From Deltaproteobacteria bacterium (GTDB lineage Bacteria; Desulfobacterota; Binatia; UBA12015): a stretch of 64,000 nt of DNA. Both the position numbers and the translations under genes were made by a program. The DNA is taken from NCBI GenBank assembly GCA_029262355.1, contig JAJCZO010000297.1, positions 21,055 through 85,054 on the forward strand, read 5' to 3'. Numbering within the stretch: position 1 is the stretch's first letter; the number at the start of each line of letters is the position of its first letter. Shown piece by piece: positions 1 through 64,000 of the stretch. The notes beneath the pieces are model-generated. The model ran no database searches. It had not been told where the DNA came from and saw nothing but the letters and a program-made list of their open reading frames with translations.

Positions 1-746
1 AGCGCGTCGGCCGTGGCGGCCTTCGCGGCCTCGCCGGATTCGGCGATGTGCATCTGCCAGTTCATGGGGAAGTCGAACTTGGCGGGGTCGGCGCCGAGCG
101 CGGCCATCTCCTTTTGCGCGACCAGGACGTTTTCCTTCAGCTCATCCATGGTCATTAGCGTCGGGGTGACCATGAGCTGGAGGCCTTTCTCGGCCGCGAT
201 CTTGAAGCTCTCCGGGCTGATCGCTGCCATGTAGACGGGCGGATGCGGCCTTTGGACCGGCTTCGGAATCAGGTTCACGTTCTCGACGTGGTAGTGCTTC
301 CCGGCATAGCTGAAGTCGTCCGACTGCCACGCGCCCAGAACGATGTCGAGCGACTCGCGGAACAGCTCGCGGCTGTGGGCCTGCTTGTCGCCCATTCCCA
401 GCATGCGGAACTCGCGCGGCTGGTATCCGCGTCCCACACCGAAGTCGAGGCGACCGTTCGAGATGACGTCGACCATCGCGTAATATTCCGCGATGCGCAG
501 TGGGTTATCGAAGGGCAGAATGCTCACGGCGATGCCGATTCGCATTCTCGTGGTGTGCATCGCGACGGCAGCGGCAGCCACTTGAGGCGATGGCATCGTC
601 CCGTAGGTGCTGCCGTGGTGCTCCGCGAGCCACACGGTATCGAAGCCGAGTTCGTCTGCGAGGCTGATTTGTTCGAGCATTTCCTCCCAGGCACGGCGGA
701 AATCGCCGTCGCGGGCCTCGAGGACGTAGAAGACTCCGAATTTCAT
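1..746 (-). CDS. LLM class F420-dependent oxidoreductase (luciferase-like monooxygenase fold); 3' end of gene lies beyond window start
   Basis: Minus-strand translation from ATG at 746..744 reads MKFGVFYVLEARDGDFRRAWEEMLEQISLADELGFDTVWLAEHHGSTYGTMPSPQVAAAAVAMHTTRMRIGIAVSILPFDNPLRIAEYYAMVDVISNGRLDFGVGRGYQPREF..., a luciferase-like TIM-barrel N-terminus. An AGGAGAGA ribosome-binding site sits just upstream on the minus strand. The frame stays open to the window edge, so it is absent from the ORF track. Confidence 0.7.
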   Translation of the reverse strand, partial: MKFGVFYVLEARDGDFRRAWEEMLEQISLADELGFDTVWLAEHHGSTYGTMPSPQVAAAAVAMHTTRMRIGIAVSILPFDNPLRIAEYYAMVDVISNGRLDFGVGRGYQPREFRMLGMGDKQAHSRELFRESLDIVLGAWQSDDFSYAGKHYHVENVNLIPKPVQRPHPPVYMAAISPESFKIAAEKGLQLMVTPTLMTMDELKENVLVAQKEMAALGADPAKFDFPMNWQMHIAESGEAAKAATADA

Positions 747-875
747 TTTGATCTCTCCTGTGGTGGGTTGCCGTCGGACTCCGCAGGAACCATGCCAGCT
801 CGACGCCGGGGCACAGGGCTTGCAGGTTGCGAGGTCTATCGACAAGCCTGAGCTTGGATCACGGGGGACGAATAC

Positions 876-1298
876 ATGGGCGCACTCTCACTAGAAGACA
901 AGCAGACGATCCAGGAGCTCCTGGCGCGCTCGGCATGGGCGTACGACGAGGCTCGTCTCGACGTGATGGAGGCCTGCTTTCACGCGGACGCTCAGATGCG
1001 TCTGTGCATTGCAGGCGGAGACATCGTCGGTCCCTACGACGGACGCGTCGAGATCTTGGATCTGATCCGTGGTTCGATCGAGTCGCAGAGCGATCAGCGC
1101 CGTCACGTGATCTCGAACGTGTTCTTCGAGTCGGCAGACGGTGACACGGCGGTCGTGTTGTCGACCCTCACCCTGATCGCCACCGCCAACGGCGCGAGCT
1201 CGGTTCTGTCGGCCGGGCTGTATCGCGACACGGTGGCACGTGATGGCGAGGGGTGGCGCTTTCGCGAGCGCTTCCTGTCCCTCGATCGGCCGTACTGA
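876..1298 (+). CDS. NTF2/SnoaL-like small protein (nuclear transport factor 2 fold)
   Basis: ORF-track 140-aa protein with SnoaL-like composition (SAWAYDEARLDVMEACFHADAQM...). It is compact, non-R/P-rich and sits cleanly between the flanking genes. Confidence 0.55.
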   Translation: MGALSLEDKQTIQELLARSAWAYDEARLDVMEACFHADAQMRLCIAGGDIVGPYDGRVEILDLIRGSIESQSDQRRHVISNVFFESADGDTAVVLSTLTLIATANGASSVLSAGLYRDTVARDGEGWRFRERFLSLDRPY

Positions 1299-1314
1299 GA
1301 AGCGAGCATCCTCA

Positions 1315-2862
1315 GTGAACGTCGGAACCATTCCCGCGAAGCACGCCCGCCTCAACCCCGATCGGGAGGCCGTCATCGATGCGACGACGGGTCGCCGCGT
1401 GACGTTCGGTGAACTCGAGAGCCGCGTCCGTCGGCTCGGACACGGGTTGCGCAGCGCTCTCGGGCTCGAACGGGGAGACCGGGTCGCCGTTCTCTCGAAG
1501 AACAGCGTCGAGTTCTTGGAAGTGTACTTCGCCGCAGGGCGCCGGGGGCTCGTCTCGCAGCCGCTCAACTGGCGCCTCGGCGTCGCCGAGATGGCGCGTA
1601 TCCTCGAGGACGGCGCGCCCCGCGCGATCGTGTTCTCGAGCGAGTTCGAGGCCGAGGCGACCGAGCTGCGCGCGCTCGTCGAGATCGACCACTGGCTGGA
1701 ATACGGCGGCGGCGAGAGAACGTACGAGTCGCTCGTCGATAGCGGCGGCGAATCCGATGAGTCGATCGACGCTGGCGACGCCGACCCGTTCTTCATTCTC
1801 TACACGGGCGGAACCACCGGCGAGTCGAAGGGCGCCCTGCACACGCACGGCAGCGCGACGATGGGCATGATGAACCAGACGGTCGCCGAGCGCATCGTGC
1901 CCGATGATGTCTACATGCTCACGGGACAGATGTTCCACATCCCCATGTTGCTCGCGATGAACTATCTTGCACATGGGTGCCCGCTGGTCTTGATGAACTT
2001 CGAGGCACGACTCGCACTCGATTTGATTCAACGCGAGCGGGTTTCTGCCTTCCTCGGCATCACGACCATGTTGAACTGGATGATGGCCGAGCCGGGGTTC
2101 GACCGCTTTGATCTGTCGAGCCTGCGGAACATCCAGTACGGCGGCGGGCCGATGCCGCCGAACGTCGTCCAGGCCGCGTTTGAATCATTCCCCTGCGAGC
2201 TGATCCAGGGGTACGGCCAAACGGAAGGTGCGACGATGACCTTCCTGTCGCAGGAAGACCACCGCGATGCGCTTCGTGGCGTGCAACCGGAGCGCCTGCG
2301 TTCGTGCGGCCGCGAGGGCTTCGTCACGGAGATCCGGTTGGCGGACCCCGATGGCCGGCCGACGCCCCGCGATGGCAAGACGACCGGCGAGATCCTCGTG
2401 CGCTCGCCAGCCAACATGCGCGAGTACTGGCGGAAGCCGGAGCTCACGGCCGGGACGTTGCGCGACGGTTGGATGTGGACCGGCGACATCGCCACCTGGG
2501 ACGCTGAGAGCTACGTCTACATCGTGGACCGCGCGAAGGACATGATCATCACGGGGGGGGAGAACGTGTACTCCGTGCAGGTCGAGGCGGCGATCCACAA
2601 ACACCCGGCCGTGCTCGAGGCGGCCGTCATCGGAGTGCCCGACGATGAGTGGGGCGAGTCGGTGAAGGCCGTCGTGGTGTTGAAGCCCGGCCAGGTGGCA
2701 ACGGAGAAGGACATCATCGAGACGGCCCGTACCCATCTTGCGTCGTATCAGAAGCCGCGCTCGGTCGACTTCGTCGACGCGCTCCCGAAGGCTCCCACCG
2801 GCAAGATCTTGAAGCGCGAGCTCCGCGATCCGTATTGGAAGGATCGGGAACGGAGCGTATGA
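1315..2862 (+). CDS. AMP-dependent acyl-CoA synthetase/ligase (FadD-like)
   Basis: Contains the AMP-binding signature ILYTGGTTGESKGALHTHGS, later YGQTEG, and a C-terminal PKAPTGKILKRELR motif. The start is trimmed to GTG 1315 (VNVGTIPAKHARLNPDREAV), which removes a 58-nt overlap with the upstream gene. The ORF-track start at 1240 is an alternative. Confidence 0.85.
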   Translation: MNVGTIPAKHARLNPDREAVIDATTGRRVTFGELESRVRRLGHGLRSALGLERGDRVAVLSKNSVEFLEVYFAAGRRGLVSQPLNWRLGVAEMARILEDGAPRAIVFSSEFEAEATELRALVEIDHWLEYGGGERTYESLVDSGGESDESIDAGDADPFFILYTGGTTGESKGALHTHGSATMGMMNQTVAERIVPDDVYMLTGQMFHIPMLLAMNYLAHGCPLVLMNFEARLALDLIQRERVSAFLGITTMLNWMMAEPGFDRFDLSSLRNIQYGGGPMPPNVVQAAFESFPCELIQGYGQTEGATMTFLSQEDHRDALRGVQPERLRSCGREGFVTEIRLADPDGRPTPRDGKTTGEILVRSPANMREYWRKPELTAGTLRDGWMWTGDIATWDAESYVYIVDRAKDMIITGGENVYSVQVEAAIHKHPAVLEAAVIGVPDDEWGESVKAVVVLKPGQVATEKDIIETARTHLASYQKPRSVDFVDALPKAPTGKILKRELRDPYWKDRERSV

Positions 2863-3311
2863 GCCGGCTTACGCCGGAAATGTTGGCCCACGTCGGTCGT
2901 TCGCGGACACCGGTGATGGAGCTCGCCACGAGTCGCGACATCCGCAAGTACTCCGTCGCGACGCGACAGCGATTGTCGAAGTATCTCGAAGGAATCGAGG
3001 CGCCTCCTCTCTTCTACGTGGCGCTTTTCTGGGACGTCGTGGCGCTCGACCGCATGACGCCGGACGGCGTCACCGTCGATCCGCTTCTGCCGGAGCTTCC
3101 GTTTCCGCGCGCAATGGCGGGCGGCATCAAGACGCAGTACTTCCGGCCGATACGCAGTGGTGACTATCTCGTGGCGCAGCGGACGCTCACCGACTTGTAT
3201 GAGAAAGAGGGCAAGTCGGGACCGCTGTGCTTCTACGAGGTGACCCTCGACGTGAAGGATGATTACGGTGCTCCGGTGCTGGTGGAGAGAACGACGCGCA
3301 TCTTGCGTTGA
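2859..3311 (+). CDS. MaoC-like hot-dog fold protein, non-catalytic partner subunit (ChsH1/HadA-like)
   Basis: ATG 2859 overlaps the ligase stop (ATGA). This is a 150-aa hot-dog-fold-like sequence with no hydratase N-x-x-H motif. It is immediately followed, again with an ATGA overlap, by a catalytic MaoC paralogue. Confidence 0.65.
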   Translation: MSRLTPEMLAHVGRSRTPVMELATSRDIRKYSVATRQRLSKYLEGIEAPPLFYVALFWDVVALDRMTPDGVTVDPLLPELPFPRAMAGGIKTQYFRPIRSGDYLVAQRTLTDLYEKEGKSGPLCFYEVTLDVKDDYGAPVLVERTTRILR

Positions 3312-3733
3312 GGCAGGACATCATGGCGAGAATCGAGACGATACAGGTGGGCGACGGTCTGCCGGCAGAGGATCATACGCCCACGATCTTGGACCTTTTC
3401 TTCTACAACGCCGCAATCTGGAACGGACACCGGATCCATTTCGACGAGAAGTACACGACGCAAGAGGAAGGCTATCGGGGGATCGTGATCCAGGGGCCTT
3501 TGCAGGGTGACTGGATGAGCCAGTGCGTGATGGGTTGGCTCGGCGAGGAGGGCACGCTGGTCGAGTTCGAGTACAGCAATCGGTCTGCCGCCTACCTCGG
3601 CGATACGTTGCATGTAGGAGGGAGGGTGACGGCCGTGGACACCTCCTCGGGCGAGGTCTCGGTCGATCTCTTCGTTCGCAACACGGCGGGTGACGTCATC
3701 GCGCCGGGCGCGGCGCGGGTTCGCGTCGGATGA
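3308..3733 (+). CDS. MaoC-like (R)-specific enoyl-CoA hydratase/dehydratase catalytic subunit (ChsH2/HadB-like)
   Basis: Carries a hydratase-2-type motif NAAIWNGHRIHFDEKY (N/H/H/D) inside a hot-dog fold. It is translationally coupled to the preceding gene. Confidence 0.75.
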   Translation: MRQDIMARIETIQVGDGLPAEDHTPTILDLFFYNAAIWNGHRIHFDEKYTTQEEGYRGIVIQGPLQGDWMSQCVMGWLGEEGTLVEFEYSNRSAAYLGDTLHVGGRVTAVDTSSGEVSVDLFVRNTAGDVIAPGAARVRVG

Positions 3734-3737
3734 TCCG

Positions 3738-4916
3738 ATGAGCCGCTCCTCGAGCCTCCGCGGTGCCGTCGCGATCGTCGGTATCGGGGATACGGAAGTG
3801 GGCAAGCTGCCCGGCCGCGGCGCTACCGAGCTCACCATCGATGCCGGAGCGCGCGCGTTGCGTGACGCGAGCATCGACAAGAGTGCGATCGACGGACTGA
3901 TCACGTCCAACTCGATGGTCGATCCGCACATGTATCACGCGGAGATGGTTGCAGAGGCCATGCAGATCTTCCCGCGATACTGCATGACGCTTGCGGCGGG
4001 TGGTGCGACGAGTTTCGCGGCCATTCACCACGCCGCTTCGGCGATCGCGACCGGGCTGTGCGAAACCGTGCTGATCAGCTCGGCCGACAACCTGCGCACG
4101 GGACTCACGCGTGAGCAGGCGATGGTCCAGCAGTCTTCTACCGGCCATCCGCAGTTTGAGGCCCCGTACGGGGCCCCGGTGCCGGTGTCGTATGCGTTCA
4201 TCGCTCAGGCACACATGCACCAGTTCGGCACCACGCCGGAGCAGCTTGCTGCCGTCGCCGTCACTACGCGCCGGCACGCCTCGCTGAACCCGAACGCAGA
4301 GAAGCGCGGGCTGATCGACATCGGCGACGTGCTCGAGTCGCGCCTCATCGCGGATCCGCTTCACCTTCTCGACTGTTCGCTCGTGTCCGACGGAGGATCT
4401 GCCGTCGTCGTGACGAGCGCGGAGCGCGCCGTCGACCACCCGGAGCGACCGGTGTATCTGCTGGGCGCAGGCGAAGGCCACTCACACGAGCACATCTCGG
4501 CCGCGAAGAGCCTGGTGAGCTCGGCCGCGGCGGAGTCGGGAGAGCGCGCGTACGCGATGGCGGGCCTGACTCCGAAGGACGTCGACTTTGCCGAGCTCTA
4601 CGATTGTTTCACGCCGGTCGTCCTCATCGAGCTCGAGGATCTGGGCTTTTGTGCCAAGGGAGAAGGCGGTCCCTACGTGGAAGCCGGGCACACCGCGCTT
4701 GGGGGGCGGTTGCCGACGAACACGCATGGCGGACTCCTCTCGCACACGCACCCGGGCAACCCGGGGTCCATGTTCGCGCTGACCGAGGCCGTGATGCAGC
4801 TTCGCGGCGACGCTGGCGCGCGGCAGGTCGAGGGCGCCGAGGTCGGGCTGGTGCACGCACAGGGAGGAATCCTCTCCAGCCACTGCACGTTGCTCTTGGG
4901 GCGGGACGCATCATGA
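3738..4916 (+). CDS. Thiolase-fold protein of the Ltp2/SCP-x-like (retro-aldolase) type
   Basis: Shows thiolase-superfamily architecture (AIVGIGDTEVGKL... N-terminus and a glycine-rich C-terminus HTHPGNPGSMFALTEAVMQLRG). The start ATG 3738 lies 4 nt after the upstream stop. It is followed, with an ATGA overlap, by a DUF35 protein, and that pairing is characteristic of Ltp2-type aldolases. Confidence 0.75.
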   Translation: MSRSSSLRGAVAIVGIGDTEVGKLPGRGATELTIDAGARALRDASIDKSAIDGLITSNSMVDPHMYHAEMVAEAMQIFPRYCMTLAAGGATSFAAIHHAASAIATGLCETVLISSADNLRTGLTREQAMVQQSSTGHPQFEAPYGAPVPVSYAFIAQAHMHQFGTTPEQLAAVAVTTRRHASLNPNAEKRGLIDIGDVLESRLIADPLHLLDCSLVSDGGSAVVVTSAERAVDHPERPVYLLGAGEGHSHEHISAAKSLVSSAAAESGERAYAMAGLTPKDVDFAELYDCFTPVVLIELEDLGFCAKGEGGPYVEAGHTALGGRLPTNTHGGLLSHTHPGNPGSMFALTEAVMQLRGDAGARQVEGAEVGLVHAQGGILSSHCTLLLGRDAS

Positions 4917-5323
4917 GCGCGGCCTCGGGAAAGCCCGCGCCGCGGCCAACCGTCGAGACGCAACCGTACTGGGACGGCTGCCGGAGCGGCGAACTGCGTC
5001 TGCAGCGGTGCGCCGCCTGTGAGCACGTCCAGTTTCCGCCGAGGCGCTTCTGCGCGAGCTGCCTCACTGCGGACCTACGTTGGGAGTCCGCGTCGGGCCG
5101 AGGCCGTATTCGAACGTTCAGCGTCGTGCGCCACCCCATCTCGCTCGCGTTTGCCGCCGAGGTTCCGTACGTGGTCGCGTTGGTCGAGCTGGACGAAGGG
5201 CCGACGATCATGGCCGGCATCCGCGGCTGTCAGATCGAGGACGTCGAAATCGGGCTCGCCGTCGAGGTCGAGTTCGAACAACGAAGCGACGAGATCTACC
5301 TGCCGTACTTCCATCCGTGCTGA
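4913..5323 (+). CDS. DUF35 OB-fold / zinc-ribbon protein (ChsH2 C-terminal-like, stand-alone)
   Basis: Carries a rubredoxin-like Cys4 motif (LQRCAACEHVQFPPRRFCASC) followed by an OB-fold region. The start is coupled to the thiolase stop. Confidence 0.7.
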   Translation: MSAASGKPAPRPTVETQPYWDGCRSGELRLQRCAACEHVQFPPRRFCASCLTADLRWESASGRGRIRTFSVVRHPISLAFAAEVPYVVALVELDEGPTIMAGIRGCQIEDVEIGLAVEVEFEQRSDEIYLPYFHPC

Positions 5324-5540
5324 GTGGGGCGGCGCCGGCCCCGAGACGAAAGCCGTCGACTGCGCAGGAAGGGCGGGCTGGTGCCGTCGGCGTTGGTCGA
5401 GCAGGAACACGGAGCCTGGCGAGGCACTCTCCGATTCGTTGCGGGGGATTCACCGGCAATCGCTGCGGCGTGCCGTTTCGTCGATCGTCGACGCCTGCGG
5501 CGGTCCTTGTAATTTGCTGGTGCATACGGGACCACTTCTC

Positions 5541-6566
5541 ATGCGCGCAGCCGAGATTCACGAGTATGGGCCGCCCGACGTCTTCCGCTTGACGACGGAC
5601 CGTCCCGATCCCACCGTTGGTCCGGGGCAAGTCTTGGTTCACACTCGAGCGACCTCGGTGAACCCAATCGACTGTCGTATGCGGGGCGGCTACGGCCGGG
5701 TGCTCTTTGCGATGATGCGCGGGGGCAACGAGTTTCCGGCGGTGCTCGGTCGCGACATCGCGGGCGAGGTCGTCGCCGTCGGGCAGGGCGCGTCACGCTT
5801 CTCGATCGGCGATCGCGTGTTCGGCGCACCGAACACTGGGCTGCAGGGAACCTACGCTGAATTCATGGCAGTCGCTGAAGGCGAGCTTGCCGTCATCCCT
5901 GACACACTCGGCTTCGCCGAGGCGGCCTCCCTTGCGTACGTTGCGGCGACCAGCTGGGCTGCTCTCGTGACTCACGGGGGGCTCTCCGCCGAGAATGCCG
6001 CGGGGCAACGCGTTCTTCTCGTTGCAGGGGCGGGCGGTATCGGTTCGTTCACGATCCAATGGCTGAAGGCCTGGGGGTGCCATGTCGGCGCCGTAGCGAG
6101 TGCGAGGAATGCGGGGCTCGTACGAGGGCTCGGTGCCGACGAAGTGGTCGACTATGGGAGCGCCGACTTCGCCGAAGTGCTCCGTGACTACGATGTCGTC
6201 TACGACAATCTGGGCACTGACGAGGGGCGTGCGGTGCGAACCTTGAAGACCGACGGCACCGCGCGGTTCGTCACCATCGTGCACCCGTTTCTCTCGACGG
6301 TGGACGAACTCGGGATGGAGAAGGGCATGGGGGCGGCGAACGAGGAGCAGGCGCGCCGCCGGGAGCAGTACCCGGCGCTGGGGGGGTACGCGTGGTCGGT
6401 TGCGCAGCCCACCGGCGATGGCATGGCCGAGATCGCCCGCCTCGCCGCCGCTGGCAAGATTCGACCGCAGATCACCGACACCTATCCGCTCGACCGGGTT
6501 GCCGACGCGCACACCCGACTCGAGGAAGGCCACGTCGCAGGCAAGCTCGTCCTAGCCGTGAGTTGA
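5541..6566 (+). CDS. MDR-family zinc-binding alcohol dehydrogenase / NADPH:quinone oxidoreductase-like
   Basis: Has the GroES-like N-terminus (MRAAEIHEYGPPDVFRLTTDRPDPTVGPGQVLV) and a Rossmann motif LVAGAGGIGSFTIQ. The ORF-track N-terminal extension from 5019 was discarded because it is R/S-rich and shows no similarity. Confidence 0.75.
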   Translation: MRAAEIHEYGPPDVFRLTTDRPDPTVGPGQVLVHTRATSVNPIDCRMRGGYGRVLFAMMRGGNEFPAVLGRDIAGEVVAVGQGASRFSIGDRVFGAPNTGLQGTYAEFMAVAEGELAVIPDTLGFAEAASLAYVAATSWAALVTHGGLSAENAAGQRVLLVAGAGGIGSFTIQWLKAWGCHVGAVASARNAGLVRGLGADEVVDYGSADFAEVLRDYDVVYDNLGTDEGRAVRTLKTDGTARFVTIVHPFLSTVDELGMEKGMGAANEEQARRREQYPALGGYAWSVAQPTGDGMAEIARLAAAGKIRPQITDTYPLDRVADAHTRLEEGHVAGKLVLAVS

Positions 6567-6665
6567 TGCGTCTGCGGACCGTCAACCGACCGAAGGAGAT
6601 GTCAGGGGCGTTGATCCAGGCTGCGCAACGTTGACTCTCGCGGTTCGCGTGACATCGTTCGCGAG

Positions 6666-8189
6666 ATGAACGCCGCAAAGCAGCGATTTGTGTGCGGGCT
6701 GTTGGCTGTAGTTCTCGCGCTGCCGACCGCCGCAGAAACGGTGGATGGCGCCGAGTCCGAGGCGAGCCGGCCCAACATCTTGCTCATCACGATAGATACC
6801 CAGCGAGCGGATTCCTTCGGGATCTACGGGAATGAGGGCAACCACACGCCCAACATCGATCGTCTCGCCGCGGGCGGCGTCGTGTTCGAGCGGGCGACGG
6901 CTCCCGTCGGAACGACCTTTCCTTCCCACGCCACTCTGCTCACCGGTCTTTATCCTCGCGCGCACGGTGTGCGCTACAACGGCGATGCGCTCGAAGAGGA
7001 GATCGTCACCCTTGCAGAGAGGCTCCTTCCGGCCGGGTACGAGACGATGGCGTTCGTGACGTACGGCTCGATGGTGAGTCGGGGCGGTCTGGGCCAGGGT
7101 TTCATCCGGACGAGCCATGAGAAGGATGGGCCCGCGGCGCACTCGACCAGTCCGAAACGCATCACCTCCATGGCTCGGGGGCTTCTGAAGCGCAAGCGCC
7201 CGTCGCCGTTCTTCATGTGGGTTCACTATTACCATCCGCATTCGCCCTACGATCTGACGCCGTACTCGAAGGAGAAGTTGGAAGGATACGAAGGGGCGTT
7301 CGCGGACGGGGCGACGGTGAAGGAGTTTTACACTCTACAGAACAAGGGAAAGCTGACCGACGACGATCGGAAGGCACTGCGCACGCTCTATGATGGCGAG
7401 ACACGCGAGGCCGATCGTACGGTCGGCTCGATCCTCGAGGCGTTGGAGGAGGCTGGGCACGCGAAGAACACGATCGTCGTCGTCACCTCGGACCATGGCG
7501 AGTTGCTCGGCGAGCATGACGACGTCGGCCACGGCCCGCGCTTGTGGGACCCGGTGCTTCGCGTCCCGCTCGTGATCTACGATCCGCGCGCGCCGCAGCC
7601 GCGCAGAGTCGCGTCGCGCGTGGGTCTCGTCGACGTATCGCCGACCCTCTTGGAGATGGTTGGACTCGAGGTTCCAGCTGGGATCGATGGCCGAAGCCTC
7701 GCGCCCGCGTTGCGCGGCGACGACCTCGACGATCGGCCGTATTACAGCGAGGTCAGCGCGGTTTCCCCGAGTCACAAGGCGCGGAAGCCGGGCGAGAAGA
7801 AGGGCCAAGGGCCGGATCAGACGAGGGCGCAGAAGAAGGACCAAAAGCCGGGCCAGAAGAAGGCGCTGAAGAAGGGCCAGAAGAAGGCGGCCAAGGTGCC
7901 GCGCAAAGAGCCACGCACGCATGAGTGGGATGAGACCGCGGTTGCCGTTCTCCTCGGAGACCAGAAGCTGATCGTGCAGAACGGTCAGGCTCGGCGGTAC
8001 GATCTGGCCAAGGACCCGGCGGAGCTCACGCCGATCCCCGACACCGCCGACGATCCCAGCGCCGCAGAGTTGATGAAGCTCGCGCAAGAGTACGGCAAGC
8101 GGAAGCAGCGAACGGGAGGACAGGTCGACCCGAAGGACCTCTCGCCGAAGGTCGAGGCCGAACTCCGGTCGCTCGGGTATCTTCAGTAG
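6666..8189 (+). CDS. Secreted sulfatase-like alkaline-phosphatase-superfamily enzyme lacking the FGly motif (Thr in place of Cys; T-F-P-S-H)
   Basis: Has a signal peptide and a sulfatase N-terminal metal-binding block (NILLITIDTQRADSFGIYG). The active-site motif reads TTFPSHATLLTG instead of C-x-P-x-R. It has a Lys/Gln-rich low-complexity insert and ends LRSLGYLQ, like its paralogue at 37603..38994. Confidence 0.8.
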   Translation: MNAAKQRFVCGLLAVVLALPTAAETVDGAESEASRPNILLITIDTQRADSFGIYGNEGNHTPNIDRLAAGGVVFERATAPVGTTFPSHATLLTGLYPRAHGVRYNGDALEEEIVTLAERLLPAGYETMAFVTYGSMVSRGGLGQGFIRTSHEKDGPAAHSTSPKRITSMARGLLKRKRPSPFFMWVHYYHPHSPYDLTPYSKEKLEGYEGAFADGATVKEFYTLQNKGKLTDDDRKALRTLYDGETREADRTVGSILEALEEAGHAKNTIVVVTSDHGELLGEHDDVGHGPRLWDPVLRVPLVIYDPRAPQPRRVASRVGLVDVSPTLLEMVGLEVPAGIDGRSLAPALRGDDLDDRPYYSEVSAVSPSHKARKPGEKKGQGPDQTRAQKKDQKPGQKKALKKGQKKAAKVPRKEPRTHEWDETAVAVLLGDQKLIVQNGQARRYDLAKDPAELTPIPDTADDPSAAELMKLAQEYGKRKQRTGGQVDPKDLSPKVEAELRSLGYLQ

Positions 8190-8198
8190 GTCTTCTGG

Positions 8199-9572
8199 TT
8201 AGGCGGTTAGACGCCGCAGGGCCTGCCTGCACCGGTGGCGGAGCTTTCTCGCTGCGCCGCGTGCCTGCTCGGCCGCCTTTGTTCGGTTGAGCTTGTTCTC
8301 CCGCATCCACGGCCAAACCCGTCGTAGGTTAGAGGGTGAGACCAGCCACTCGGGCTTCAGCCAGATGCCCCAGCGGTAGAGCCACAGGAGGTCTCGCGTC
8401 AAGATCCAGGGCCAGTCGCGATCGTTGAGCACGAAGACTCGGGAAGAGATCGACATCGTCTCGAAACCGAACCGGGCGCTGAAGGCGAAGCGGAGTGCCT
8501 GTGAGCACACTTCGAGATGTGCGGGCATCGGATCGGGGCCCAACGATTCCAAGGACCCGTTGGGGATCGACATCTCGAGGGTGACGCCCAGGTCTGGCAC
8601 CCGGACATGCACGGGCTGGAGTACGTTGATTCTCTTGCGGGTGAACTTGTCGTGAATGTCGGCTGAAAAGCTCGCGAAGATCTCTTGTAGTTCCACGACG
8701 GGCACGATCGGTGGCTCGTCCATCGGCAGCTCGGGAATCTTCGGTTCGTCCGCCTTGAAGCGCTCGATGTTCGCAGTAGAGTCGAACGGAGCCTCGACGT
8801 CGTACTCGTCGCCCGGGTAGAGAAGCGCCGAGTCGCAGCCCTCGTCGAGCAGGCGTTGATGCGCAGTGACGGGTCGGTTCGCGTAGGCGTTCACGAACCA
8901 GTTGTCGCGATTGGAGAAGTACACGAAGCTTGCGAACGGGATCGTGACCCTGGATTCGAGCCACCGGTGAACGTCGACGATATGAAGGAGAATCGACTCC
9001 GCCATGTATCGCAGCTCGTAGTCGTAGTCCTTGCCTCCGGTGTATCCTGCGAGGGAGAACTGCTTGAGCGCCACATCGACGTGGCCGAGGTCACGGGTCA
9101 TCGTTCGGCAGTCGTCTTCGGCCATCTGTGCGTCGTTCACGTTGACGCAGACCGAGCCTTCGCTGGTGACGGCAAGACACGAGTCACCGTAAGGGGCGTG
9201 ATAGCAGTAGACACTCATCGATGGGCTGATCGCCACCTGCTGGCGATGGCGCAGCAAGCGAATCTTCTCGAACCCGAGGCGGCGAAGCGCTGTGCAAACT
9301 TCGTCGCTTCCTCGATCCTGGTACAGAACCGTGACACGCTTCCTCCAGCTCTCAGGAAGGGAAGCGAGGGTCGGGAAATGGAGATGATCTGGGTGCTCGT
9401 GTGAGATCCATAGAAAATCGATGTCGTCGAGCCACTCTTCGCTCCACACCGCTTTGGGAAACAGACTCCACGAGTCGTTGAAGGCCTTCCCGAAGAGCCA
9501 CGGATCACACAGGACTGCTGCATCAAGTCCCGTGGTGATGACGGACGCGTGGCTGACGAGGCGGATCTTCAT
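8199..9572 (-). CDS. MBL-fold metallo-hydrolase with an uncharacterised C-terminal domain
   Basis: Carries an HEHPDH (HxHxDH) metallo-beta-lactamase motif near the N-terminus. It is 457 aa and is the last gene of the minus-strand operon. Confidence 0.7.
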   Translation of the reverse strand: MKIRLVSHASVITTGLDAAVLCDPWLFGKAFNDSWSLFPKAVWSEEWLDDIDFLWISHEHPDHLHFPTLASLPESWRKRVTVLYQDRGSDEVCTALRRLGFEKIRLLRHRQQVAISPSMSVYCYHAPYGDSCLAVTSEGSVCVNVNDAQMAEDDCRTMTRDLGHVDVALKQFSLAGYTGGKDYDYELRYMAESILLHIVDVHRWLESRVTIPFASFVYFSNRDNWFVNAYANRPVTAHQRLLDEGCDSALLYPGDEYDVEAPFDSTANIERFKADEPKIPELPMDEPPIVPVVELQEIFASFSADIHDKFTRKRINVLQPVHVRVPDLGVTLEMSIPNGSLESLGPDPMPAHLEVCSQALRFAFSARFGFETMSISSRVFVLNDRDWPWILTRDLLWLYRWGIWLKPEWLVSPSNLRRVWPWMRENKLNRTKAAEQARGAARKLRHRCRQALRRLTA

Positions 9573-9664
9573 GGTGCTGTCGGCTTATGATGCCGATTCG
9601 CATCCGGCCTCGCCAGCTGTGGGCCTGTCGGTATTTCAGCGGCTGGAGCCAAGAGCAACGCGCG

Positions 9665-11056
9665 TCAGGCGTCAGGGACGTCCTGGTGTGCATCGAGCAT
9701 CTTGACCATCAATCCCTCGACGAACTCGAGAGCTGCGGTGTCGCCCTTGGGAAGGCCCCCGTAAACGGCCCCCGTCGTCGCCTTCTCCTGCTTCGGGTTC
9801 TTGGCGTAGGCGACGCCTTCGGCGAGGTCGTTCTTGAAGCTCTCGACGACACCATCTTGGGTTTGCGGGCGCGTCACGCACATGTGGAGTGCATTCGGAT
9901 GCTGCTGGCCGTTGAAGCGCCAGCCGCGTTCCCGCATGAGGTCGTTTACATGGTAGATGTCGAACGCGTCCGAGCGGAAGGAGAAGCAGAACGCGGGCTT
10001 GCCCATGAGCTTGAGCTCGGGGAGGTCTTTCACGACGTCTTGCATTGCGTACGAGGTGTCGAAAATCTTCTTGGCGTACCGCAGGTAGCCGTCGCGGCCC
10101 ATGCTGACGAGTGAGGCCCAGGTTGCCGCGAGAATGCCGCCAGAACGACTGCCGGCGATGCCCGGGGAGAGGTACTTTCCGCCTGACCACTCTTGCTGCA
10201 TGAAGTAGAGCCCCTGGCGGAGCTTCTTGTCGCGGTAGCACAAGACCGAGCTTCCCTTGGGGCCGTATCCGTACTTGTGGGTGTCGGCCGAGATCGAAGT
10301 TACACCCGGGAGGCGGAAGTCGAACACCGGGATGTCGAATCCGAGTTCTTCGCCCCAGGGCAAGATCCACCCGCCGAGGCAGCCGTCGACGTGCAGGCCG
10401 ATGTCGTGCTGCACGGCGATCGCAGACAGTTCATCGATCGCGTCGATCGTACCGTAGCCGTAGTTGCAGGCCGATCCCACAAGGAGCGCGGTACGGTCTG
10501 TAATGTGGCTCTTCACGAAGTCGACGTCCACCAACGTCGTCTCGGGGTCGACGGGAGCCCTGATGACTTCGAGGCCGAACAGATGTCCGCCCTTCTCGAA
10601 CGCGACGTGTGCAGTCTCCGGCAGGATCATCTGCGGCTGAGTGATGCCACGGTGCTCGCGCGCGAACTCCCGGTACGCGAGGATCGCCGAGAGGATGCTT
10701 TCGGTGCCGCCGGAAGTCACGCTGCCGCATGGCGACGAGCCTTCGGGGGCCTGGCTCGCGTGAAGCATGTCGAGGGTCATCGCGATGATCTCGCCCTCGA
10801 ATCGGGTAGCGCTCGGACACATGTCGCGCTGCAGCGCGTTCACGTGCGAGTACATGCCGAACGCTTCGGTCATGAAGCCGTAGTGCTCCATGTCGCCGCA
10901 GTACATCGTCCCCGAGCACCGACCGGTCTGCCAGAAGCCGTCCTCGTCGTGCGCCATCTCGCGAAGCTCGCCCAGGACTTCTTCGCGGGGACGCCCCTTC
11001 TCCGGCATGCCTCGATTCACGGGATAGCGGTTTGCGTAGGGGTAGTAGTCAGCCAT
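9665..11056 (-). CDS. Group II PLP-dependent enzyme, sphingosine-1-phosphate lyase / decarboxylase family
   Basis: Has the PLP-lysine motif SISADTHKYGYGPKGSS with matching fold-type-I context. The start is trimmed to ATG 11056 (MADYYPYANRYP), preceded by a GAGGAGAGA RBS. The ORF-track extension to 11332 overlaps the upstream kinase. Confidence 0.8.
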   Translation of the reverse strand: MADYYPYANRYPVNRGMPEKGRPREEVLGELREMAHDEDGFWQTGRCSGTMYCGDMEHYGFMTEAFGMYSHVNALQRDMCPSATRFEGEIIAMTLDMLHASQAPEGSSPCGSVTSGGTESILSAILAYREFAREHRGITQPQMILPETAHVAFEKGGHLFGLEVIRAPVDPETTLVDVDFVKSHITDRTALLVGSACNYGYGTIDAIDELSAIAVQHDIGLHVDGCLGGWILPWGEELGFDIPVFDFRLPGVTSISADTHKYGYGPKGSSVLCYRDKKLRQGLYFMQQEWSGGKYLSPGIAGSRSGGILAATWASLVSMGRDGYLRYAKKIFDTSYAMQDVVKDLPELKLMGKPAFCFSFRSDAFDIYHVNDLMRERGWRFNGQQHPNALHMCVTRPQTQDGVVESFKNDLAEGVAYAKNPKQEKATTGAVYGGLPKGDTAALEFVEGLMVKMLDAHQDVPDA

Positions 11057-11067
11057 CGTGTCTCTCC

Positions 11068-12615
11068 TCAGCTCTTGTTGAGTGCGTCGTAGATTGGTTC
11101 GGTCTGCTCGTAGGCGAGCAGGAATTGTTTGAACAGGTGATCGTACGTCCTCTGTGCGTCCGCGCGCGGAATGTAGCGTCGTTCCACTGGACAGAACGCG
11201 TCGATGTCGTCGTCGGTCGCGAGACCCAGGCGACGGAAGACCAGGAATGCTGCGCCTCTCGTGTTGGCCTGGCGGGCCCCAGCGAGTTGGAGGACGGGTC
11301 GACCGGTCACGTCGGCCATGATCTGCGCCCACTGATCGGAGACCGCTCCGCCGCCGGAGTAGTAGAGGCTATCGAAGGTTTGCTTCGAGAAGGCCTCTAC
11401 GCCGGGCAGCATCCAGCGCAGATGATACGAGACGCCTTCCATCACGGCGCGCAGCATGTGGGCTCGTGTCGTCTCGAGAGTGATGTTCAGAAACCCACCC
11501 CGCATCGTTTCGCTCTGCTTGGGGGCCTGTGCTCCGGTGAGCCACGGGAGGAACAGGAGTCCGTCGCTGCCGGGCGGCACGTCGCGTATCGTTTCATCGA
11601 TCCATGCCCACGGGTCTTCGACGGTGTGTTTTCCGAGTGCGTCGGCCGCGTACACGACGTTGAGAAGGAAGTGCTCGACCAGCTTCCCGCCGAGCCCGAC
11701 CTCGGCCATCGACATGTACTCCCCAGGAATCGGGCTCGGCATGCTCACGATCTGGTACTCGCCGTCGGTGTTCTTCTCTTCGGCGCGCGCGAGAACCTGA
11801 ATCGTCGTGCCGACGTTGAGGCCGCCGCGGTTGGGTAGATACGTGCCCGTTCCGATCGTCACTGCCTGCGTGTCGTTGATGCCGGAGAAGACGGGAGTTG
11901 ACGGCAAGAGCCCAAGCTCCGTCGCGATCTCGGGCCGAAGCGGGCCGATGATCGAATCCACGGGCACGAGGGGAGGAAGCTTCGCCGGGTCGATCCCGGA
12001 GTACGCGACGAGGTCGGGGTCGTACTCGAGGCTCGAGAGGTCGCGGTTGTCGCTGAGCATGAGGGCAAATGCGGTGCAGCAGTTCGCCGTGAGCCTGCCC
12101 GTCAGGCGAGCATTCACGAAGTCGACCGGTTCGAGGAAGCAGTGGGTGCGCGCGTAGGCCTCAGGCAAGTCGTTCTTCACGTACAGCATGTGCGACAGGG
12201 AATCGGTTCCGAAGGGGAGAGCGCCGTGGACCTCGACCCATTTGATCAGCGCGTCGAGATCGCTCTTCACCAAGCCCTGTCCGTACTTGGCGCCGCGGCT
12301 GTCCATCCAGACGAGCAGGTTCGTCGTGGGGTTGCCATCGCCGTCGACCGGCACGAGTGAGAAGTAGTGGCTCGAGCAGAGGACGCCGACGATCTCTTCG
12401 GGGGGTCGACCGGCCTCGCGCACGACCTGCTGCACCGCCTGGACGATCGCCCGCCAGATCTCTTCGGGGTCTTGCTCGGCCCCCCCAGGGGGAATGCGGA
12501 TGGTCGCTACGGCGCGGTTCGTGTGGGCGGCGACGCGCCCGTCGGCCGCGACCAGAGCGACTTTCGGGCCGCTAGTGCCGAGATCGATCGCGAGGGCGTA
12601 TCGGTGATCTGCCAT
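11068..12615 (-). CDS. FGGY-family carbohydrate/polyol kinase
   Basis: Has the N-terminal motif AIDLGTSGPKVALV and the C-terminal motif YYSGGGAVSDQWAQIMADVTGRPV typical of the FGGY N and C domains. It is 515 aa. Confidence 0.85.
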   Translation of the reverse strand: MADHRYALAIDLGTSGPKVALVAADGRVAAHTNRAVATIRIPPGGAEQDPEEIWRAIVQAVQQVVREAGRPPEEIVGVLCSSHYFSLVPVDGDGNPTTNLLVWMDSRGAKYGQGLVKSDLDALIKWVEVHGALPFGTDSLSHMLYVKNDLPEAYARTHCFLEPVDFVNARLTGRLTANCCTAFALMLSDNRDLSSLEYDPDLVAYSGIDPAKLPPLVPVDSIIGPLRPEIATELGLLPSTPVFSGINDTQAVTIGTGTYLPNRGGLNVGTTIQVLARAEEKNTDGEYQIVSMPSPIPGEYMSMAEVGLGGKLVEHFLLNVVYAADALGKHTVEDPWAWIDETIRDVPPGSDGLLFLPWLTGAQAPKQSETMRGGFLNITLETTRAHMLRAVMEGVSYHLRWMLPGVEAFSKQTFDSLYYSGGGAVSDQWAQIMADVTGRPVLQLAGARQANTRGAAFLVFRRLGLATDDDIDAFCPVERRYIPRADAQRTYDHLFKQFLLAYEQTEPIYDALNKS

Positions 12616-12633
12616 GGGTGGGGTGGGTCCTCG

Positions 12634-14340
12634 TCAGATGGTGGGGGTGACGGTGACTGGGCTCTCGGCCCAACCGTAGCGCACGGCCTTTGCCTCGACC
12701 GTCGTACCGATTCGGGTAGAGAATTTCTCGGAGTAGACCTGCCACGGGCCGGCGTTGCCCGTGCCGTCGATGAGGCGGTAGCCGATCGAAGCGCCCTCGG
12801 ATGGGGACGACATCTCGATCATCACGTGGCCGTCGGTGGTCGGGTTCACACGCACGACAGGGCGGGCAGTGCCGGGTTGCTCACCCCCGGGCCAGTACGT
12901 TGCGATCATCTCCTCTTCCGGCATGTCGCTGAGATCGGGGCGCTCGGCCATCCACGTGTCGAGGGCCGTCCACATGCGGTCGAGCGTGGCGCGGTGCTGG
13001 GGGTCCTCTGCCAGGTTCGCGACCTCGAACGGGTCCTCCCAGGTGTCGTAGAGCTGGTTGGCGGGGCGCGGCTCGAACCACAGCCGCTGAGTCGGATCGA
13101 GCTTGCCGTCCTCGAAAAGCCGTCGGAGTTCGCGCATCATGGGTTGGTTGTTGCGGTAGGCGAGGTCGAGCGCGGCCGGGGTGCCCGGCGTGCCGGTGCG
13201 GATGTACTTGTAACGTTCGTCGCGTACGGCGCGTTCTTGGTCGGGCCACTCGTCGATCCGATCGCGCGAGGCGTAGATGTATTGGCGGGGCGGATCAGCG
13301 CTCATCCCGGCGAAGACCCTACCGTCGCTCCAGGCGGGAGTCTCGACTCCCGCAAGCGCGAGGATCGTCGCCGAGAGGTCGACGAAGCTCACGAGCCGCT
13401 CATCGACCGAGCCCGGCTCTACTCCTGCGGGGCGGAAACGCTCGGGCCAGCGAATGATCATCGGCACTCTGATGCCCGAGTCGAAGAGAGACCGCTTCCC
13501 GCGGGGCAGTCCGTCGCCGTGGTCGGTCGTCCAGATGACGATGGTCGAGCCGGCGAGGCCGTCCCGCTCGAGGGCGTCGAGTGTCGCGCCGACCTCTTCG
13601 TCCATGACGTGGATGTTCTCGTAGTGGCGCGCCATGTCGGCCCGCACCGTCGGCGTGTCGGGGAAATACGGGGGAATCTCGATGTCGGCGGGATTCATCA
13701 CGGGCTCGCGGCCCAGAGCCGCCCATGCTCGGCCCAAGACCGAGACGGCGTGAGAGACGCTTCGGGGCCAGGTGAGCGGGAAGACGCCGCTCTCGTGCGT
13801 CACGTTGTAGTTGATCTGGCCGTAGAACGGCTTGTCCCGCGGTGTGCCCGTCCAGTCGGCGCCGGACCATGTCTCGCGATCCCAGATGGTGAACGGACCG
13901 CTGCCGGGGAAGACGTGGCTGAACTGGTAGTCCAGCTTCGCCGTCGTGAAGGTGAAGTACCCGGCCTTGCGCAGCAGCTCGGGGAACGCCTTCACCTCCG
14001 GGGGCGGAACGGCCCGAAAGCTCTGCAGCCCGTACGTCCGCATGTGCTGACCACCAATCGCGGTTTGTCGCACGCCGGTGATCAGCCCCGCTCGGCTGGG
14101 CGCGCAGACGCCGGCAGTCGTGAAGGTGTTTGGAAAGCGAACGCCCTCGGTCGCGAGCCGATCGAGGTTGGGCGTGATCGCAACCTCGTCGCCGAAAGCG
14201 CCGATACGCGCGCTCAGGTCCTCGGCGGTCAGCAGGAGGATGTTCGGCCGTTGTTGGGGAAGCCGCCCGCCCGAGGGCCCTTGCTGGCACGCCGACAACA
14301 GCAGGGCTGCGGCAAGGGCGGCACAGACTCTCGAGTGCAT
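12634..14340 (-). CDS. Sulfatase (formylglycine-dependent, C-A-P-S-R), lipoprotein
   Basis: Canonical motif TAGVCAPSRAGLITG with a lipobox signal peptide MHSRVCAALAAALLLSAC. The start is trimmed to ATG 14340. It carries a C-terminal beta-sandwich extension. Confidence 0.85.
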   Translation of the reverse strand: MHSRVCAALAAALLLSACQQGPSGGRLPQQRPNILLLTAEDLSARIGAFGDEVAITPNLDRLATEGVRFPNTFTTAGVCAPSRAGLITGVRQTAIGGQHMRTYGLQSFRAVPPPEVKAFPELLRKAGYFTFTTAKLDYQFSHVFPGSGPFTIWDRETWSGADWTGTPRDKPFYGQINYNVTHESGVFPLTWPRSVSHAVSVLGRAWAALGREPVMNPADIEIPPYFPDTPTVRADMARHYENIHVMDEEVGATLDALERDGLAGSTIVIWTTDHGDGLPRGKRSLFDSGIRVPMIIRWPERFRPAGVEPGSVDERLVSFVDLSATILALAGVETPAWSDGRVFAGMSADPPRQYIYASRDRIDEWPDQERAVRDERYKYIRTGTPGTPAALDLAYRNNQPMMRELRRLFEDGKLDPTQRLWFEPRPANQLYDTWEDPFEVANLAEDPQHRATLDRMWTALDTWMAERPDLSDMPEEEMIATYWPGGEQPGTARPVVRVNPTTDGHVMIEMSSPSEGASIGYRLIDGTGNAGPWQVYSEKFSTRIGTTVEAKAVRYGWAESPVTVTPTI

Positions 14341-14389
14341 TACGGGCCTATACCACCGTTTCGAACTCGACCGGCAAGCACTCGGGAGC

Positions 14390-15403
14390 TCAGAGATCGG
14401 GGTGTGCCGTCTTCCAACACGACGCGGGCAGAGTGGCGAGTCCACGGCGCAGCGCCTGGGTCAGGATCTCGTGGGCGCGCTCGCCGGCGTGCTTGTTGCC
14501 TTGGGACACCCAGAGCGATCGCGGGTCTTCGCCCAGGAACAGGTCGAGAGAGGGGGCCACTCCGAGTCCGCGCTCCTTGGCGGCACCGGCTACGCGCTCG
14601 TACACCTGGTCGTAGGGGTGGAAGTGATGGAGCGAATCTAGCTGGGTCTGCAGGAGTACGAGGACGCATGCGTCGTACTGACGGCCCAGCGTCGCAAGGC
14701 GGTCGAGGTGCCCCGTGTAGGCCTGCCACGCCGCCTCATTGTGGAAGTAGTTGTCGAACATCTCGGCTGGGTAGGTGCCGGGTGCCCGGCGAATCCACGG
14801 CAGCTCTTGTAGGCCCATCTGAACGGCCCGGCTCAAGGCGCTCGCCGAGTGAACCGGTTTGGGGCGCATCCCGCGAGATGCCGACGAGCGGTAGAGGTCA
14901 CGGAGGCGGATGTCGGTCGGGGCGAAGCCGTACACGATGAGATCGGGCTCGTAGGCCAGCCCCACGGTCTCCAACCGCTTCATCGAGTGCTCGATGTTTG
15001 CGCCGGCGATCGCGACGTTCACGACTTCGATGCGCGGGGCTCGCTCCTCGGAGAGCTCGTCCTCGATACGCGCCGCGTAGGTTCGCTCCTCGGCCACCCC
15101 CGAGCCCATCGCGTTCGAACCACCGGTGGCGACGATCCGGAACACGTCATCGGGCTTCGGGGTGTCGTACTCGCGGTCGCGAATGCCCTGTGAGTTGGTC
15201 TCGAAGAGCTGGCCCGCGAAGATCCCACGCTGATCCTTGCGAACCAGATCGGCGAGGCCCTTCAGCCGTCTCAGTTCTTTGGAATGCACTCGCGGCGTAG
15301 GAGAGGGCGGGGGCGGTGCCTCGAGCCAAAAGCGCAGCCCAATCTCAGCGGCGCCAGCGAGCAGTCCGAGAGTGATCGCAATCGTGAGGATAGGCCGAAG
15401 CAC
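14390..15403 (-). CDS. SGNH/GDSL-like hydrolase, N-terminally membrane-anchored (tentative)
   Basis: Has an N-terminal TM helix, then VATGGSNAMGSG (a GDS-like block I) and a C-terminal His-containing block. It is the first gene of the minus-strand operon. Confidence 0.5.
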   Translation of the reverse strand: MLRPILTIAITLGLLAGAAEIGLRFWLEAPPPPSPTPRVHSKELRRLKGLADLVRKDQRGIFAGQLFETNSQGIRDREYDTPKPDDVFRIVATGGSNAMGSGVAEERTYAARIEDELSEERAPRIEVVNVAIAGANIEHSMKRLETVGLAYEPDLIVYGFAPTDIRLRDLYRSSASRGMRPKPVHSASALSRAVQMGLQELPWIRRAPGTYPAEMFDNYFHNEAAWQAYTGHLDRLATLGRQYDACVLVLLQTQLDSLHHFHPYDQVYERVAGAAKERGLGVAPSLDLFLGEDPRSLWVSQGNKHAGERAHEILTQALRRGLATLPASCWKTAHPDL

Positions 15404-15609
15404 CGCGCTCAGGGTGGCAGAGGGCGGGGAAGGTGTCGAAAGGTGGTTGCCGCCCTGCCTCTGGGCGGGTCCGAGGCATTCGGGGCTCGGGCCGACCCCG
15501 GCGGGTCGATGTCGGGGGGCATGGCTGGTCTCGTATCTCGGGCCTCCGGCGGCCCGCCGAAGGCCGTTGGCTGATCTCGCCCGCCGGTCTATATTCCTTG
15601 GGTAGACTG

Positions 15610-16017
15610 ATGCTCCGTCGAATCCTCAGTACCGTTCTCCTGTTGCTGCTGTGTCTGCCGGCCACCTCGCTGGCGGTGCTGTACACCTGCGCGATGGACG
15701 GTCTGACCCGGATGTCGAACTGCGATGAGCACGCCGAGCACCGCGCGCGCGTCCAGCGATCCGTGGCTCGGCCGGTCGCCCAGGCGGGCGGGCATGGTTG
15801 CGCCGCAGTCCCCGAGACGTGCTGCGAGAGCCGCGTCGTCACGGCGTCACTCGAGACCGCTCCGAGCAACGAGATTCCGACGCCGTCGGCCGCAGTCGGG
15901 TACGTGGCGTCGGTCGCAGATGCTGGCTTCGCCTCGGGCGGGGTTGGCAGCAGCCTCGACGCTCCGCGGTGGCGAGGTCCACCGTTGTACGCACGCTTCG
16001 CGTCCTACCTCATCTGA
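15610..16017 (+). CDS. Small secreted Cys/His-rich hypothetical protein (possible periplasmic metal-binding protein)
   Basis: Signal peptide MLRRILSTVLLLLLCLPATSLA, then CAMDGLTRMSNCDEHAEH and HGCAAVPETCCES. It lies 120 bp upstream of, and co-oriented with, the cusCBA-like genes. Confidence 0.45.
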   Translation: MLRRILSTVLLLLLCLPATSLAVLYTCAMDGLTRMSNCDEHAEHRARVQRSVARPVAQAGGHGCAAVPETCCESRVVTASLETAPSNEIPTPSAAVGYVASVADAGFASGGVGSSLDAPRWRGPPLYARFASYLI

Positions 16018-16137
16018 TCCACCCTACCCGCTGGTTTGGCCCGATGCGCGTTCGCACGGCCGAGCCGTCCACGTGACCACATCGGACGGGTCCGTGTGGT
16101 CCTCATGCGGGCGAACCGCATCCAGGGGTTGGTTGGA

Positions 16138-17517
16138 ATGAGTACGTTTGGAAGAAGACCGGGAATCGCCGCGTGCGTGTTCATCGCATGGGGCTGTAGC
16201 GCGTCGGCCGATCGCTACGCGTCGGTTCGGACCGAGGCATTCGGTCCAGCGGACGACCCTGCTCCCCGCGCTGTGACGGAGCCCGGGGTGCCGCTGGCGA
16301 ACCACGTTTGGGGGGACGCGACCGAGCTGCTGCTCGAATCGGTTCAGCGCGTCGCGAAGGCGCGCAACCCGACGCTCGCCGCGGCGCGTGCGTCGTGGCA
16401 GGCAGCGGTCGAGCGCTATCCCCAGGTAACCGCCTTCAAGGATCCGACTTTTGGTTACGCGCTGGCGCCGGGCTCGATCGACTCAGACGAGAGCATCTAT
16501 GGACAGAAGATCGAGGTCGCCCAGCGGATCCCCTGGCCGGGCAAGCTCGCTTTGCGCGGCGAGGCCGCGTTGGACGACGCACAGGCGGCGGGCGATGGAT
16601 TCGAGAGCGCGCGCCAACACCTGCAGCATGCGGTCACCGAAGCGTTCTTCGCGCTCTGGCTCACCCACCGATCGATCGAGATCAACCGCACCAACCAGAA
16701 CCTGCTTGCAGAGTTCCAAGAGGTTGCGGAAGGTCGCTACGGCGCCGGCCTCGCCTCGAAGAGCGACGCTCTTCAGGCCGAGGTCGAGCATCAGCACCTC
16801 ATTCATCGGGGCATCGCGCTCGAGCGCGACCGCAAGGTTGCCAAGGCGCGTCTCAATACCCTGCTGAAGCTGCCCCCGACGCATCCCCTGCCGCCGCCGC
16901 CGAAACGCGTTCCGAAGCCGAGAGGCATCGCGGCCTTGCCACGGCTGGAGAAGGTCGCTCTCGAGGGTCGCCCCGAGCTTCAGGCGCTCGAGCATTCGGT
17001 GGGGGCGCGCTTGGCCGACGTCGACCTCGCGCACCGTGAGTACTTTCCCGATTTCGCGCTGAATGCGGGGTACAACAGCCTCTGGGAAGTGGTCGACAAG
17101 CGTACGGTCGTTGGCATCGCGATCGATGTTCCGTTGCAACTGGGTCGTCGGCAAGCCGCCGTGAACGAAGCAGAGGCAGCGCACCGCCGGGCACAGGCCC
17201 GGCTCGAGGAAGGCCGGTCCGAGACTCTGCTGGAGGTGAGCGAGGCGTACGATCAGCTCGTCGAGACGGAGCATGTCGTTCACTTGTACGCGACATCTAT
17301 CCTTCCGGTGGCGCGGGAGAGCCGCGACACGGCCCGTGTCGGCTACGAGGCGGGATCCAACGACTTCTTGACGCTCCTTCAGACCGAGAAGTCGCTCTAC
17401 CTGGCGGAGCTGACGTATCAGGAGGCACTCGCCGCGTATCACCAGGGCCGGGCGCGTCTCGAGTTTGCGGTGGGCCGCTCGCTCGACGCACTGGATGGAC
17501 CGGAGGTCATGCCATGA
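16138..17517 (+). CDS. TolC-family outer-membrane efflux protein (CusC/CzcC-like)
   Basis: Shows the outer-membrane-factor coiled-coil repeat structure and a signal peptide from ATG 16138. Its stop overlaps the MFP start (ATGA). Confidence 0.8.
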   Translation: MSTFGRRPGIAACVFIAWGCSASADRYASVRTEAFGPADDPAPRAVTEPGVPLANHVWGDATELLLESVQRVAKARNPTLAAARASWQAAVERYPQVTAFKDPTFGYALAPGSIDSDESIYGQKIEVAQRIPWPGKLALRGEAALDDAQAAGDGFESARQHLQHAVTEAFFALWLTHRSIEINRTNQNLLAEFQEVAEGRYGAGLASKSDALQAEVEHQHLIHRGIALERDRKVAKARLNTLLKLPPTHPLPPPPKRVPKPRGIAALPRLEKVALEGRPELQALEHSVGARLADVDLAHREYFPDFALNAGYNSLWEVVDKRTVVGIAIDVPLQLGRRQAAVNEAEAAHRRAQARLEEGRSETLLEVSEAYDQLVETEHVVHLYATSILPVARESRDTARVGYEAGSNDFLTLLQTEKSLYLAELTYQEALAAYHQGRARLEFAVGRSLDALDGPEVMP

Positions 17518-18926
17518 AGCTGCTCTGCTGCGGGCTGGTCGCGGCGGCGTCGGCCGTCTTCGTCTCTTGCTCGGGACCTTCGGGTCCGGCCGAGGCGGGT
17601 CTCGTTGCGAAGGCTGGGCGGTTCCGGATCGAGGCGCGCTTCGATCCCGATCCTCCACAGAAGGGCTCGAACGTCGTTCGGCTGAAGGTCATGGACGATG
17701 GAGGCCTGCCCGCTGACGACGTTTCGGTACGCGGGTCCGCCGTCATGCCCGCCATGGGCGCCATGGCGGAGATGCGCGCGGGGGGCGAGGCGACGTCGAT
17801 GGGAGAGGGGCGTTTTCGGCTCGACGTCGATCTGTCGATGTCGGGTTCGTGGCCGCTCACCGTGTCGGTCACGGGCAGCGATGGGAAGACGGGCTCGGTT
17901 GGCTTCAACTACAAGACCGGGGTTCCCGTTCGCGTGGCGGGGAGTCGGTCGGCCGGGTCGTCGGAGGAAGCCGGAGTGATCGAGATCGACGCGCGTCAGC
18001 GTCAGTTGATCGGAGTGAAGACCGCGCCGGTCAGGCTCGGCCCGGCCGAGAAGTCGATTCGCGCCGTCGGGCGCGTGGCCTATGACGAGACCGGTCTGGC
18101 GGACGTGACGCTGAAGTTCCAGGGATGGATCGGCGAGGTCTTCGTGAACACGACGGGCGCGCCGGTCACGAAGGGGGAGGAGCTCTTCACCGTATATTCT
18201 CCAGAGCTGCTCTCGGCGCAGGAAGAGTTCCTCGAGAGCGCACGACGTGGGTCCAAACTGCTGTCGAGCGCGCGTCGCCGGCTGTCGCTCTGGAACCTCA
18301 CCAACGCTCAGATCGACGAGCTCTCCGTACGCGGAACACCACTGGTCTACGTCCCGATCCAATCCGCAGCGAGTGGGATCGTCGTGGAGAAGCATGTCGT
18401 CGACGGGAGCGCCGTCGCGCCCGGCCAGCTTCTCTACCGAATCGCAGATGTCTCCCAGGTGTGGATCGAAGCCGACGTCTACGAGTCGGATCTTCCCCTC
18501 GTGAAGGTGGGGGCCGCGGCCAGGATCTCCCTCACCTACCTGCCAGGAGAAACCTTCGAGGGAGTCGTCGACTACGTCTATCCGTATCTGGACTCGCCGA
18601 CCCGAACGGGTCGCGTGCGAATCGTCGTGCCCAATGAAACGGGGTCCCTCAAGCCGGGGATGTACGCGGACGTCGTTCTGCTCGCGGCCCTTGGCGATCA
18701 GCTCGTCGTGCCGGAAGCGGCGATCATTCGTTCGGGCAAGACGGACCTCGTATTCGTCGATCTCGGAGAGGGCCGGCTTGCGCCGCGTCGGGTTGAGCTC
18801 GGACGTCGGACGACGGATGGCTACGTGGTCCGCAGCGGTCTGGAGGCGGGCGAGACCGTCGTGACTTCTGGCAACTTCCTGATCGCGGCCGAGAGCAAGC
18901 TCAAGGCGGGCATCAGCCAGTGGTAG
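17514..18926 (+). CDS. RND efflux membrane fusion protein (CusB/CzcB-like) with Met-rich N-terminal extra domain
   Basis: Has HlyD/MFP barrel-sandwich, beta-barrel and MP domains (IEIDARQRQLIGVKTAPV...). The first ~130 aa are Met-rich (MPAMGAMAEMRAGGEATSMGEGRFRL). Confidence 0.85.
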   Translation: MKLLCCGLVAAASAVFVSCSGPSGPAEAGLVAKAGRFRIEARFDPDPPQKGSNVVRLKVMDDGGLPADDVSVRGSAVMPAMGAMAEMRAGGEATSMGEGRFRLDVDLSMSGSWPLTVSVTGSDGKTGSVGFNYKTGVPVRVAGSRSAGSSEEAGVIEIDARQRQLIGVKTAPVRLGPAEKSIRAVGRVAYDETGLADVTLKFQGWIGEVFVNTTGAPVTKGEELFTVYSPELLSAQEEFLESARRGSKLLSSARRRLSLWNLTNAQIDELSVRGTPLVYVPIQSAASGIVVEKHVVDGSAVAPGQLLYRIADVSQVWIEADVYESDLPLVKVGAAARISLTYLPGETFEGVVDYVYPYLDSPTRTGRVRIVVPNETGSLKPGMYADVVLLAALGDQLVVPEAAIIRSGKTDLVFVDLGEGRLAPRRVELGRRTTDGYVVRSGLEAGETVVTSGNFLIAAESKLKAGISQW

Positions 18927-21900
18927 AGCAGCCGCCGAATCGACCCGGGCTCGTCGCGAGACTCATCGCGACGTGCGCCGCGAATCCCATCGTCACTCTC
19001 ATCGCGGTGGGCGCATTTGCGGTATGGGGCTTCTTCTCGGCGCAGAGTCTCCCGCTCGACGCGATCCCCGATCTCTCCGACACGCAGGTGATCGTCTTCA
19101 CGGAATGGCCGGGCCAGAGTCCTGATCTCGTCGAAGATCAGGTGACATATCCGATCTCAACCACGTTGCTTGCGGCCCCGCAGGTGAAGTTCGTGCGGGG
19201 GCAGTCGTTTCTCGGGCTGTCCTTCGTCTACGTGATTTTCGAGGACGGAACCGACATGTATTGGGCGCGTTCTCGCGTGCTCGAGTACCTGGCCTCGGCG
19301 CAGGGCAAGCTCCCCGAGGGAGTGACGCCAACCATGGGGCCGGATGCGACCGGCGTTGGCTGGGTCTTCGAGTACGCACTCGTGGATCGTACCGGAAGCC
19401 AGAGCCTCGCGGATCTCCGCAGCTTTCAGGATTGGTACCTCCGATACTGGCTCGAGGGCGTGAAGGGCGTCGCAGAGGTCGCCTCGGTTGGCGGCTTCGT
19501 GAAGCAGTATCAGGTGAACGTCGACCCCAATCGGCTTCTGGCCTACGGGATCCCGCTGTCCGACGTGATCAAGAAGATCCGGCGGTCGAACGACGACGTA
19601 GGCGGCCGTGTTCTCGAGATCGCGGGCCACGAGCACTTCATTCGCGGGCGTGGCTACATCAAATCTCTCGACGATCTCGAAACGATTCCTCTTCGGCTCG
19701 GGGAGGGCGGCACGCCGGTGTTGCTGCGCGATGTCGCGACGGTGGAGATCGGCCCGGACCAGCGACGAGGGATCGCAGAGCTCGATGGCGAGGGTGAGGT
19801 CGTCGGCGGGATCGTCGTGATGCGCTACGGGGAGAACGCTCTGCGCGTGATCGAAGACGTGAAGACCCGACTCGAAGAGGTGAAGGGCTCACTGCCTGAG
19901 GGGGTCGAGGTCGAGATCACGTACGATCGCTCGGACCTGATCCTCCGCGCCGTGGATACGCTCCGCAGTACGCTCGTCGAGGAGATGATCGTGGTCAGCG
20001 TCGTGATCGCACTCTTCCTCCTGCACGTGCGCTCGGCGTTGGTTGCGATCGTGACGCTGCCGCTTGCGGTGCTCTTGTCTTTCATTCCGATGGCGTTGCA
20101 GGGCCTCACCGCCAACATCATGTCGCTCGCGGGAATCGCTGTGGCGATCGGCGCGATGGTCGATGCCGCCGTGATCATCATCGAGAACGTGCATAAGAAG
20201 CTGCAGACTTGGGAGACCGAGGGGCGGCCCGGCGACCGACAGACGGTCCTCATCGCGGCGATGCAGGAGGTTGGGCCGAGCATCTTCTTCTCGTTGCTCG
20301 TGATCACCGTGTCGTTCTTGCCGGTGTTCACTCTGCAGGCGACTGAGGGCCGTCTCTTCCGGCCACTCGCGTTCACGAAGACCTATTCGATGGGTTTTGG
20401 TGCGATTCTGGCCGTGACGCTCCTCCCCGCACTCGTCGTGCTGCTCATCCGCGGCCGGGTGCGCCACGAAAACGCGAATCCGCTCAACCGGTGGCTCATC
20501 GCCGGGTACACGCCCGTCGTCCGGTGGATCGTCCGGCGTCCATGGGCGAGCGTGTGCACGGCCATCGTCGTCATGGCGGCGACCGTGCCCGCGTTCTTCG
20601 CGCTGGGGACGGAGTTCATGCCTCCCCTGAACGAGGGCTCGATTCTCTACATGCCGACCGCCCCGCCCGGTATGTCGGTGACCGAAGCCGGGTCGACGCT
20701 GCGATCCATGGGGCGAGAGCTGAAGAAGTTTCCCGAGGTCGAGAAGGTTTTCGGAAAGATCGGCCGCGCACGCACGGCGACCGATCCGGCGCCTCTGTCG
20801 ATGGTCGAGACGGTGGTCACGCTGAAGCCGCAGTCGGAGTGGCGCGACGGGCTCGACTGGGACGGGCTCATCGCGGAGATGGACGAGGCGCTGCACTATC
20901 CCGGCATGCCGAACATCTGGTGGATGCCCGTCCAGACTCGGACCGAGATGATGGCAACGGGCATTCGAAGCGCACTCGGTATCAAGGTCTTCGGGCCAGA
21001 TCTCGCGGGGATCGAGGCCCTTGCGGTGCAGATCGAGAAGGCGCTCCTCTCCGACTCGCGTACTCAGCCCTACACCCGAAGTGCGTTCGCGGAGAGAATT
21101 ACCGGTGGCTACTTCATCGATCTCGAGGTGAATCGGCTCCAGGCGGCACGTCACGGACTGACCGTGGGGGACGTCGAGGACGTCGTCGCATCGGCGATCG
21201 GCGGCATGAACATCGCCGAGACGATCGAAGGACGCGAGCGATACCCAATCAACGTGCGCTATGCGCGCGATTTTCGTCAGGATCTCGACTCGCTCTCTCA
21301 GGTGTTGGTGGCGACTCCGATGGGCGCACAGGTGCCGCTCCTCCAGGTCGCGACGATGGACCGGAAGACCGGCCCCCCGATGATTCGAAACGAAGACGGC
21401 CAACTCGTCGGCTTCGTGTTCGTCGATGTCGCCGGGGAGGGCATCATCGACTACGTCGACGCGGCAAAGGCGGTCGTCGCGCAACGAGTCGATTTGCCGC
21501 CGGGCTACCGGATCGCCTGGGCCGGACAGTTCGAATACTTCGAAAGAGCGAAGGCGCACTTGATTCTGATCGTGCCCCTCACGCTCTTCCTGGTCGTTTT
21601 GCTGCTGTATGCAAACACCCGATCCGTCGTAGAGACCGCGATCGTCTTGCTCGCGGTGCCGTTTTCCCTGGTGGGTGCGGTGTGGCTGCTCTACGTGCTG
21701 GACTACGACATGAGTGTCGCGGTGTGGGTGGGCTTCATTGCGTTGGCTGGTCTCGATGCGGAGACCGGTGTGGTGATGCTGCTCTACCTCAAGCTTGCCC
21801 ACGATCATCGCAAGAAGGAGGGCCGGCTTCAGACGGAGGCGGATCTCGATGAGGCCATCGTCGAGGGCGCCGCGCGACGCATTCGCCCCAAGTTCATGAC

Positions 21901-22108
21901 GGTGCTCACGACCATGATCGCGCTGCTGCCGATCATGTGGAGTGCGGGGACCGGAGCGGACGTGATGCGCCGAATTGCCGCGCCGATGGTGGGGGGGCTC
22001 GGCACATCGTTCTTGCTGGAGCTGACCGTTTACCCGGCGCTGTTCGCGCTGTGGAAGCGCAGGGAGCTCAGTGCTCGATCACCGGATGGAAGCTTGGGGC
22101 CGGAATGA
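18920..22108 (+). CDS. Heavy-metal efflux RND transporter, CusA/CzcA family
   Basis: 1062-aa 12-TM RND permease with CusA-like conserved blocks. The GTG start overlaps the MFP stop. Confidence 0.9.
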   Translation: MVEQPPNRPGLVARLIATCAANPIVTLIAVGAFAVWGFFSAQSLPLDAIPDLSDTQVIVFTEWPGQSPDLVEDQVTYPISTTLLAAPQVKFVRGQSFLGLSFVYVIFEDGTDMYWARSRVLEYLASAQGKLPEGVTPTMGPDATGVGWVFEYALVDRTGSQSLADLRSFQDWYLRYWLEGVKGVAEVASVGGFVKQYQVNVDPNRLLAYGIPLSDVIKKIRRSNDDVGGRVLEIAGHEHFIRGRGYIKSLDDLETIPLRLGEGGTPVLLRDVATVEIGPDQRRGIAELDGEGEVVGGIVVMRYGENALRVIEDVKTRLEEVKGSLPEGVEVEITYDRSDLILRAVDTLRSTLVEEMIVVSVVIALFLLHVRSALVAIVTLPLAVLLSFIPMALQGLTANIMSLAGIAVAIGAMVDAAVIIIENVHKKLQTWETEGRPGDRQTVLIAAMQEVGPSIFFSLLVITVSFLPVFTLQATEGRLFRPLAFTKTYSMGFGAILAVTLLPALVVLLIRGRVRHENANPLNRWLIAGYTPVVRWIVRRPWASVCTAIVVMAATVPAFFALGTEFMPPLNEGSILYMPTAPPGMSVTEAGSTLRSMGRELKKFPEVEKVFGKIGRARTATDPAPLSMVETVVTLKPQSEWRDGLDWDGLIAEMDEALHYPGMPNIWWMPVQTRTEMMATGIRSALGIKVFGPDLAGIEALAVQIEKALLSDSRTQPYTRSAFAERITGGYFIDLEVNRLQAARHGLTVGDVEDVVASAIGGMNIAETIEGRERYPINVRYARDFRQDLDSLSQVLVATPMGAQVPLLQVATMDRKTGPPMIRNEDGQLVGFVFVDVAGEGIIDYVDAAKAVVAQRVDLPPGYRIAWAGQFEYFERAKAHLILIVPLTLFLVVLLLYANTRSVVETAIVLLAVPFSLVGAVWLLYVLDYDMSVAVWVGFIALAGLDAETGVVMLLYLKLAHDHRKKEGRLQTEADLDEAIVEGAARRIRPKFMTVLTTMIALLPIMWSAGTGADVMRRIAAPMVGGLGTSFLLELTVYPALFALWKRRELSARSPDGSLGPE

Positions 22109-22520
22109 CCTCGACCGGGATTTCCGCGACGAGCTCGTCGTCGAGGTAGAGTTCGTACGTGTACGATCCGGTCCGCTTGGACGTGGAGTGTGCGTTCAGG
22201 GCCAGAATGGTCGGAGCCTGCGAGAAATCGACGTCGTCCGCGTCGATGCGGCCAAACAAGCGACCGTCCTTATAGAAGACCCACTCGCCGTCTTGCTCGG
22301 TGGCGTCCCGGCTGTGCTTCGGTGATATGGAGACCGCAACCTGGAACGGCGCGCCGCGAACCACCTTCGCGGCTTCCGGATTCGTCGGATCGCCCGCGTC
22401 TACGCTGACGATCCGGTCGTGGACATTCCAGCGTGTGGATCGGCTGATCTCGGACGGCCCACAGCCGGCGAGTGAGGCGAATACGAATCCCGAGAGGGCT
22501 GCAACGGATAGAGTTTTCAT
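22068..22520 (-). CDS. Lipoprotein of unknown function
   Basis: Lipobox MKTLSVAALSGFVFASLAGCG from ATG 22520. Its 3' end overlaps the convergent cusA 3' end by 41 nt. Confidence 0.5.
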   Translation of the reverse strand: MKTLSVAALSGFVFASLAGCGPSEISRSTRWNVHDRIVSVDAGDPTNPEAAKVVRGAPFQVAVSISPKHSRDATEQDGEWVFYKDGRLFGRIDADDVDFSQAPTILALNAHSTSKRTGSYTYELYLDDELVAEIPVEVIPAPSFHPVIEH

Positions 22521-22632
22521 TCCACGGTCTCCTGACCGTGTGAATCGGCGCTCCCACCGCTCCAGATGAGGGCTCGCCAAGCCCGATGGCGTGGCCTAGC
22601 GAGCTCGCTCCCGCCGAGGCATGGTCGCGGGC

Positions 22633-23652
22633 CTAGCCGGCGTCTGCTTCTCGCAGGTCACGCACGATGTCCGCGACGGCTTCGGGGGCCGTTTCGTTGT
22701 AAAGGATCATCGTCGTCCGCTGGGCGAAGTCGTTGCGTTGGCGCAGGCGTTTCCCGATTTCAGACGGTTTTCCGCAGATGCCGATCGCGTCGACCATCTC
22801 GTCCGTGATCAGCGCGGGCATCTCGGCCCACTTGCCTTCCTTGGTCATGCGGTTCAACTCGGGCTGGACGTCGCCCCATCCGTGATGGTCGAGCATCACC
22901 TTGTACGCCGGCGTCGAGCCGTAGAAGGACATCTGCATTCTGGCGCCTTGGCGGGCGCGCTCGATCTCTTCGTCGTTTGAGCCGACCATCGTGATGACCT
23001 GCGCCGACACCTCGACGTCGGAGCGGGTTCGACCGGCTTTCTCGGCGCCTTCGTCGAGTGCGGGGAGGGCGACCTTTTTCGCGAAGTCCGGAGTGTGAAG
23101 GGGATGAACGAGCCACGAATCGGCGACCTCGCCTGCGACCCGAATCATGCCGGGACCGAAGCCGGCGAGAGCGATCTTCGGCGTGCCGTGGGGGTTGAGT
23201 CCTGGGTTGAAGAACGGGGCCATCAGGGTGTGGGTGTAGAACTCGCCGCGGAACTCAAGCCGCTCGCCCTCGTTCCAGGCCCGCCAGATGGCCCGCACCG
23301 CCTGGATGAACTCCCGCATGCGCGCGTTCGGCTTCGACCACGTCTCGCTGAAGCGCCTCTCGATGTGAGGCCGGATCTGCGAGCCGAGGCCGAGTGTGAA
23401 GCGTCCTTTCGAGATGAGTTGCAGGTCATTGGCCATGTACGAGACGACCATCGGGTTGCGTGCGAACGCGATCGCGATGCCTGTGATCAGGTCCACCCGC
23501 TCGGTCCCTGTAGCTGCCAGAGCCAGCGGGAGAAACGGATCATGCTGACCTTCGAAGCTCAGGATGCCGTCGTATCCCACCCGCTCGAGCTCGCCGGCGG
23601 TTTTGGCGAGGTCGCCCATGGGGGCGCCGAGAAGTGCGGAGTCGATCTTCAT
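22633..23652 (-). CDS. LLM class F420-dependent oxidoreductase
   Basis: 339-aa luciferase-like TIM-barrel protein with MKIDSALLGAPMGDLAKTAGELERVGYDGILSFEGQHDPF... and the SETWSKPNARMREF block. Confidence 0.8.
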   Translation of the reverse strand: MKIDSALLGAPMGDLAKTAGELERVGYDGILSFEGQHDPFLPLALAATGTERVDLITGIAIAFARNPMVVSYMANDLQLISKGRFTLGLGSQIRPHIERRFSETWSKPNARMREFIQAVRAIWRAWNEGERLEFRGEFYTHTLMAPFFNPGLNPHGTPKIALAGFGPGMIRVAGEVADSWLVHPLHTPDFAKKVALPALDEGAEKAGRTRSDVEVSAQVITMVGSNDEEIERARQGARMQMSFYGSTPAYKVMLDHHGWGDVQPELNRMTKEGKWAEMPALITDEMVDAIGICGKPSEIGKRLRQRNDFAQRTTMILYNETAPEAVADIVRDLREADAG

Positions 23653-23983
23653 TGCGTGGCTCTTTCCGTTGAGGGGGGCAGAGTTCGTTCTGTCCCTGTC
23701 CTAACAGAAAGCAGGGGGCGGTCTTCCGTCCCTCACCCGCGCAGGAAGGATTCGCCCTCCTCCGTTTCGCACGGGCCGAAATAGGACCTTCCGAGCGCTG
23801 ATCATGAGGTCTGCAATGGCAACAAGGTGATGCCGGAGGCAACCCGATAGGTTCAGGAGCGCTCCGCGCTCTGTACAAAACGCACTGAAAATGGACGGTT
23901 CTCTTTGGTACGGGCCTTGCGGCTCCAGATTTCGAGAGAGCGCCGCCGGAATCTCACGGTGGCCCGAGACGGGGAGCACAGGC

Positions 23984-26764
23984 ATGCAGCAATCGAAGCG
24001 TCGCCCAATCCATCGAGTCCTTGCCACGGCCGTAGGAGGCGCCGCGCTCGCGGCTGCCCAGCTCGCGCTCGCGATGCCTGCGAACGACGATTGCGCCAAC
24101 GCGACCGCGATCGCGGCGCTCCCCTTCGTCGATGTGCTCGACACGTCGATGGCGGGTACGGGCGTGGATGACCAGGCCCACAGCTGTACGGGTGCGCTCG
24201 ATTCGAACAGCGTTTGGTACGAGTACGTCGTCCCCGCCAATGAGACCCTCGACCTGGACCTGTTGGGGACGCCGTATGAGGCCGTCATCGCGGTGTACGA
24301 CGCCTGCGGCGTCGCCGCGAACGAGATTGCGTGCTTTCACGACGACTCGGGTTCCATCGAGACCCGGGCGCCACTCTCCGTGCGCGCGGGCAACACCGTC
24401 TACCTCCAGGTGACCGACGTCGGCGGCGCGGGCGGGGTGATGACGTTCAACGTGAACAACGATCCGAAGTTCAAAGTCGGGACCGTGAAGACGATCCAGC
24501 AGGTTGCTGGAAGCAGCACGCCAAACCCCTCGGGTGGGGTCATTGGCACCATCCATTCTTCCACGATCCTCTCGGGGCGGGTTGCCGCGTACGCCGCCAC
24601 GACGCACGGGATCTACCAGCGCACCGCAGGCGGCCTTTCGAATATTGCGGCGAGCGGCATGGCGACGCCGATCGGGGGCGTGTTCCGAAAGTTCGGTCCG
24701 CCGGTCACCCAGAACGCCGCATCCGTTGCGTTCTACGCTGGAATCGACGGTGTGCCCGGCGTTCGCGAGGGCATCTTCTCATGGAATGGCGCCGTGCTTG
24801 CCGCGGTGGCCGTCGAGGGCGACCCGACGCCGGCGGGCGGGACCTACCGGGGATTCGAGGAGTTCATCGCCATGAACGGGTTGGGTGACATCGCGTTCGC
24901 CGCGCGAATCGACACGAACCCAAATGATGGGCTCTTCGCGGTCGTCGGCGGGGTCCCTAGCCTCGTGGCGCTGGAGGATGACGCGAGCCCGTGCGGTGGC
25001 TTCTTCCGGAGCTTCTCGTCGAATCGCGGCGGCGTGGCGATAAACGCGGCGGGCGACGTCGCCTTCCGCGCGGACGATACGCTCGGCGAAGGCATGCACC
25101 TCTGGCAGGGCGGCGTGGTCACCGCCTACGCGTGTGAAGGCGGTGCCCCGCCAGCCACCGGCGGCGTCTACCGGAGCTTCGGCGAGCACATCGACATGAA
25201 CGTCGGTGCGGACGCCATCTTCATGGCCGTGGTCGACAACGGCTCCATCTTGGACGCGATCTTCGCTGGGCCGACTGCGGGTCTCACGCTCCTCGCGGTC
25301 GAGGGTGGCGCGATCGGATTCACCAACTTCACAGGCTTCCGCGACAACATTCTACCGTCGATCAACGATGCCCGTCAGTCGGCGTATGTTGCGCGCCTGG
25401 CGTTCCCCGGGGACGCGATCGTCGGTGCCGTCAACTTCGTCGCCGCTCCCACGGTCATTCTTGCGGAGAATGGGGCCTGTCCGTTCGGCGGCAGCATCTC
25501 GGCGTTCGGGGAGGAGGTGGATCTCAACCTCCTCGGAGACGTCACGGCCGAGGTTGCGTGTACGTCGGGCCGGGGTGTGATCCGTGGCAACGGCGGTGTG
25601 TTCTCCGGCGTAGGAAATACTTTCGACGCGACGGCCCTTGGGACCGGTTGGCGGTTCAGCGATGGCCAGACGGACGCTGCTGGCGACGTGGTCGTGAGCA
25701 GTAAGCGAACGGCGATCTACGGTGGGCGCTGCGGCGGCGGCGGGTGCACTCCGCCGATTCTGATGGCCAAGAGTCCAATGCCGCTCGCTGGAGCAGCCGC
25801 GGCAAACATCGAGACGATCGATCCCTACTCGGTCAATGGGTCCAAGGAAGCCGTGTTCACGGCAGTCGCCTCGGGTGGCGGTGTTCGCACTGAGCTGATC
25901 CTGCGAGGTCGGCCCGGCGGACCGCTGACCAAGGTCGTCGAGGTGGGTGATCCGCTGCCGGTCGCCGTGGGCACGTTTGCCGGCTTTAGCGATTCGGACC
26001 CGTTTGGTGGCAACACGGGCCTCTGGCGCGCTGCGAGCCAAGGTCGGAAGGTCGCCTTTGCCGCTTCGGTGAGTTCGGGGTCTTACGATCGGGGGATCTT
26101 CCAGGCCAAGGGGGCCGTCATGGCTACGCTCGCCTACAACGGCATGGTGGCGCCGAGCGGCGAGACCCTGGAGGAATTCTCCTCGCCTTCGATCAGCGGG
26201 AACAAGGTCGTGTTCGCGGCCGAGACTAGCATCGGCGACTGCATCTACCGCTCGATCAAGCCCACGTTGCCGCTCAACACGGTGATCTGTGTGGGAGATC
26301 CGGCGCCGGCTTCGGTTGGTGGTTCGATCGACGACATCATTGCGCCGCCGACGATCGCGGGCCGCACCGTCCGGTTCCTCGCCACTGTGGCAGGTGGGGC
26401 TGCGAGCGAGTGCGTGTTCGGAGATGACGGGACGGTCTTCGACGCCATCGTCTGCGAGGGCGCGCCATTGCCCGGCGGCGGTACGCTCGACAGTGGGGCG
26501 AGCGGCAGTGTGGGCACGAACCCAGGGTCGCAGGGCAAGGGTGTGATCTTCGCCGGACGAAATCTGGACGACGAGCAAGCCGTCCTCGTCTACCGAAAGG
26601 ACACGTTCTACACGGTTGCAATGAGCAACCGCACGGCGGTGGGTGGCAACCTGATCAGCCTCTGGAACCCCTATACGGCCATCAAGGGGAAGACCGTGGT
26701 GTTTGGCGGGTCGCTCGCCGGTGCGAATGATTCGACTACCCTCTTCCTGTCGCGCCTGAAGTAG
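23984..26764 (+). CDS. Large secreted tandem-repeat protein (N-terminal Cys-containing domain, then about 10 repeats with a G-G-x-[FY]-R-x-F core)
   Basis: Signal peptide from ATG 23984 (MQQSKRRPIHRVLATAVGGAALAAAQLALA). The repeat units are GGVFRKFG, GGTYRGFEEF, GGFFRSFS, GGVYRSFGEH, FTGFRDN and GGSISAFGEE, spaced about 45-50 aa apart. No C-terminal sorting signal is recognisable. Confidence 0.7.
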   Translation: MQQSKRRPIHRVLATAVGGAALAAAQLALAMPANDDCANATAIAALPFVDVLDTSMAGTGVDDQAHSCTGALDSNSVWYEYVVPANETLDLDLLGTPYEAVIAVYDACGVAANEIACFHDDSGSIETRAPLSVRAGNTVYLQVTDVGGAGGVMTFNVNNDPKFKVGTVKTIQQVAGSSTPNPSGGVIGTIHSSTILSGRVAAYAATTHGIYQRTAGGLSNIAASGMATPIGGVFRKFGPPVTQNAASVAFYAGIDGVPGVREGIFSWNGAVLAAVAVEGDPTPAGGTYRGFEEFIAMNGLGDIAFAARIDTNPNDGLFAVVGGVPSLVALEDDASPCGGFFRSFSSNRGGVAINAAGDVAFRADDTLGEGMHLWQGGVVTAYACEGGAPPATGGVYRSFGEHIDMNVGADAIFMAVVDNGSILDAIFAGPTAGLTLLAVEGGAIGFTNFTGFRDNILPSINDARQSAYVARLAFPGDAIVGAVNFVAAPTVILAENGACPFGGSISAFGEEVDLNLLGDVTAEVACTSGRGVIRGNGGVFSGVGNTFDATALGTGWRFSDGQTDAAGDVVVSSKRTAIYGGRCGGGGCTPPILMAKSPMPLAGAAAANIETIDPYSVNGSKEAVFTAVASGGGVRTELILRGRPGGPLTKVVEVGDPLPVAVGTFAGFSDSDPFGGNTGLWRAASQGRKVAFAASVSSGSYDRGIFQAKGAVMATLAYNGMVAPSGETLEEFSSPSISGNKVVFAAETSIGDCIYRSIKPTLPLNTVICVGDPAPASVGGSIDDIIAPPTIAGRTVRFLATVAGGAASECVFGDDGTVFDAIVCEGAPLPGGGTLDSGASGSVGTNPGSQGKGVIFAGRNLDDEQAVLVYRKDTFYTVAMSNRTAVGGNLISLWNPYTAIKGKTVVFGGSLAGANDSTTLFLSRLK

Positions 26765-26858
26765 GGCGATCCGGCCGGGGGTGCGGGCTGGGGCGGCGGA
26801 TGGGCTGTCGTTCTCGCTGCATGGGCCGCATCCCCGGCCGTGAGCGGCCTTGGCTGGA

Positions 26859-27713
26859 TCAGCCGGGCCCGGGCACGCAGCGGTTTACGATCGTACCCAG
26901 TCCTTCGATCGAGCTCGTGATCGTATCGCCGGCTTCGAGGTAGCGGCGCGGATCGCGCACCGATCCCACTCCGGCGGGAGTTCCCGTGAAGATGAGGTCG
27001 CCAGGCACGAGAGTGCAGTACCGCGACAGCCACGCGATGAGCTCCGGTACCGCGAACACCATCAGGCTGGTGCGTGCGTTCTGCAGCGTCTCGCCGGAGA
27101 CGTCGCACGAGATCGCGAGATCGTTGGGGTCTTCGATCTCGTCGAGGGGAACGATTCCTGGTCCGATCGGTCCGAAGGTGTCGACCGATTTTCCCATCGA
27201 GAACTGTGGCGGCTTCCCGGCGAACTGCATGCGGCGGTCGGAGATATCTTGGCCCACGCAGTATCCGGCCACGTGGTCGAGCGCCTTCGCTTCGGCGATG
27301 TTCCGACCGCGTTCGCCAATCACGACGACCAGCTCGACTTCGTAGTCGACACGGTTCGACGTCAGTACGACGTCGGCGCGCGGGCCGCAGAGGCAGTTCG
27401 GGAACTTCGTGAAGATGAGCGGTTCTTTCGGGAGCTCGAGCTTCGCCTCCTCGGCATGGTCGGTGTAGTTGAGGCCGACGCCGAAGATCTTCTGCGGAGC
27501 GGTGACGGGAGGGCCGAGGGCACTGCTGTCGATCGTCGCGGCGGGCGCGTCGTTCGACAGGCCACCCGCCCACGAGCGAAAATCGTTCCAGTGGCGGAGG
27601 ATCTCCATCGGATCCGAAGAGAGCTGCTCGCCCGATGCGCTTGCGATGTCGACGACGCGATCTCCCCGACGGAGCCCGGCGCGTCCCCCCACGTTCACCA
27701 GCGAAGTGCTCAT
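26859..27713 (-). CDS. Fumarylacetoacetate hydrolase (FAH) family protein
   Basis: FAH-fold motifs (KIFGVGLNYTDHAEE, DYEVELVVVIG, GDLIFTGTPAGVG). The start ATG 27713 overlaps the meaB stop (ATGA). The ORF-track extension to 28370 lies inside meaB. Confidence 0.8.
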   Translation of the reverse strand: MSTSLVNVGGRAGLRRGDRVVDIASASGEQLSSDPMEILRHWNDFRSWAGGLSNDAPAATIDSSALGPPVTAPQKIFGVGLNYTDHAEEAKLELPKEPLIFTKFPNCLCGPRADVVLTSNRVDYEVELVVVIGERGRNIAEAKALDHVAGYCVGQDISDRRMQFAGKPPQFSMGKSVDTFGPIGPGIVPLDEIEDPNDLAISCDVSGETLQNARTSLMVFAVPELIAWLSRYCTLVPGDLIFTGTPAGVGSVRDPRRYLEAGDTITSSIEGLGTIVNRCVPGPG

Positions 27714-28712
27714 TTGTTCTCCTGTCCGTCTCCGAGAAGCTCGAGCAAGCGTCGCGCGGCCTCCGTCGGCGTGAGGTTCGATCGCCCTACGGCTGCTTCC
27801 ATCTCCGGGAGCAGGCTTTGGACGTCGCGTCTCGCGAGAAAATGGCGCCGAAGGCCGTCTTCGAGCATGCTCCAGAGCCACGCCTGTTGCTGGTGGCGGC
27901 GCCTCTCCATCAGCTCGCCCGAGTCGCCGAGCTTGATGCGGTGATCGACGATGATGTTCCAGATTTCGTCCATGCCCTTGGACTCGAGTGCGCTGGTCGA
28001 TACGACCGGCGGACTCCAGTTCGAGCTGCCGTGGCGGAACAGGCGAAGCGCGCTGCGATACTCGGCCATCGCGCGGGTTGCCAGCGGGATGTTGTCGCCG
28101 TCCGCCTTGTTGACGGCCAGAGCGTCCGCGAGCTCGAGGATGCCCTTCTTGATGCCCTGCAGCTCGTCGCCGGCGCCCGGGAGCATGAGGACGAGGAAGA
28201 AGTCGACCATCGAGGATACTGTGACTTCGGACTGTCCGACGCCCACGGTCTCGACGAGCACGACGTCGTATCCGGCTGCTTCGCACACCAGCATCCCCTC
28301 GCGCGTCCGCTGCGCGACGCCGCCGAGTGATCCCGCCGACGGGCTCGGGCGAATGAACGCCTCGGGACACGCGGACAGCCGCGACATGCGGGTCTTGTCG
28401 CCAAGGATACTGCCACCCGATCGCGCGCTCGACGGGTCGACCGCAAGCACCGCGACTCGTTTGCCCTGCTCGATCAAGTAGAGGCCGAACGCTTCGATGA
28501 ACGTGCTCTTGCCGACGCCGGGCACGCCGGTGACCCCTACGCGCGCGGCGCTCCCCGTAGCCGGCAGAAGGTGCTCGAGCAGCTCCTGTGCTTGGCGCTG
28601 ATGGTCCACGCGCGTGCTCTCCACCAATGTGATGGCCTTCGCCATCGCGCGACGATTCCCGCCGCGTACCTCGGCGGCGAGTGTTGCGGCGGAGGTTGCG
28701 GTGCTCTGCGTC

Positions 28713-28729
<17 letters not shown>
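27710..28729 (-). CDS. meaB: Methylmalonyl-CoA mutase-associated GTPase MeaB/ArgK
   Basis: P-loop [12 protein letters not shown], with G-protein switch and base-specificity motifs (NKAD). It overlaps the 3' end of the mutase gene. Confidence 0.85.
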
Positions 28730-30890
<2,161 letters not shown>

Positions 30891-30969
30891 GAACGAGTAG
30901 GATGGTGGTCGGGCTCGTCGCTTGCAAATCTGCGGAAGGGGCGGCTCCTCGCCCGAATTGGAGGAATGG

Positions 30970-31401
30970 ATGTCGATCGAACAGAACCGCAAGACCGTGG
31001 AGACGATGTGGGAGGCGCTCAGCGCCATGGATTGGGATCGCATGAAGGCTTGCCTCAGCGACGACATCTTCTACGAGGACGTACCGACCGAGGATGAGGG
31101 GGCCCATGGTCCCGAGAACGTCGTAAAGCGTCTGCGCATCGCCTTCGACCAGCTCGTCGACCACCAGCACACGGTCCATCACCTCGTCTGCGAGGGTGAC
31201 GTGGTCTTCCTCGACCACACGGAGGTATGGACGTTCAATACCGGTGAGAAGGCCACCAACACGTTCGCGACCTTGCACGAAATGAAGGACGGCAAGGTCT
31301 CGAAGTGGAGCGACTACTGGGACGTGAGCGGCTTCGTGAACCAGTTCCCGGCCACCTTCCTGGAGGTGATGGCGAAGGCGAGCGAAGCGGACTTCGCGTG
31401 A
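30970..31401 (+). CDS. NTF2/SnoaL-like protein (limonene-1,2-epoxide hydrolase-like)
   Basis: 143 aa from ATG 30970, preceded by a GGAGGA RBS. It has SnoaL-like polar-pocket composition (DDIFYEDVP..., [10 protein letters not shown]). Confidence 0.55.
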
Positions 31402-31457
31402 CCAAGGCAAGCTTGAAACACGACGTACCCGGCGGCCAGGCTCAACGCGAAGCGCGA

Positions 31458-32156
31458 ATGCGCGACGATGTGGCGGCGGTCCTCACGATCGTGCGCCACG
31501 GCGAACCGGCGTGGGACGACGACGGCGGCGCGGTGGCGAACCCCGGGCTCACGCGGCGTGGCGTGCGGCAGGCCGAGGCGGCCGGCGCCGCGCTTGGGAG
31601 TCGCAGCCACGACGCGCTCTTTGCGAGCCCTCTGCAGCGGGCGCAGGAAACCGCGTTCGCGGTCGGCCAGGCGACCGGCCTCGAGCCGGCGACGGCCCCG
31701 GGCCTCGAGGAGATTCGCGTTGGGACGGACGGGCTGAGCCAAGAGCAGGTCGACGCGTACTTCACCTCGGCGGTGAACCGGCCGCTCGCCGAACATTGGA
31801 ACGGCTGGCCCAATAGCGGCGAGACGTTCCGTGAGTTCCATCGCCGCGTCACCGAAGAGCTCGCGCGCCTCCTCGGCGAGTCTGGAATCGTTGCCACGTC
31901 GACGGGCGACTTCACTCTTTGGTCGCCACCGCCCCAGCCCTGCTCGATCATCTTGACGGCGCACGGCGGCACGAACGCGGTGCTCGTGACGCATCTTCTC
32001 GACATTCGACCGGTGCCGTGGGAGTGGCTGCGCTTCGAGTGCGAGTTGGCGAGCTACTCGGTCCTCGGGCTCCGCTCGATCGGATCGGGCCACTACGTAT
32101 GGTCGCTCCAGAACTTCAACGAGGTCGGGCACCTGACGCAAGCGGGACTGCGGTAG
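31458..32156 (+). CDS. Histidine phosphatase family protein (phosphoglycerate-mutase-like)
   Basis: Catalytic RHG motif in LTIVRHGEPAWDDDGG, plus the downstream His block (ILTAHGGTNAVL). An alternative GTG start at 31398 would overlap the upstream stop. Confidence 0.65.
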   Translation: MRDDVAAVLTIVRHGEPAWDDDGGAVANPGLTRRGVRQAEAAGAALGSRSHDALFASPLQRAQETAFAVGQATGLEPATAPGLEEIRVGTDGLSQEQVDAYFTSAVNRPLAEHWNGWPNSGETFREFHRRVTEELARLLGESGIVATSTGDFTLWSPPPQPCSIILTAHGGTNAVLVTHLLDIRPVPWEWLRFECELASYSVLGLRSIGSGHYVWSLQNFNEVGHLTQAGLR

Positions 32157-32169
32157 CGGACGAGCTGCT

Positions 32170-32240
32170 CGTGTCGGCTCTATAGGGCGCCGCCCCGTCG
32201 TGTCGGCCCTATTAGGGCGCCGCCCCGTCGTGTCGGCGAG
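32170..32240. repeat. Tandem direct repeat, about 30 bp x 2.3 copies (TAGGGCGCCGCCCCGTCGTGTCGGC core)
   Basis: The core sequence tagggcgccgccccgtcgtgtcggc occurs twice in tandem (32183..32207 and 32214..32237). A third cgtgtcggc lies upstream at 32170..32178. The repeat is intergenic, between the phosphatase and the ELWxxDG gene. Confidence 0.6.
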
Positions 32241-32372
32241 AAAAGGCACTTGTCCAGGAATCCGCCACGCCATATGTCGCAGGCTGTCCGAGCCACCACC
32301 TTCCGAAACACCCGCTCCTCGCTTCGGCTCGAAGTAGAGCACGCACGGAAATCCCCCAACGGAAGGCACACC

Positions 32373-33232
32373 ATGATCGGATCGATATCGGGCCGCCTGA
32401 GGCTCCTCACGGCCCTCGTTTTACTTCTTTGCGTCCCGGCTCTGGCAGCAGCACGCGGAAGCATCGAGATCACGCGCGACTTGAACCAGGATCCCGCTCC
32501 GCCCCACAAGAGAGGTGCCGGGGCCGCGCGCCCGACCGCGATTGGAGGCCTGATCTTCTTCGCCGGACGGGATGTCGATTCCGGCGTCGAGCTGTGGACC
32601 AGCGAGCACCCGCGAAGGCACGCGTCTCGTCGCGTCGATTCCGGGGTACGGGACCTCGCGCACGGGGCTTCACGTGATCGGCGAGATCGCGTACTTCGCG
32701 GCCCAGGTGCCGGGGGTCGGGGAGGCGCTTTTGCGCACGGACGGGACGTTCATTGGGCCCCATCCCATTTCCGGCCAGCAGATCTCCGAGTTCGCTGGCA
32801 CCGACCACGGCGTGTACTTCACGACGAACCGCTTCTCCCGCCAGAGCATCGACCAGGTGCTCTGGGTGACCGACGGAACCGCCGCCGGTACCGAGCCCAT
32901 GGCGCGTCTGGAGGGGGACTTCCTCTCGATGCGGCTGGAAAGCCTCGTCGACGCCAGTGGGCGGCTGTACTTGATCGGTGACGACGGTGTTCACGGGTTC
33001 GAAGTCTTGGCGTCGAGTTGCGGAAACGATCAGATCGACGGGGACGAGGAGTGCGACGACGGCCGGGGCAACGGGGTGAGTCGCTGTTCGATCACGTGTG
33101 AGCGGGTGAGCGACAAGGGCGGCCGCATCTTTGCACCGCTTCAGCGCCGTGGCGGCGGCGGACCGCCGACGGTGCGGCGTCTGGGTGGTGGCCGGCGGTT
33201 CCTGTCGAATCCCCGAGGCCGCCTTCGCGTGA
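32373..33232 (+). pseudogene. ELWxxDG-repeat protein with C-terminal Cys-rich repeat, apparently frameshifted
   Basis: ATG 32373 with a GGAAGG RBS gives MIGSISGRLRLLTALVLLLCVPALAAARG...GVELWTSEH, and the frame then breaks near 32625. The +1 frame continues REGTRLVASIPG...ALLRTDGT...VLWVTDGT...CGNDQIDGDEECDDGRGNGVSRCSITCE. The expected ELWTSDGT is split between the two frames. The 3' end is unclear, possibly a TGA at 33230 in the third frame. Confidence 0.5.
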
Positions 33233-33239
33233 GATCGGT

Positions 33240-35318
33240 TCAGTGGACGCCGGCGCGAGCGCGCCGCATCGCGAGGAGAAGCGCGATCACCGCCCACATC
33301 AGGGCGAGGGCGGTTCCTTCTCGGAGCCCGCGGGCGCGGTACTCGATCTCGACCAGGTGTTCGCCTGCGGGCACCGCGACCGCAAAGAACGGGCCCCCCG
33401 CGCGATGGATCTGCGCGGCGACGTCGTCCACGGCCGCGCTCCAGCCCGGTGTCCAGGATTCGCGCACGAGCAGGAGTGCCTCGTGGTCGGTGGACACACG
33501 TAGCCGAGCTCGGCCGGGCGACTCCTCCAGGATGCGGGCCTCGCCGGCAGCCCCGGGGGGCCCTGCGGACGGCCCCGCGTCGAGCACGACTCCGACGGGA
33601 AGAGTCGCGTCGGCACGCATGCGCTCGACCATTTCTCCCACGGAGCCGAGCGGGGCCGCCTCGGCCAGCACTTCGTATCGAAGGGGCGGGGGGGTTCGTT
33701 CCAACAGACAGAGTGTTGGCCGCGTCTCTACGATCTGCCAATCCGGTGCGGCTGCAAAGTGGTCGCACGTGTTCGTCGAGGCGAGTACGAACCGCGCTCC
33801 GGCGCGGTCGAGTAGGCCCGGTCGCCCGGCGTTGCGAAGGGCGGGCCCGTGGGTCCGCCCGAGAAGCTGCGCCGGACCTCCTCGAAGTGAGTCCACGCCA
33901 AAGACGACGTTCATGTTGCCGAAGATGAGTTCGGGGTGCGCCGCGAAGAGCGTACGGCTGAACCGCTCGGAGCTCGCCCGCTCGACAAGGCCGCTGTCTT
34001 CGATCGAGCGAAGCATCTCACCTTGCCGTGGGAGAAGGTCCGCGCGAAACCTGGCGTAGTGGCGAAGCCGCTGCGCGGTGTACGCTCCGCGTTCGACCAG
34101 GGCCCCGGCGATGAGGACGAGTGCAGCTGCAGCGACCAGGTCCCGACGCCGCGTGGCGAGGACCGGGCGCAAGAGCACGTCCGCGCCCAGGGCAGCGAGG
34201 AGCGCTACGGAGACTTCCGTGAGTTGCCAAAACTTCAGCGGTCCCCGGAAGATCGCGAACGGCGGTAGCGCGTGGAGTGCGGGGTACAGTGGCGTGCCGG
34301 GCCCCAGCGAGAGGACGTAGCCGATCGCTGCGACGGAGGCGATGAACCACGCGAGCCTGCCGCGCCGAGCTACGGCGACGAGTGACAAAAGGAGGCTCGC
34401 ATAGCCTAGGAAGGTGGCGAACTGCGCGGTCACACTCGTGCCGGCCGGCGGGTGCAACGGAGCCGTCCACGGAAGGGAGAGCGCGTGGCTCAACCACGGG
34501 TTCGGCCCCTCGCCCCGCATCGATTGCGAGAGCACGGCGGCGGTGGTCAGCAGTTGTGGCGCCGCGAGCGCCAGTCCGCCGAATCCCAGTGAAATGGCAC
34601 GGCCGAGTCGCGAGCCGAGCGTTCGCTCGTCACCGAGGACGAGGATCCACAGCCCCGCAACGATTCCCGAGTAGAGAGCGAACTCGGGGTATCCGGCCAT
34701 CACCTGTCCGGCCATCGCCAGCCAGCCGAGCCACGCGAAGCCGCCGACGGGACTCGTTTCGGGTCTGCGCAACATCTCGGCGGCGGCAAAGAGCCACGGC
34801 CAGTACGCGAGCGCCGAGTATTGCGGGATCAAGTGCGTCGCCCATTGGTGGGAGAACGGAGCGAGTAGGAGCAGGGCCCCACCGAATGCCGCGGCTACAC
34901 GGCTCACCTGGAGTAGACGAAGGAGAAACACGGTGCCCGCCACGAATAGGCCGCAGTGCAGCCCGGTCGATACGTCGAACGCGAACAGGTGCGGCGCCGC
35001 GGTGAGTGCGAACGCCAGCATGTGCGGCACGTACAACGGGCCACCGATCGGGTCGGCGAGAAGCGGGTAGCCCGACCAGAGTCGCGTCGACCATTCGGGG
35101 ATTCGCGACTCACTCCAGCCTCGGTACGCTTCGAAGGCGATCGGGAATTGGATGAGCTGGTTGTCGCCGCCGAGGGCCCATGGCTCGCCCATGGCTTGTG
35201 CGTAGGACCAGAAGAACGCCAGGGCCACGAGACTCGCGGCGCTACCTGCGATCGCAGCGTCGACCAGCGCTTCGCGTGGCCCCGCGTCGCGCGGTGATGC
35301 GTTATTCGTGCTGCTCAT
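33240..35318 (-). CDS. Large polytopic membrane protein with C-terminal soluble domain (YfhO/GT-C-like candidate)
   Basis: 692 aa from ATG 35318 (MSSTNNASPRDAG), with more than 10 predicted TM helices and a ~200-aa C-terminal domain. It is paralogous in architecture to the divergent neighbour. The ORF-track extension to 35756 is R-rich. Confidence 0.6.
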   Translation of the reverse strand: MSSTNNASPRDAGPREALVDAAIAGSAASLVALAFFWSYAQAMGEPWALGGDNQLIQFPIAFEAYRGWSESRIPEWSTRLWSGYPLLADPIGGPLYVPHMLAFALTAAPHLFAFDVSTGLHCGLFVAGTVFLLRLLQVSRVAAAFGGALLLLAPFSHQWATHLIPQYSALAYWPWLFAAAEMLRRPETSPVGGFAWLGWLAMAGQVMAGYPEFALYSGIVAGLWILVLGDERTLGSRLGRAISLGFGGLALAAPQLLTTAAVLSQSMRGEGPNPWLSHALSLPWTAPLHPPAGTSVTAQFATFLGYASLLLSLVAVARRGRLAWFIASVAAIGYVLSLGPGTPLYPALHALPPFAIFRGPLKFWQLTEVSVALLAALGADVLLRPVLATRRRDLVAAAALVLIAGALVERGAYTAQRLRHYARFRADLLPRQGEMLRSIEDSGLVERASSERFSRTLFAAHPELIFGNMNVVFGVDSLRGGPAQLLGRTHGPALRNAGRPGLLDRAGARFVLASTNTCDHFAAAPDWQIVETRPTLCLLERTPPPLRYEVLAEAAPLGSVGEMVERMRADATLPVGVVLDAGPSAGPPGAAGEARILEESPGRARLRVSTDHEALLLVRESWTPGWSAAVDDVAAQIHRAGGPFFAVAVPAGEHLVEIEYRARGLREGTALALMWAVIALLLAMRRARAGVH

Positions 35319-35569
35319 CGCGGCGTGCCCGAACGCGCCCAGCCGAAACGGGCGCTTCTTGGGTAGCAGGGTGCGCCCCTCACGGGAAGCAAGTGGCAGG
35401 AGCCTCCGCCGTCCATTGCGTACCGAGCAGCGGCGCACTAGAAGCTGCATATTCCGTCTCCGGGTTGGAACTCGCTGCGTCGCCGGCTGGGATGTCGCGC
35501 GGGGTTCGTCTCCGGCGGTCTCGTCGTCATGCGGATTCTTTTCGAGCTCGTGTCCCCGGGTGGGGTGGG

Positions 35570-37615
35570 ATGAGTCGAAAGTCGCATCCCGGGGCCGCGA
35601 TCGGCTCGGCGGCGGTCTATCTGCTGCTCGCGCTGTGGCAGATGCGACACGTGCTCCGCGCGCCGACGATCCATGCGCCGTTCTCGAGCGCCTTCTACGA
35701 CATCGGGGCGCGATTCGGGTTTCACGATCTACAGATGGTCGTGAGTCAGATCGCATACAACGCGCGGACTCTCGCGTCCGCGCCCCAAGACGTCTTCACG
35801 GGCCCCCAATGTTACCCGATGGAGAGCGCTTCGACCTTTGGCGAGCACATGCTGGGCGAGGGTGTTTTCGGAGTGGTCCCCTACCTGCTCACCGGAGATC
35901 CGCTCGCGACGATGGCGGCAGTGGTCACGATCAAGCCGCTGATTGCCGCGTTGGCGGCCTTCGCGCTCGTGCTGCGCTGGACGGGTCATTCCGGAGCGGC
36001 GTTCGTCGCCGGACTGTTGTTCGGGTTTCATCCGCTTCGACTCATCGACCCGGCGCACCCCTACCTCTCGGGCAACGAATGGACGATGCTCGCTCTCCTC
36101 GCGCTCGACGGAATCGTCGCGGGGGGAGGGTGGGCTTGGGTCGCCTTGCTGGTGCTCGCGGGTTGGTTCCAGATTCTGGAGAGCTTCTATCCGCTCCTCG
36201 GCTTCACGTTCGTCCTCGGGGTGTATGGCGCATGGCTCGTGGTGGCTCGACCACGCGCGCTCGTCGCCGTGCTTCCCAAGCTCGTCGTCGTGGGCGCTGC
36301 GATGGTCATCGGTGCGTACGTGATTCTCGGCCCCTACCTCGCGACACGCGACGTGTGGCCCGTACTCGGCGACCGTTCGATCTTCGTCCTTTATCCACTG
36401 ACGAGGTACTTCCTGGGCAGCCACCTGTTTCTCGGCGTCACGTTCTGGGTTCTCGCGCTCGCGGGTGGCATCGACTTGATTCGCGGCGCTCGCCGCACCT
36501 GGCCGCACGACCCGCGTTGGCCGCTCCTCGTGGGTGGGCTACTCGTGCTCTGGTTCGGAGTCGAGCAAGAGTTGGCGCTCGTGGGATGGAAGGTGCCCGC
36601 GCTGTATCACTTCCTTCGGTGGGTGCCGGGTGTCGACGCCGTGCGCTCGCCTGCCGTGGTCACGTACGCGGGGCTCGTCCCCGCGGCGCTCTTCGCCGGC
36701 TACGGCGTTACCGTGATTCTGCGCGATCGGTCTCGCGCCGCGGCGCGTTGGATCACCGGGGCACTCGCCGCGTTGTGGATCCTCGAAGTGTTCCTCCCCA
36801 GTGCCTCCACCCGAATCTTCGGCCATCGCTTCGAGGCCTCGGCGGTCCCGCTGAGGCCGTCGGACGATCTCCTTGCGCTGCACGAGCAGCTTCCGCCCGG
36901 ACCGGTGCTGAATCTTCCGTGGGCGCGCGGAAAGTCTGGCGAGTACTTGCTGCTCAGCGCCTACCATCATCGCCGCATCGGAGCGTGCTACAATTCGTTC
37001 GAGGCGCCGATCGCGGCGCGGCTCCGGGTGCTCGCGGAAGCGGTGCCTGACCCGGAGGCGATTCAGGCACTCGCCGCGCTGGGGTTCGACTCGATCGTGG
37101 TGCACGACGACGTCTATGCGCGCCCCGAGATCCGTAGCCGCCTCGATGCGGTCGTGGATGCGGTGAGCGGTAGTGAGGCGAGCCCGGTACGCCTCGCCCC
37201 GATCGGAGAGACCGACGGGCATCGTGCCTATGCGTTGCACGGCAGCGAGCCTCCAGCCGCAGACGTGGAGGCACTGGTTCGGACGCCAGCGGAGCTGCTC
37301 GAAGTCGTCGGGCCGGGAGCGGTCCGTCTGAGCTTTGGGCTCGTGAATCCGGGCCCCCGAGTCTATCGCCATCCGCAGCCGATCGAACCGAGTGCGCTCG
37401 TGGTGCGCTGGCAGGGTCCATCGGGCGCGGTCGTTCGCGAGGAGGAGGTTCGTGTGCTGCTTCCGATCGTGCTCGTCGCGGGGGAAGCTGGGGCCGTCGA
37501 AGTCGAGGTCGTGCTACCGCCGGCCGGTACGTACGAGGTGTCTTTGCTTCGGTCCGGCTCGAAGCCCGGAGTGCTGGCGCACCGAACCGTGCGCGTCGGG
37601 CCTCACTCGACGTAG
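35570..37615 (+). CDS. Large polytopic membrane protein with C-terminal soluble domain (paralogue of 33240..35318)
   Basis: 681 aa from ATG 35570 (MSRKSHPGAAIGSAAVYLLLALW), with multiple TM helices and a C-terminal ~250-aa domain. It is divergently transcribed from its paralogue. Confidence 0.6.
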   Translation: MSRKSHPGAAIGSAAVYLLLALWQMRHVLRAPTIHAPFSSAFYDIGARFGFHDLQMVVSQIAYNARTLASAPQDVFTGPQCYPMESASTFGEHMLGEGVFGVVPYLLTGDPLATMAAVVTIKPLIAALAAFALVLRWTGHSGAAFVAGLLFGFHPLRLIDPAHPYLSGNEWTMLALLALDGIVAGGGWAWVALLVLAGWFQILESFYPLLGFTFVLGVYGAWLVVARPRALVAVLPKLVVVGAAMVIGAYVILGPYLATRDVWPVLGDRSIFVLYPLTRYFLGSHLFLGVTFWVLALAGGIDLIRGARRTWPHDPRWPLLVGGLLVLWFGVEQELALVGWKVPALYHFLRWVPGVDAVRSPAVVTYAGLVPAALFAGYGVTVILRDRSRAAARWITGALAALWILEVFLPSASTRIFGHRFEASAVPLRPSDDLLALHEQLPPGPVLNLPWARGKSGEYLLLSAYHHRRIGACYNSFEAPIAARLRVLAEAVPDPEAIQALAALGFDSIVVHDDVYARPEIRSRLDAVVDAVSGSEASPVRLAPIGETDGHRAYALHGSEPPAADVEALVRTPAELLEVVGPGAVRLSFGLVNPGPRVYRHPQPIEPSALVVRWQGPSGAVVREEEVRVLLPIVLVAGEAGAVEVEVVLPPAGTYEVSLLRSGSKPGVLAHRTVRVGPHST

Positions 37616-38994
37616 CCCAGCGCGCGTAGCGCTTCGGTCTGGCGCGCGTCCCGGGAGGGTGCCACCTTGGGGCCGGCGAGCTGGACGCCCTTTGCGTACT
37701 CCTTGGGAATGCCTCCCGGGTCTGGATCGGTGCGCGCCGAATGTTCGAGCGCGTCCGCTGCGGGATGTGCTCGCCACCGATTGGTGCGCCACTCTTCCGC
37801 CGCTGCGCCGAGCTCGAGGTAGGTACGGTCGATGATCTCTCGATCGCCGTCGACGCGAATGAACCATTTCTGATTGCCGACGACAAACGCGCGCACCTGT
37901 GATCGATTCGCGAACGCCTCGAGCACGATCGGGACGTTCGGTGGTCGCGTTCCGAACACGAATCCATCACTTCGCTCGAAGCCACTGACTCCGATGTACG
38001 CGAGAAGCGACGGTGCGAGATCGACTCCCGAGACCGGCGCCTGGATTCGTCGCCCCCGTCCCCCCGGCCGACGGACCAGGAGGGGGACCCGCACGAGGGG
38101 CTCCCAGACGTGGTAGCCGTGCGAGAAGTAGGTTTCGTGCTCGACCATGGTCTCACCGTGATCTGCCGTGAGTGCGACGATCGTGTCGCCGGGCGAGCGC
38201 TGTACCTCGGACAAGAGACGACCGACTTCCTGGTCGAGGTATGAAATCTCCTCGTCGTATCGGTCGATGTACTCCAGCGCGTCCTGCGGGTTCTCGGCGA
38301 GTTGAATGTAGGCGGGAATCTTCCGGCGTGGCACGATCTGCTCGCCCTCGTGCGCGAAGTCGGCGGGTGTTTCGGCCGGCGGATCGTAGGGCCCGTGCGG
38401 ATCGTTGTAGTGCACCCAGAGAAAGTAGGGGGCGGCCACGTTTCGGGCTTGGCTCAGCCATCCGATCGCGGCGTCGGTCGTTGGACCGGCTCGGCGTTCC
38501 CATACGGGTCGGATGCCCTCGCGTTCCGTCACGGTGTCGTCGTAGTGGTCGAAGCGTCGGTCGAGCCCGATCGACTCACTCGCGAGAACGGAGTTCGAGA
38601 CCACCGCGGCGGTTTGGTATCCGGCGGCGGCGAGTACGTCGGCCAGGGTGGTGACGTCGTCGTCGATGCGCTGCAGAAAGAGTCGGATGCCATGGCCCGG
38701 TGGGTAGAGGCCCGTCAATAGAGACACGACGCTCGGGGGGGTGTTGGTTTCGGCCGAGTAGGCTCGTTCGTAAATCTCCCCGTCTGCGAAGAACGCATCA
38801 ATCTGAGGAGACGTCGGTCGGTCGTAGCCGTAGATGGACAAGTGGTCGTAGCGCAGTGTGTCGACGCTGATCAGGACGAGGTTCGGCGCTGTTCCGTAGT
38901 GCCGGCTCTCCTGCGTCGGCGGTTGGGAGATGCTCCAACCGATTGCCGCCACGACGATGAGGATCGCCAGGGCACGGAGGCCGGGGCTCCTCAT
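37603..38994 (-). CDS. Secreted sulfatase-like enzyme lacking the FGly motif (T-P-P-S-V), paralogue of 6666..8189
   Basis: Signal peptide and N-terminal block NLVLISVDTLRYDHLSIYG. The active-site position reads NTPPSVVSLLTGLYPPGHG. It ends LRALGYVE, and its start overlaps the stop of the upstream canonical sulfatase. Confidence 0.8.
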   Translation of the reverse strand: MRSPGLRALAILIVVAAIGWSISQPPTQESRHYGTAPNLVLISVDTLRYDHLSIYGYDRPTSPQIDAFFADGEIYERAYSAETNTPPSVVSLLTGLYPPGHGIRLFLQRIDDDVTTLADVLAAAGYQTAAVVSNSVLASESIGLDRRFDHYDDTVTEREGIRPVWERRAGPTTDAAIGWLSQARNVAAPYFLWVHYNDPHGPYDPPAETPADFAHEGEQIVPRRKIPAYIQLAENPQDALEYIDRYDEEISYLDQEVGRLLSEVQRSPGDTIVALTADHGETMVEHETYFSHGYHVWEPLVRVPLLVRRPGGRGRRIQAPVSGVDLAPSLLAYIGVSGFERSDGFVFGTRPPNVPIVLEAFANRSQVRAFVVGNQKWFIRVDGDREIIDRTYLELGAAAEEWRTNRWRAHPAADALEHSARTDPDPGGIPKEYAKGVQLAGPKVAPSRDARQTEALRALGYVE

Positions 38995-40838
38995 GGCCGC
39001 GGCCGGTTGCGCGGTGTCGCGTGGTCCAGAACGAGGGCGTCGAGTCGGGTGCCCATCTGTGCTTTCGTCGCACCGTGCGCCTCGTCGGCCGCCAGGTTCT
39101 CCATCTCGAAGGGGTCAGCCTCGAGGTCGTACAGTTCTTCGGTAACGCCTGCGTCGGTGTCGGTGCGAATGTACTTCCAGTTGCGGGTTCGCAGGGTGAG
39201 ACTGGGCTTCGCGAATAGTCCACCCGGCGTTTCGACCAGCACCTCCTCGCGGCCGAGAGCTTCTCCGGCGAACGTGGGTACCAGACTTCGTCCAGGGCCC
39301 GTCGGGGTGCGGTCCAGTGTAGCGAGGTCTCCGAAGGTCTCAGCGAGGTCGACGTTTAGAGCGAGGTCGTCGTTCGATCGCGGTGCTCCGACGAGTCGTG
39401 GATACCGAATGACGAGTGGCACCCGGATCGCTTCGTCGTATCCGGCGAACTTCGACGAAAGTCCGTGTTCCCCCCAGAAGTGACCGTTGTCGGAGGTGAA
39501 GACGAAGACCGTTTCGTCGGTCAGGCCGAGCCGTTCGAGGCGATCGGAGAGCCCGCCGACGGCATCATCCACCGCCAGCAGTGAGCGGAGTTGTGCGAGT
39601 CGTAGATCGTCGACGCGCTTCACCCCCTTGGGATTCACGATGCTCCGAAGGAAGCGGACCCACGTGGGCTTGTCGCTCACGTCTTCCTCGTTCCAACTCG
39701 GGGGGCGCCAGGGGTCCACGTCGGAGAGGCTCCGCGCGTGGCGCTTCGCGGGAATTGCCGGCTGATGCGGAGCGGTCGCGCCGAGCCAGAGCAGGAAGGG
39801 CTCGCCGGCGCTGGCGTCGAGGAAGGCGAGTGCTTTCTCACGGAGGCGGTCGGTGACCTCGTCGAACTCGGTCGCCGGCAGGGTTTCTGCACCACCCCCG
39901 TCACGAAACCGCAGGCTGGGGAAGACTCCCTCCGGTCCAGGCATCGCCTTTTGCAACGCGTACCACTCGTCCCACCCTCCGGGGACGGCGTCGCCAAGGT
40001 CGGCGAGGTAGATGCCGAACAACCCGGTGCGATATCCGGCGGCGTGCAGCCGCGGCGCGATGCTCGTCGCCTCGGCGAATGATCCCGCAGCTTCGGCGTT
40101 GTTCGACACCCCATTGTTCGATGCGTATTCGCCCGAGAGGAATGCGGCGCGGCTGGGCGCGCAGATTGGCGTATTCACGAACGCGTTGCGGTAGCGGATG
40201 CCGCGAGCAGCGAGGTCGTTCGTGACGCGAGGCATGTGCGCGAGCGTGTCCCATCGCTGGTCGTCGGTCATGACGACGACGAAGTTCGGCGAGATGGGTG
40301 TTGGCGCAAGGCGGTTCGCGATCTCGGACGCGGCGCCCCGCACGCATCGTGCCGCCGCCCGTGCATCGAACGGGTCGCCCGCCTCGCCGCCGATGTGAGC
40401 GCAGGGGGCGCCGAGTGTGGGCACGACGGTGGACTCGGGCGGCGCGGGTGCCCTGGGGCGCACACGTAGCCCCCGACAGGCCTCGACGATGGGGTCCATC
40501 GCGCGCGCGTGGCGTGTGGCGCGCTGCCCGCGGCTGATCTCGACCAAGCGCGCGGCGAGGAACTGGGTTGCGGCATCGCGGATGGAGTCTCGGCATCGAC
40601 GCTCGGCCGCGGAGAGATCGTCGTCTTGGCAGCTTGGAGCGACGAGCTCCGCCGTGGCTGCGATCAGTGGCGGAGCACAGGCGGGCTTCGTTGGTGGCTC
40701 GGCGGAGCAGCGTGGCATCGACACGAGGAGCGCGGCGGCGGCCTTCGGCACATCCGCCGCGGTGCATCGAACGGACGAAGCGGGCCAAGCTTCGGCGCTC
40801 CAAAGAACGCTGGCGAGCACCAGCACTGTCCACAACAT
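38991..40838 (-). CDS. Sulfatase (formylglycine-dependent, C-A-P-S-R) with ~150-aa Cys-containing N-terminal extension
   Basis: Canonical motif NTPICAPSRAAFLSGEY with a signal peptide from ATG 40838 (MLWTVLVLASVLWSAEA). The ORF-track extension to 41510 is Arg-rich antisense of the ferredoxin and sucD genes. Confidence 0.8.
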   Translation of the reverse strand: MLWTVLVLASVLWSAEAWPASSVRCTAADVPKAAAALLVSMPRCSAEPPTKPACAPPLIAATAELVAPSCQDDDLSAAERRCRDSIRDAATQFLAARLVEISRGQRATRHARAMDPIVEACRGLRVRPRAPAPPESTVVPTLGAPCAHIGGEAGDPFDARAAARCVRGAASEIANRLAPTPISPNFVVVMTDDQRWDTLAHMPRVTNDLAARGIRYRNAFVNTPICAPSRAAFLSGEYASNNGVSNNAEAAGSFAEATSIAPRLHAAGYRTGLFGIYLADLGDAVPGGWDEWYALQKAMPGPEGVFPSLRFRDGGGAETLPATEFDEVTDRLREKALAFLDASAGEPFLLWLGATAPHQPAIPAKRHARSLSDVDPWRPPSWNEEDVSDKPTWVRFLRSIVNPKGVKRVDDLRLAQLRSLLAVDDAVGGLSDRLERLGLTDETVFVFTSDNGHFWGEHGLSSKFAGYDEAIRVPLVIRYPRLVGAPRSNDDLALNVDLAETFGDLATLDRTPTGPGRSLVPTFAGEALGREEVLVETPGGLFAKPSLTLRTRNWKYIRTDTDAGVTEELYDLEADPFEMENLAADEAHGATKAQMGTRLDALVLDHATPRNRPRP

Positions 40839-40914
40839 TGGTCGAGCGTGCCCGAAACCTGCGAACGGTGCACGCCGCTTCCGCAGGCAGGGGCGCAACG
40901 ATCGTCTCCGCGCC

Positions 40915-41139
40915 TTACGATTCGTACAGCTTGATGACCCGGACCTTGCCGTCGGGCGCGGCCTGAATGCAGAGGTCGCAGAGCACACACTCGTCGAGGT
41001 TCTTGTCGACGATCTGCAGTGCGCCGTCTTCCGACTGCGCGAAAATGTCGACGGCGCACACGTCGACCAGCTTCTTGGAGAGATCGCGGTCCTGAGCGAC
41101 CGCGTCATCCACTTGGACGTCGATGAACATTCCGGCCAT
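40915..41139 (-). CDS. Small ferredoxin-like protein (Cys4: C-x32-C-x2-C-x2-C), tentative
   Basis: 74-aa ORF immediately downstream of sucD with a 1-nt gap. It has a CVLCDLC cluster plus an upstream Cys and protein-like composition. Confidence 0.4.
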   Translation of the reverse strand: MAGMFIDVQVDDAVAQDRDLSKKLVDVCAVDIFAQSEDGALQIVDKNLDECVLCDLCIQAAPDGKVRVIKLYES

Positions 41140-41140
41140 G

Positions 41141-42052
41141 TCAGTTCCCCTTTTCCTCGAGCCGCTTCTTCAAGAGGGCCGGGATCTCTTCGATTCGTTC
41201 GGCCACGGAGATTCCCGCGGCTTCCATGCGGTCGATCTTCTCGGCCGTGGTGTCTTCCTTGCCTTCGACGATCGTCCCGGCGTGGCCGAAGCGCATGCCC
41301 TTCATCTCGTCCATGAATCGCCCGGCCATGAAGGCGACGATTGGCAGGCGAGAATTGTGCTCCTTCACCCACTCGGCGAGCTCCGCTTCCATGCGGCCGC
41401 CCGGCTCCGAGTAGATCGCGATCGCCTTGGTCTCGGGGTCGGCCTCGAACAGAGGCATGAGCTCGGCGTACGACGTGCCGACGATGGCGTCGCCGCCGAT
41501 CGAAACGCACGTCGACTGGCCCATGCCGGCGGCCGTCAACGTCGAGGCGATCTCGGTTGTCATGCCGCCGGAGCGGGACATGATGCCGATCGGCCCCTTG
41601 GTGTAGGCCTGTCGGGTGTTGGCTGCCGGGCCGCCGACGCCACCCATCTTGGCTTCGTCCGGCGAGATGATGCCGAGGCAGTTCGGTCCGATGATGCGAG
41701 CCCCGCGCAGATTTGCGAGCTCGACCGCCTGGGCGACTTCGCCGCGGGGGATGTTCTCGGTCACGACGACGATCAGCTTGATGTCGTTCTCGAGCGCCTC
41801 GATCATCGCGTCGACCGTGAACTTGGGCGGCACGGAGATGACGCTGCCCTCGGGCTGGCCCACCTTCTCGACGACGTCACGGACGCAGTCGAAGACCGGT
41901 ACGCCGTAGATGTCGCGCCCCGCGCGACCAGGTGTGACGCCCCCGATGATCTTGGCGCCGTAGTCGAGGTTCTCACGGGTGAGGTTGACGGCCTCGCGGC
42001 CGGTGATGCCCTGCACGATGAAGGGGGTGTCTTTTCGAATCAGGATCGACAT
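41141..42052 (-). CDS. sucD: Succinate--CoA ligase alpha subunit homologue (could be malate thiokinase alpha)
   Basis: MSILIRKDTPFIVQGITGREA N-terminus, CoA-binding Rossmann fold, and the phosphohistidine loop SRSGGMTTE. Confidence 0.9.
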   Translation of the reverse strand: MSILIRKDTPFIVQGITGREAVNLTRENLDYGAKIIGGVTPGRAGRDIYGVPVFDCVRDVVEKVGQPEGSVISVPPKFTVDAMIEALENDIKLIVVVTENIPRGEVAQAVELANLRGARIIGPNCLGIISPDEAKMGGVGGPAANTRQAYTKGPIGIMSRSGGMTTEIASTLTAAGMGQSTCVSIGGDAIVGTSYAELMPLFEADPETKAIAIYSEPGGRMEAELAEWVKEHNSRLPIVAFMAGRFMDEMKGMRFGHAGTIVEGKEDTTAEKIDRMEAAGISVAERIEEIPALLKKRLEEKGN

Positions 42053-43257
42053 CAGCTTGCCTTCAGCTTGGCGACGGCGCGACCAGCCGCCTCGTACATC
42101 GAAACGGAGCGATCGCAGAATTCGACCCCGTGTTTTGCGAGAATCTTGAAGCCTTCTTCTTCCCAGGAGCCCGGAATGCGGAAGATCGTGATGACCTCGC
42201 CCGGATCCTTGCCGGCCTCGATGCAGCCCTTGATCACACCGCGCGCGACCATGTCGACGCGCGTGTTCGAGACTACGTTCATCATGACCGCGATCTTTTG
42301 AACGCCGGGTTTGGAGAGGATCAGTTTGGTGAGGTTGCAGACCTTGCCGACGCTCGGGTTGCCACCGATCTCGCAGTAGTTCGCCGGCTTGCCGCCGTGG
42401 TTGCGAACCGCGTCGAAGAGCGTGAGAGAACCGCCGCCGGCGCCGATGATCAGGCCCAGATCGCCGTCGAACTCCACGACGTTGCCCGCGACGCCGCGGT
42501 GGTCGACTGCGTTCAGGCGCGCCCCCTCCAGCTCGAACGGTGTCGGCGGACGGGCTTGACGGGTCTCGTCGTCACCGATCCCGAGCTCCTTCAGTAGCCC
42601 GGCGTGCTTCCCGCGAGCCTCTGCCTCCATGTCGACATGGCCGTCGAGCACGATGAAGCGGCCGTTCTCGAGCTTGCCGATCGGATTGATCTCGGCAAGC
42701 GTGAGATCGTACTCGAGGAAGAGCTTCGCGAGCTCGAAGACGATCGGGGTCAGCCGATTGAGATCATTCCCGGTCACGCCGGTCTTGCCGACCGCTTCCT
42801 TCGCGAGACGCGGGGTGAGGGGCAGGAACGTCGAGAAGTGTGTGCGCGAGAGGTGCTCGGGGTGAGACTCGGCAACTTCCTCGATGTCGATGCCTCCCAT
42901 GTCGCTGAAGAGCAGCACCGGCAGCTTGCGACGTCCGTCCCAGGTGACCGAGACGAAGTACTCCTGAACCAACTTGCTCTTTGATTCGATCAGGATCGAG
43001 CGGGCCTTCTCTCCGTTCACCACGATGGGAAGGACGTGCTCGAACTTCTCGGCCGCCTCGTCCGGAGTGTCGGCGAACTGGACGGCCCCGGCCTTCATCC
43101 GTCCGCCGGAGAGCACCTGGCTCTTCACGACCACGGGCCCGCCGATCTTCTCGGCGGCGGCTCGGGCCTCCTCCTTCGTCTTCACGACGGCACGCTCGCC
43201 CATGGGTAGGCTGTGCTTCGCGAACAGGGCTTTCGATTCGTACTCGTAGAAGCGCAC
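42052..43257 (-). CDS. sucC: Succinate--CoA ligase beta subunit homologue (ATP-grasp; could be malate thiokinase beta)
   Basis: MRFYEYESKALFAKHSLPMGE N-terminus, an ATP-grasp fold, and the ligase-CoA domain GGGSLTLFDAVRNHGGKPANYCEIGG. Confidence 0.85.
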   Translation of the reverse strand: MRFYEYESKALFAKHSLPMGERAVVKTKEEARAAAEKIGGPVVVKSQVLSGGRMKAGAVQFADTPDEAAEKFEHVLPIVVNGEKARSILIESKSKLVQEYFVSVTWDGRRKLPVLLFSDMGGIDIEEVAESHPEHLSRTHFSTFLPLTPRLAKEAVGKTGVTGNDLNRLTPIVFELAKLFLEYDLTLAEINPIGKLENGRFIVLDGHVDMEAEARGKHAGLLKELGIGDDETRQARPPTPFELEGARLNAVDHRGVAGNVVEFDGDLGLIIGAGGGSLTLFDAVRNHGGKPANYCEIGGNPSVGKVCNLTKLILSKPGVQKIAVMMNVVSNTRVDMVARGVIKGCIEAGKDPGEVITIFRIPGSWEEEGFKILAKHGVEFCDRSVSMYEAAGRAVAKLKAS

Positions 43258-43484
43258 GTTCAGGGGTTCCTTCTCGCCATCGCGATCCGCAGGGTTCTAC
43301 CGGCTGACCCGGTTGGGCAGCCGAACGGAGTACCTACACGAGCCAATTCGCTCCACGCAACGGGGCGGATTGGTTGGCGCCGGCAGAGAAACCACTCAGA
43401 TCGCCACGAGCGGCCGGTCGTCGGTCAGTGACGAAACCCCAATGTTTTCCATGGCCTAGGAGGTTTGCGCGACTTCGCGACACG

Positions 43485-43499
43485 TGGCACCGGCGTTGC
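43485..43499 (+). promoter_or_regulatory. Sigma-54 (RpoN) -24/-12 promoter, exact TGGCAC-N5-TTGC
   Basis: gTGGCACcggcgTTGCg at 43485..43499. A predicted transcription start near 43511 lies about 40 nt upstream of a GGGAG-RBS small ORF. Confidence 0.5.
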
Positions 43500-43550
43500 G
43501 GGGTACTGGCTGCGTCGCAGGCGGGGCGTTCCGCCAGAAGGGAGTGGGAG

Positions 43551-43673
43551 ATGAAACGTCGTGGAGATCTGGTTGGGGGTCGTCGTCTGGCGACGCTGGT
43601 TCGAGCGGCCCTTCTGGTTTTGATCGCGGTTGTGGCAAATGCCGCGGCGGTCGACGCCTACCTGCGATCGTAG
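43551..43673 (+). CDS. Small hydrophobic peptide (40 aa), putative sigma-54-dependent micro-ORF
   Basis: ATG 43551 preceded by AAGGGAGTGGGAG. The peptide MKRRGDLVGGRRLATLVRAALLVLIAVVANAAAVDAYLRS has one TM-like helix. It is convergent with the DUF4838-like gene. Confidence 0.3.
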   Translation: MKRRGDLVGGRRLATLVRAALLVLIAVVANAAAVDAYLRS

Positions 43674-43719
43674 GGCGCGCGGGCAGCGTTCTGGCCGCAT
43701 CGAAGACGTGGGAGTCGAG

Positions 43720-45723
43720 TCACTCCGGCGGCGCCGGCGTGGAGCTCGGAGAGGTCTTCTTGGCGGCCTCTCGAGCGGCCAGGCGCTCGATCTTCGCCGC
43801 GAGCGTGTTGAAATACGCCCGATACGCGTTCGTGAAGCTCGCATCGACGATTCCCTGGTCGAGCTTCACGATGTTGGCCGCGAACTCCTGAACTGCGCCG
43901 TAACGTGCCCGAGCCGTGGCGAGCGCGGCGTCCAGGCCCGGCCGGCCCGCGGCGGCGAGCTTCCGTGCCTTCCGGAGCGACATGCCCGTGGCCATGGTTC
44001 GCTCGGCCAGCTCGTGCCATTTCATGGCCTTGTTCATCCGATGGCGAAGGATCGGATCGTCCGCGACCGCGTCGGCGGCGGGTACGAGCTGCCTCTGGCG
44101 GACGTGGCGGAACAGCTCGCGGTCGGCCGCCTCGCCGGTCCGCCATGCGCGGTAGGCGATCCGGGGATCCGCGGCCAAATCCCGGTAGTATTCCGCCATC
44201 GCAGGGCCCGCCTTGGGCCCGTGGTAGCGGTTCGCATAGTCTGCGAGCAGTTGATCCGGGTCCGTCGACTTGTCGTAGAAGGACCGACCGGCAAGGTAGG
44301 CGTTCAGAGTCTGGCGCCACCAGTACCCGTCGAGGAACAGCAGGTTCAGCATGCCATCGGCACCGTCGTTCAGAAGCAACGCGCGGTCGCCCCGAATCTG
44401 TGTCGTGTAGGGCACCGCCAGCGGAGGGCGGGCGAGATGGTCGCTGTAGTATTGGAATGCGGTCAGTCGTCGATCGAAGACATCGGACCACAGCCTGACC
44501 TTGGGTCCGGTCCGGTCGGTGTCGTAGCCCTTGGCCACCCCTCGACGCCACGCGGCAAAGCGTCCACGAAGAGCGTCGTCTGGCTTCACGAGCTTGGGTG
44601 GATCCTCGACGTGCTGGTAGCCGACGATGGCTTCGACGGTCACGTGCGGCGCCGTCTCCTTCAGAGCGGCAACGACCCGGTTGACGAGATCGAGATAGCG
44701 ATCTGTGGGACTCCGCTCCGAGCATGTTTCGCAGGCGCATGGTTTTGGGGTTCCGCCGTCGAGTGCGCTCAAGGTCAGTACGTCGAGCTCGGGGCGGGCG
44801 CCGACGAAATTCACGACGTTCTCGAGGAAGACCTGGATCGCGCCCTCGTGCGTCCAGCAGAACTGCGCGCCGTATTCGCTGGTGTGGCGGTGGCGCCGGC
44901 CGTTGCGCTCGCCAAACCACTCGGGGTGCTCGATGAAGGTCTCGGTTGAGTCGGGGAAGAAGATGTCGAAGTTGTGACCGGGTGACTGAATCCGCATCCC
45001 GCGTCGCGCGGTTTCTTCTCTCAGCGTCCTTCGGAGCGGGTGGTTGGCGTCGAGCTCGAGCGCACGGTGCTCGAGCGTGTTGTACCGATTCTTTACCGCC
45101 CAATCGATCTGCTTGCGGAGCGCGTCCGGTGTGGGCGGTGCGGTGCGGGCCGCCTTCCGGCTGACGTACCAGATCAGCGCGCGCGTTCTCATGGGTGATG
45201 CGACAGCCCATTGTCCTTCGGGGATCATCGGCTTCTCGCTGGCGGGCCGGACCTCGCCGTCGTTCGGATCGAGTTGGGGATGGAACCATCGCCAGCCGAG
45301 TCGCTCGAGCACGTCGTACGCGCCGTAGACGACGCCACGCGCGTTGTCCCCTCCGATGATCCACAGGGGCGTGCCCTCGGCGGAGGTCGTGATGGCGACC
45401 GCGTAGCCGTCGAAGCCCTCCTCTGGCTTGGGAAGGAGTGCGCGTTCCTGCGTCGGTAGATCTGCGCGGAGGCCGAGTACGATGCGTGCCGCCCCGGGCT
45501 TCGTGGCTCCGCGGTGAGTCTGGTGCCCGGCTGTTTCATCGAGGTAGCGGCCCAGCTCGCCTGCGGCGAACGCGACGGGTGCGTTTTGGCGGGAGTGGTT
45601 CTCGATGACCCAACGTTGATCGTCGGTCGCGCCGATGGCGGGAGCCGCGAGAAGGATCACCGCGGCGAGCGCCGCCACGGTCCGCGGGACGTCTCCATCT
45701 GACGTGCGTACGATGGGAGCCAC
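43720..45723 (-). CDS. Secreted DUF4838-like protein (putative GH20/GH67-like glycoside hydrolase fold)
   Basis: Signal peptide MAPIVRTSDGDVPRTVAALAAVILLAAPAIG in a 667-aa protein. It has a TIM-barrel-like central region with a CxCxxC block (PKPCACETCSE). The family assignment is from recalled pattern only. Confidence 0.45.
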   Translation of the reverse strand: MAPIVRTSDGDVPRTVAALAAVILLAAPAIGATDDQRWVIENHSRQNAPVAFAAGELGRYLDETAGHQTHRGATKPGAARIVLGLRADLPTQERALLPKPEEGFDGYAVAITTSAEGTPLWIIGGDNARGVVYGAYDVLERLGWRWFHPQLDPNDGEVRPASEKPMIPEGQWAVASPMRTRALIWYVSRKAARTAPPTPDALRKQIDWAVKNRYNTLEHRALELDANHPLRRTLREETARRGMRIQSPGHNFDIFFPDSTETFIEHPEWFGERNGRRHRHTSEYGAQFCWTHEGAIQVFLENVVNFVGARPELDVLTLSALDGGTPKPCACETCSERSPTDRYLDLVNRVVAALKETAPHVTVEAIVGYQHVEDPPKLVKPDDALRGRFAAWRRGVAKGYDTDRTGPKVRLWSDVFDRRLTAFQYYSDHLARPPLAVPYTTQIRGDRALLLNDGADGMLNLLFLDGYWWRQTLNAYLAGRSFYDKSTDPDQLLADYANRYHGPKAGPAMAEYYRDLAADPRIAYRAWRTGEAADRELFRHVRQRQLVPAADAVADDPILRHRMNKAMKWHELAERTMATGMSLRKARKLAAAGRPGLDAALATARARYGAVQEFAANIVKLDQGIVDASFTNAYRAYFNTLAAKIERLAAREAAKKTSPSSTPAPPE

Positions 45724-45903
45724 GCTAGCACCGTGCGCATAGGATGGCAGACGACTCGTACGCCCGGCCCATCGCGGGTCTATCGGCCGTTGGGCCTCAT
45801 TTCGCGGCGGCCGTCGGCTTGGGCGCGGCGAGGATGGCAGTGCGTTCCTCTGCGCGGTGTGCGCCCCATCGAGAGAACGACGTCGGGATCCATGGCTGAT
45901 GTT

Positions 45904-46767
45904 CTACCGGGAGGGACGTCCGGCGCGTGCGAGCACCCGCCGTTGTTGCGCGACCACCGGTGCGTCGACCAACTTGCCGTCGATCGTACAAACGCCGACG
46001 CCGCGTTGGCGGGCTTCGTCGAATCCGTCGATCACTCTCGTCGCATAGTCGATCTGATCGGCCGACGGGGTGTAGACCTCGTTCGCGATCTCGGCTTGGC
46101 GGGGATGGATGCAGAGCCGCCCCTCGTAGCCCAGGGACAACCCCAGCGCGGTATCGGCGCGAAATGCCGCTTCGTCGCGCACCGCGAGGTGGACGCAGTC
46201 GATCGGTGCTCTCGCGAGTGCCTTGGCGGCGATCGCGACCCCGCAGCGAGCGTGGTGGACCACCGCGTTCGCGGTATCCGCTTGGGTCAGGCCCATCTGC
46301 AGGGAGAAATCCGCGTGGCCGAAACACACCCCGTGCACTTGCGGGGTCGCGCCGGCGACCGCGAGCGCGTCGGCCACGCCGAGGGGGCTCTCGATGAGCA
46401 ACAGGAGAGTGGTCGCCTGGCCGAGCTTGGATGCGACGGACGCGATGTCGTGTGCGCGCTCGGCCTTCGGAAGCATGACGGTCGTCGCCCCGGCCGCGAG
46501 GACCGAAGCGACGTCGTCTTCGAAGAAGGGCGTGCCCGGGGGGTTGATCCGCACGGCGGGCTCGGAGCTTCCGAACCCGCCCGCGCCGAGTGCTTCGGCG
46601 ACGCAGGCACGGGCATCTTGCTTTCCCTCCGGCGCGATCGCGTCCTCGAGGTCGAGCACCACCGTGTCGGCTGCCGACGCGCGGGCTCTATCGATCTTGC
46701 GCGGATCTCCGCCCGGTACGAACAGCACGGACCGCCGCAGGCGCGGCGTGTTGCTTACGCTTCCCAT
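45904..46767 (-). CDS. HpcH/HpaI aldolase - citrate lyase beta (CitE)-like protein (malyl-CoA lyase/thioesterase family)
   Basis: [32 protein letters not shown] is the CitE-family N-terminal signature. It is 287 aa. Confidence 0.8.
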
Positions 46768-46849
46768 TACCGTTCCTTCTTATACCTGGCGTTCGGGAAG
46801 CCCAATGCCCGGCTCGCCGGGCCCCCCGGTTTTGCTATGCTTCTCGGTC

Positions 46850-47905
46850 ATGCGTAGCGCGAAAGATTTCTTCCAGCCGATGGCCATTGGCGCTCCTCCG
46901 CCGGTCCGAGAGATTCCGTTCACTCCGTCGCGGATGATCCACTTCTTCGATCCGAGCAATCCGAAGATGGCATCCAAGGTCGGTGGCATCGCGAAGAAGT
47001 GCGACGTGCTTCTCGGCAATCTCGAGGACGCGATTCAAGCCGACAACAAGCTCGCCGCGCGCCAGGGGCTCATCCGGATCGGTAAGGAAACCGAGTTCGG
47101 CGACTGCCAGCTCTGGACCCGCATCAACAGCCTCGATTCGCCGTGGATGCTCGACGACGTGACGGAACTCGTGGCGGAGATCGGCGACAAGCTCGACGTC
47201 ATCATGGTGCCCAAGGTCGAGGGCGCGTGGGACATTCACTACATGGATCGTCTTCTCGCCCAGCTCGAAGCGCGGGCCGGCCTGAAGAAGCCGCTGCTCA
47301 TCCACGCGATTCTCGAGACCGCCACTGGCGTCGCGAACGTAGAGGAGATCTGTGGGGCAAGCCCTCGCATGCAGGGACTCTCACTCGGTCCGGCCGACCT
47401 CGCTGCCTCGCGTCGCATGAAGACGACGCGGGTTGGCGGCGGCCACCCGGGTTACATCGTGCGAGCCGATCCCGATCCAAGCGACGCAGACGCGCCGCGG
47501 CCGTCGGTGCAGCAGGATCTCTGGCACTACACACTCGCGCGAATGGTCGACGCGTGTGCTGCGCACGGCATCCTGCCGTACTATGGCCCCTTCGGCGATA
47601 TCAAGGACACGATCGCGTGTGAGGATCAGTTCCGCAATGCGTTTCTCATGGGATGCGTTGGCGCATGGTCTCTTCATCCCGTTCAGATCGACATCGCGCG
47701 GACGGTCTTCAGCCCGCCAGCGGACGAGGTGCTGTGGGCGAAACGGGTCATCAAGGAGATGGGAGATGGCACCGGTGCGGTCATGATCGACGGCAAGATG
47801 CAGGACGATGCGACGTACAAGCAGTGCCGGGTCATGGTCGATCTCGCAGACAAACTGTCGGCGAACGATCCGGAGCTTGCCAAGGCGTACACGCCGGCGG
47901 ACTGA
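46850..47905 (+). CDS. CitE-like lyase, longer form (L-malyl-CoA/beta-methylmalyl-CoA lyase-like)
   Basis: ATG 46850, 351 aa, with a TIM-barrel CitE/Mcl-like layout ([18 protein letters not shown]...[11 protein letters not shown]). The ORF-track N-terminal extension is antisense of the divergent CitE gene. Confidence 0.75.
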
Positions 47906-47937
47906 CCCGAACACTTTGCGGGGGCGCGGGAGGCTTC

Positions 47938-48951
47938 ATGGGCATTGCATTTGTCGTTCTACTCCCGGTCGCCGGCCTTCTCGGCTGGTACTTGTGGGAG
48001 AGAAGCCACCGCAAGACGCACGCGGTTGGGGCCGGCCTGCAGACCGACATCAAGGTGGCGCACGAGGCGGAGTTCGAGTTGTACCACAACGCCCTCTCGC
48101 TGTGTTCGAAGAAGACTCGCATGTGTCTGGCGGAACTCGGGATCGACTACGTCGGCCATCACATTCACCTCGTCGAGACCGGCGGGTACGAGAACATCGG
48201 CCGTGCGTTCCTCGGCGTGAATCCGGCGGGAACCGTGCCGGTACTCGTGCACGACGGGCACCCGGTCTACGAGTCGCACGAGCAGATCCGCTACGCGGCG
48301 GATCACGCACCACGAGGTGCGTCGTCGCTCGTTCCGTCCGATTTGGTTGCCGAGGCGGAGATGCAGAGATGGGTCGACAAGTCCTCTCTCGGAGGGGATG
48401 ACCCGATCGCCGACGCCAAGCAGAGCGCGGGCAATGCGGTGCCTGGGCTCACGGTGCCGCTGTTCTCCTCGATGATGGACGACGTCCCCGTTCATTGGAT
48501 TCTCGAGGGGGTCTTGTTCCACCGCCTGAAGATCCGCCCGCTGTTGTTCCTCGTCTTGAAGTTGCGCGGACTTCGCGGGCTCTCGAAGCTTCCGCCTGCC
48601 GTGAAGGCGATCCAGGCGTGTGGGCGTGCGATGCACCGCCACCTCGATGATCTCGAGGCGCAGCTCTGCCGCAGCGGCGGTCCGTGGATCCTCGGCCGCA
48701 TGTTCACTTTGGCCGACGTGAGTTGGGCCGTCGTCGTCGAACGACTGCGCGAGGCCGATAGCCTGCACGTGTTCCTCGGGGAAGGGCGGCGACCGGCGGT
48801 ACGCGCGTGGTGGGAGCAGATTCAGGCTCGGCCGAGCTACCGGATGGCCATCGAGGAGCACGGGCACTCCACCGTCGTCGCGGGCACGGAGCGTCTGCGC
48901 CGGGCGAAAGCTGCCGACCCGGCTCTGCGGTCGGCGCTCGAGGACTTCTGA
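47938..48951 (+). CDS. Glutathione S-transferase family protein with N-terminal membrane anchor
   Basis: ATG 47938 with a GGGAGGC RBS. An N-terminal TM helix is followed by a GST thioredoxin-like domain (VNPAGTVPVLVHDGHPVYESHEQIRY) and a C-terminal helical domain. Confidence 0.7.
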   Translation: MGIAFVVLLPVAGLLGWYLWERSHRKTHAVGAGLQTDIKVAHEAEFELYHNALSLCSKKTRMCLAELGIDYVGHHIHLVETGGYENIGRAFLGVNPAGTVPVLVHDGHPVYESHEQIRYAADHAPRGASSLVPSDLVAEAEMQRWVDKSSLGGDDPIADAKQSAGNAVPGLTVPLFSSMMDDVPVHWILEGVLFHRLKIRPLLFLVLKLRGLRGLSKLPPAVKAIQACGRAMHRHLDDLEAQLCRSGGPWILGRMFTLADVSWAVVVERLREADSLHVFLGEGRRPAVRAWWEQIQARPSYRMAIEEHGHSTVVAGTERLRRAKAADPALRSALEDF

Positions 48952-49180
48952 GGCTGGCAGGAGGCGGCGGGCCCAGACCGGTGAAAGAGGAGAGGCGGCG
49001 GGCCTCTGTCCAATAAATGGGCGCGTGATGCTCAACCCCTGTGCACCGGAATTGAATTTCGCCTACAAACACTTATGATCTCGGGCGCGCTCGCTGGCGC
49101 GGATGTTGCGGCGTCGAGAGCGATTTCAGACAACATGTGGGGGGCCCTTTTGCGCGTTTCGCGCGAGTGGGCTTGGTGAG

Positions 49181-49194
49181 GGCTGCACGAACGC
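49181..49194 (+). promoter_or_regulatory. Weak sigma-54-like GG-N10-GC element upstream of glnII (low confidence)
   Basis: aGGgctgcacgaacGCgg has correct -24/-12 spacing but a poor match to TGGCAC/TTGC. A TGCACC NtrC-like half-site lies about 140 bp upstream at 49041. Confidence 0.2.
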
Positions 49195-49259
49195 GGCTTT
49201 TTCAACCTGAACTCTCCTGTCGAGAGAGCTTTGCAGTCTATTGAGGAGCGAATCGCGAG

Positions 49260-50270
49260 ATGAAGACAAAGTTGGAATACATCTGGTTGGACGGATACAC
49301 GCCGACACAGAGCCTTCGCAGCAAAACTCAGGTCAGGTCGGACTTCGGCGGCACGCTCGAGGACTGCCCGATGTGGTCTTTCGACGGAAGCTCGACGGAG
49401 CAGGCTGACGGAAGCTCCTCCGACTGTCTGCTGAAGCCAGTCGCACTCTTCCCCGATCCCGGCCGCAGAAACTCGTTCCTCGTGATGACCGAGGTCTTGA
49501 ACGCCGACCGCACGCCGCATGAGTCGAACGGTCGCGCGACGATCGAGGACAACGACGACGATTTCTGGTTTGGCTTCGAGCAGGAGTACTTCCTGTGGGA
49601 CACCGATACCGATCGCCCTCCGGGTTTCCCGGCCCAGGGCTTTCCCCGTCCGCAGGGTCCGTACTACTGCTCGGTCGGTGGCTCGAACGCCTACGGGCGT
49701 GAGATCGTCGAGGAGCATCTCGATGACTGCCTCGAGGCGGGCATCAACGTCGAGGGGATCAACGGCGAAGTCGCTGCGGGGCAGTGGGAGTTTCAGGTGT
49801 TCGCGAAGGGCGCCGCGCGCGCCGGGGACGAGACCTGGGTTGCGCGCTACCTGCTCGAGCGCATTGCCGAGAAGTATGGCTTCTCGATCAACTGGCACCC
49901 GAAGCCGCTCGGCGACAGCGACTGGAACGGCTCCGGCATGCACGCGAACTTCTCCAACGGCCAGATGCGTGAGTTGGGCAAGGAGGACGTCTTCACCCAG
50001 ATCTGTGACGAGTTCGCAAAGAACATCGACCGTCACATCTCGGTGTACGGTGCCGACAACCATCAGCGGTTGACCGGTGCGCACGAGACGCAGGCGATCG
50101 ATACCTTCAGCTACGGCGTTTCGGACCGGGGCGCCTCGATCCGCATTCCGATCGGCACGCTCGAGGATGGCTGGAAGGGGCGCCTGGAAGATCGACGCCC
50201 GGCGTCGAACGCAGATCCGTACAAGGTTGCGGCTGCGATCGTGAAGACCACGAAGGAAGCTGTGGGCTGA
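49260..50270 (+). CDS. glnII: Glutamine synthetase type II (eukaryote-like GSII)
   Basis: MKTKLEYIWLDGYTPTQSLRSKT... and a 336-aa length are characteristic of GSII. A GAGGAG RBS lies 8 nt upstream. Confidence 0.9.
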   Translation: MKTKLEYIWLDGYTPTQSLRSKTQVRSDFGGTLEDCPMWSFDGSSTEQADGSSSDCLLKPVALFPDPGRRNSFLVMTEVLNADRTPHESNGRATIEDNDDDFWFGFEQEYFLWDTDTDRPPGFPAQGFPRPQGPYYCSVGGSNAYGREIVEEHLDDCLEAGINVEGINGEVAAGQWEFQVFAKGAARAGDETWVARYLLERIAEKYGFSINWHPKPLGDSDWNGSGMHANFSNGQMRELGKEDVFTQICDEFAKNIDRHISVYGADNHQRLTGAHETQAIDTFSYGVSDRGASIRIPIGTLEDGWKGRLEDRRPASNADPYKVAAAIVKTTKEAVG

Positions 50271-50299
50271 GCACACGCCTCGATAGGTCATTCGAAGAC

Positions 50300-50330
50300 G
50301 GGGCCGCATACTGCGGCCCCGTTCTTCGTT
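50300..50330. terminator. Bidirectional intrinsic terminator between glnII and the convergent kinase gene
   Basis: GGGGCCGC-atact-GCGGCCCC hairpin followed by GTTCTTCGTT. On the opposite strand an A/G-rich run precedes it. Confidence 0.55.
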
Positions 50331-50340
50331 GTGCCTGCTG

Positions 50341-51291
50341 CTAGATCCATTTTTCCTGGAGCTCGCGGACGAGCTGGGCGGCGGTCTGGATGCGTCGATC
50401 GGGGTCCTTTCGAATGCACCACATGCAGATGTCCTCGAGGCGTTCGGGAACCTGGTACTTCGAGATCTCGGAGGGCTTCGTGGCCTCGTCTTCGAGTGCA
50501 GACTGGAGCACCTTGTGGATCGTGTCACCCTTGGTCGGGCGGACGCCAGCCAGGATTTCGTAGAGGACGGTTCCGAGGCTGAAGATGTCGGTTCGTCCGT
50601 CGATGGTGTCCTCGCGGCGAATTTGCTCGGGCGACATGTAGGCAGCCGTTCCCTCGAGCTTCCCCTGATGAGTGATGGTGACGTCCGAACTCTTCACGAG
50701 GTCTTCGGTCTCCGGGGGGTCGGGGGAGACACCCTCGCGGTCCCAGACCTTGGCGAGGCCCCAGTCGAGCAGCAGGACTTCGCCAAACGGCCCGACCAAG
50801 ATGTTTTCTGGCTTGATGTCGCGGTGCACGACGCCGTGTGCGTGTGCGAATGCCAGTCCTTGTGCGGTTTGAAGGACGACGTCGACCAACTGGGTGAGAT
50901 CGTAGCGATCGCGGTATTCGTCTTTGATGAGTTCCCGTAGCGTGTAGCCGTGCACCAGCTTCATCGTGAAGTATAGGTGGCCACGAGCGTTCCGTCCGAG
51001 CTCGTAGACGGGCACGGTACTCGGGTGCTGTAGCATTGCGGTGACGCGCGCTTCGCGAACGAACCGTTGTCGCTCGACGTCGTTGTCGGCGAGCTCCTTG
51101 CGGAGTTCTTTGTAACAAATGATCCTACCCAAGTGCAGATCTTTGCACGACTGAATGATCGACTTCCCGCCGCGCGCGATGGTTTTGAAGAACGCGTATC
51201 GGGTTTGCGAGTTGAGCTTGGTCGGTAGGACTCGGTCGGTCTCTTCCAGGTAGACCGAGGACTCTTCTGCGTTCGGCTGCGGAAATTGCAT
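50341..51291 (-). CDS. Serine/threonine protein kinase, catalytic domain only
   Basis: Hanks subdomains are present: GGKSII, VAIK-like ICYKEL, HRDIKPENIL, DWGLAK, and APE-like SPEQ. ATG 51291 gives 316 aa with no sensor or TM domain. Confidence 0.85.
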   Translation of the reverse strand: MQFPQPNAEESSVYLEETDRVLPTKLNSQTRYAFFKTIARGGKSIIQSCKDLHLGRIICYKELRKELADNDVERQRFVREARVTAMLQHPSTVPVYELGRNARGHLYFTMKLVHGYTLRELIKDEYRDRYDLTQLVDVVLQTAQGLAFAHAHGVVHRDIKPENILVGPFGEVLLLDWGLAKVWDREGVSPDPPETEDLVKSSDVTITHQGKLEGTAAYMSPEQIRREDTIDGRTDIFSLGTVLYEILAGVRPTKGDTIHKVLQSALEDEATKPSEISKYQVPERLEDICMWCIRKDPDRRIQTAAQLVRELQEKWI

Positions 51292-51379
51292 GCGTGTTGG
51301 CCCCCGGGGGCCACCTTCCCACAACTAGACCGTCAGTGCACGAGCTTGACGTCCTCTGGGTCGCAGGGGAGGGAAGGGG

Positions 51380-52780
51380 ATGGAAAGCTGCCGAAGATCG
51401 ATGACCGCGATCCTCCTCGCGCTGCTCGTGCTCTCGGCGTGCAGGTCGGCGCGGGAGATCGTGCGGCTCCCCGACGATCCTCCGTCCGCAGTGCTGGTTG
51501 CGGATGTCTCGGTTCTCGACGTCGAGTCGGGCTCTCTGTCGTCCCACCGGGATGTCCTCATCCGGGACGGCCGCATCGCGAGCATCGAGTCGGCCGGCGA
51601 TATCGAACTTCCCGAGGGGGGTCATACCATCGATGGCCGCGGGGCCACGCTGCTGCCGGGGCTGATCGACATTCACGGCCACATAAGCTCACCCACCGGC
51701 CCGCCGTGGACACGCAGCCTGCCCGACGACGACGCCAACCTCCAAGCGTTTCTCTACGCGGGCGTAACCACGGTCCTCGATATGGGATCGATGGCGCCTG
51801 ACGCCTACGAGCGACGCGAACGTCTGAGAACGGGTGAGCAGCTCGGGCCGACGACGTTTGAGGCGGGCCCGATCGTCACCGCGGTGGGAGGGCACCCTGC
51901 GGCGATCTTCCGGGCGAGTCTGCCCTGGTTCTTGAGCTGGTACGTGGTGCCGCGGATGACGCGCGAGATCGCGACGCCGGAGCAGGGGGAAGCCGCGGCG
52001 GCCGAGATTGCTGCCATGGGTGCAGACGTGATGAAGGTCGCGGTCGATCGGATTCCGCCCGACGCGCCACGCATCACGAACGAGAGCTTGGCTGCGGCGG
52101 TTGCCGAAGCGAGGACGCACGACTTGCGCGCCGTCGCTCACATCGGAACGGCGCAAGACGCCATCGACGCGGCGGAGGCGGGAGTCGCCGCCTGGGTGCA
52201 TGGCGTGTACAAGGAGCCCCTGTCCGACGAGCAAGTCGCGAAGCTCGCGAGCTTCGGGATTCCGATGGCCCCGACGCTCATTCTCTTTGAAACGTTCGCC
52301 GCGTTTGGAGATCCGTTCGAGCCGACCGACCTCGAGCGCCAGATCGCCGCTCCCGCCGACCTTGCGGCGATGAACGAAGTGCCCGGGAGTTTTGATCTGA
52401 CGCGCATGCGGTCTCTGAGAGGAGGGCTCGCGTCGTCACGTGAGAACGTCCGGCGCCTGCATGAGGCGGGGGTCACTCTCCTCGCCGGGAGTGACACACA
52501 GGCGGGGCTCATCGCGGGAGCGAGCCTGCATCGCGAGATCGGGCTCCTGGTCGAGGCGGGCCTCACGCCGGCTGAGGCAATCCGGTCGGCGACGCTCCAC
52601 CCGGCACGGTTCCTCGCCCGAACCGAGTCGCCGGACTTCGGGGTCGTGAAGGAAGGCGCCCGGGCGGACCTGCTGCTTGTGGAAGGGGATCCGCTGGCCG
52701 ATGTGGCGAACCTTGCGCGCATCCGGGCTGTTCTGAAGGCGGGCGTGCCGCTCGAACGCATGGCGCGCTCCCCAGGTTGA
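51380..52780 (+). CDS. Amidohydrolase-family metal-dependent hydrolase, lipoprotein
   Basis: Lipobox LLALLVLSAC, HxH metal motif (GLIDIHGHIS), and a C-terminal aspartate block of the amidohydrolase fold. Confidence 0.8.
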   Translation: MESCRRSMTAILLALLVLSACRSAREIVRLPDDPPSAVLVADVSVLDVESGSLSSHRDVLIRDGRIASIESAGDIELPEGGHTIDGRGATLLPGLIDIHGHISSPTGPPWTRSLPDDDANLQAFLYAGVTTVLDMGSMAPDAYERRERLRTGEQLGPTTFEAGPIVTAVGGHPAAIFRASLPWFLSWYVVPRMTREIATPEQGEAAAAEIAAMGADVMKVAVDRIPPDAPRITNESLAAAVAEARTHDLRAVAHIGTAQDAIDAAEAGVAAWVHGVYKEPLSDEQVAKLASFGIPMAPTLILFETFAAFGDPFEPTDLERQIAAPADLAAMNEVPGSFDLTRMRSLRGGLASSRENVRRLHEAGVTLLAGSDTQAGLIAGASLHREIGLLVEAGLTPAEAIRSATLHPARFLARTESPDFGVVKEGARADLLLVEGDPLADVANLARIRAVLKAGVPLERMARSPG

Positions 52781-52956
52781 ACGAGCACCGCGTCGACCCA
52801 CTGGCCGCGCCGCCCTAGGGCCCACCTTTTGCCAAGACGATCACACGATTCTGGGGGGGCCTCTCGCGTTGACGGACAGCGATCTGGCCGAGCTCGAGCG
52901 ACAGAACATCATCGGGAACGGATCGCACACGGATCGCGGCGTGATATGGCTCGGCT

Positions 52957-53400
52957 ATGGCAGAGTGGAAAAGAGCCGAGGTCGAAGCCGCGTTCCACGA
53001 GTTCGTCGCGATGGGTGATCGTTGCGCGGAGTCGGGAGACTGGAACCCGTGGGCTGACATTCACAGCGAAGACGGCGTGTGGTTCGAGCACCACTTTGGC
53101 ACGCAACGAGGCCGCGAGGCGATCCGCCAGGTGATCGTGGACGTCATGAAGCCGGTGCCGATGATGTACTTCCCGGTCGAGTGGTACATGATCGATAACA
53201 ACCGGGTCGCGTCGTACATCTGGCAGCAGATGCCCGACCCTGCCGGTGGCACCGAAGTCTATCGGTTCGGCAACATCACCGTTCTCGAGTACGCGGGTGA
53301 GGGTCTCTGGTCGTTTCAGGAGGACGTCTACAACCCGACCGAGGCTACCGACATGATGAAGCGTTGGATCGCGGCCGGAGGAAAGCTCGCAAGCGCGTAG
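52957..53400 (+). CDS. NTF2/SnoaL-like protein
   Basis: 147 aa of SnoaL-like composition (FHEFVAMGDRCAESGDWNPWADIHSEDGVWFEHHFG). Confidence 0.55.
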   Translation: MAEWKRAEVEAAFHEFVAMGDRCAESGDWNPWADIHSEDGVWFEHHFGTQRGREAIRQVIVDVMKPVPMMYFPVEWYMIDNNRVASYIWQQMPDPAGGTEVYRFGNITVLEYAGEGLWSFQEDVYNPTEATDMMKRWIAAGGKLASA

Positions 53401-53536
53401 CCGATCGATGCGTGGGGCGCAGCGCGGTGCAGCCACCCGATGGTAGTGCACGCGTGCAGTTGCACGGTGCGGCCTGGCGTGGTGTCAGTGCGGAGTGTGG
53501 CGACGTGATCCCGAAGTCGATCCCGCCGATGTCGGC

Positions 53537-54730
53537 ATGGACCGCGATGCCGTGAATCGAATCGCCGAAGAGTTCGAGAGCACCTGCGAGACGGGCGAGC
53601 GGTTTCACGGCGCGCAGATGGCACTGTACCGCGACGGTCGTCGTGTTCTCGACGTCGGCGGCGGCCAGGCTCGGCTCCGCACGAACGAGCCCGTCGTCGA
53701 GGACACCCTCTTCGTCATGTTCAGCTGCACGAAGGCGCTGGCTTCCTTGGCCATGTTGATGCTGTACGAGCGAGGCAAGTTCCACTACGACGAACACGTC
53801 GCGGCCTACTGGCCGGAGTTCGCGCAGCGGATGCCCGAGAAGGCGGGCATCACGATCCGCCACGTCATGAGCCACCGAGCGGGGTTCCCCGGTGGGCCGG
53901 AGTGGCTCACCGCGCGCCACTGGGGCGATCGCGCGGCAATCCGTAAGGCGATGGAGGAGGTCGAGCTCTCGTTCCCGGCCGGGCAGAAGAATGCGTACCA
54001 CGCGATCAATTTCGGCCACATGGTGAACGAGCTCGTCGAACGGATCGATGGGCGTGATTGCGGCGTCTTCCTACGTGAGGAAGTCTTCGAACCGCTCGGG
54101 CTGCATGACATCCACGTCGGCCTGCCGGAAGACCGCCGTCTCGAGGCTCGCGTGGCGTGGTGTTACAATGAGATGAATCTGAGCGCGGCACGCGCGACCG
54201 GAGTGGTGGCGCCTGGGCACGAGTCCAGCGGCGGGGAAGACGCGGGCTCCCTGGCGGGCGCCGCTGCGCGGGACCTGTCTCGTTCGGAAAGTGAGACACC
54301 AGAATTTGCGCATCCGTTCAACCGCCCGGCCACGCATCGCGCGGTGCTCCCGGCGGCAGGTGGGATCGCAACTGCGCGGGACCTCACCGAGGTGCTGGCT
54401 GTGCTCGCTCTTGGCGGTAGGCGCGGTGACGTCGAACTCGTGAGTCGTGAAGGCCTCGCTGCGGTCACTGCGCCGACCAATCGGGCGAGCGATCTCGATG
54501 GGACCGTCGGCTGGCCGCTTCGTTGGAGCACCGGATTCTCGCTGGGCTTTCACGGCGACGGCAGCACGTTGCGTACGTTTGGGCACGGTGGTGCAGGTGG
54601 GCAAGAGACGTTTGCGGATCCGGATCGGCGCCTCGCGTGGACCTTCCTCACCAACGGTGAGATATCGAAGGACTTCATCGATTGGCGATACGGGCTCCAG
54701 TCGATGGCCTTCGCGGCCTGCAAAGAGTGA
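53537..54730 (+). CDS. Beta-lactamase-family serine hydrolase (class C/esterase-like)
   Basis: S-x-x-K motif in MFSCTKALASLAML and a later Tyr and HGG block (TFGHGGAGGQ). Cytoplasmic, with no signal peptide. A GTG at 53495 is an alternative start. Confidence 0.75.
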   Translation: MDRDAVNRIAEEFESTCETGERFHGAQMALYRDGRRVLDVGGGQARLRTNEPVVEDTLFVMFSCTKALASLAMLMLYERGKFHYDEHVAAYWPEFAQRMPEKAGITIRHVMSHRAGFPGGPEWLTARHWGDRAAIRKAMEEVELSFPAGQKNAYHAINFGHMVNELVERIDGRDCGVFLREEVFEPLGLHDIHVGLPEDRRLEARVAWCYNEMNLSAARATGVVAPGHESSGGEDAGSLAGAAARDLSRSESETPEFAHPFNRPATHRAVLPAAGGIATARDLTEVLAVLALGGRRGDVELVSREGLAAVTAPTNRASDLDGTVGWPLRWSTGFSLGFHGDGSTLRTFGHGGAGGQETFADPDRRLAWTFLTNGEISKDFIDWRYGLQSMAFAACKE

Positions 54731-54735
54731 CGGCG

Positions 54736-56691
54736 CTAGAGCAGGCCGAGGAACGCTAGGAGAGAGGCTCGCTCGCCGCCGCTGAGCGGGCGTTCCGGTG
54801 CCTTGGCGGTGTGCTGTGGCCCATCGGTCGTCGTCGTGATGCGGGCGAGCACGGCGTCGAGATCTGGCGCAGACCCATTGGTGAAGTACGGTCGTTTTCG
54901 GTAGAGCCGCCGCAGCGAAGGCACGCGGGCGCCACGGGGGTGTACGTACGGTGTGATGCCGGTCTTTTCGTAGCCCTCGCGGCCCCAGATGATCGTGCCC
55001 CCCGTGAAGAGGTTTGCCTCCCAGTCGGCGAAGGCGACATGGGTCTCCGCGTCGTCCGACACCAAGCGAGCGGCGTGGCAGCCTTCGCACCGCTCGCGAA
55101 ACGCGACCGCACCTCGGTGTTCGAGCGGTGTGAAGGCGGACCTTCCGCTCACGGCTGGGTTCGGTAGGTGTTCGAGCTCCATGAGGAACGTCATGAGTGC
55201 GCGGCGGAGCCATACGGGCGAAAGAGCTTCGGTTGCGCCGTGAAGGCCGGGCATCCACGCGACATCAGCGTGATCGAGCCCGAACCACGGATCGCGGCCG
55301 TTGTGCTTGTTTGCCACCCGGAACTCGTTGTGAACCATCCGCGCCATCGTCGGGTCGAGAGCGCGTGAGAAGTAGGGACGATTGCCGTGCAGCCCAACGA
55401 GCGGCTTCGTGGTGGCATGAACGTCTCCTCGTCCGGTGGAGTGCGTACGCCCGTCGACGTAGCCTTCATGATGGCAGGTTTCGCAGGTGAAGCGGCTTCG
55501 CGGTCCCTCGCTCGTGTTCCACGGAGCCATGAGCGTGGTGAAGAAGAGCGCTTCACCGACCATGGATTCCGCGCTGCGCGTGGCCTTCGGTTCTGCGACG
55601 ACCGGCGCGTTGGGGGCGCGCAGGAGGACCCAGGAATCGAGAAGTGGGTTCGCCGCGAGCGGGCCCGCGACGTCGGTCGTTCCCGGGGGGAGGGCCATGC
55701 GGCTCACCTCGGGCTCGGATGTGAGGTCGCCGCCGGGCCAGTCGAGGGAGACCAAGCCCTCCGAGGCGTACCCAGCGACCCGGAGCTCGAAGCCGTCATT
55801 TCTGGCCAGCAGCTCGAGCCACTTGGGTGTGACCACGCCGAGGGCCGACAGGTTCACTTCGCCAAGCAGCGTCGCAACGCCGCTCTTCGGGGTCACGCGG
55901 TACACGAACGCGAACGAGTCGATGTAGCCGAACCCCCCGTCGCTGCGGTCGAGCGGGCGGTTCTCTACGCCGCCGGCTGCGATCAGTAGGTCCCCGTGGT
56001 CGCGCAGGCCTGCCATCGACCACAGGGGGCCGTCGTGCACGATCCGCGCGCGTTCGTGCCCGCCTGGGTCGATGACGACGAGCGCACCTTCGAGCAGGCA
56101 GTTCGCGATTGCGAGGTCATCGAGCGCGACGATTGCGACTGGGCCCTCGCACGGTGCGACGGTGCGTGGGGCGACCGGGTCTCGTATCTCACCGAGGGCT
56201 ACGATCCTGTGGGAGACGGCGTCGAGTACGAGGGTCGTGTCGCCGAGCACGGCAATGTCGCGCAGCGAATGGGTTCCGGAAACCGAACGTGAGCCCTGCC
56301 GGGTCACCTCGTTGGCGTCTACGTCGTAGTGCGCGATCTCTCCGCGCTGCTCGCCTACGACTACGAGCTGGCCGCTCGGTGTGAACGCGAAGCCCGTGGG
56401 ACTCGGTGGCGTCGGCGCGCGGTCGTGCTCGCGGCCGTTCTCGTCGAGCAAGACGACGGCGTCCGCGCCACCCAGAAGACCGACCCACCGGCCAGGGACC
56501 GGTGTCGCGAGGATCTTGAACGGGTTCGGTCCGAGGTTCGCGCGAGCCCGACTCCCCCAGTCCGTCTTGGCGCGCACCGCGTTCTCGAACACGACGAGTT
56601 CCTCGGGTTCCGGGCCGCCGGTGACGGGTGCGGTGAGACCGACGAGGGTCGCGCAGACGAGCGCGAAGAGGCGTTTCGGGTTCGACGTCAC
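54736..56691 (-). CDS. Secreted di-haem cytochrome c peroxidase (CCP/MauG family) with N-terminal beta-propeller-like domain
   Basis: Two CxxCH haem motifs (CETCHHEGY and CEGCHAARL) in the C-terminal half, behind a signal peptide. The N-terminal ~330 aa are beta-rich. Confidence 0.75.
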   Translation of the reverse strand: MTSNPKRLFALVCATLVGLTAPVTGGPEPEELVVFENAVRAKTDWGSRARANLGPNPFKILATPVPGRWVGLLGGADAVVLLDENGREHDRAPTPPSPTGFAFTPSGQLVVVGEQRGEIAHYDVDANEVTRQGSRSVSGTHSLRDIAVLGDTTLVLDAVSHRIVALGEIRDPVAPRTVAPCEGPVAIVALDDLAIANCLLEGALVVIDPGGHERARIVHDGPLWSMAGLRDHGDLLIAAGGVENRPLDRSDGGFGYIDSFAFVYRVTPKSGVATLLGEVNLSALGVVTPKWLELLARNDGFELRVAGYASEGLVSLDWPGGDLTSEPEVSRMALPPGTTDVAGPLAANPLLDSWVLLRAPNAPVVAEPKATRSAESMVGEALFFTTLMAPWNTSEGPRSRFTCETCHHEGYVDGRTHSTGRGDVHATTKPLVGLHGNRPYFSRALDPTMARMVHNEFRVANKHNGRDPWFGLDHADVAWMPGLHGATEALSPVWLRRALMTFLMELEHLPNPAVSGRSAFTPLEHRGAVAFRERCEGCHAARLVSDDAETHVAFADWEANLFTGGTIIWGREGYEKTGITPYVHPRGARVPSLRRLYRKRPYFTNGSAPDLDAVLARITTTTDGPQHTAKAPERPLSGGERASLLAFLGLL

Positions 56692-56748
56692 TCTAGCGCA
56701 CCGCCGTTAGCCCTATGTCGATGGCGGTCTCACTCGTCGAGGGGGACG

Positions 56749-58824
56749 TCAATTCCACATCCCGCGCAACCGCGCGCCGACGTCGATGCGCGTCGGTTCA
56801 TCGCCCACCGCGGGGTCGTCATCGACCGCCGGCCCGGCGACCCGTCGCTCGAAATGGTCGAGAATGCCGTCAGGCAGGAAACGTGACCGCGGCGCATAGA
56901 GGTGGCGATCGCCGTCCCTCGGTTGATGGTGCACGTAAAAGCGCATCGGGTTCAGCAGGTGGAGGTGGTTCCGAGCCCGGGTCATCGCGACATAGAGGAG
57001 GCGGCGTTCTTCCTCGATTTCTTCCGGGCGGCTGCATGCCATGTCGGAGGGGATGCAGCCGTCGACGACGTTCAGAACGTGGACGACGTCCCACTCCTGT
57101 CCTTTCGCCGAGTGGATCGTCGATAGGATGAGGTAGTCCTCGTCGAGGTGGGGCGGGCCGGCCTCCGCGCCGGTCGCGACGGGGGGATCGAGCGTCAGTT
57201 CGCTCAGGAAGCGTTCGCGGCTCGGTTGGGCTGCCGCCAACTCTTCGAGGTGGATGAGGTCGCCCATTCGGAGATGTGCGTCGTCGTGCAATCGCGCGAG
57301 ATGCGGTTCGTACCAGAGGCGCGCGAGCTCGACCTGCCCCGGCCATGGCGTCTGCCCATCACGAAGCCGCTCGTAGAGCGCACAGACGCCGGGCCAGCTC
57401 TCCCGCGCGGCGGTTGGCATGTCGAGCTTGCGAAGGGCTGCGAGCTGGTAGCGCTCTCCCTCCAGTGTGCGAAGCGCGCGTCGCGCATTCGCGGGTCCCA
57501 CGCCCGGCAGAAGCTGCATGGTTCGGAAGCCTGCGATCGCGTCGCGCGGGTTCTCTGCCCAGCGCAGCACGCAGATTAGATCCTTCACGTGCGCTGCTTC
57601 GAGAAACCGCAGACCGCCGAACTTCACGAATGGAATCTCGCGCCGGGTGAGCTCGAGTTCGAGTTGTGCACTGTGGTGAGACGTTCGAAACAGGACGGCT
57701 TGCTGCTTCAAATCGAGCCCAGCCTCGCGACTCGTGAGGACCTGCTCGACGACGTAGTCGGCTTGTGCCGATTCGTCTTCAACGAGCACGAGGTATGGTT
57801 TTTCCTCGGAAGGTCGGCGCGAGAACAGCTTCTTCTCGAAGCGTTCCGACGACAGCGCGATCACGGCGTTGCTCGCGTCGAGGATTGGTTGGGTCGACCG
57901 GTAGTTCTGCTCGAGGGTGACGACTCTTGCCGGCGGCTCGAACTGCGTTGGGAAATCCAGGATGTTGCGGACGCTGGCCGCACGGAAGGCGTAGATCGAT
58001 TGCGCTTCGTCTCCGACGACGGTGAGACCATTGCCCGATGGACGCATGCCCACGAGAATCCTGGCTTGTAGCGCGTTTGTGTCCTGGTACTCGTCCACCA
58101 GCACGTGGTCGAAGCGCTGGCCGACGCGCCTTGCGAGGGCGGGCTCGGCCATCAGGTGCGCCCAGTAGAGCAGGAGGTCGTCGTAGTCGAGAACGTTGGT
58201 GCGTTGCTTGGCGTCGACGTAGGAGCCGAAGAGCGTGCGGAGTTCCTTCTCCCAGCGGTCGCACCAGGGGAAGGCGTTCTTCAGCGTCTCGGCGAGTGAC
58301 TTCTGAGAGTTCACCGTGTGCGAGTATATGGCCAGACAGGTGGACTTTCGGGGGAAGCGCCGCTTGCGCTCGGCGAGGCCTCGGTGTTCCCGCTCGAGGT
58401 CCATGAGATCGGCCGCGTCCGATGCGTCGAGGACGGTGAACGACGGGTCGAGGCCGATCGACTCGGCGTGGAGTCGCAGAAGCCGGTTCGCAATGCCGTG
58501 GAAGGTTCCGGCCCACCCAACCCGACCGGCGGGCGTGTGGCGGAGCTTCCGGCTGGCGACGATGCGCTCCACGCGTCGGTTCATCTCTTGGGCTGCGCGC
58601 CGCGTGAACGTGAGCAGCAGGATGCGTCGCGGGTCGGCTCCGCTCTCCACGAGCCGGGCGACTCGGTGAGCGAGGGTGTTCGTCTTGCCCGATCCGGCGC
58701 CCGCGATCACGAGGAGGGCCGAAGCCGCTCCGCCGCCGGTTCCGATGCCGTGCTCGACGGCCCGGCGTTGCGCGGGGTTCAGCCCGTCGCGATCCTCGGA
58801 TTCTTGCTCTGCCTTCGCCCCCAT
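56749..58824 (-). CDS. UvrD/PcrA-family ATP-dependent DNA helicase
   Basis: Walker A AGAGSGKTNTL, then motifs II and III (VLVDEYQDTN), and a C-terminal 2B domain. Start at ATG 58824; an upstream in-frame ATG at 58929 is possible. Confidence 0.85.
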   Translation of the reverse strand: MGAKAEQESEDRDGLNPAQRRAVEHGIGTGGGAASALLVIAGAGSGKTNTLAHRVARLVESGADPRRILLLTFTRRAAQEMNRRVERIVASRKLRHTPAGRVGWAGTFHGIANRLLRLHAESIGLDPSFTVLDASDAADLMDLEREHRGLAERKRRFPRKSTCLAIYSHTVNSQKSLAETLKNAFPWCDRWEKELRTLFGSYVDAKQRTNVLDYDDLLLYWAHLMAEPALARRVGQRFDHVLVDEYQDTNALQARILVGMRPSGNGLTVVGDEAQSIYAFRAASVRNILDFPTQFEPPARVVTLEQNYRSTQPILDASNAVIALSSERFEKKLFSRRPSEEKPYLVLVEDESAQADYVVEQVLTSREAGLDLKQQAVLFRTSHHSAQLELELTRREIPFVKFGGLRFLEAAHVKDLICVLRWAENPRDAIAGFRTMQLLPGVGPANARRALRTLEGERYQLAALRKLDMPTAARESWPGVCALYERLRDGQTPWPGQVELARLWYEPHLARLHDDAHLRMGDLIHLEELAAAQPSRERFLSELTLDPPVATGAEAGPPHLDEDYLILSTIHSAKGQEWDVVHVLNVVDGCIPSDMACSRPEEIEEERRLLYVAMTRARNHLHLLNPMRFYVHHQPRDGDRHLYAPRSRFLPDGILDHFERRVAGPAVDDDPAVGDEPTRIDVGARLRGMWN

Positions 58825-59111
58825 CGCCTCGCTCGGACCGTCGAGCTTGGGCGAAAAAAAGGCGAAGCGCAAGGGCCTCCGTGCCGGAATGTCCCGGTCG
58901 GATGGTCTCGTCAGAGCACTCTTGGGCACCGTTTTCTCGCGGCGGAACGCTCCGACGATCTTCGTCGCCGGGACAAGCGAGAGGAGCCCACGGCCGGGAA
59001 CGAGAACTCGTCAGAGGTCGTCCCTCCTGGCCGGCGTGACGGGCGTCGTTGTTGCGGCCCGTGAAGAACCATGGCCGGCCCCGTCGACCTGGCTCTGGTA
59101 GACTCTTCTTC

Positions 59112-59990
59112 ATGGCCGCGACGCTCGGTGTCTGGTTCGCGCCGGAGGCAATTGCCAGTCCGGATTTGGTGAGGAACACGCAGCTCATGGAGGAGCTCGG
59201 CTACGAGACCTTCTGGCTCGCCGAGACGTTCGGTCGAGATCCGTTCGCACTCGCGGCGAACCTCGGGGCGCACACGACGAAGATCAAGCTGGCGACGGGA
59301 ATCGCGAACGTTTTCCACCGCCATCCGGGCGCGATGAAGCAGGCCGCGAACACTCTCGGTGAGCAGACCGGGGGTCGGTTCATCCTCGGGCTCGGAATTT
59401 CGAGCCCAGCCATCGTGCAGAAGATCCGCAAGCTCGATTACTCCAAGCCGGTCACCTTCTTGCGAAACTACCTCGATGAGTACGAGGCGGCGAAGTACTT
59501 CGCGGTTCCGCCACCGGACGCGGTGCCGGTGGTCCTCGCGGCGCTTGGACCAAAGATGCTGCAGATCGCCAGGGAGCGTTCGGCCGGTGCGATCACGTAC
59601 AACATGACCCCCGAGCACACGGCCATCGCGCGGGAGGCACTTGGCCCCGATCGCGTCCTTGCGGTCGAGCAGAAGGTGATTTTGGGTGGTTCGCCGGCTG
59701 CGGCACGGACTACGGCCGCCAGTGTGTTGAAGTTCTACGTGCGGGCGCCCGGCTATCGGCGGGCGTGGAACAGCCTGGGCTACAGCGACGCCGACATCGA
59801 TGACGCGTCCCCGCGGTTCGTCGACGGCGTCGTGGCGTGCGGGAACGAAGCCGCGATTCGCGAGCGCATCGACGCCCACATCGCGGCGGGCGCCGACCAC
59901 GTTTGCATCCAACCGCTTCACCCGGAGGCTGGAATCGGCAGGATCGACACGGATGCCCTGCGGACATTCGCGCCGGGATCGTCGAGCTGA
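59112..59990 (+). CDS. LLM class F420-dependent oxidoreductase
   Basis: ATG 59112 (MAATLGVWFAPEA), 292 aa, with a luciferase-like TIM barrel and an FRLGLGISSP-like block (FILGLGISSPAIVQK). Confidence 0.8.
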   Translation: MAATLGVWFAPEAIASPDLVRNTQLMEELGYETFWLAETFGRDPFALAANLGAHTTKIKLATGIANVFHRHPGAMKQAANTLGEQTGGRFILGLGISSPAIVQKIRKLDYSKPVTFLRNYLDEYEAAKYFAVPPPDAVPVVLAALGPKMLQIARERSAGAITYNMTPEHTAIAREALGPDRVLAVEQKVILGGSPAAARTTAASVLKFYVRAPGYRRAWNSLGYSDADIDDASPRFVDGVVACGNEAAIRERIDAHIAAGADHVCIQPLHPEAGIGRIDTDALRTFAPGSSS

Positions 59991-59995
59991 GCGAT

Positions 59996-60493
59996 ATGGC
60001 TGCCGCGATTCGAGTGCAGTTCATCCACGGTCTCGCGGGGACGCCGCAAGGTGCGAAGGCGAAGCTCTTCTCCGATCACTTCACGGCATCGACGCCGGCA
60101 ATGAACACGAAGGACTTTGATTCCTGCATTGCCGTACATGAGGCCGAGATCGCAGCGTTCCGCCCCGATGTGCTGGTGGGGTCTTCGTTTGGCGGCGCCG
60201 TGGCGGTCGAGTTGCTGCATCGCGGTGCCTGGACCGGGCCGACCCTCTTGCTCGCCCAAGCCGCCGTTCACAGAGGTGCGCGGACCACGCTGCCGAACGA
60301 CCGGGTCGTCTGGGTCGTTCACGGCACCGGCGACGAAGTCGTCGACATCAACGATAGCCGACGGCTCGCGCAGACAGGATCGCCGAAGCTCGTGCGGCTG
60401 ATTGAAGTCGACGACGACCATTCACTGCACGCGATGGTCGCCGATGGGCGGTTGGTCGATCTCGTTCGGGACATCGCGACGGTGGCACCGTGA
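59996..60493 (+). CDS. Small alpha/beta hydrolase (YqiA/UPF0227-like esterase)
   Basis: 165 aa with a GSSFGG nucleophile elbow, and Asp/His in VVHGTGDEVVD and DDHSLHAM. Its stop overlaps the next gene's start (GTGA). Confidence 0.6.
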   Translation: MAAAIRVQFIHGLAGTPQGAKAKLFSDHFTASTPAMNTKDFDSCIAVHEAEIAAFRPDVLVGSSFGGAVAVELLHRGAWTGPTLLLAQAAVHRGARTTLPNDRVVWVVHGTGDEVVDINDSRRLAQTGSPKLVRLIEVDDDHSLHAMVADGRLVDLVRDIATVAP

Positions 60494-61521
60494 AGGCTTC
60501 GGTCGCCGGGTACCGCAACTTCCCGGGCGAGCACTGTGGCAGCGTTTCGATGCGGGGCCTGCTGCGCCACTACTGTGATCTCGAGCTTCCCGAGGCTGCT
60601 GTGTTCGGCCTCGGCTCGGGTATCGCCTGCGTCTATATGACCGGCCCCGGCATGGATCCGTCGCACCTGGTGTTCGGGCGCACGATTCGGATGGAGGCGG
60701 ACCTCGCCGAGAACCTGCAGGTCGACTACCGCGAAGAGACGGAAGACGACGATGACGTGGCTTGGCAGAAGGTGCGGGAGGAGGTCGTGGCGGGCCGCCC
60801 CACGATGCTCTCGGGCGACATCCTCTATTTGGACTATCGAGAGTACAAGGTGCATTTTCCGGGGCATCGATTCGTCCTCCTCGGATTCGATGATGAGACC
60901 GAGAAGGTCGAGATCGCCGACCGCATCAACGTGGCGCCAGAGCTCTGCTCGTACGGAGCGTTGCGCAACAGCCGGAATCCGCCGGAGGGAATGTCCACGA
61001 AAAACCTCTGGGGAAAATTTCACAGCTCGGACGTCGGCCGCACTCTCGTCGATGCCGCCCGTGTCGCGATCGAGCGCAGCGTCGCGAGCATGCTGGGCAC
61101 GAGTGTGGTCGCGCGGGACGAGATCGTGGGCGAAGCCGCGATGACCACCGGGGTTGCGGGGATTCGACGCATGGCCACCGAGATCCCGGTCTGGGCCGCG
61201 CGCGAAGACGCGGCGTGGATCGCGTCCTACAATGCGCGTTGCATCGAGAAGTTCGGAAATGGTGGGGGTAACTTCCGGCGTTTGTATGCGGGCTTCCTCG
61301 ATTGGGCGCACGCGTTGGATGCGACGCTTGCCCCGGCCGATGCTGCCCGCCAGATTCGGGATGCGGCCGACGGCTGGACGGCGTTGTCCGAGACGCTGAA
61401 CGCCGCGTCGAAGAGCGTCGCGGATCGCGATCTGTGGACGCGGGCCGGGGCCCAGGCGACCGACATTGCCAACCGAGAAGAGTCCCTCTTTCGGCTTCTG
61501 CGCGACGAGCCTCGGCACTGA
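60490..61521 (+). CDS. BtrH-N-like (papain-fold) / DUF4872-like protein
   Basis: N-terminus YRNFPGEHCGSVSMRGLLRHY has a Cys in a BtrH_N-like context, then a helical C-terminal domain. 343 aa. Confidence 0.5.
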   Translation: MKASVAGYRNFPGEHCGSVSMRGLLRHYCDLELPEAAVFGLGSGIACVYMTGPGMDPSHLVFGRTIRMEADLAENLQVDYREETEDDDDVAWQKVREEVVAGRPTMLSGDILYLDYREYKVHFPGHRFVLLGFDDETEKVEIADRINVAPELCSYGALRNSRNPPEGMSTKNLWGKFHSSDVGRTLVDAARVAIERSVASMLGTSVVARDEIVGEAAMTTGVAGIRRMATEIPVWAAREDAAWIASYNARCIEKFGNGGGNFRRLYAGFLDWAHALDATLAPADAARQIRDAADGWTALSETLNAASKSVADRDLWTRAGAQATDIANREESLFRLLRDEPRH

Positions 61522-61551
61522 TCGAACCGGCGCGACATCAATCCGAGCGTG

Positions 61552-63222
61552 TCAGAACACCGACGCGGACAAGGCGGTGTCCGCGCGGGCCCAGCTCTCT
61601 CTTGCTTGCTGGTCGACGACCTCCGCTTGCGCGGTCTTTCCTTGGGCGCGCAGGCTCTGGGCGAGACCGAACAGCGTCCATCCGCTTCGAGGGGTGTGCT
61701 TCAATTGCTCGCGGTAGGAGCGCTCGGCATCGGCAGGCTTGCCCGCTCGGAGTTGCGCGCGGCCGAGCGCGTCGCGCACCGGTAGGTACCACGGAGGTGG
61801 TTCCGTGTACGTGAGCTCGTCTTGTAGCTTGGCTGCGCGCGTGAGCGCGGCAATCGCGCGTGCGTGGTCTCCCTCGGCCGATGCGATCTCGCCGTCCAGG
61901 ATGGCCGCCGCGACGGCGAGAAGGTCGGCGCCACTGGAGCCGACCGAGACCATCGCGAGCTGCTTCATGTCGTCACCAGTCGCGATCGCGTCGAGCTGCG
62001 CTTGCTCGCGCTTCGCTCCCTGGATGTCGCCGCTGGTGGCCAGGGCAATGCCGCGCGCATAGTGTCGATTGGCATTCGCGTACCGGAAGTCTGGTGCGAA
62101 AGCCGGCGTCGCGAGCACGTCGTTCCATTGGCCAAAGCGCAGCTGCGTTTGCAGTACGATCGGCATGAACTCTTCCAAGAACGGAAACTCGCGCACGTTG
62201 CTGTCGGGCATGAACCCCCGCATCTTCTTCGCCGTTTCGAGGGCGAACGCGCTCCTTCCCTGGAAGGTCGCCGCCGACCACAGGAAGTGAACGTTATGGG
62301 GGTAGTACAGCGCGGGATAGAAGCCCTGCGCGAGGCATTGGGAAATATAGCTCTCGTCGGCCTCGGCCGCTTCCTGATTTACGACGGCGGCATCATTGTA
62401 CCGCCCGACGCGCAGGTAGATGTGCGACGGCATGTGGACGAGGTGTCCGGCGCCCGGCACGGTGCCGCGTAGCTGGTCGGCGGCCACCTCGGCCTTCTGC
62501 GGGTCTTCCGCTTCGACGATGTGGATGTACAGATGGGTCGCGCCGGGATGGGAGGGGGCTGATGTCATCACTCTTTCGAGCGTAGCGATCGTTTCGGTGG
62601 TTGCTGGCTTGGGCGCGCCATCGCTCGCGTAGTAGTCCCACGGCATCGTATCCATCAGTGATTCGGCGAAGAAGGTTTGGATGTCGACGTCATCCGGATG
62701 GTTCTTGGCGACGGTGCGCATGGCGTTGGCGTACGCGGCATCGAGTGTGGCGCGATCTTCCTTTGGGTCGCCCGTGTAACGCGTGGTCAGCGCGGCGAGC
62801 AGAGCCTGCTCTTTGGTCGTGCCGTGTGCCTTCGCGACACGCAGCCCCTGCTCGGCCGCCTCGTGTGCGCGAGGGGCGTCACTCGGCTCCATCGGTTTGT
62901 TGATGTTCGCGCCGAGTACGTACGCCTCGCCCCAGAAGCACATGGCGCAGTTGGGATCGAGCCGTTGTGCCTCCTGGTAGGAGCGCGCGGCTTCGGCGTG
63001 ATTGAAGCCGTAGCTGAGGATCAATCCCTGGTCGAAGTATCGCTGTGCCTGCTTCGATGACGTCGAGACCGCGTAGCCGTGGTCGCCGAGGTCGTTGAAG
63101 AGAGGCGCGGTGGCGCCTTCCGGCATGACCCGGCGCGGCTCTGCGTCGGGCGCGGACTTCCGAGCGGCGCACGCCACGAGCAGCGAACAGCAAAGAACCG
63201 ATACGACGTGTCCTGATTTCAT
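61552..63222 (-). CDS. Tetratricopeptide-repeat lipoprotein
   Basis: Lipobox VLCCSLLVAC, with multiple TPR-like helical repeats (AEAARSYQEAQRLDPNCAMCFWGEAYVL...). Confidence 0.7.
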   Translation of the reverse strand: MKSGHVVSVLCCSLLVACAARKSAPDAEPRRVMPEGATAPLFNDLGDHGYAVSTSSKQAQRYFDQGLILSYGFNHAEAARSYQEAQRLDPNCAMCFWGEAYVLGANINKPMEPSDAPRAHEAAEQGLRVAKAHGTTKEQALLAALTTRYTGDPKEDRATLDAAYANAMRTVAKNHPDDVDIQTFFAESLMDTMPWDYYASDGAPKPATTETIATLERVMTSAPSHPGATHLYIHIVEAEDPQKAEVAADQLRGTVPGAGHLVHMPSHIYLRVGRYNDAAVVNQEAAEADESYISQCLAQGFYPALYYPHNVHFLWSAATFQGRSAFALETAKKMRGFMPDSNVREFPFLEEFMPIVLQTQLRFGQWNDVLATPAFAPDFRYANANRHYARGIALATSGDIQGAKREQAQLDAIATGDDMKQLAMVSVGSSGADLLAVAAAILDGEIASAEGDHARAIAALTRAAKLQDELTYTEPPPWYLPVRDALGRAQLRAGKPADAERSYREQLKHTPRSGWTLFGLAQSLRAQGKTAQAEVVDQQARESWARADTALSASVF

Positions 63223-63243
63223 GTCCCCTCCGGGGTTTCCTGG

Positions 63244-64000
63244 TCAGGGAGCGCCCTCGAGCGCTCCGTAGCTCAGCGCGTCCCGCACGGCACGAAAGAT
63301 CTCCTGTTCGTCGCTCGCGCGCAAGAGTGCGGCGCGGGGCTCCTCGCGATCCAGGCCGCGGGCGATCGCGGAGAGAATCTCGAGCTGAACGCCGGTGTCG
63401 GCCGCCGGAGTCAGGATGAGAAAAACGAAGTGTACCGGACGGTTGTCGATCGCGTTCCAGTCGAGGCCCTCGAGGTGACGCCCGAATACGATCGTTGGGC
63501 GTGACAGGCCTTCGAATCGCGCGTGTGGGACGGCGACTTGTCCGCCGACGCCGGTGTCCATCGTGTCCTCCCGCGCGCGAACGGCGTCCCGAACGATGTC
63601 GTCGCGCAGGCCGGCAAGTCGCGCGGCGCGGGCCGAGAGGATATCGATTGCCGAGAACCGATCAGCAACCTCGAGCCCGCCGACGATCCCGTCGGCCGTG
63701 AGGAAATCCGCGACGGTTCCGGTTTCTCGCCGGCGCAGCGCCCAGGCGAGCGCGGGGCCGACGACGATCGACGAGGCGATCGAGGCAAAGACGATCGCCA
63801 CGAACATCTTCGGACCGATCACTTCTTGTTCTCGTGCCACCGCGGCGAGGAGGACTCCCATCGACCCGCCCGGGACGTGCGCGATTGCGATCGGCACACG
63901 GTCCAGAGCAGGCACGCGGCTCAGTAAGGTCCCCAGCCAGGCGCCACCGTACTTTCCGACGACCGACAGAGCGGTGATCGATACGACGAGACTCGGAACG
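63244..64000 (-). CDS. Cation/proton antiporter-like membrane protein with C-terminal PTS EIIA-type-2 domain; 5' part beyond window end
   Basis: The minus-strand frame is open to the window edge (…VPSLVVSITALSVVGKYGGAWLGTLLSRVPALDRVPIAIAHVPGGSMGVLLAAV…). The C-terminal VHFVFLILTPAADTGVQLEILSAIARGL block is typical of PTS_EIIA_2 regulatory domains. Confidence 0.55.
   Translation of the reverse strand, partial: VPSLVVSITALSVVGKYGGAWLGTLLSRVPALDRVPIAIAHVPGGSMGVLLAAVAREQEVIGPKMFVAIVFASIASSIVVGPALAWALRRRETGTVADFLTADGIVGGLEVADRFSAIDILSARAARLAGLRDDIVRDAVRAREDTMDTGVGGQVAVPHARFEGLSRPTIVFGRHLEGLDWNAIDNRPVHFVFLILTPAADTGVQLEILSAIARGLDREEPRAALLRASDEQEIFRAVRDALSYGALEGAP

Follow-up and report, generated by a model that had tools for sequence, protein, structure and literature searches.

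Systems that combine a hydratase with a thiolase-fold aldolase are already known. In ChsH1-ChsH2-Ltp2 from Mycobacterium tuberculosis and Thermomonospora curvata (6ok1, 4w78), a heteromeric MaoC hydratase comprises one catalytic and one non-catalytic hot-dog, and Ltp2 is an aldolase without a nucleophilic Cys, which uses the catalytic Tyr of a YDxF motif and depends on a DUF35 protein. In Shy-Sal from Comamonas testosteroni (9myr; PMC12329534, PMC11321319), a Gly occupies the nucleophile site, while the Tyr and Cys of a Tyr-Asp-Cys motif serve as base and acid. Mutagenesis proved Tyr302 and Cys304 of Sal essential; the substrate of this dyad is a secondary alcohol and its product an aldehyde (PMC12329534). 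Further thiolase-fold aldol-lyases comprise AedK/AedL from actinobacterial oestrogen degradation, in which AedL is a MaoC-DUF35 fusion (PMC8913865), and Ltp3-Ltp4 for C24-branched sterol side chains (PMC6678751), while TbSLP carries a YDCF motif and has no DUF35 partner (PMC12329534). A different lyase follows the hydratase PaIch (8khg, 8huc), which acts together with (S)-citramalyl-CoA lyase; the Ich-type hydratase converts mesaconyl-C4-CoA to the tertiary alcohol citramalyl-CoA (PMC12290011). In Sulfolobus, DUF35 scaffolds a ketothiolase-type chain-building complex (bioRxiv 10.1101/2024.07.05.601840). Judged from its sequences, the tightly packed operon described here, from an uncultured Binatia bacterium, appears to be a variant of the hydratase and thiolase-fold aldolase systems.

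Gene layout and conservation of the locus

Positions 1315-5323 of the window, i.e. the whole 64-kb stretch of DNA analysed, carry five co-directional genes on the plus strand, and gene calls and domain content agree with the set given in the sequence-only reading. A sixth member of the conserved operon block, the SnoaL_4 gene ending 16 nt upstream of the ligase, had been missed there; the nucleotide homology block common to relatives spans 806..5327. The features of the region are as follows:

3..887, minus strand: luciferase-like (LLM) oxidoreductase, divergent, cut by the window start, tentative accessory (Bac_luciferase 2e-59)
876..1298, plus strand: SnoaL_4 (NTF2-like) protein, 140 aa, first gene of the six-gene block (Pfam SnoaL_4 1.4e-18, weak Ring_hydroxyl_B)
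1315..2862, plus strand: AMP-forming acyl-CoA ligase, 515 aa, GTG start (AMP-binding 5e-77 and AMP-binding_C; all NCBIfam models below cut-off)
2859..3311, plus strand: hotA, 150 aa, ATG start (PF13452 FAS1_DH_region 4e-13)
3323..3733, plus strand: hotB, Htd2/MaoC-type hot-dog, 136 aa, ATG start (below Pfam cut-off)
3738..4916, plus strand: thiolase-fold protein, 392 aa, ATG start, predicted retro-aldolase (Thiolase_C_1 3e-62)
4913..5323, plus strand: stand-alone DUF35 protein, 136 aa, ATG start (zf-ChsH2 2e-12 and OB_ChsH2_C 3e-21)
5483..5505, plus strand: terminator-like hairpin, possible operon end, within the 217 nt separating DUF35 from the following gene
5541-6566: MDR reductase gene, after the 217-nt gap

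The ATGA overlaps at 2859 (ligase/hotA) and 4913 (thiolase-fold gene/DUF35) are real in the sequence. As 11 nt separate hotA from hotB and 4 nt separate hotB from the thiolase-fold gene, the claimed translational coupling of all five genes is only loosely true. The lengths of these five genes equal those of their orthologues in relatives. The MDR reductase and a sulfatase downstream lie outside the conserved unit; among relatives, the MDR gene is a fragment of at most 99 residues at the same position in one locus (L087) and absent from the others. As a mark of the operon end the hairpin is weak, with two such sites found in the region compared to 3.1 expected by chance.

Among species-representative genomes, 520 places carry orthologues with 65-89% identity, and the best 80 of these places are spread over several phyla. 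DUF35 directly follows the thiolase-fold gene in all 77 species loci with enough sequence, and 57 of 76 loci have hotA and hotB in front of the thiolase-fold gene; the arrangement is therefore not due to chance. An orthologue of the ligase (at least 60% identical) was located upstream in 29 of 72 loci and a SnoaL-type gene in 25 of 71. The SnoaL_4 protein, 70-85% identical and syntenic in four relatives (L004, L007, L086, L087), is a constant sixth member of the cassette; possible roles are those of an isomerase, a (de)hydratase or a helper resembling an oxygenase small subunit. Bacillaceae carry the aldolase-DUF35 pair without hotA and hotB, and its association with the hydratase is thus not obligatory; a SnoaL-type gene is also present in Bacillaceae loci lacking the hot-dogs.

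Within the window, no dehydrogenase, transporter or regulator adjoins the operon. The neighbours in relatives include TetR regulators, a TonB receptor or MFS transporter, acyl-CoA dehydrogenase, enoyl-CoA hydratase, PQQ alcohol dehydrogenase and, most commonly, SDR (51 of 81 loci), besides LLM oxygenases, alpha/beta-hydrolases, an AcoABC-like TPP/lipoyl complex and, in one lineage, RPE65. The regulators, transporters and dehydrogenases suggest a catabolic setting. Genes of LLM type recur near the module, with clusters in 21 and 11 of the 81 loci, and the LLM of the window is 54-58% identical to those beside the aldolase-DUF35 pair in Bacillaceae; among NCBIfam models it comes nearest to those for F420- or FMN-dependent LLMs, none of which reaches the cut-off. 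Also recurrent are Rieske oxygenase, GST, SnoaL-type and RPE65-family genes, and these families are familiar from aromatic and lignin-fragment catabolism.

Predicted active sites of the aldolase and the hydratase

In a residue-by-residue alignment, Gly89 of the thiolase-fold protein falls on the nucleophilic Cys in the thiolases 7yvy and 6esq, and on the Gly found in Ltp2 and Sal. Tyr288-Asp-Cys290-Phe stands in place of the thiolase HDCF, the same YDCF motif being found in the bile-acid aldolase Sal and in TbSLP, and the GHP histidine of thiolases is kept as His338. None of these residues varies among ten family members. They were read from the alignment; the AF2 model of this protein reached a pLDDT of only 37. 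With Cys290 and His338, two of the three residues of the thiolase triad are retained, and the combination fits none of the characterised types in the comparison, namely Ltp2, Sal and true thiolases. Among PDB entries, 4u4e matched best (6e-92, 312 bits), and Ltp2 (6ok1, 8e-63, 216 bits) and Sal (9myr, 1e-56, 196 bits) ranked above true thiolases (at or below 1e-48). The sequence-only reading had proposed a check of the triad; with Gly replacing the nucleophilic Cys and Tyr replacing the His of HDCF, the residues favour a predicted aldolase over a thiolase, and the retained His338 and Cys290 leave room for unforeseen chemistry. Its label "Ltp2-like" is apt in that no characterised protein is closer in sequence than Ltp2, which also lacks the nucleophilic Cys, but the catalytic residues are nearer to those of Sal and TbSLP (YDCF instead of YDHF, His338 instead of Tyr344).

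The DUF35 protein comprises a zinc ribbon (C33-x2-C36-x10-C47-x2-C50) and an OB fold, with the DUF35 domains of Shy (9myr_B, 3e-23) and ChsH2 (6ok1_B, 7e-20) as best PDB matches. It is predicted to be an obligate partner of the aldolase, and its constant co-occurrence bears out the pairing that had been proposed. The remark that the separate DUF35 gene agrees with proteobacterial systems proved wrong, because DUF35 is fused to a MaoC domain in every characterised steroid system (Shy, C. testosteroni ORF40/ChsH2, Mtb ChsH2, AedL).

As had been noted, only the second hot-dog keeps the hydratase motif: hotB carries W33-N34-G-H36-R-I-H39-F-D41, of which N34-x-H36-x-x-H39-x-D41 is invariant in the family, while hotA has no invariant His. 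The family profile of hotA matched residues 10-138 of PaIch (8huc/8khg, 2e-9), followed by HadA/Rv0504c, and that of hotB the C-terminal half of PaIch (3e-15), followed by HadB; the JGI name for relatives of hotB is "3-methylfumaryl-CoA hydratase". Accordingly, the pair is by sequence of a split itaconyl-/mesaconyl-C4-CoA hydratase type with Asn for the canonical Asp, in which hotA is the probable non-catalytic counterpart of the N-terminal half of a double-hot-dog hydratase and hotB the putative catalytic MaoC/Htd2 subunit; by analogy with PaIch, hotB could be active despite Asn34. The comparison with ChsH1/ChsH2 in the sequence-only reading stands for the fold, since the AF2 model of hotB (pLDDT 87) found the chain of the catalytic subunit ChsH1 in 4w78/4wnb, PhaJ and HadB as top Foldseek matches (TM 0.82-0.88). 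It does not extend to the sequence, for which neither significant similarity (E about 0.5) nor a profile match was obtained.

Proposed route and alternative readings

The cassette is probably catabolic: a carboxylic acid would be shortened as its CoA ester, without thiolysis, and acetyl-CoA released. The ligase would form the acyl-CoA. As an acyl-CoA dehydrogenase gene is missing next to the operon, the acid probably carries its 2,3 double bond from the start, unless the genome encodes such an enzyme at another site. The heteromeric MaoC-type hydratase, with hotB as the active site and hotA as the substrate-accommodating partner, would then give the 3-hydroxyacyl-CoA. Finally, the thiolase-fold protein, held by DUF35 and presumably unable to form an acyl-enzyme because of Gly89, would cleave C2-C3 in the manner of Sal: Tyr288 would deprotonate the 3-OH and Cys290 protonate the enolate, resulting in acetyl-CoA and an aldehyde or ketone. 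In its core, this agrees with the earlier proposal of acid activation, hot-dog hydratase and retro-aldolase with DUF35, which Gly89, Tyr288, the linked DUF35 and the fold of hotB support.

The preferred, weakly supported guess for the substrate is a 3-substituted (isoprenoid-type or alicyclic) 2-enoyl-CoA leading via a tertiary alcohol to a ketone, since an Ich-type hydratase yields a tertiary alcohol and the LLM oxygenases, alpha/beta-hydrolases, AcoABC-like complex and RPE65 of the neighbourhood could process a ketone. Nearly as likely is an aryl-propenoyl (cinnamate/ferulate-type) acid giving an aldehyde, because the best solved relatives of the ligase are 8weu/8wev, "fatty-acyl-CoA synthase / feruloyl-CoA synthetase" (1e-93). 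The cassette would in this case be a non-crotonase equivalent of feruloyl-CoA synthetase and hydratase/lyase, hydrating the activated acid at the benzylic carbon and releasing a benzaldehyde and acetyl-CoA. The aldehyde formed by the Sal-type dyad and the recurrent Rieske, GST, SnoaL-type and RPE65-family genes are in line with this route, but ligase specificity cannot be read at such similarity, with FadD13 nearly as close; no aldehyde dehydrogenase was found among the recurrent neighbour clusters scanned, and the hydratase type points to 3-substituted enoyl-CoAs. This route is rather unlikely. Both guesses rest on variable, lineage-specific neighbours.

A dedicated steroid module, i.e. a true orthologue of ChsH1-ChsH2-Ltp2 or Shy-Sal that cuts the side chain of a sterol or bile acid with release of propionyl- or acetyl-CoA, would account for Ltp2 and Sal as closest characterised relatives, the best matches of DUF35, the ChsH1-like fold of hotB and the Steroidobacteraceae among the carriers. 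However, the flanking genes sought for such a link were missing: the 64-kb window holds no KshA/KstD/HsaC-type or FadE28/29-type genes and no acyl-CoA dehydrogenase pairs, nor did a scan of the recurrent neighbour clusters at 81 loci turn up KshA, KstD, HsaC or FadE28/29 types. His338 stands where Ltp2 has Tyr344 and Sal has Gln352, the zinc ribbon is C4 and not C3H1 as in Shy, DUF35 lacks the MaoC fusion, the hot-dogs are Ich-type by sequence, and the uncharacterised 4u4e is far closer than Ltp2, which makes this reading improbable. Biosynthesis by a CoA-dependent, ACP-independent chain-building complex, resembling the archaeal fatty-acid synthase of ketothiolase/DUF35, MaoC dehydratase, SDR and MDR enoyl reductase or an aldol-condensing variant of it, is very improbable. 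The same four protein types do occur together, with the MDR gene following and SDR common nearby, and the Sulfolobus DUF35 scaffolds such a complex, yet the nucleophilic Cys needed for Claisen condensation is absent, the MDR gene is set apart and not conserved, and the CoA ligase, together with the TetR regulators, TonB receptors and acyl-CoA dehydrogenases, speaks for catabolism. Least probable of all is the reading implied by the public annotation ("acetyl-CoA acetyltransferase", "thiolase family protein"), an ordinary beta-oxidation thiolase pair with (R)-hydratases. The fold, the acid/base Cys290, the GHP-type His338 and the nearest NCBIfam model (acetyl-CoA acetyltransferase, 394 bits with a cut-off of 421) would fit, and real thiolases with DUF35 partners are known (BbsAB, archaeal thiolase), but the invariant Gly89, the Tyr for His of HDCF and a conserved block without 3-hydroxyacyl-CoA dehydrogenase argue against it.

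Comparison with known systems

With ChsH1-ChsH2-Ltp2 the locus shares the logic of a heteromeric hydratase followed by a DUF35-dependent aldolase. It differs in YDCF and His338 instead of YDHF and the acid Tyr344, in a DUF35 that is a separate gene and not the C-terminus of ChsH2, in Asn instead of the catalytic Asp, and in the missing ChsE1/E2 dehydrogenase genes and steroid cluster. Sal shares the Gly at the nucleophile site and the Tyr/Cys pair, but has Gln352 where the thiolase His is kept here and is less similar in sequence than Ltp2 or 4u4e. Shy offers the best solved match to DUF35, but combines one canonical Asp/His MaoC domain with a C3H1 zinc site in a single protein, where this locus has its two Ich-type hot-dogs and its DUF35, with the canonical C4 site, on three genes.

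The closest solved relative by far, 4u4e, deposited only as "Thiolase", aligns end to end and shares the Gly, the Y-D-x-F motif and the T-H-P-G histidine, whereas its YDSF with Ser for Cys290 marks a sister subfamily. AedK/AedL, Ltp3-Ltp4 and TbSLP, the last with the identical YDCF motif, illustrate the use of this enzyme type beyond the C17 propionyl step, e.g. in branch removal; the first two lie in steroid clusters and TbSLP outside them, and none has the context of SnoaL_4, ligase and split Ich-type hydratase. PaIch shares the signature F-x-Y-x-A-x3-N-x-H-R-I-H-x-D ... EGYPGLV..GPL with Asn for the canonical Asp, and its pathway the sequence of hydration to a 3-hydroxyacyl-CoA and cleavage to acetyl-CoA and a carbonyl compound. 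In contrast, PaIch is one polypeptide instead of two, and its pathway applies a CitE/HpcH-type lyase to a C5 dicarboxylate activated by CoA-transferase, where this locus combines a thiolase-fold protein and DUF35 with an AMP-forming ligase of fatty-acid/feruloyl type.

Extent and distribution of the cassette

The sequence-only reading had described five co-directional genes at 1315-5323 as a hydratase/retro-aldolase side-chain-cleavage module. These coordinates match the ORF list and the sequence exactly, and both ATGA overlaps (2859 and 4913) were confirmed in the sequence. Nucleotide comparison of the window (G+C of approximately 65%) with its closest relatives, the Binatia-like contigs L004, L007, L041, L086 and L087, showed a single homology block at approximately 806-5327, which comprises a SnoaL_4 gene at its 5' end and stops at the DUF35 stop codon at its 3' end. 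Since the block extends from SnoaL_4 to the end of DUF35, the conserved cassette consists of six genes and not of five.

Features of the cassette and its 3' flank
876-1298 (+): SnoaL_4 gene, 16 nt ahead of the ligase gene, first gene of the homology block
1315-2862 (+), GTG start: ligase, from ORF list and sequence, Pfam AMP-binding and AMP-binding_C
2859-3311 (+), ATG start: hotA, non-catalytic hot-dog subunit, Pfam FAS1_DH_region (N-terminal type of MaoC hot-dog)
3323-3733 (+), ATG start: hotB, catalytic-type hot-dog subunit, Pfam matches below threshold only, Htd2 hot-dog family in the precomputed annotations of its orthologues
3738-4916 (+), ATG start: thiolase-fold gene (predicted retro-aldolase, 'aldolase' below), Pfam Thiolase_C_1 (3e-62) and Thiolase_N
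4913-5323 (+), ATG start: DUF35, 136 aa, Pfam zf-ChsH2 and OB_ChsH2_C
from 5541: MDR reductase gene, followed by a sulfatase gene and a metallo-beta-lactamase-fold gene

The remaining junctions are short, with gaps of 11 nt between hotA and hotB and 4 nt between hotB and the aldolase gene. Since the cassette genes have the same lengths as their orthologues in relatives, the chosen starts are supported. DUF35 is followed by a gap of 217 nt, in which a hairpin weakly resembles a terminator; neither the promoter scan nor the terminator scan gave a signal exceeding chance. Neither the MDR reductase nor the sulfatase nor the metallo-beta-lactamase-fold gene is conserved beside the module in relatives. 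The MDR reductase and the sulfatase were rejected as operon members based on the 217-nt gap and on the fact that, among the relatives, only L087 contains any of the MDR at this place, as a fragment of 99 residues. Synteny with L087 resumes at a PLP-decarboxylase gene at 9670.

The aldolase matches more than 7,499 database clusters at E <1e-30, and the best 120 of these are all at least 69% identical. Its nearest named relatives belong to Candidatus Binatia and 'Deltaproteobacteria' MAGs, the closest metagenomic relatives are up to 89% identical, and members of this highly conserved group are abundant in metagenomes. When one genome per GTDB species was scanned for relatives with the peptides YDCFTPVV or ELEDLGFC, 520 places were found to encode such a relative. 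The best 80 of these 520 are 65-82% identical and originate from Gamma- and Alphaproteobacteria (marine Halieaceae, other Pseudomonadales/Cellvibrionales, Steroidobacteraceae, Lysobacterales and Sphingomonadales), Binatia, Gemmatimonadota and Bacillaceae (Neobacillus, Niallia, Alteribacillus and Alkalihalobacillus). Carriers available in culture include Seongchinamella unica GH4-78, Altererythrobacter sp. GH1-8, Alteribacillus persepolensis DSM 21632 and Neobacillus niacini. A tblastn search of plasmids gave only paralogues with an identity of at most 50%. The example on a plasmid of Polaromonas JS666, with the order DUF35-thiolase amid acyl-CoA dehydrogenases, represents a different system.

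The gene order was determined for 81 distinct loci, with those offering enough sequence as denominator. DUF35 lies directly downstream of the aldolase gene in all 77 loci, hotA and hotB directly upstream of it in 57 of 76. An orthologous ligase (at least 60% identical) was found upstream in 29/72 and a SnoaL_4 gene in 25/71 loci, and the complete six-gene order is present in 16/71.

Relatives and active sites of the cassette proteins

In a sequence search, the closest solved relative of the aldolase was 4u4e, deposited as 'Thiolase' (6e-92), followed by TcLtp2 (6ok1, 8e-63) and CtSal (9myr, 1e-56). Real thiolases ranked below Ltp2 and Sal, with 1e-48 for 7yvy, 2e-43 for the archaeal 6esq and 6e-39 for BbsB, and the SCP2 thiolases and TbSLP, a thiolase-fold protein, ranked below BbsB. 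In the alignments, Gly89 of the aldolase takes the position of the nucleophilic Cys in 7yvy and 6esq and of a Gly in Ltp2 and Sal. Opposite Tyr288-Asp-Cys290-Phe, the thiolases have HDAF/HDCF, Ltp2 has YDHF and Sal YDCY; opposite His338, the thiolases have the histidine of GHP/GHA, Ltp2 has Tyr344 and Sal a Gln. Gly89, Tyr288-Asp-Cys290-Phe and His338 are invariant across ten family members with 69-88% identity to the window protein.

For Ltp2, Tyr294 was described as the base and Tyr344 as the acid, Tyr302 and Cys304 are essential in Sal, TbSLP with its YDCF was proposed to be an aldolase, and a Gly in the nucleophile position rules out thiolysis (PMC12329534). Since this site is occupied by Gly89, the acyl-enzyme mechanism of thiolases cannot be used by the aldolase. 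Judged by the aligned residues, the aldolase comprises a Sal/SLP-type Tyr/Cys dyad together with the thiolase His, a combination unlike that of Ltp2, Sal and the true thiolases compared. An intact catalytic triad and a clustering with SCP-x thiolases, named in the sequence-only reading as signs against a retro-aldolase, were not observed in the sequence comparison. In public databases, P0003, P0008, P0113 and many JGI members of the group bear the name 'acetyl-CoA acetyltransferase' or that of a 'thiolase family protein'. Because of the replacement of the nucleophilic Cys by Gly, 'acetyl-CoA acetyltransferase' is almost certainly wrong, and a misannotation of function is likely throughout the orthologue group.

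Both Pfam domains of the DUF35 protein exceed the cut-off, and its zinc ribbon is of the canonical form C-x2-C-x10-C-x2-C (C33, C36, C47 and C50). Among solved structures, Shy and ChsH2 gave the best matches with their DUF35 domains. A DUF35 that stands alone is typically seen in archaeal thiolase complexes, BbsA and PhlB. The separate 136-aa gene had been regarded as a feature shared with proteobacterial systems. This is incorrect, since all characterised steroid systems have DUF35 in fusion with a MaoC domain (Mtb ChsH2, ORF40 of C. testosteroni TA441, Shy and AedL).

When hotA and hotB were compared with solved structures, single sequences and profiles gave the same ranking. hotA matches the N-terminal half of PaIch, the itaconyl-/mesaconyl-C4-CoA hydratase of Pseudomonas aeruginosa (8khg/8huc; profile E of 2e-9), and hotB the C-terminal half (profile E of 3e-15), while HadA/Rv0504c for hotA and HadB for hotB ranked after PaIch. 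ChsH1/ChsH2 appeared with an E of approximately 0.5 in the single-sequence search and gave no match with the hotA and hotB profiles at E <0.1. hotB and PaIch share the signature F-x-Y-x-A-x3-N-x-H-R-I-H-x-D ... EGYPG-V-GPL, and relatives of hotB carry the JGI source annotation '3-methylfumaryl-CoA hydratase'. The canonical dyad of MaoC hydratases is Asp-x4-His (PMC11321319). hotB reads N34-G-H-R-I-H39, with Asn34 in the position of the catalytic Asp and with retention of His39; the family alignment of hotA showed no invariant His. An AlphaFold model of hotB (pLDDT of 87) superimposed best on the ChsH1 chain of 4w78/4wnb, PhaJ and HadB (TM of 0.82-0.88); PaIch ranked lower in this fold search, yet showed the highest identity (28-31%). 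Accordingly, the comparison of a structural and a catalytic subunit with ChsH1/ChsH2, as originally suggested, or with HadAB holds for fold and architecture; there is no significant sequence similarity to ChsH1/ChsH2. By descent, hotA and hotB are a split hydratase of the Ich type.

The best solved relatives of the ligase were 8weu/8wev ('fatty-acyl-CoA synthase', 'feruloyl-CoA synthetase'; 1e-93), followed by FadD13. SnoaL_4 resembles the small subunits of ring-hydroxylating oxygenases only faintly, and none of the six cassette proteins reached the cut-off of any NCBIfam model. A general function of SnoaL_4 as beta subunit of a Rieske oxygenase, the gene of which is present at 18 loci, is unlikely because SnoaL_4 occurs without a Rieske gene in the window and at many loci.

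Genomic neighbourhood

The flanking steroid-core genes and acyl-CoA dehydrogenase pairs for which the sequence-only reading had suggested a search were not found in the window. The whole 64-kb window contains no KshA/KstD/HsaC-type genes, no ChsE1/E2, Ksh, Kst or Hsa genes were present in the window or in the Pfam-scanned recurrent neighbour clusters, and no acyl-CoA dehydrogenase, regulator or transporter gene adjoins the operon in the scanned window. Recurrent neighbours were determined by de novo clustering of the flanking ORFs of the 81 loci.

Recurrent neighbours (number of 81 loci)
SDR: 51
TetR: 26
Acyl-CoA dehydrogenase: 22
Luciferase-like oxidoreductase (LLM), two clusters: 21 and 11
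Rieske alpha subunit, immediately 3' of DUF35: 18
PQQ/cytochrome-c alcohol dehydrogenase: 18
Alpha/beta-hydrolase: 18
Enoyl-CoA hydratase: 15
TonB receptor: 14
F420 biosynthesis, CofC and CofD: 10 and 9
Amidohydrolase_2: 9
GST: 8

The setting of the cassette is catabolic but variable. A divergent AcoABC-like cluster, in which TPP E1 alpha and beta are joined by a lipoyl-E2 bearing an alpha/beta-hydrolase domain and by a second SnoaL_4, lies beside the cassette on three of the Binatia-like contigs (L086 2050-5873, L087 1752-5589 and L004 1-2155), and in L004-L006 the order TetR - RPE65 (carotenoid/stilbene cleavage oxygenase) - SDR was found immediately upstream. At eight proteobacterial loci of the Steroidobacteraceae/Lysobacterales type (L001, L003, L011, L017, L024, L037, L042 and L072), the module stands beside CofC, CofD, CofH, a PNPOx-like flavin/deazaflavin protein and 6-phosphogluconate dehydrogenase. 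Bacillaceae loci (L057 4520-12937 of Neobacillus niacini, L045, L047, L018, L031 and L050) contain no hotA/hotB and show the order CoA-transferase III, LLM, SnoaL_2, aldolase, DUF35 and ligases, with an aldolase-DUF35 pair of 66-69% identity; in these genomes, an NTF2-like protein is a more constant partner of the pair than a hydratase.

The window itself encodes three LLMs at 3-887 (-), 22636-23652 (-) and 59049-59987 (+). The first of these, which is divergently oriented to the operon, shares 54-58% identity with the LLMs beside aldolase-DUF35 in Bacillaceae (L018, L045, L047, L048 and L057) and only 35-38% with that of the nearest Binatia relatives, at whose loci an LLM gene is present as well. 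Altogether, the sequence comparison suggests a functional link between LLM and aldolase that would be independent of the hot-dog hydratase.

Further genes were observed in the window. At least four belong to the sulfatase family (6666-8189 (+), 12637-14445 (-), 37606-38994 (-) and 38994-41510 (-)), one of them carrying a long fused N-terminal region (839 aa). Three genes at 16036-22105 (+) form an RND efflux operon that resembles a metal-efflux system; they encode an outer-membrane factor, an adaptor of the CusB/HlyD_D23 type with YtkA domain and a pump of the AcrB/CusA type. Additional C-C lyase or mutase functions on CoA esters are represented by a methylmalonyl-CoA mutase with MeaB at 27713-31067 (-) and an HpcH/CitE-type lyase domain, listed together with a succinyl-CoA-synthetase-beta-like ATP-grasp gene at 42055-43257 (-) and 46223-47902 (+). 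Since the lyase domain begins only at residue 238 of its listed ORF, translation probably starts further downstream. The ORFs 33243-35756 (-) (838 aa, weak YfhO match) and 35180-37612 (+) (811 aa, no Pfam match) overlap on opposite strands by approximately 580 nt.

Proposed chemistry and relation to known systems

Activation of an acid, hydration of the enoyl-CoA and retro-aldol cleavage to acetyl-CoA and a carbonyl compound is the probable generic mechanism of the cassette. The ligase would convert the acid to its CoA ester, and since the conserved block comprises no dehydrogenase, this acid is probably already 2,3-unsaturated. Water would be added to the enoyl-CoA by hotA/hotB, and the 3-hydroxyacyl-CoA would be split by aldolase and DUF35. 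A true thiolase is excluded by Gly89 in the nucleophile position, unless an unprecedented nucleophile is assumed. An archaeal-type CoA-dependent fatty-acid synthase (ketothiolase/DUF35, MaoC, SDR and MDR) has a similar parts list, but would require a Claisen nucleophile, and the MDR gene lacks conservation beside the module.

Within the retro-aldol mechanism, the nature of the acid can be narrowed down only tentatively. Ich-type enzymes isomerise itaconyl-CoA, and mesaconyl-C4-CoA is hydrated to the tertiary alcohol citramalyl-CoA, which is then cleaved by a lyase (PMC12290011). Based on the Ich-type hydratase and on neighbours that might act on a ketone (LLM, the Aco-like complex, esterase-like hydrolases and, in one lineage, RPE65), it is possible, though not the expected case, that C2 units are removed from a non-steroid 3-substituted 2-enoyl-CoA, with water addition giving a tertiary alcohol and a retro-aldol cut giving a ketone and acetyl-CoA. 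Isoprenoid, apocarotenoid or alicyclic acetic acids would be candidates, and the ketone would then be handled by LLM oxygenases, esterases or the Aco-like TPP complex. If true, this would represent an alternative to the carboxylase-dependent Atu/Liu route. For the shortening of abscisic acid by two carbons to the methyl ketone dehydrovomifoliol, a literature search gave a paper on the metabolite but no genes. A cinnamate-type acid yielding an aldehyde would fit the feruloyl-CoA-synthetase-like ligase and the Sal-type dyad, and is considered doubtful. The least supported substrate is a steroid side chain, which is very unlikely.

To our knowledge, thiolase-fold retro-aldolases have so far been characterised only from steroid catabolism, namely Ltp2 and Sal and, by genetics, AedK and Ltp3/4. 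The orthologue group lies outside steroid clusters. The publications found to mention DUF35 deal with steroid aldolases, archaeal thiolase complexes, PhlABC and unrelated topics; none concerns this cassette, and the search for the gene combination gave no relevant paper. If the proposed chemistry is right, many environmental bacteria would cleave an additional class of acids aldolytically, and Gly, Tyr-Asp-Cys and the retained His would form a third thiolase-fold active-site solution besides Ltp2 and Sal, of interest for the mechanism and for biocatalytic C-C bond chemistry.

Compared to Ltp2, which has an SCP2-type thiolase fold with lost nucleophilic Cys, Y294-D-H296-F and Tyr344, the aldolase shows the same loss and keeps the Tyr (Tyr288), but carries YDCF and His338. 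With Sal it shares the Y-D-C-[YF] dyad (Y288-D-C290-F) and the Gly at the nucleophile site (Gly89), whereas Sal has a Gln in place of Tyr344 of Ltp2 and the aldolase His338. True thiolases (SCP2-type, archaeal and BbsB) possess the Cys nucleophile, the His of HDCF, the acid/base Cys and the His of GHP; of these, the first two are replaced by Gly89 and Tyr288 and the last two are kept as Cys290 and His338. The DUF35 ribbon is of the ChsH2 type (C4), in contrast to Shy, in which a C3H1 DUF35 is fused to one canonical MaoC domain, while the cassette has two free hot-dogs. As in ChsH1-ChsH2 and HadAB, only one of the two hot-dog subunits would carry the catalytic site, but the canonical Asp-x4-His dyad of these systems is absent from hotB. 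hotA and hotB fit the Ich type, with one half similar to MaoC_dehydrat_N and one with N-x-H-R-I-H-x-D. However, the Ich system uses one double-hot-dog polypeptide and a CitE/HpcH-type citramalyl-CoA lyase on a C5 dicarboxylyl-CoA, while the cassette has the halves in two genes, a thiolase-fold lyase and an AMP-forming ligase for activation. Altogether, the succession of a MaoC hydratase and a DUF35-dependent retro-aldolase with thiolase fold is of an already known kind, and the cassette stands apart by how its active-site residues are combined, by a DUF35 that is free, an Ich-type hydratase that is split, SnoaL_4 as a constant partner and a non-steroid, multi-phylum distribution.

Follow-up and report, generated by a model that had tools for sequence, protein, structure and literature searches.

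Within the alkaline phosphatase (AP) superfamily, phosphonate monoester hydrolases (PMHs) are hydrolases of phosphodiesters and phosphonates, PafA is a Thr enzyme of the type of nucleotide pyrophosphatase/phosphodiesterases (NPP), and PMH, NPP and the phosphoethanolamine transferase EptA all prefer diester-like substrates. A formylglycine nucleophile is reported for every (type I) sulfatase; the sulfo-enzyme breaks down by hemiacetal cleavage, a route closed to Thr (PMC3693508). Low promiscuous sulfatase activity has been described in AP-superfamily enzymes (PMC3693508). In SulfAtlas, PMHs are listed as phosphodiester/phosphonate hydrolases, Thr is stated to be unable to yield formylglycine, and Thr-bearing PF00884 members are denied sulfatase status; that PF00884 contains Thr-type non-sulfatases is already published (PMC5066984). 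The nucleophile motif of LtaS is TXNXE (PMC5066984). In MCR-1, Zn1 is held by E246, T285, D465 and H466 and Zn2 by H395 and H478 (PMC5175174). In the AS/PMH subgroup, C-terminal tails mediate oligomerisation (PMC5870055).

The window analyzed here is a stretch of 64,000 nucleotides, the genes of which were called from GC3. Positions 6666..8189 of the forward strand encode a 507-aa protein with a sulfatase fold and a predicted Thr nucleophile (ORF list, Pfam, AF2 and Foldseek); it belongs to a T-x-P-S-H subclade. The ORF begins with ATG; the preceding in-frame stop lies at 6612-6614, with no start codon between the two. A promoter and terminator scan around 6666..8189 gave no signal above background. 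Residues 1-23 (6666..6734, forward strand; MNAAKQRFVCGLLAVVLALPTAA/E), as read from the sequence, form a predicted Sec signal peptide with a basic n-region, a 13-residue hydrophobic core and T-A-A at positions -3 to -1. The N-terminus has a single hydrophobic stretch (residues 8-20), and residue 36 is the first of the catalytic domain. In the AF2 model, residues 2-17 of the signal region form a helix, and the linker after it has low confidence. Many homologues carry a lipobox Cys (consensus AxC) at the signal site instead. The protein is presumably exported, being either periplasmic or secreted. A Lys-rich low-complexity insertion in a loop of the C-terminal subdomain (residues ~366-420; 7761..7925, forward strand) was delimited by homologue alignment and pLDDT (54-70 in AF2). 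It arises from an in-frame tandem repeat (7790-7889, period 12/36 nt), is missing in 24/24 of the closest homologues (set A2) and is unique to this protein.

The fold was assigned as follows. Pfam Sulfatase (PF00884) matched residues 36-333 with E 1.3e-46, covering profile positions 1-300 of 301, and further matches were obtained with Phosphodiest (4.6e-18) and SGSH_C (9e-8). With the AF2 model (pLDDT 88.5, pTM 0.86), the top Foldseek matches were PMH 4uph, S1 sulfatases and the PMHs 2vqr/2w8s at TM ~0.6-0.65, and the listed top 50 consisted of S1 sulfatases and PMHs only. In sequence as in structure, the protein was matched best by the AS/PMH subgroup (phmmer 6e-34; Foldseek E 6e-28), and the family profile reached its highest scores with the dimeric AS/PMH enzymes (4upi, 224 bits; 4uph, 220 bits). 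None of the NCBIfam models reached its cut-off for this protein, the best giving 170 bits against a cut-off of 481. Two NCBIfam matches were rejected: "PhoY alkaline phosphatase", a name of which no trace was found in the literature, covered the N-terminal block only (33 bits versus a cut-off of 1000), and the Enterococcus Mn-arylsulfatase behind the Mn_arylsulf match uses C61/FGly. The N-terminal metal block and sulfatase layout, described as intact in an earlier note on this DNA, were indeed found so, with D44 and D276-H277 in place.

That note had also read T-F-P-S-H at the position of C/S-x-P-x-R, and the DNA bears this out. The nucleophile block GTT84FPSH88ATLLTGLYPRAHGVRYN105 (6909..6980, forward strand) was read directly and placed by alignment. 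Codons 6909-6947 (GGA ACG ACC TTT CCT TCC CAC GCC ACT CTG CTC ACC GGT) give G-T-T84-F-P-S-H88-A-T-L-L-T-G, with T84 (ACC) at 6915-6917 and H88 at 6927-6929; N105 is encoded at 6978-6980. Following HMMER alignment with the PMH/AS chains 4uph and 4upi, T84 fell on the formylglycine, P86 on the Pro and H88 on the Arg. As encoded, the protein cannot be a formylglycine sulfatase, because there is no Cys or Ser to convert. By hhalign, T84 also pairs with T256 of ENPP1 (KTFPNH; 97.5%, E 8e-12; sequence confirmed with PDB 6wet) and with the Thr that serves E. coli EptA as nucleophile (97.0%). Helix 84-93 of the AF2 model begins with T84, the place that the nucleophile takes in all known AP-superfamily enzymes, so the motif is located at the nucleophile position. 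N105 pairs with the Asn of ENPP1 HGIIDN (hhalign) and with an Asn of PMH 4uph, and the NPP model PF01663 (cut-off 23) scored 66 bits from residues 39-105 alone. The adjacent T83 was ruled out as nucleophile: distant relatives carry L/W/I before the conserved Thr (PLTLPSH, PWTLPSH), and T83 is conserved, at 90%, only within the closer homologue set A2.

The metal site was compared in the same way. The N-terminal metal block PNILLITIDTQRAD (6771..6812, forward strand; conservation and alignments) contains D44 (6795-6797), the predicted first metal ligand, at the end of strand 37-43 of the AF2 model; D44, R47 and D49 do not vary in any of the aligned homologues. Together with D276 and H277, D44 pairs with Zn ligands of ENPP1 (D218, D423 and H424, respectively) and EptA, where its counterpart is the Glu of GETSRAE. 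The block D276-H277-G-E-L-L-G-E-H-D-D-V-G-H289-G (7491..7535, forward strand), recognized by conservation and EptA spacing, has the spacing DHGExLGExxxxxHG in common with EptA SDHGESLGENGIYLHG. At the position of H289, PMH 4uph has a Lys (4uph SDHAEMMGDHWMLGKG versus SDHGELLGEHDDVGHG), the active-site Lys that binds the ester oxygen (PAS K375, PMH K337). In the block H187-Y-Y-H-P-H192-S-P-Y (7224..7250, forward strand; alignments), H192 (7239-7241) is the proposed second-site ligand. It pairs with the His of EptA SHGP, with the ENPP1 Zn ligand D376 and with the His of RPHPP in PMH 4uph. Judged by motif identity, the EptA His of SHGP is presumably MCR-1 H395; H192 and H289 pair with two EptA His residues that match MCR-1 H395/H478 on the same grounds. 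All six EptA/MCR-1 Zn-site positions are filled (D44, T84, H192, D276, H277 and H289). Position 190 is His in the closest relatives only and Glu/Asp elsewhere. The active-site geometry proposed here is read from these sequence and profile alignments combined with secondary structure.

Conservation was analyzed in 240 homologues, divided into two subclade sets (H-set and V-set). Thr occupied the T84 column in 80 of 87 aligned members of the H-set, the other seven having Ser, and in 119/119 of the V-set, that is, 199/206 over both subclades. An independent collection of 50%-identity representatives had Thr in 154/157 domains. A sequencing error or recent variant, which the earlier note had named as a possible refutation, was ruled out by this conservation of the Thr/His motif across the clade. 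D276, H277 and G278 were found in 240/240 homologues and H289 in 238/240, whereas H192 could be scored in 207 aligned homologues and was present in all. The same pattern was seen in 135 further 50%-identity representatives and in 105/113 matches among the 80 GTDB loci listed plus the window. A profile scan with a 25-sequence alignment yielded at least 80 such loci, those listed being other than close relatives of the window. In short, the superclade as defined here combines a signal or lipobox, D44, T84-x-P-[SA], H192, D276-H277-G-E-x-x-x-E-x-x-x-x-x-H289-G and the end L-x-x-L-G-Y; all of these are present in the 6666..8189 protein and near-invariant in the 240 homologues.

The C-terminal tail PKVEAELRSLGYLQ (8145..8186, forward strand) carries the family signature L-R-[AS]-L-G-Y, which was identified by alignment in 237/240 homologues. 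G504 and Y505 are invariant. Within the window it occurs only in the two T-type ORFs; the LR(S/A)LGY end observed earlier in both is family-wide. A role as terminal sorting signal is unlikely, because in TPR fusions the motif is internal, at the junction of the catalytic domain and the TPRs. Homologues come from many phyla. At E<=1e-30 against the 6666..8189 protein, ~24,000 50%-identity clusters were retrieved, which are probably mostly Thr-type, as checked for the best 150. NCBI and JGI name homologues "sulfatase", "arylsulfatase A-like enzyme" or "choline-sulfatase", as had been anticipated for automated pipelines; these names are mis-annotations only if the chemistry proposed below is right. 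Literature searches turned up nothing on this clade or its motifs and neither enzymology nor a structure of any member; a 2025 PNAS paper with an alkaline-phosphatase SSN covers PhoA only.

The second T-type ORF (37603..38994, reverse strand; 463 aa; ORF, Pfam and HMM) belongs to a sister T-x-P-S-V subclade, with predicted nucleophile T85, V89, DHGETMVEHETYFSHG and the C-terminal LRALGYVE. It is 33% identical to the 6666..8189 protein (E 1e-43), matched Pfam Sulfatase with E 1.6e-46 and scored 375 bits with the family HMM, versus 143-148 bits for the two Cys-type sulfatases. This paralogue had been credited with the same substitution, which holds for the Thr and fails at the Arg position: its motif N-T85-P-P-S-V89 has Val there, not His. 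It also has Phe at the position matching Asn105. Of the 120 homologues that match it best, 115/120 have V/I/M/L at the Arg position and 116/120 have F/L at position 105. The paralogue is in a subclade separate from that of the 6666..8189 protein. Upstream lies a canonical Cys-type sulfatase, considered for context only (38991..41510, reverse strand; C-A-P-S-R, SDNG; ORF, motif, Pfam Sulfatase and SGSH_C), with its true start probably near 40838. The sulfatase stop overlaps the paralogue start (ATGA in gccATGAgg), an arrangement also present at the locus of a 74%-identity orthologue (L086), and the paralogue is, to all appearances, translationally coupled to the CAPSR sulfatase.

Orthologues of the 6666..8189 protein (loci L002-L005) had no conserved neighbours; since the context of neither the gene nor its orthologues is conserved, it gives no pointer to the substrate. 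Envelope-biosynthesis genes were absent beside 6666..8189, Pho-regulon genes were absent near it and its orthologues, and the annotated window ORFs included no formylglycine-generating enzyme. In several Acidobacteriota loci, TPR-fused relatives lie directly downstream of TonB-dependent-receptor-like genes. Such a gene was found in 18/80 GTDB loci listed; the link concerns TPR-fused relatives of 30-40% identity and not the 6666..8189 locus. NPP-family genes adjoin relatives in 7 of the 80 GTDB loci listed. Both kinds of neighbour hint that the wider clade may scavenge nutrients by hydrolysis. YfhO-like membrane ORFs adjoin the paralogue in the window, and at locus L087 the gene of a 56%-identical relative comes after one for an STT3/AglB-like GT-C protein, in a cluster that also contains GT2 and methyltransferase genes, which suggests glycoconjugate editing, at least for the paralogue's subclade.

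Taken at a probability of about 0.6, the 6666..8189 protein would be an exported AP-superfamily metallo-phosphodiesterase acting via phospho-Thr84, with a Thr/His centre of NPP and EptA type on the two-subdomain scaffold of sulfatases and PMHs. The earlier suggestion that a phosphoester enzyme is likelier than a sulfatase gains support from T84, His289, the EptA spacing and N105. We infer phosphate-ester rather than sulfate-ester chemistry from this residue set, and with it the identity and number of the metals, the preference for diesters, and hydrolysis over transfer. In the proposed mechanism, a divalent transition metal held by D44/D276/H277, with Zn2+ or Mn2+ as the likeliest, would activate the T84 hydroxyl. 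T84, at the N-terminus of helix 84-93, would then attack the phosphorus of a phosphate diester (or phosphonate monoester), giving a covalent phospho-Thr84 intermediate that water would hydrolyse. H192 and H289 may form a second metal or leaving-group site, and the non-bridging oxygens would be bound by N105, H88 and the T84 backbone amide.

Hydrolysis is not guaranteed, because EptA, LtaS and OpgB, which have the same residue set, are transferases. Transfer of a phospho-headgroup (phosphoethanolamine, phosphoglycerol or similar) from phospho-Thr84 to an envelope glycan, lipid or protein, as by EptA/MCR-1, LtaS, OpgB or BcsG, would agree with the filled Zn-site positions and identical spacing, as well as with the YfhO-like ORFs beside the paralogue and the GT-C cluster of the L087 relative. 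It is nonetheless considered unlikely. The protein has only a cleavable-looking signal, whereas the known lipid-donor transferases of the superfamily all carry a multi-pass membrane domain; such a domain is not strictly required, as OpgB acts as a transferase in its soluble periplasmic form. Its sequence and fold are much nearer to the hydrolytic PMH/AS enzymes (220-224 bits) than to EptA (hhalign score 83), and the gene has no envelope-biosynthesis neighbours.

Hydrolysis of phosphate monoesters for phosphate scavenging, by a functional alkaline phosphatase like PafA, is quite unlikely. The Thr nucleophile, the NPP-like T-F-P-S-H...N105 block and the predicted export are compatible with it, the TonB-dependent-receptor and NPP-family links of relatives fit nutrient acquisition, and H88, polar and possibly cationic beside the nucleophile, could bind a dianionic monoester. 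Against this, no evident Arg or Lys counterpart of AP R166 or PafA K162/R164 was identified, the nearest characterized relatives favour diester-like substrates as noted above, and Pho-regulon genes are lacking nearby.

That the protein is a catalytically inactive binding protein of sulfatase origin is very improbable: loss of the FGly Cys, the motif Arg and the active-site Lys and the frequent fusion of relatives to TPR protein-interaction domains could be read in this way, but the replacements Thr, His and His are non-random, each being near-invariant down to ~30% identity, and the metal ligands are 100% conserved, which argues for a working active site. A sulfatase in which Thr or another route replaces formylglycine is hardly credible despite the overall fold with its SGSH_C subdomain, the putative co-transcription of the overlapping paralogue with a canonical sulfatase and the promiscuous sulfatase activity known in the superfamily (PMC3693508), as both the sulfate-binding Arg and Lys are replaced and formylglycine, reported in all type I AP-superfamily sulfatases, is needed for hemiacetal sulfate release (PMC3693508, PMC5066984).

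The phosphodiesterase reading can tentatively be extended to the clade. The T-x-P-S-[H/V]...L-R-A-L-G-Y proteins might constitute a distinct and very large AP-superfamily family, a sequence "bridge" joining an NPP-type Thr motif, an EptA-type His/His site and a sulfatase/PMH scaffold, that targets exported phosphodiesters or glycan phosphates and is hidden under "sulfatase" names in Acidobacteriota, Planctomycetota, Myxococcota, Binatia and others; on balance this is rather doubtful. If it is a distinct family, it may act together with TonB-dependent receptors in Acidobacteriota. If this reading is true, an abundant class of organophosphorus-cycling (or envelope-editing) enzymes has gone unrecognized and the "sulfatase" numbers of these phyla are inflated. 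Genomes of Planctomycetota, Acidobacteriota and Myxococcota described as "sulfatase-rich" may partly owe this to enzymes unable to make formylglycine. In soil Acidobacteriota, such exported phosphodiesterases, with their link to TonB-dependent receptors, would matter for organic-phosphorus turnover.

Compared with known systems, LtaS is distinguished by five TM helices and a T-x-N-x-E-type motif, versus T-F-P-S-H and no TM domain here. The phosphoethanolamine transferases EptA/MCR-1/LptA, to which LtaS, OpgB and BcsG compare as more distant systems, share the Thr nucleophile and the six Zn-site positions, with D44 for the EptA Glu, and the motif D-H-G-E-x-L-G-E-x-x-x-x-x-H-G is identical in EptA/MCR-1. 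Their N-terminal membrane domain (~5 helices, binding lipid donor and acceptor) is absent from the 6666..8189 protein, which also has none of the conserved disulfides of EptA/MCR-1, and the helix after its nucleophile has the sulfatase/NPP form P-x-x-x-x-x-L-T-G, unlike EptA. The hhalign comparison with EptA (97%, score 83) gave 25% identity over 268 columns, and the NCBIfam Ept/MCR/CptA models all remained far under cut-off.

With NPP (PF01663; human ENPP1 6wet, Xanthomonas NPP 2gsn), the nucleophile motif agrees at the catalytic positions: T-F-P-S-H-x-x-x-x-T-G-L-Y-P-x-x-H-G-x-x-x-N is identical to the ENPP1 stretch at 12/23 positions, and the Asn ~20 residues after the Thr is present as N105. 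Alignment is limited to the N-terminal and D-H blocks, hhalign covering query residues 36-288, and PF01663 matches in two stretches only, of which residues 39-105 score highest. H192 falls on ENPP1 D376 with no H380 or H535 equivalents aligned; the NPP ligands D376-x-x-x-H380 and distal His535 are not recognizably conserved. The SGSH_C C-terminal sulfatase subdomain is not part of NPP, and overall similarity to NPP is far below that to PMH/AS.

S1 sulfatases have the fold, domain order, metal-binding Asp residues and PF00884 in common with the protein, as well as the signature helix x-x-P-x-x-x-x-L-T-G at the same position, whereas the Cys/Ser, Arg and Lys of the family chemistry are all replaced. 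The AS/PMH enzymes (4uph, 4upi, 4upl, 4upk, 2vqr, 2w8s) share the two-subdomain fold, the ligand set D...D-H of transition-metal type rather than Ca-type D-N, an Asn beyond the nucleophile helix (N105), the xPHxP-block His (H192), an equal distance between D-H and the residue found 12 positions later, and a C-terminal tail after the fold. In place of the Cys-derived formylglycine of AS/PMH the protein has Thr84, His88 replaces the Arg of the motif and His289 the Lys 12 after D-H, Thr45 stands second in the metal block where 4uph and 4upi have Gln, and the L-R-A-L-G-Y end motif is the clade's own; the protein is therefore not a member of the AS/PMH subgroup. The clade thus presents a PMH/sulfatase scaffold with Thr, His and His at the nucleophile, the motif Arg and the ester-binding Lys, and so offers a natural experiment on how FGly/mono-metal and Thr/bimetallo chemistry are exchanged, an intensively studied question in the AP superfamily.

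The open reading frame (ORF) at 6666..8189 (+) forms a clean frame of 507 codons, with no possible start between the in-frame stop before it and its ATG; its GC3 of 0.80 is what real genes in this window (65% G+C) usually show. Using Pfam, the whole Sulfatase model PF00884 was matched to residues 36-333 of the product (1.3e-46), with a weaker SGSH_C match for the C-terminal subdomain; the nucleotide pyrophosphatase/phosphodiesterase (NPP) model PF01663 scored 66 bits, its best stretch lying at residues 39-105. The DNA at 6909-6947 translates to G-T-T84-F-P-S-H88-A-T-L-L-T-G. Following HMMER alignment to the solved chains 4uph and 4upi of the phosphonate monoester hydrolase/arylsulfatase (PMH/AS) group, T84 was found at the formylglycine (FGly) position, P86 at the Pro and H88 at the Arg, so that the earlier note had described this motif correctly. 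The FGly position of both chains is printed as Ala, which we take to be the modified residue. An N-terminal signal sequence, together with a lipobox-like Cys in many homologues, indicates that the protein is probably exported. A Lys/Gln-rich low-complexity insertion of ~45 residues (…KKGQGPDQTRAQKKDQKPGQKKALKKGQKKAAK…; 7761-7925), located inside a loop of the C-terminal subdomain, is missing from all 24 closest homologues and originates from an in-frame tandem repeat at 7790-7889 with a period of 12/36 nt.

The fold was modelled with AlphaFold2 from a 60-sequence alignment, resulting in a pLDDT of 88.5 and a pTM of 0.86. Confidence is low only in the signal region, the Lys-rich loop (~366-420) and the linker leading to the final helix. 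D44 ends strand 37-43, T84 starts helix 84-93 and D276/H277 follow strand 269-275; as first metal ligand, nucleophile and D-H pair, these residues thus occupy the positions canonical for the superfamily in the model. Top Foldseek matches in the PDB were all PMHs (4uph, 2vqr, 2w8s, 4upk) or S1 sulfatases, at a TM of about 0.6-0.65. The family profile scored 220-224 bits on the dimeric AS/PMH group versus >370 bits inside the clade, no member of which has a solved structure.

Active-site residues were compared with those of E. coli EptA by aligning profiles with hhalign (EptA C-terminal domain, sequence from NC_000913; 97.0% probability). D44 fell on the Glu of GETSRAE, T84 on the nucleophile (second Thr of CGTATA), H192 on the His of GSHGP, D276/H277 on SDH and H289 on the His of YLHG; the string D-H-G-E-x-L-G-E-x-x-x-x-x-H-G is literally common to both proteins. 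EptA residues were in turn matched to MCR-1 by motif identity. In MCR-1, Zn1 is held by E246/T285/D465/H466 and Zn2 by H395/H478 (PMC5175174). Human ENPP1 was aligned likewise over its catalytic domain (97.5% probability; sequence 100% identical to PDB 6wet), which placed D44 on D218, T84 on the nucleophile T256 (T-F-P-S-H vs T-F-P-N-H), N105 on the Asn of HGIIDN, H192 on the Zn ligand D376 and D276/H277 on D423/H424. The T83-N105 block is identical at 12/23 positions to ENPP1 and likewise at 12/23 to the PMH 4uph, and sides with NPP at the catalytic positions (Thr, Phe, His at +4). Compared with the PMHs, four sites differ: FGly is replaced by Thr84, Arg by His88, Lys by His289 and Gln by Thr45.

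Conservation was assessed in the 120 best homologues of the protein (P0001-P0120), 97 of which carry the simple T-x-P-x-H pattern. Following alignment to the family HMM, column 84 contained Thr in 80/87 and Ser in 7/87 sequences, and His88 was retained in 78/87; the homologue alignment proposed previously thus identified Thr/His as a feature of the clade. For the paralogue at 37603..38994 (-), 33% identical to the main protein (E 1e-43), the 120 best homologues (P0121-P0240) showed Thr in 119/119, with V/I/M/L replacing His88 and F/L replacing Asn105. Across both sets D276 and H277 were found in 240/240 and H289 in 238/240, while H192 and D44 were invariant wherever aligned. The paralogue itself reads N-T85-P-P-S-V89, so that the substitution it was said to share holds for the Thr and fails for the His, Val standing at the Arg position. 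Judged by sequence, the two window proteins represent two sister subclades differing by a coupled swap beside the nucleophile, from polar His88 and Asn105 (NPP/PMH-like) to hydrophobic Val/Ile88 and Phe/Leu105. Thr and all metal ligands stay invariant in both subclades, and the swap suggests different substrate classes.

The size of the clade was estimated by searching 1.84 billion representatives (50% identity) exhaustively with phmmer and the main protein as query, yielding 23,945 proteins at E<=1e-30. These are probably mostly Thr-type, because the best FGly enzyme in the PDB reached 121 bits with the same query, a score that would mean roughly E 1e-29 in a library of this size. Among the best 150 of the 23,945, Thr was present in 154/157 aligned domains and His289 in 153/156. 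Some representatives are very long (900-1550 aa; P0247, P0257, P0278, P0285, P0359 and others) and were matched by the query at 3-5 stretches, pointing to a fused pair of catalytic domains or to large additional domains. When GTDB was scanned with one genome for each species, at least 417 relatives were obtained, almost all from MAGs, those listed belonging to Acidobacteriota, Planctomycetota, Myxococcota, Wenzhouxiangellaceae, Thermoanaerobaculia, Nitrospinota, Chloroflexia, Gemmatimonadota and Calditrichaceae. The closest named homologues are from Candidatus Binatia (63% identity).

Both window proteins end in L-R-[SA]-L-G-Y (8145-8186 and 37606-37629), as had been noted, and are the sole ORFs in the window to do so; neither Cys-type sulfatase of the window carries the motif. 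In homologues it is invariant as L-[RK]-[AS]-L-G-Y-[VIL]-[EQ], with G-Y in 237/240 across both sets. L-x-x-L-G-Y closes the catalytic domain: proteins with a single domain end in it, while in fusions it stands at the junction, just ahead of the TPR repeats. It may form an oligomerisation helix, by analogy with the C-terminal tails through which the AS/PMH/choline-sulfatase subgroup oligomerises (PMC5870055).

Upstream of the main gene, at 100 nt, lies a zinc-type dehydrogenase gene, and an MBL-fold gene is convergent with it; the ORF at 8199-9572 (-; 457 aa, coding-like GC3) has only a weak N-terminal MBL-fold match. The neighbourhood also codes for enzymes of acyl-CoA metabolism, a PLP decarboxylase, an FGGY kinase, an RND efflux system and a canonical sulfatase (12634-14460, -; lipoprotein-like LSAC, C-A-P-S-R). 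The latter is adjoined by an ORF at 14390-15625 (-) with no Pfam match, SGNH/GDSL-like by eye. This context is uninformative on the substrate, because none of the neighbours is found at orthologue loci. Three sizeable window ORFs combine coding-like GC3 with little or no family assignment: 8199-9572, 54736-56706 (-; 656 aa, no Pfam match) and 23831-26764 (+; 977 aa, only a T9SS-associated galactose-binding-like domain).

The context of the paralogue differs and is partly conserved. Immediately upstream lies a canonical Cys-type sulfatase gene (38991-41510, -; C-A-P-S-R, SDNG; real start probably near 40838), whose stop overlaps the paralogue start as ATGA, an arrangement that speaks for coupled translation. 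The locus of a 74%-identical orthologue (L086) has this pair as well, again with overlapping ends, and the true sulfatase and the Thr-type 'pseudo-sulfatase' may share a substrate. A GDSL lipase gene also neighbours the orthologue at L086. YfhO-like membrane ORFs lie beside the paralogue: two adjoining ORFs of about 800 aa each with coding-like GC3, 33240-35795 (-) and 35156-37615 (+), overlap, with provisional starts, by ~640 nt on opposite strands, one giving a weak match to YfhO (GT-C membrane protein) and the other no Pfam match and a multi-pass-membrane look. At locus L087 the gene of a 56%-identical relative comes after an STT3/AglB-like gene, within a cluster of glycosylation type.

ORFs of 80 GTDB loci were clustered, the relatives there being mostly TPR-fused and 30-40% identical. 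Clade genes occur in two to five tandem copies in 30/76 loci; a TonB-dependent-receptor-like gene (CarboxypepD_reg + Plug + barrel) is present in 18 of 80, often directly upstream on the same strand, and NPP-family (PF01663) genes in seven loci. This arrangement resembles a nutrient-utilisation locus. It fits an extracellular nutrient-acquiring hydrolase for the TPR-fused part of the clade and is no more than a hint for the window protein. TPR-fused T-x-P-S-H arrays were seen in Acidobacteriota and relatives (loci L014, L036, L038, L043, L046, L053, L081 and others).

Within the superfamily, Thr as nucleophile at a Zn/Mn site is the hallmark of phosphoryl transfer (NPP, PafA, EptA, LtaS), and phosphonate monoesters and phosphodiesters are substrates of the PMHs, the protein's closest relatives in sequence. 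On these grounds metal-activated T84 would attack a phosphodiester-like substrate, forming a phospho-Thr84 intermediate that would then be hydrolysed; H192/H289 would form a second site, for a metal or for the leaving group, and the non-bridging oxygens would be bound by N105/H88. Phosphodiester chemistry, the metals and a preference for diesters are predicted accordingly for the protein. Oxidation of Thr to FGly is impossible (PMC5066984). The Thr nucleophile, the residue equivalences and the clade-wide conservation support the earlier reading that a phosphoester enzyme is more likely than a sulfatase.

The main protein is typical of its clade, a very large and uncharacterised group of Thr-nucleophile enzymes on the sulfatase scaffold, to whose members database sources give sulfatase names. 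No NCBIfam model reached its cut-off on it (best: arylsulfatase PRK13759, 170 bits vs 481), and full-text searching, motif strings included, found no report on the clade. A published general caveat on Thr-bearing PF00884 members addresses LtaS-like T-x-N-x-E proteins, not this clade (PMC5066984). The principle would be no surprise to a specialist; it is the size of the unassigned clade and its hybrid active site that merit attention. Compared with FGly sulfatases, the defining Cys/Ser, Arg and Lys are all replaced; the protein differs from PMH/AS in having no FGly and from EptA/LtaS in having no membrane domain, and it agrees with the NPP definition in the N-terminal half only. It would work like an NPP/EptA-type centre on a PMH-type scaffold.

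Follow-up and report, generated by a model that had tools for sequence, protein, structure and literature searches.

A mosaic bacterial gene array around a conserved pair of FGGY kinase and sphingosine-1-phosphate lyase genes, a putative module for 2-amino-1,3-diol catabolism

Introduction

In eukaryotes, a long-chain-base (sphingosine) kinase and a sphingosine-1-phosphate (S1P) lyase (SPL; Dpl1/SGPL1) act in two steps, phosphorylation of the C1 hydroxyl of a 2-amino-1,3-diol followed by PLP-dependent cleavage between C2 and C3, which yields phosphoethanolamine and an aldehyde. The kinase belongs to the DAGK type (DAGK_cat) and is unrelated to the FGGY carbohydrate kinases (XylB, gluconokinase, glycerol kinase, LsrK), which have an actin/hexokinase fold with two FGGY domains, a catalytic Asp and ATP motifs; to our knowledge, all characterised FGGY kinases act on soluble sugars or polyols and none on lipids. 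Work on the characterised bacterial S1P lyases, S1PL2021/S1PL2025 of the pathogen B. pseudomallei (PDB 5k1r) and StSPL of Symbiobacterium thermophilum (PDB 3mad), has treated them in isolation and, for the pathogen, as enzymes directed at host S1P (PMC5234717, PMC12134224); the word 'kinase' does not occur in PMC5234717. Sulfatases of SulfAtlas family S1_8 (lambda-carrageenan galactose-2-sulfatases), whose characterised members act on hexose 2-sulfates (PMC12549532), share a CxPxR motif and the SGSH_C domain with N-sulphoglucosamine sulphohydrolase (SGSH).

Here we analyse a locus at which genes of these families lie side by side, in a stretch of DNA of 64,000 nucleotides (the window). An initial annotation had taken five genes for one unit and knew of no described pathway of such composition; none was found in the literature open to search, nor was any paper linking an FGGY kinase with SPL.

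Arrangement of the locus

Five co-directional open reading frames with short gaps had been reported on the minus strand; all five are present with their motifs, each being an exact NCBI gene call on a 95,505-bp contig, and the gaps range from 11 to 92 bp (G1-G2 49 bp, G2-G3 18 bp, G3-G4 11 bp, G4-G5 92 bp). The features are as follows.

Divergent intergenic region, 15404..15558, no strand: separates G1 from a small conserved ORF on the plus strand; presumed promoter region
G1, 14390..15403, minus strand: membrane-anchored SGNH/GDSL esterase, 337 aa; variable, lineage-specific first gene
G2, 12634..14340, minus strand: exported lipoprotein formylglycine sulfatase, S1_8-like, 568 aa
G3, 11068..12615, minus strand: FGGY-family kinase, 515 aa; belongs to a distinct clade of SPL-linked kinases
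Shine-Dalgarno-like GAGGAGAGA, 11061..11069, minus strand: read from the sequence, 4 nt upstream of the G4 ATG (11056)
G4, 9665..11056, minus strand: SPL-family PLP enzyme, 463 aa, soluble bacterial type
G5, 8199..9572, minus strand: MBL-fold metalloprotein, 457 aa, C-terminal region helical
S2, 6666..8189, plus strand: second sulfatase (PF00884 at 1e-46), convergent on G5 with a 9-bp gap and beyond the array as first annotated

The ribosome-binding site noted earlier ahead of the PLP enzyme gene was located at 11069-11061, where it overlaps the TGA stop of G3, so that the two genes may be translationally coupled. Scans for promoters and terminators yielded matches no more numerous than in shuffled sequence. 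No minus-strand terminator is predicted across the five genes, and the sole sigma-70-like match near the presumed promoter region lies on the plus strand (15567-15595), where the small ORF beside G1, 59% conserved in the closest syntenic relative (locus L086), precedes a CusCBA-like efflux operon. The window as a whole contains three sulfatases and a GH67_N/DUF4838 protein.

The lyase and the kinase

G4 matches PF00282 (7e-18) and, among proteins of known structure, is closest to S1PL2021 of B. pseudomallei (5k1r; E = 1e-186, 62% identity), followed by StSPL (1e-122, 44% identity) and the human and yeast SPLs (~1e-99), the eukaryotic enzymes being homologous to it. The decarboxylases are reached at best with 1e-28 (MfnA) and 1e-20 (GAD), and the MfnA model TIGR03812 with 1e-64, under its cut-off. 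The residues forming the PLP site of S1PL2021 (G126, T127, H159, D233, C235, D268, H270, K271 and S313) are all kept in G4 (G117, T118, H150, D224, C226, D258, H260, K261 and S303, respectively), and the identity of the site extends to the characterised bacterial lyases named above. Judged by these matches, G4 is a true member of the SPL family, far from decarboxylases; it is placed inside that family and so outside the amino-acid decarboxylase clades that the initial annotation had named as contrary to its proposal. Cleavage of S1P by S1PL2021 was shown in vitro, but it is slow (kcat 0.015 per s, kcat/KM ~320 per M per s; PMC5234717); this SPL subfamily may have a native substrate other than S1P.

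The assignment of G3 to the FGGY kinases stands as well, both domains being well over cut-off (PF00370 3e-39, PF02782 3e-21) and its motifs DLGTSG, INDT (with the catalytic Asp) and GGGA aligning with E. coli XylB. The nearest named models are xylulokinase and gluconokinase, yet G3 scores under all NCBIfam equivalog cut-offs (XylB 232 against 380, gluconokinase 170 against 649). In a neighbour-joining tree the SPL-linked kinases form one clade of 59, outside which fall E. coli XylB, gluconate kinase and 59 unlinked FGGY proteins. G3 thus differs from the FGGY carbohydrate kinases in belonging to a separate clade defined by SPL linkage, and its proposed substrate would be an amino-alcohol or lipid and not a sugar.

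Conservation of the FGGY-SPL pair

The forward test covered 80 loci of GTDB species representatives with an SPL 62-81% identical to G4. In 47 of them, distributed over Myxococcota, Binatia, Chloroflexota and Actinomycetota, the immediate neighbour of the SPL gene is a co-directional FGGY gene; the other 33 comprise 10 truncated loci and 23 flanked on each side by 2 kb of sequence or more, and in these 23 no FGGY gene was found in the 2-10 kb available on either side. The gaps between the paired genes are mostly 9-150 bp, and at three loci one and the same base closes the FGGY match and opens the SPL match. Both gene orders occur (FGGY before SPL in 39 of 57 non-redundant loci, SPL before FGGY in 18), and the identities of the two proteins to those of the window correlate (Spearman rho 0.74). 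In the reverse test, SPL was adjacent in 13/13 informative loci when the FGGY kinase was at least 38% identical, and in 0/59 when it was at most 33% identical. The conserved core of the array therefore consists of two genes, FGGY kinase and SPL, and extends over at least four bacterial phyla; the kinase-then-lyase logic put forward at the outset is strongly backed by a neighbourhood conserved across these phyla in both directions of search.

In one Myxococcota subgroup, a phosphatase passing the HisN (histidinol-phosphatase) equivalog cut-off sits between FGGY and SPL, which fits 2-amino-alcohol phosphate chemistry. No transporter or regulator conserved beside the pair was found, an absence compatible with a membrane-permeant lipid substrate. 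Lipid-metabolism genes were not enriched among the neighbours, the top families, Acyl-CoA_dh and DAO, accounting for 3 of 122 neighbours each.

The sulfatase and the variable neighbours

G2 contains all that had been read in it, a lipobox (LLLSAC), the formylglycine motif CAPSR and a sulfatase domain (PF00884 at 1e-38) with SGSH_C. Among proteins of known structure it is closest to the S1_8B, S1_8A and S1_8C sulfatases (4e-70 to 1e-54), followed by SGSH (7e-32), a relatedness that points to a carbohydrate-like substrate. Unlike the S1_8 sulfatases, G2 is a lipoprotein encoded beside a kinase-lyase pair, not in a polysaccharide-utilisation locus. Orthologs (70-76% identical) immediately precede FGGY in L001, L086/L087, L088/L089 and L092, the adjacency being kept in five contigs with differing flanks, among them L088, in which SPL is ~12 kb off. 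Only in the close clade to which the window belongs (probably Binatia; FGGY at least 78% identical) does G2 join the pair as a third partner, and a linkage confined to so narrow a clade is little guide to what the pair acts on overall. For the window itself, Binatia is a likelier taxon than Myxococcota.

G1 alone reaches PF13472 with E = 7e-4, below the Pfam cut-off, but a profile built from 41 members of its family matches solved SGNH/GDSL esterases at 2e-12 and PF13472 is matched by 41/41 members; with the hydrophobic helix seen at its N-terminus, the description as an SGNH-like membrane protein is upheld. The columns of Ser96 and His305 are invariant in the family, and the window protein reads GGS in place of the family's GDS. 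For G5, annotated as an MBL hydrolase, the fold was confirmed and the activity was not. Its motif HEHPDH is invariant in its family, PF13483 is matched by the N-terminal 85 residues only (9e-6), and the AlphaFold2 model (mean pLDDT 92) has the MBL fold; the top Foldseek matches mix diiron hydroxylases (FrsH, CmlA), NAPE-PLD and hydrolases, so the search fits a diiron oxygenase as well as a hydrolase. Members of the G5 family carry the JGI label 'UDP-MurNAc hydroxylase'.

Among more than 100 related loci, no ortholog of G1 or G5 was found next to SPL, the lone trace being a 28% G1 match in L009, ~3 kb from SPL and on the opposite strand. L086, 73-90% identical to the window over ten genes, has a P450 at the position of G1 and lacks G5. 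At another locus (L090), a 67% G5 homolog is convergent with a 61% ortholog of S2 and neither FGGY nor SPL is nearby, G5 and S2 probably being a separate module. The five genes are thus a mosaic and not the unit first described, and the sulfated, acylated substrate suggested for them is not indicated by conservation, G2 being a narrow-clade partner and G1 none.

A proposed kinase-lyase module

The family assignments, the conserved active-site residues and the pattern of conservation lead us to propose, with a probability of about one half, a mosaic array around a two-gene catabolic module that converts a 2-amino-1,3-diol into phosphoethanolamine and an aldehyde, the direction of the flux and the co-transcription of the genes being presumed. 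In the model, G3 would phosphorylate the primary C1 hydroxyl of the 2-amino-1,3-diol with ATP, the most likely substrate being sphinganine, sphingosine or another sphingoid long-chain base. G4 would form a PLP aldimine with the C2 amine and cleave between C2 and C3 in a retro-aldol reaction whose products enter general metabolism. Compared with the eukaryotic pathway, the kinase and lyase genes are adjacent, G4 is soluble and has no N-terminal membrane anchor, the substrate is putative and, if G3 does phosphorylate a sphingoid base, an FGGY kinase would replace the DAGK-type enzyme. In the window's clade the exported G2 would have been added in front, presumably unmasking, outside the cell, a substrate that occurs in sulfated form, and G1 and G5 (the latter with S2) would be lineage-specific neighbours, maybe co-transcribed. 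Against the model speak the soluble substrates of characterised FGGY kinases, the carbohydrate-like substrate to which the relatives of G2 point, the slow cleavage of S1P by S1PL2021, the 23 SPL loci lacking a nearby FGGY gene and the absence of an enrichment in lipid-metabolism genes.

The same chemistry on a small water-soluble amino-polyol (serinol, a 2-amino-2-deoxy-alditol or another aminosugar-derived 2-amino-1,3-diol) is a possible but doubtful reading. The S1_8-type sulfatase could free such a substrate from sulfated marine glycans, and SPL would yield phosphoethanolamine with a short hydroxy-aldehyde or formaldehyde. The sugar and polyol preference of FGGY kinases, with xylulokinase and gluconokinase as the nearest models, the activity of S1_8 sulfatases at hexose position 2, the slow turnover of S1P by S1PL2021, and the three sulfatases and GH67_N/DUF4838 protein of the window all speak for it; however, a hydrophilic substrate would normally need a transporter and none for sugars or amino acids is conserved by the pair, long-chain S1P is cleaved by an enzyme with which G4 shares 62% identity, and the sulfatase is linked in one narrow clade. 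That the whole array serves a single dedicated pathway for a sulfated, acylated amino-lipid, running from esterase to sulfatase, kinase and lyase with the MBL protein as fifth step, we hold unlikely. The membrane helix of G1 and the lipoprotein signal of G2 would give both proteins access to an external or membrane substrate, the lipid phosphodiesterase NAPE-PLD is among the fold relatives of G5, and the genes are co-directional and closely spaced with no predicted minus-strand terminator, but G1 and G5 are missing beside FGGY or SPL in the related loci, bar the faint L009 match, as in L086, and G5 pairs with S2 apart from them.

Two further readings question the partnership or the lyase itself. 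The adjacency might be inherited gene order with no common pathway, the kinase being an ordinary pentulose or gluconate kinase and SPL acting alone on host- or prey-derived S1P; an action on host S1P has been discussed for characterised bacterial SPLs (PMC5234717, PMC12134224), and 23 informative SPL loci have no adjacent FGGY. We consider this improbable in view of: (i) adjacency in at least four phyla and two gene orders; (ii) the 13/13 against 0/59 of the reverse test; (iii) the single clade of SPL-linked kinases under all equivalog cut-offs, and (iv) the three loci where the two matches abut. The matches of G4 to PF00282 and, below cut-off, to TIGR03812 would also suit a group-II decarboxylase acting on a phosphorylated amino acid supplied by the kinase, comparable to threonine kinase with threonine-phosphate decarboxylase; this is hardly credible for a protein that matches SPLs better than decarboxylases by over 150 orders of magnitude, and whose PLP site is that of an assayed S1P lyase.

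We therefore retain the two-gene module, with G3 as the proposed kinase for the C1 hydroxyl of a 2-amino-1,3-diol. The FGGY-SPL pairing may be the means by which sphingosine-like amino-alcohols are first phosphorylated and then cleaved in free-living bacteria.

Organization of the gene array

The minus strand of the window carries five ORFs that are identical to the NCBI gene calls and whose third-position G+C is high, as in real genes (the G+C of the window is 60-68%). From G1 to G5 they are:

15403-14390, minus strand: G1, ORF of a predicted SGNH/GDSL esterase
14340-12634, minus strand: G2, ORF of a predicted lipoprotein formylglycine sulfatase
12615-11068, minus strand: G3, ORF of an FGGY kinase
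11056-9665, minus strand: G4, ORF of a PLP enzyme assigned to the sphingosine-1-phosphate lyase (SPL) family
9572-8199, minus strand: G5, ORF of an MBL-fold protein

The genes placed here by the initial annotation were thus recovered, together with the sulfatase and CAPSR motif of G2, both FGGY domains of G3, the PF00282 domain of G4 and the HxHxDH motif of G5. In the same order, the intergenic gaps are 49, 18, 11 and 92 bp, and the GAGGAGAGA ribosome-binding site ahead of the G4 ATG is overlapped by the G3 stop codon. Promoter and terminator consensus scans of the array gave matches not above those in shuffled sequence, and an Rfam scan returned nothing informative; the case for a single transcription unit is therefore one of spacing and strand.

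G4 in the SPL family

G4 matches S1PL2021, the assayed SPL of B. pseudomallei (PDB 5k1r), at 1e-186 (62% identity across 435 residues), the SPL of Symbiobacterium thermophilum (StSPL, PDB 3mad) at 1e-122 with 44% identity, and the human and yeast SPL at about 1e-99, whereas its best decarboxylase matches are MfnA at 1e-28 and GAD at 1e-20. It contains the PF00282 domain, and the cofactor-site residues of S1PL2021 are all kept: K261 (= K271), H260, D258, D224, C226, H150, G117, T118 and S303. Among 16 homologs, nine PLP-site positions of G4 and K267 are invariant, and T118 is not among the invariant or near-invariant positions. By sequence G4 is assigned to the SPL family (EC 4.1.2.27), of PLP fold type I and group II decarboxylase-like, in line with the SPL-like enzyme first noted; it does not fall into a decarboxylase clade, which would have counted against the initial reading. 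The gap in E-values and a PLP site identical to that of S1PL2021 led us to reject a decarboxylase reading of G4, which we regard as very improbable.

The retro-aldol reaction of the family, which turns a sphingoid base 1-phosphate into phosphoethanolamine and an aldehyde, is shown only for S1PL2021, to which G4 is 62% identical (PMC5234717). Cleavage of sphingosine 1-phosphate (S1P) by S1PL2021 in vitro is slow, with a kcat of 0.015 per s and a KM of 48 uM (PMC5234717), so S1P may not be what the G4 subfamily naturally acts on. Residues 73-78 read NALQRD in G4 and S1PL2021 and NPLHPD in StSPL, a His of StSPL being replaced by Gln in both near the active-site region.

A search of plasmids with G4 yielded homologs of 33-38% identity only. 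The two inspected lie in unrelated contexts, one beside serC and a PKS gene in B. gladioli and the other among amino-acid genes in Alisedimentitalea, and such homologs are uninformative about the G4 subfamily. In the former (locus L172, B. gladioli BSR3 plasmid bgla_1p, 94192-99535) the SPL-like PLP enzyme, 35% identical, stands between serC and the polyketide synthase and probably has a different, biosynthetic role.

G3 and the SPL-linked kinases

Both Pfam domains are found in G3 well over their cut-offs (FGGY_N, 135 bits against 29; FGGY_C, 77 bits against 27), and its alignment to XylB shows the catalytic Asp and the ATP motifs (DLGTSG, IND(T) and GGGA). G3 falls below the cut-off of all 12 NCBIfam FGGY equivalog models, scoring 232 against 380 with the XylB model (TIGR01312) and 170 against 649 with the gluconokinase model. 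It has no match to DAGK_cat (PF00781), the domain of eukaryote-type long-chain-base and sphingosine kinases. When 120 FGGY sequences were placed in an NJ tree, the SPL-linked kinases grouped in a single clade with 59 members, leaving all unlinked FGGYs, E. coli XylB and one gluconate kinase outside; G3 lies apart from the XylB and GntK branches. Hence, the SPL-linked kinases are a distinct subfamily without an assigned function.

Conservation of the kinase-lyase pair

In a forward test, the SPL alignment was scanned against one genome per GTDB species. It gave 80 loci with an SPL 62-81% identical to that of the window, from Myxococcota/'delta proteobacteria', Binatia, Chloroflexota, Acidimicrobiia and other Actinomycetota, including Mycolicibacter. 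By tblastn with the window proteins, 47 of these 80 loci have an FGGY kinase gene adjoining SPL, in every case on the strand of SPL. Of the remaining 33 loci, 10 end close to the gene, and 23 extend 2 kb or more on each side of it. When the neighbours were clustered all against all, the SPL loci lacking FGGY yielded no alternative kinase. Forward-test loci, exact-protein look-up contigs and metagenome-scan contigs together make 57 non-redundant pairs, with FGGY preceding SPL in 39 and following it in 18; the latter order is also that of the cultured carrier Mycolicibacter acidiphilus M1 (L063). The identities of the two proteins to those of the window correlate (Spearman rho 0.74).

The reverse test, a metagenome scan with G3, recovered loci from 82% down to 26% identity. 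SPL is adjacent in 13/13 loci whose FGGY is at least 38% identical and whose flank is long enough, and in 0/59 loci with an FGGY of 33% or less; eight further loci at 38% or above have no SPL match, their contigs ending no more than about 0.7 kb from FGGY. The forward test, the reverse test and the kinase clade together establish the pair as a conserved, specific module, and a coincidental adjacency, which the 23 well-flanked SPL loci lacking FGGY might suggest, is very unlikely. The 122 genes that flank 31 FGGY-SPL pairs show no enriched Pfam family (the most frequent has 3/122), and consequently no conserved transporter, regulator or aldehyde dehydrogenase accompanies the pair.

In one Myxococcota subgroup (L016, L019, L023 and L098-L100) a HisN-type phosphatase of the inositol-monophosphatase family is inserted between FGGY and SPL. 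Two of these genes are:

L019, 9145-9939: phosphatase between FGGY and SPL
L099, 7580-8395: phosphatase between FGGY and SPL

With 278-296 bits the phosphatase exceeds the 275-bit equivalog cut-off of the NCBIfam HisN (histidinol-phosphatase) model; its substrate could be phosphoethanolamine or the product of the kinase. A DAGK_cat/YegS-type lipid kinase gene lies two genes upstream of FGGY-SPL, in the same direction, only in two related Chloroflexota genomes (L007:962-1870 and L008:6511-7419), with a cupredoxin-like gene in between.

Mosaic composition of the array

G2 carries PF00884 (1e-38), the maturation motif CAPSR and an LLLSAC lipobox, and its best solved relatives are S1_8B/A/C sulfatases (4e-70 to 1e-54). 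It is predicted to be a type I (formylglycine) sulfatase of SulfAtlas S1_8, a subfamily read from best matches and not from the SulfAtlas tree. The nearest relative of the window, L086 (GCA_029243485.1, Candidatus Binatia bacterium), is 73-90% identical across ten genes, in the order CusCBA-like efflux, small ORF, cytochrome P450, sulfatase (76%), FGGY (84%) and SPL (90%), and lacks G1, G5 and the second sulfatase. Sulfatase-FGGY-SPL recurs in L001 with flanks that differ from those of the window; in L088 one contig carries sulfatase-FGGY and, some 12 kb further downstream, SPL, and in L092 sulfatase-FGGY stands at the contig end. Conservation of G2 as a third partner is therefore limited to loci with an FGGY of 78% identity or more; beyond this clade there is no G2 ortholog, and the sulfatases near SPL in L020 and L030 are distant (24-31% identity).

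G1 alone is below the Pfam cut-off (E = 7e-4), but at the level of its family the initial description as SGNH-like holds: a profile of 41 homologs matches solved SGNH/GDSL esterases at 2e-12, PF13472 is matched by 41/41 members, and S96 (block I Ser) and H305 (block V His) are invariant. At block I, residues 94-96 are GGS in G1 against GDS in >90% of the family, with the Ser kept. Its profile thus points to the SGNH/GDSL hydrolase family. In the loci compared, no G1 ortholog stands beside SPL or FGGY; L009 alone shows a trace, a faint match of 28% identity that lies on the strand opposite SPL and about 3 kb away from it. The G1 position is occupied in L086 by the cytochrome P450 (L086:7020-8195).

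For G5, first described as an MBL hydrolase, the fold was borne out: HEHPDH is invariant in the family, the Pfam MBL match is N-terminal only, and the AF2 model (pLDDT 92) has an MBL fold with Foldseek probability 1.0 to many MBL-fold structures. Its chemistry may be that of a hydrolase or of a diiron oxygenase, since the diiron hydroxylases FrsH and CmlA stand among the top matches beside NAPE-PLD and other hydrolases, with comparable E-values; in JGI, members of this family bear the name 'UDP-MurNAc hydroxylase'. The family is widespread. In L090, a 67% homolog converges with an ortholog (61%) of the sulfatase encoded on the plus strand at 6666-8189, with further sulfatases around and without FGGY or SPL, and a 56% homolog in L091 is again in another context.

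The five genes were originally taken as one unit; G1 and G5 have no orthologs beside FGGY-SPL, and L086 lacks both. The array is a mosaic: its first gene varies, the next three form a trio at the level of the clade, and G5 probably belongs with the convergent sulfatase to a separate module. A pathway employing all five products, which the close spacing on one strand would suit, is accordingly improbable.

The surroundings hold further genes of possible relevance. Three formylglycine-type sulfatases lie within the 64-kb window (6666-8189, plus strand; 12634-14340 and 37603-38994, minus strand), and the window ORFs that were scanned revealed no formylglycine-generating enzyme. Divergent from the array and syntenic with L086 (15559-22108, plus strand) are a small conserved ORF, without a Pfam match and 59% identical in L086, and a CusCBA-like OEP / HlyD-CusB / AcrB efflux operon. 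An acyl-CoA synthetase (AMP-binding) and an SCP-x-type thiolase (1240-4916, plus strand) are 86-89% conserved in L086, where ChsH2-like and MaoC-like hydratase genes stand between them; this beta-oxidation-like block is also near SPL in L005. Methylmalonyl-CoA mutase and MeaB GTPase genes (27710-31067, minus strand) recur near the sulfatase-FGGY genes of L088. About 1.7 kb downstream of SPL, L086 encodes a 489-aa Exo_endo_phos protein (L086:14857-16326), of a superfamily that includes bacterial sphingomyelinases.

Proposed reaction and nature of the substrate

We propose that G3 would phosphorylate the C1 hydroxyl of a 2-amino-1,3-diol and that G4 would split the product into phosphoethanolamine and an aldehyde. 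Eukaryotic sphingoid-base degradation follows the same two-step logic, with a kinase that is not homologous to G3. Amino-alcohol phosphate chemistry is favoured by the membership of G4 in the SPL family with its cofactor site kept, and by the HisN-type phosphatase of the Myxococcota subgroup.

That the module acts on sphingoid bases is our main reading, with a probability of about 0.5. A lipid substrate is favoured by the identity of G4 to an S1P-active enzyme and by the lack of a transporter conserved beside the pair, to which scattered hints may be added: the DAGK_cat/YegS kinase of L007 and L008, acyl-CoA dehydrogenases in a few loci, and a P450 or SGNH esterase as variable first gene. Against it count the slow turnover of S1P by S1PL2021, the lack of any enriched neighbour family, and the carbohydrate substrates for which FGGY kinases and S1_8 sulfatases are known. 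The slow turnover and the carbohydrate substrates would suit an identical kinase-lyase chemistry on a small amino-polyol, which we consider rather unlikely; it would constitute a new catabolic pathway, with SPL chemistry outside lipid metabolism.

Extending the sphingoid-base reading, we tentatively suggest that the SPL-linked FGGY clade might be the missing bacterial sphingoid-base kinase and the first FGGY lipid or amino-alcohol kinase. With SPL it might form a widespread, self-contained module degrading or detoxifying environmental sphingoid bases, to which marine Binatia might have added an exported S1_8 sulfatase for sulfated (O- or N-sulfo) sphingoid-like compounds.

Implications

Searches of the full-text literature, subscription titles aside, for FGGY, xylulokinase or carbohydrate kinase linked to S1P lyase, sphinganine-1-phosphate aldolase or 'sphingo' returned nothing relevant, in agreement with the early statement that no pathway of this composition is described. 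No match to 'kinase' came up when the Burkholderia S1PL paper (PMC5234717) was searched. A known pathway logic and a known lyase family are here combined with a kinase clade that has no assigned function.

Structures and assays exist for soluble bacterial S1P lyases, which have mostly been read as tools against host S1P. We know of no bacterial sphingoid-base kinase described. For the source of a phosphorylated substrate in free-living bacteria, the dedicated kinase clade beside SPL in Myxococcota, Binatia, Chloroflexota and Actinomycetota offers a concrete candidate. Were the sphingoid-base reading true, the substrate range of FGGY kinases would reach beyond sugars, hundreds of genes labelled 'xylulokinase' or 'class V aminotransferase' would be open to re-annotation, and bacteria of soils and oceans would possess a route of sphingoid-base turnover as a source of carbon, nitrogen and phosphorus.
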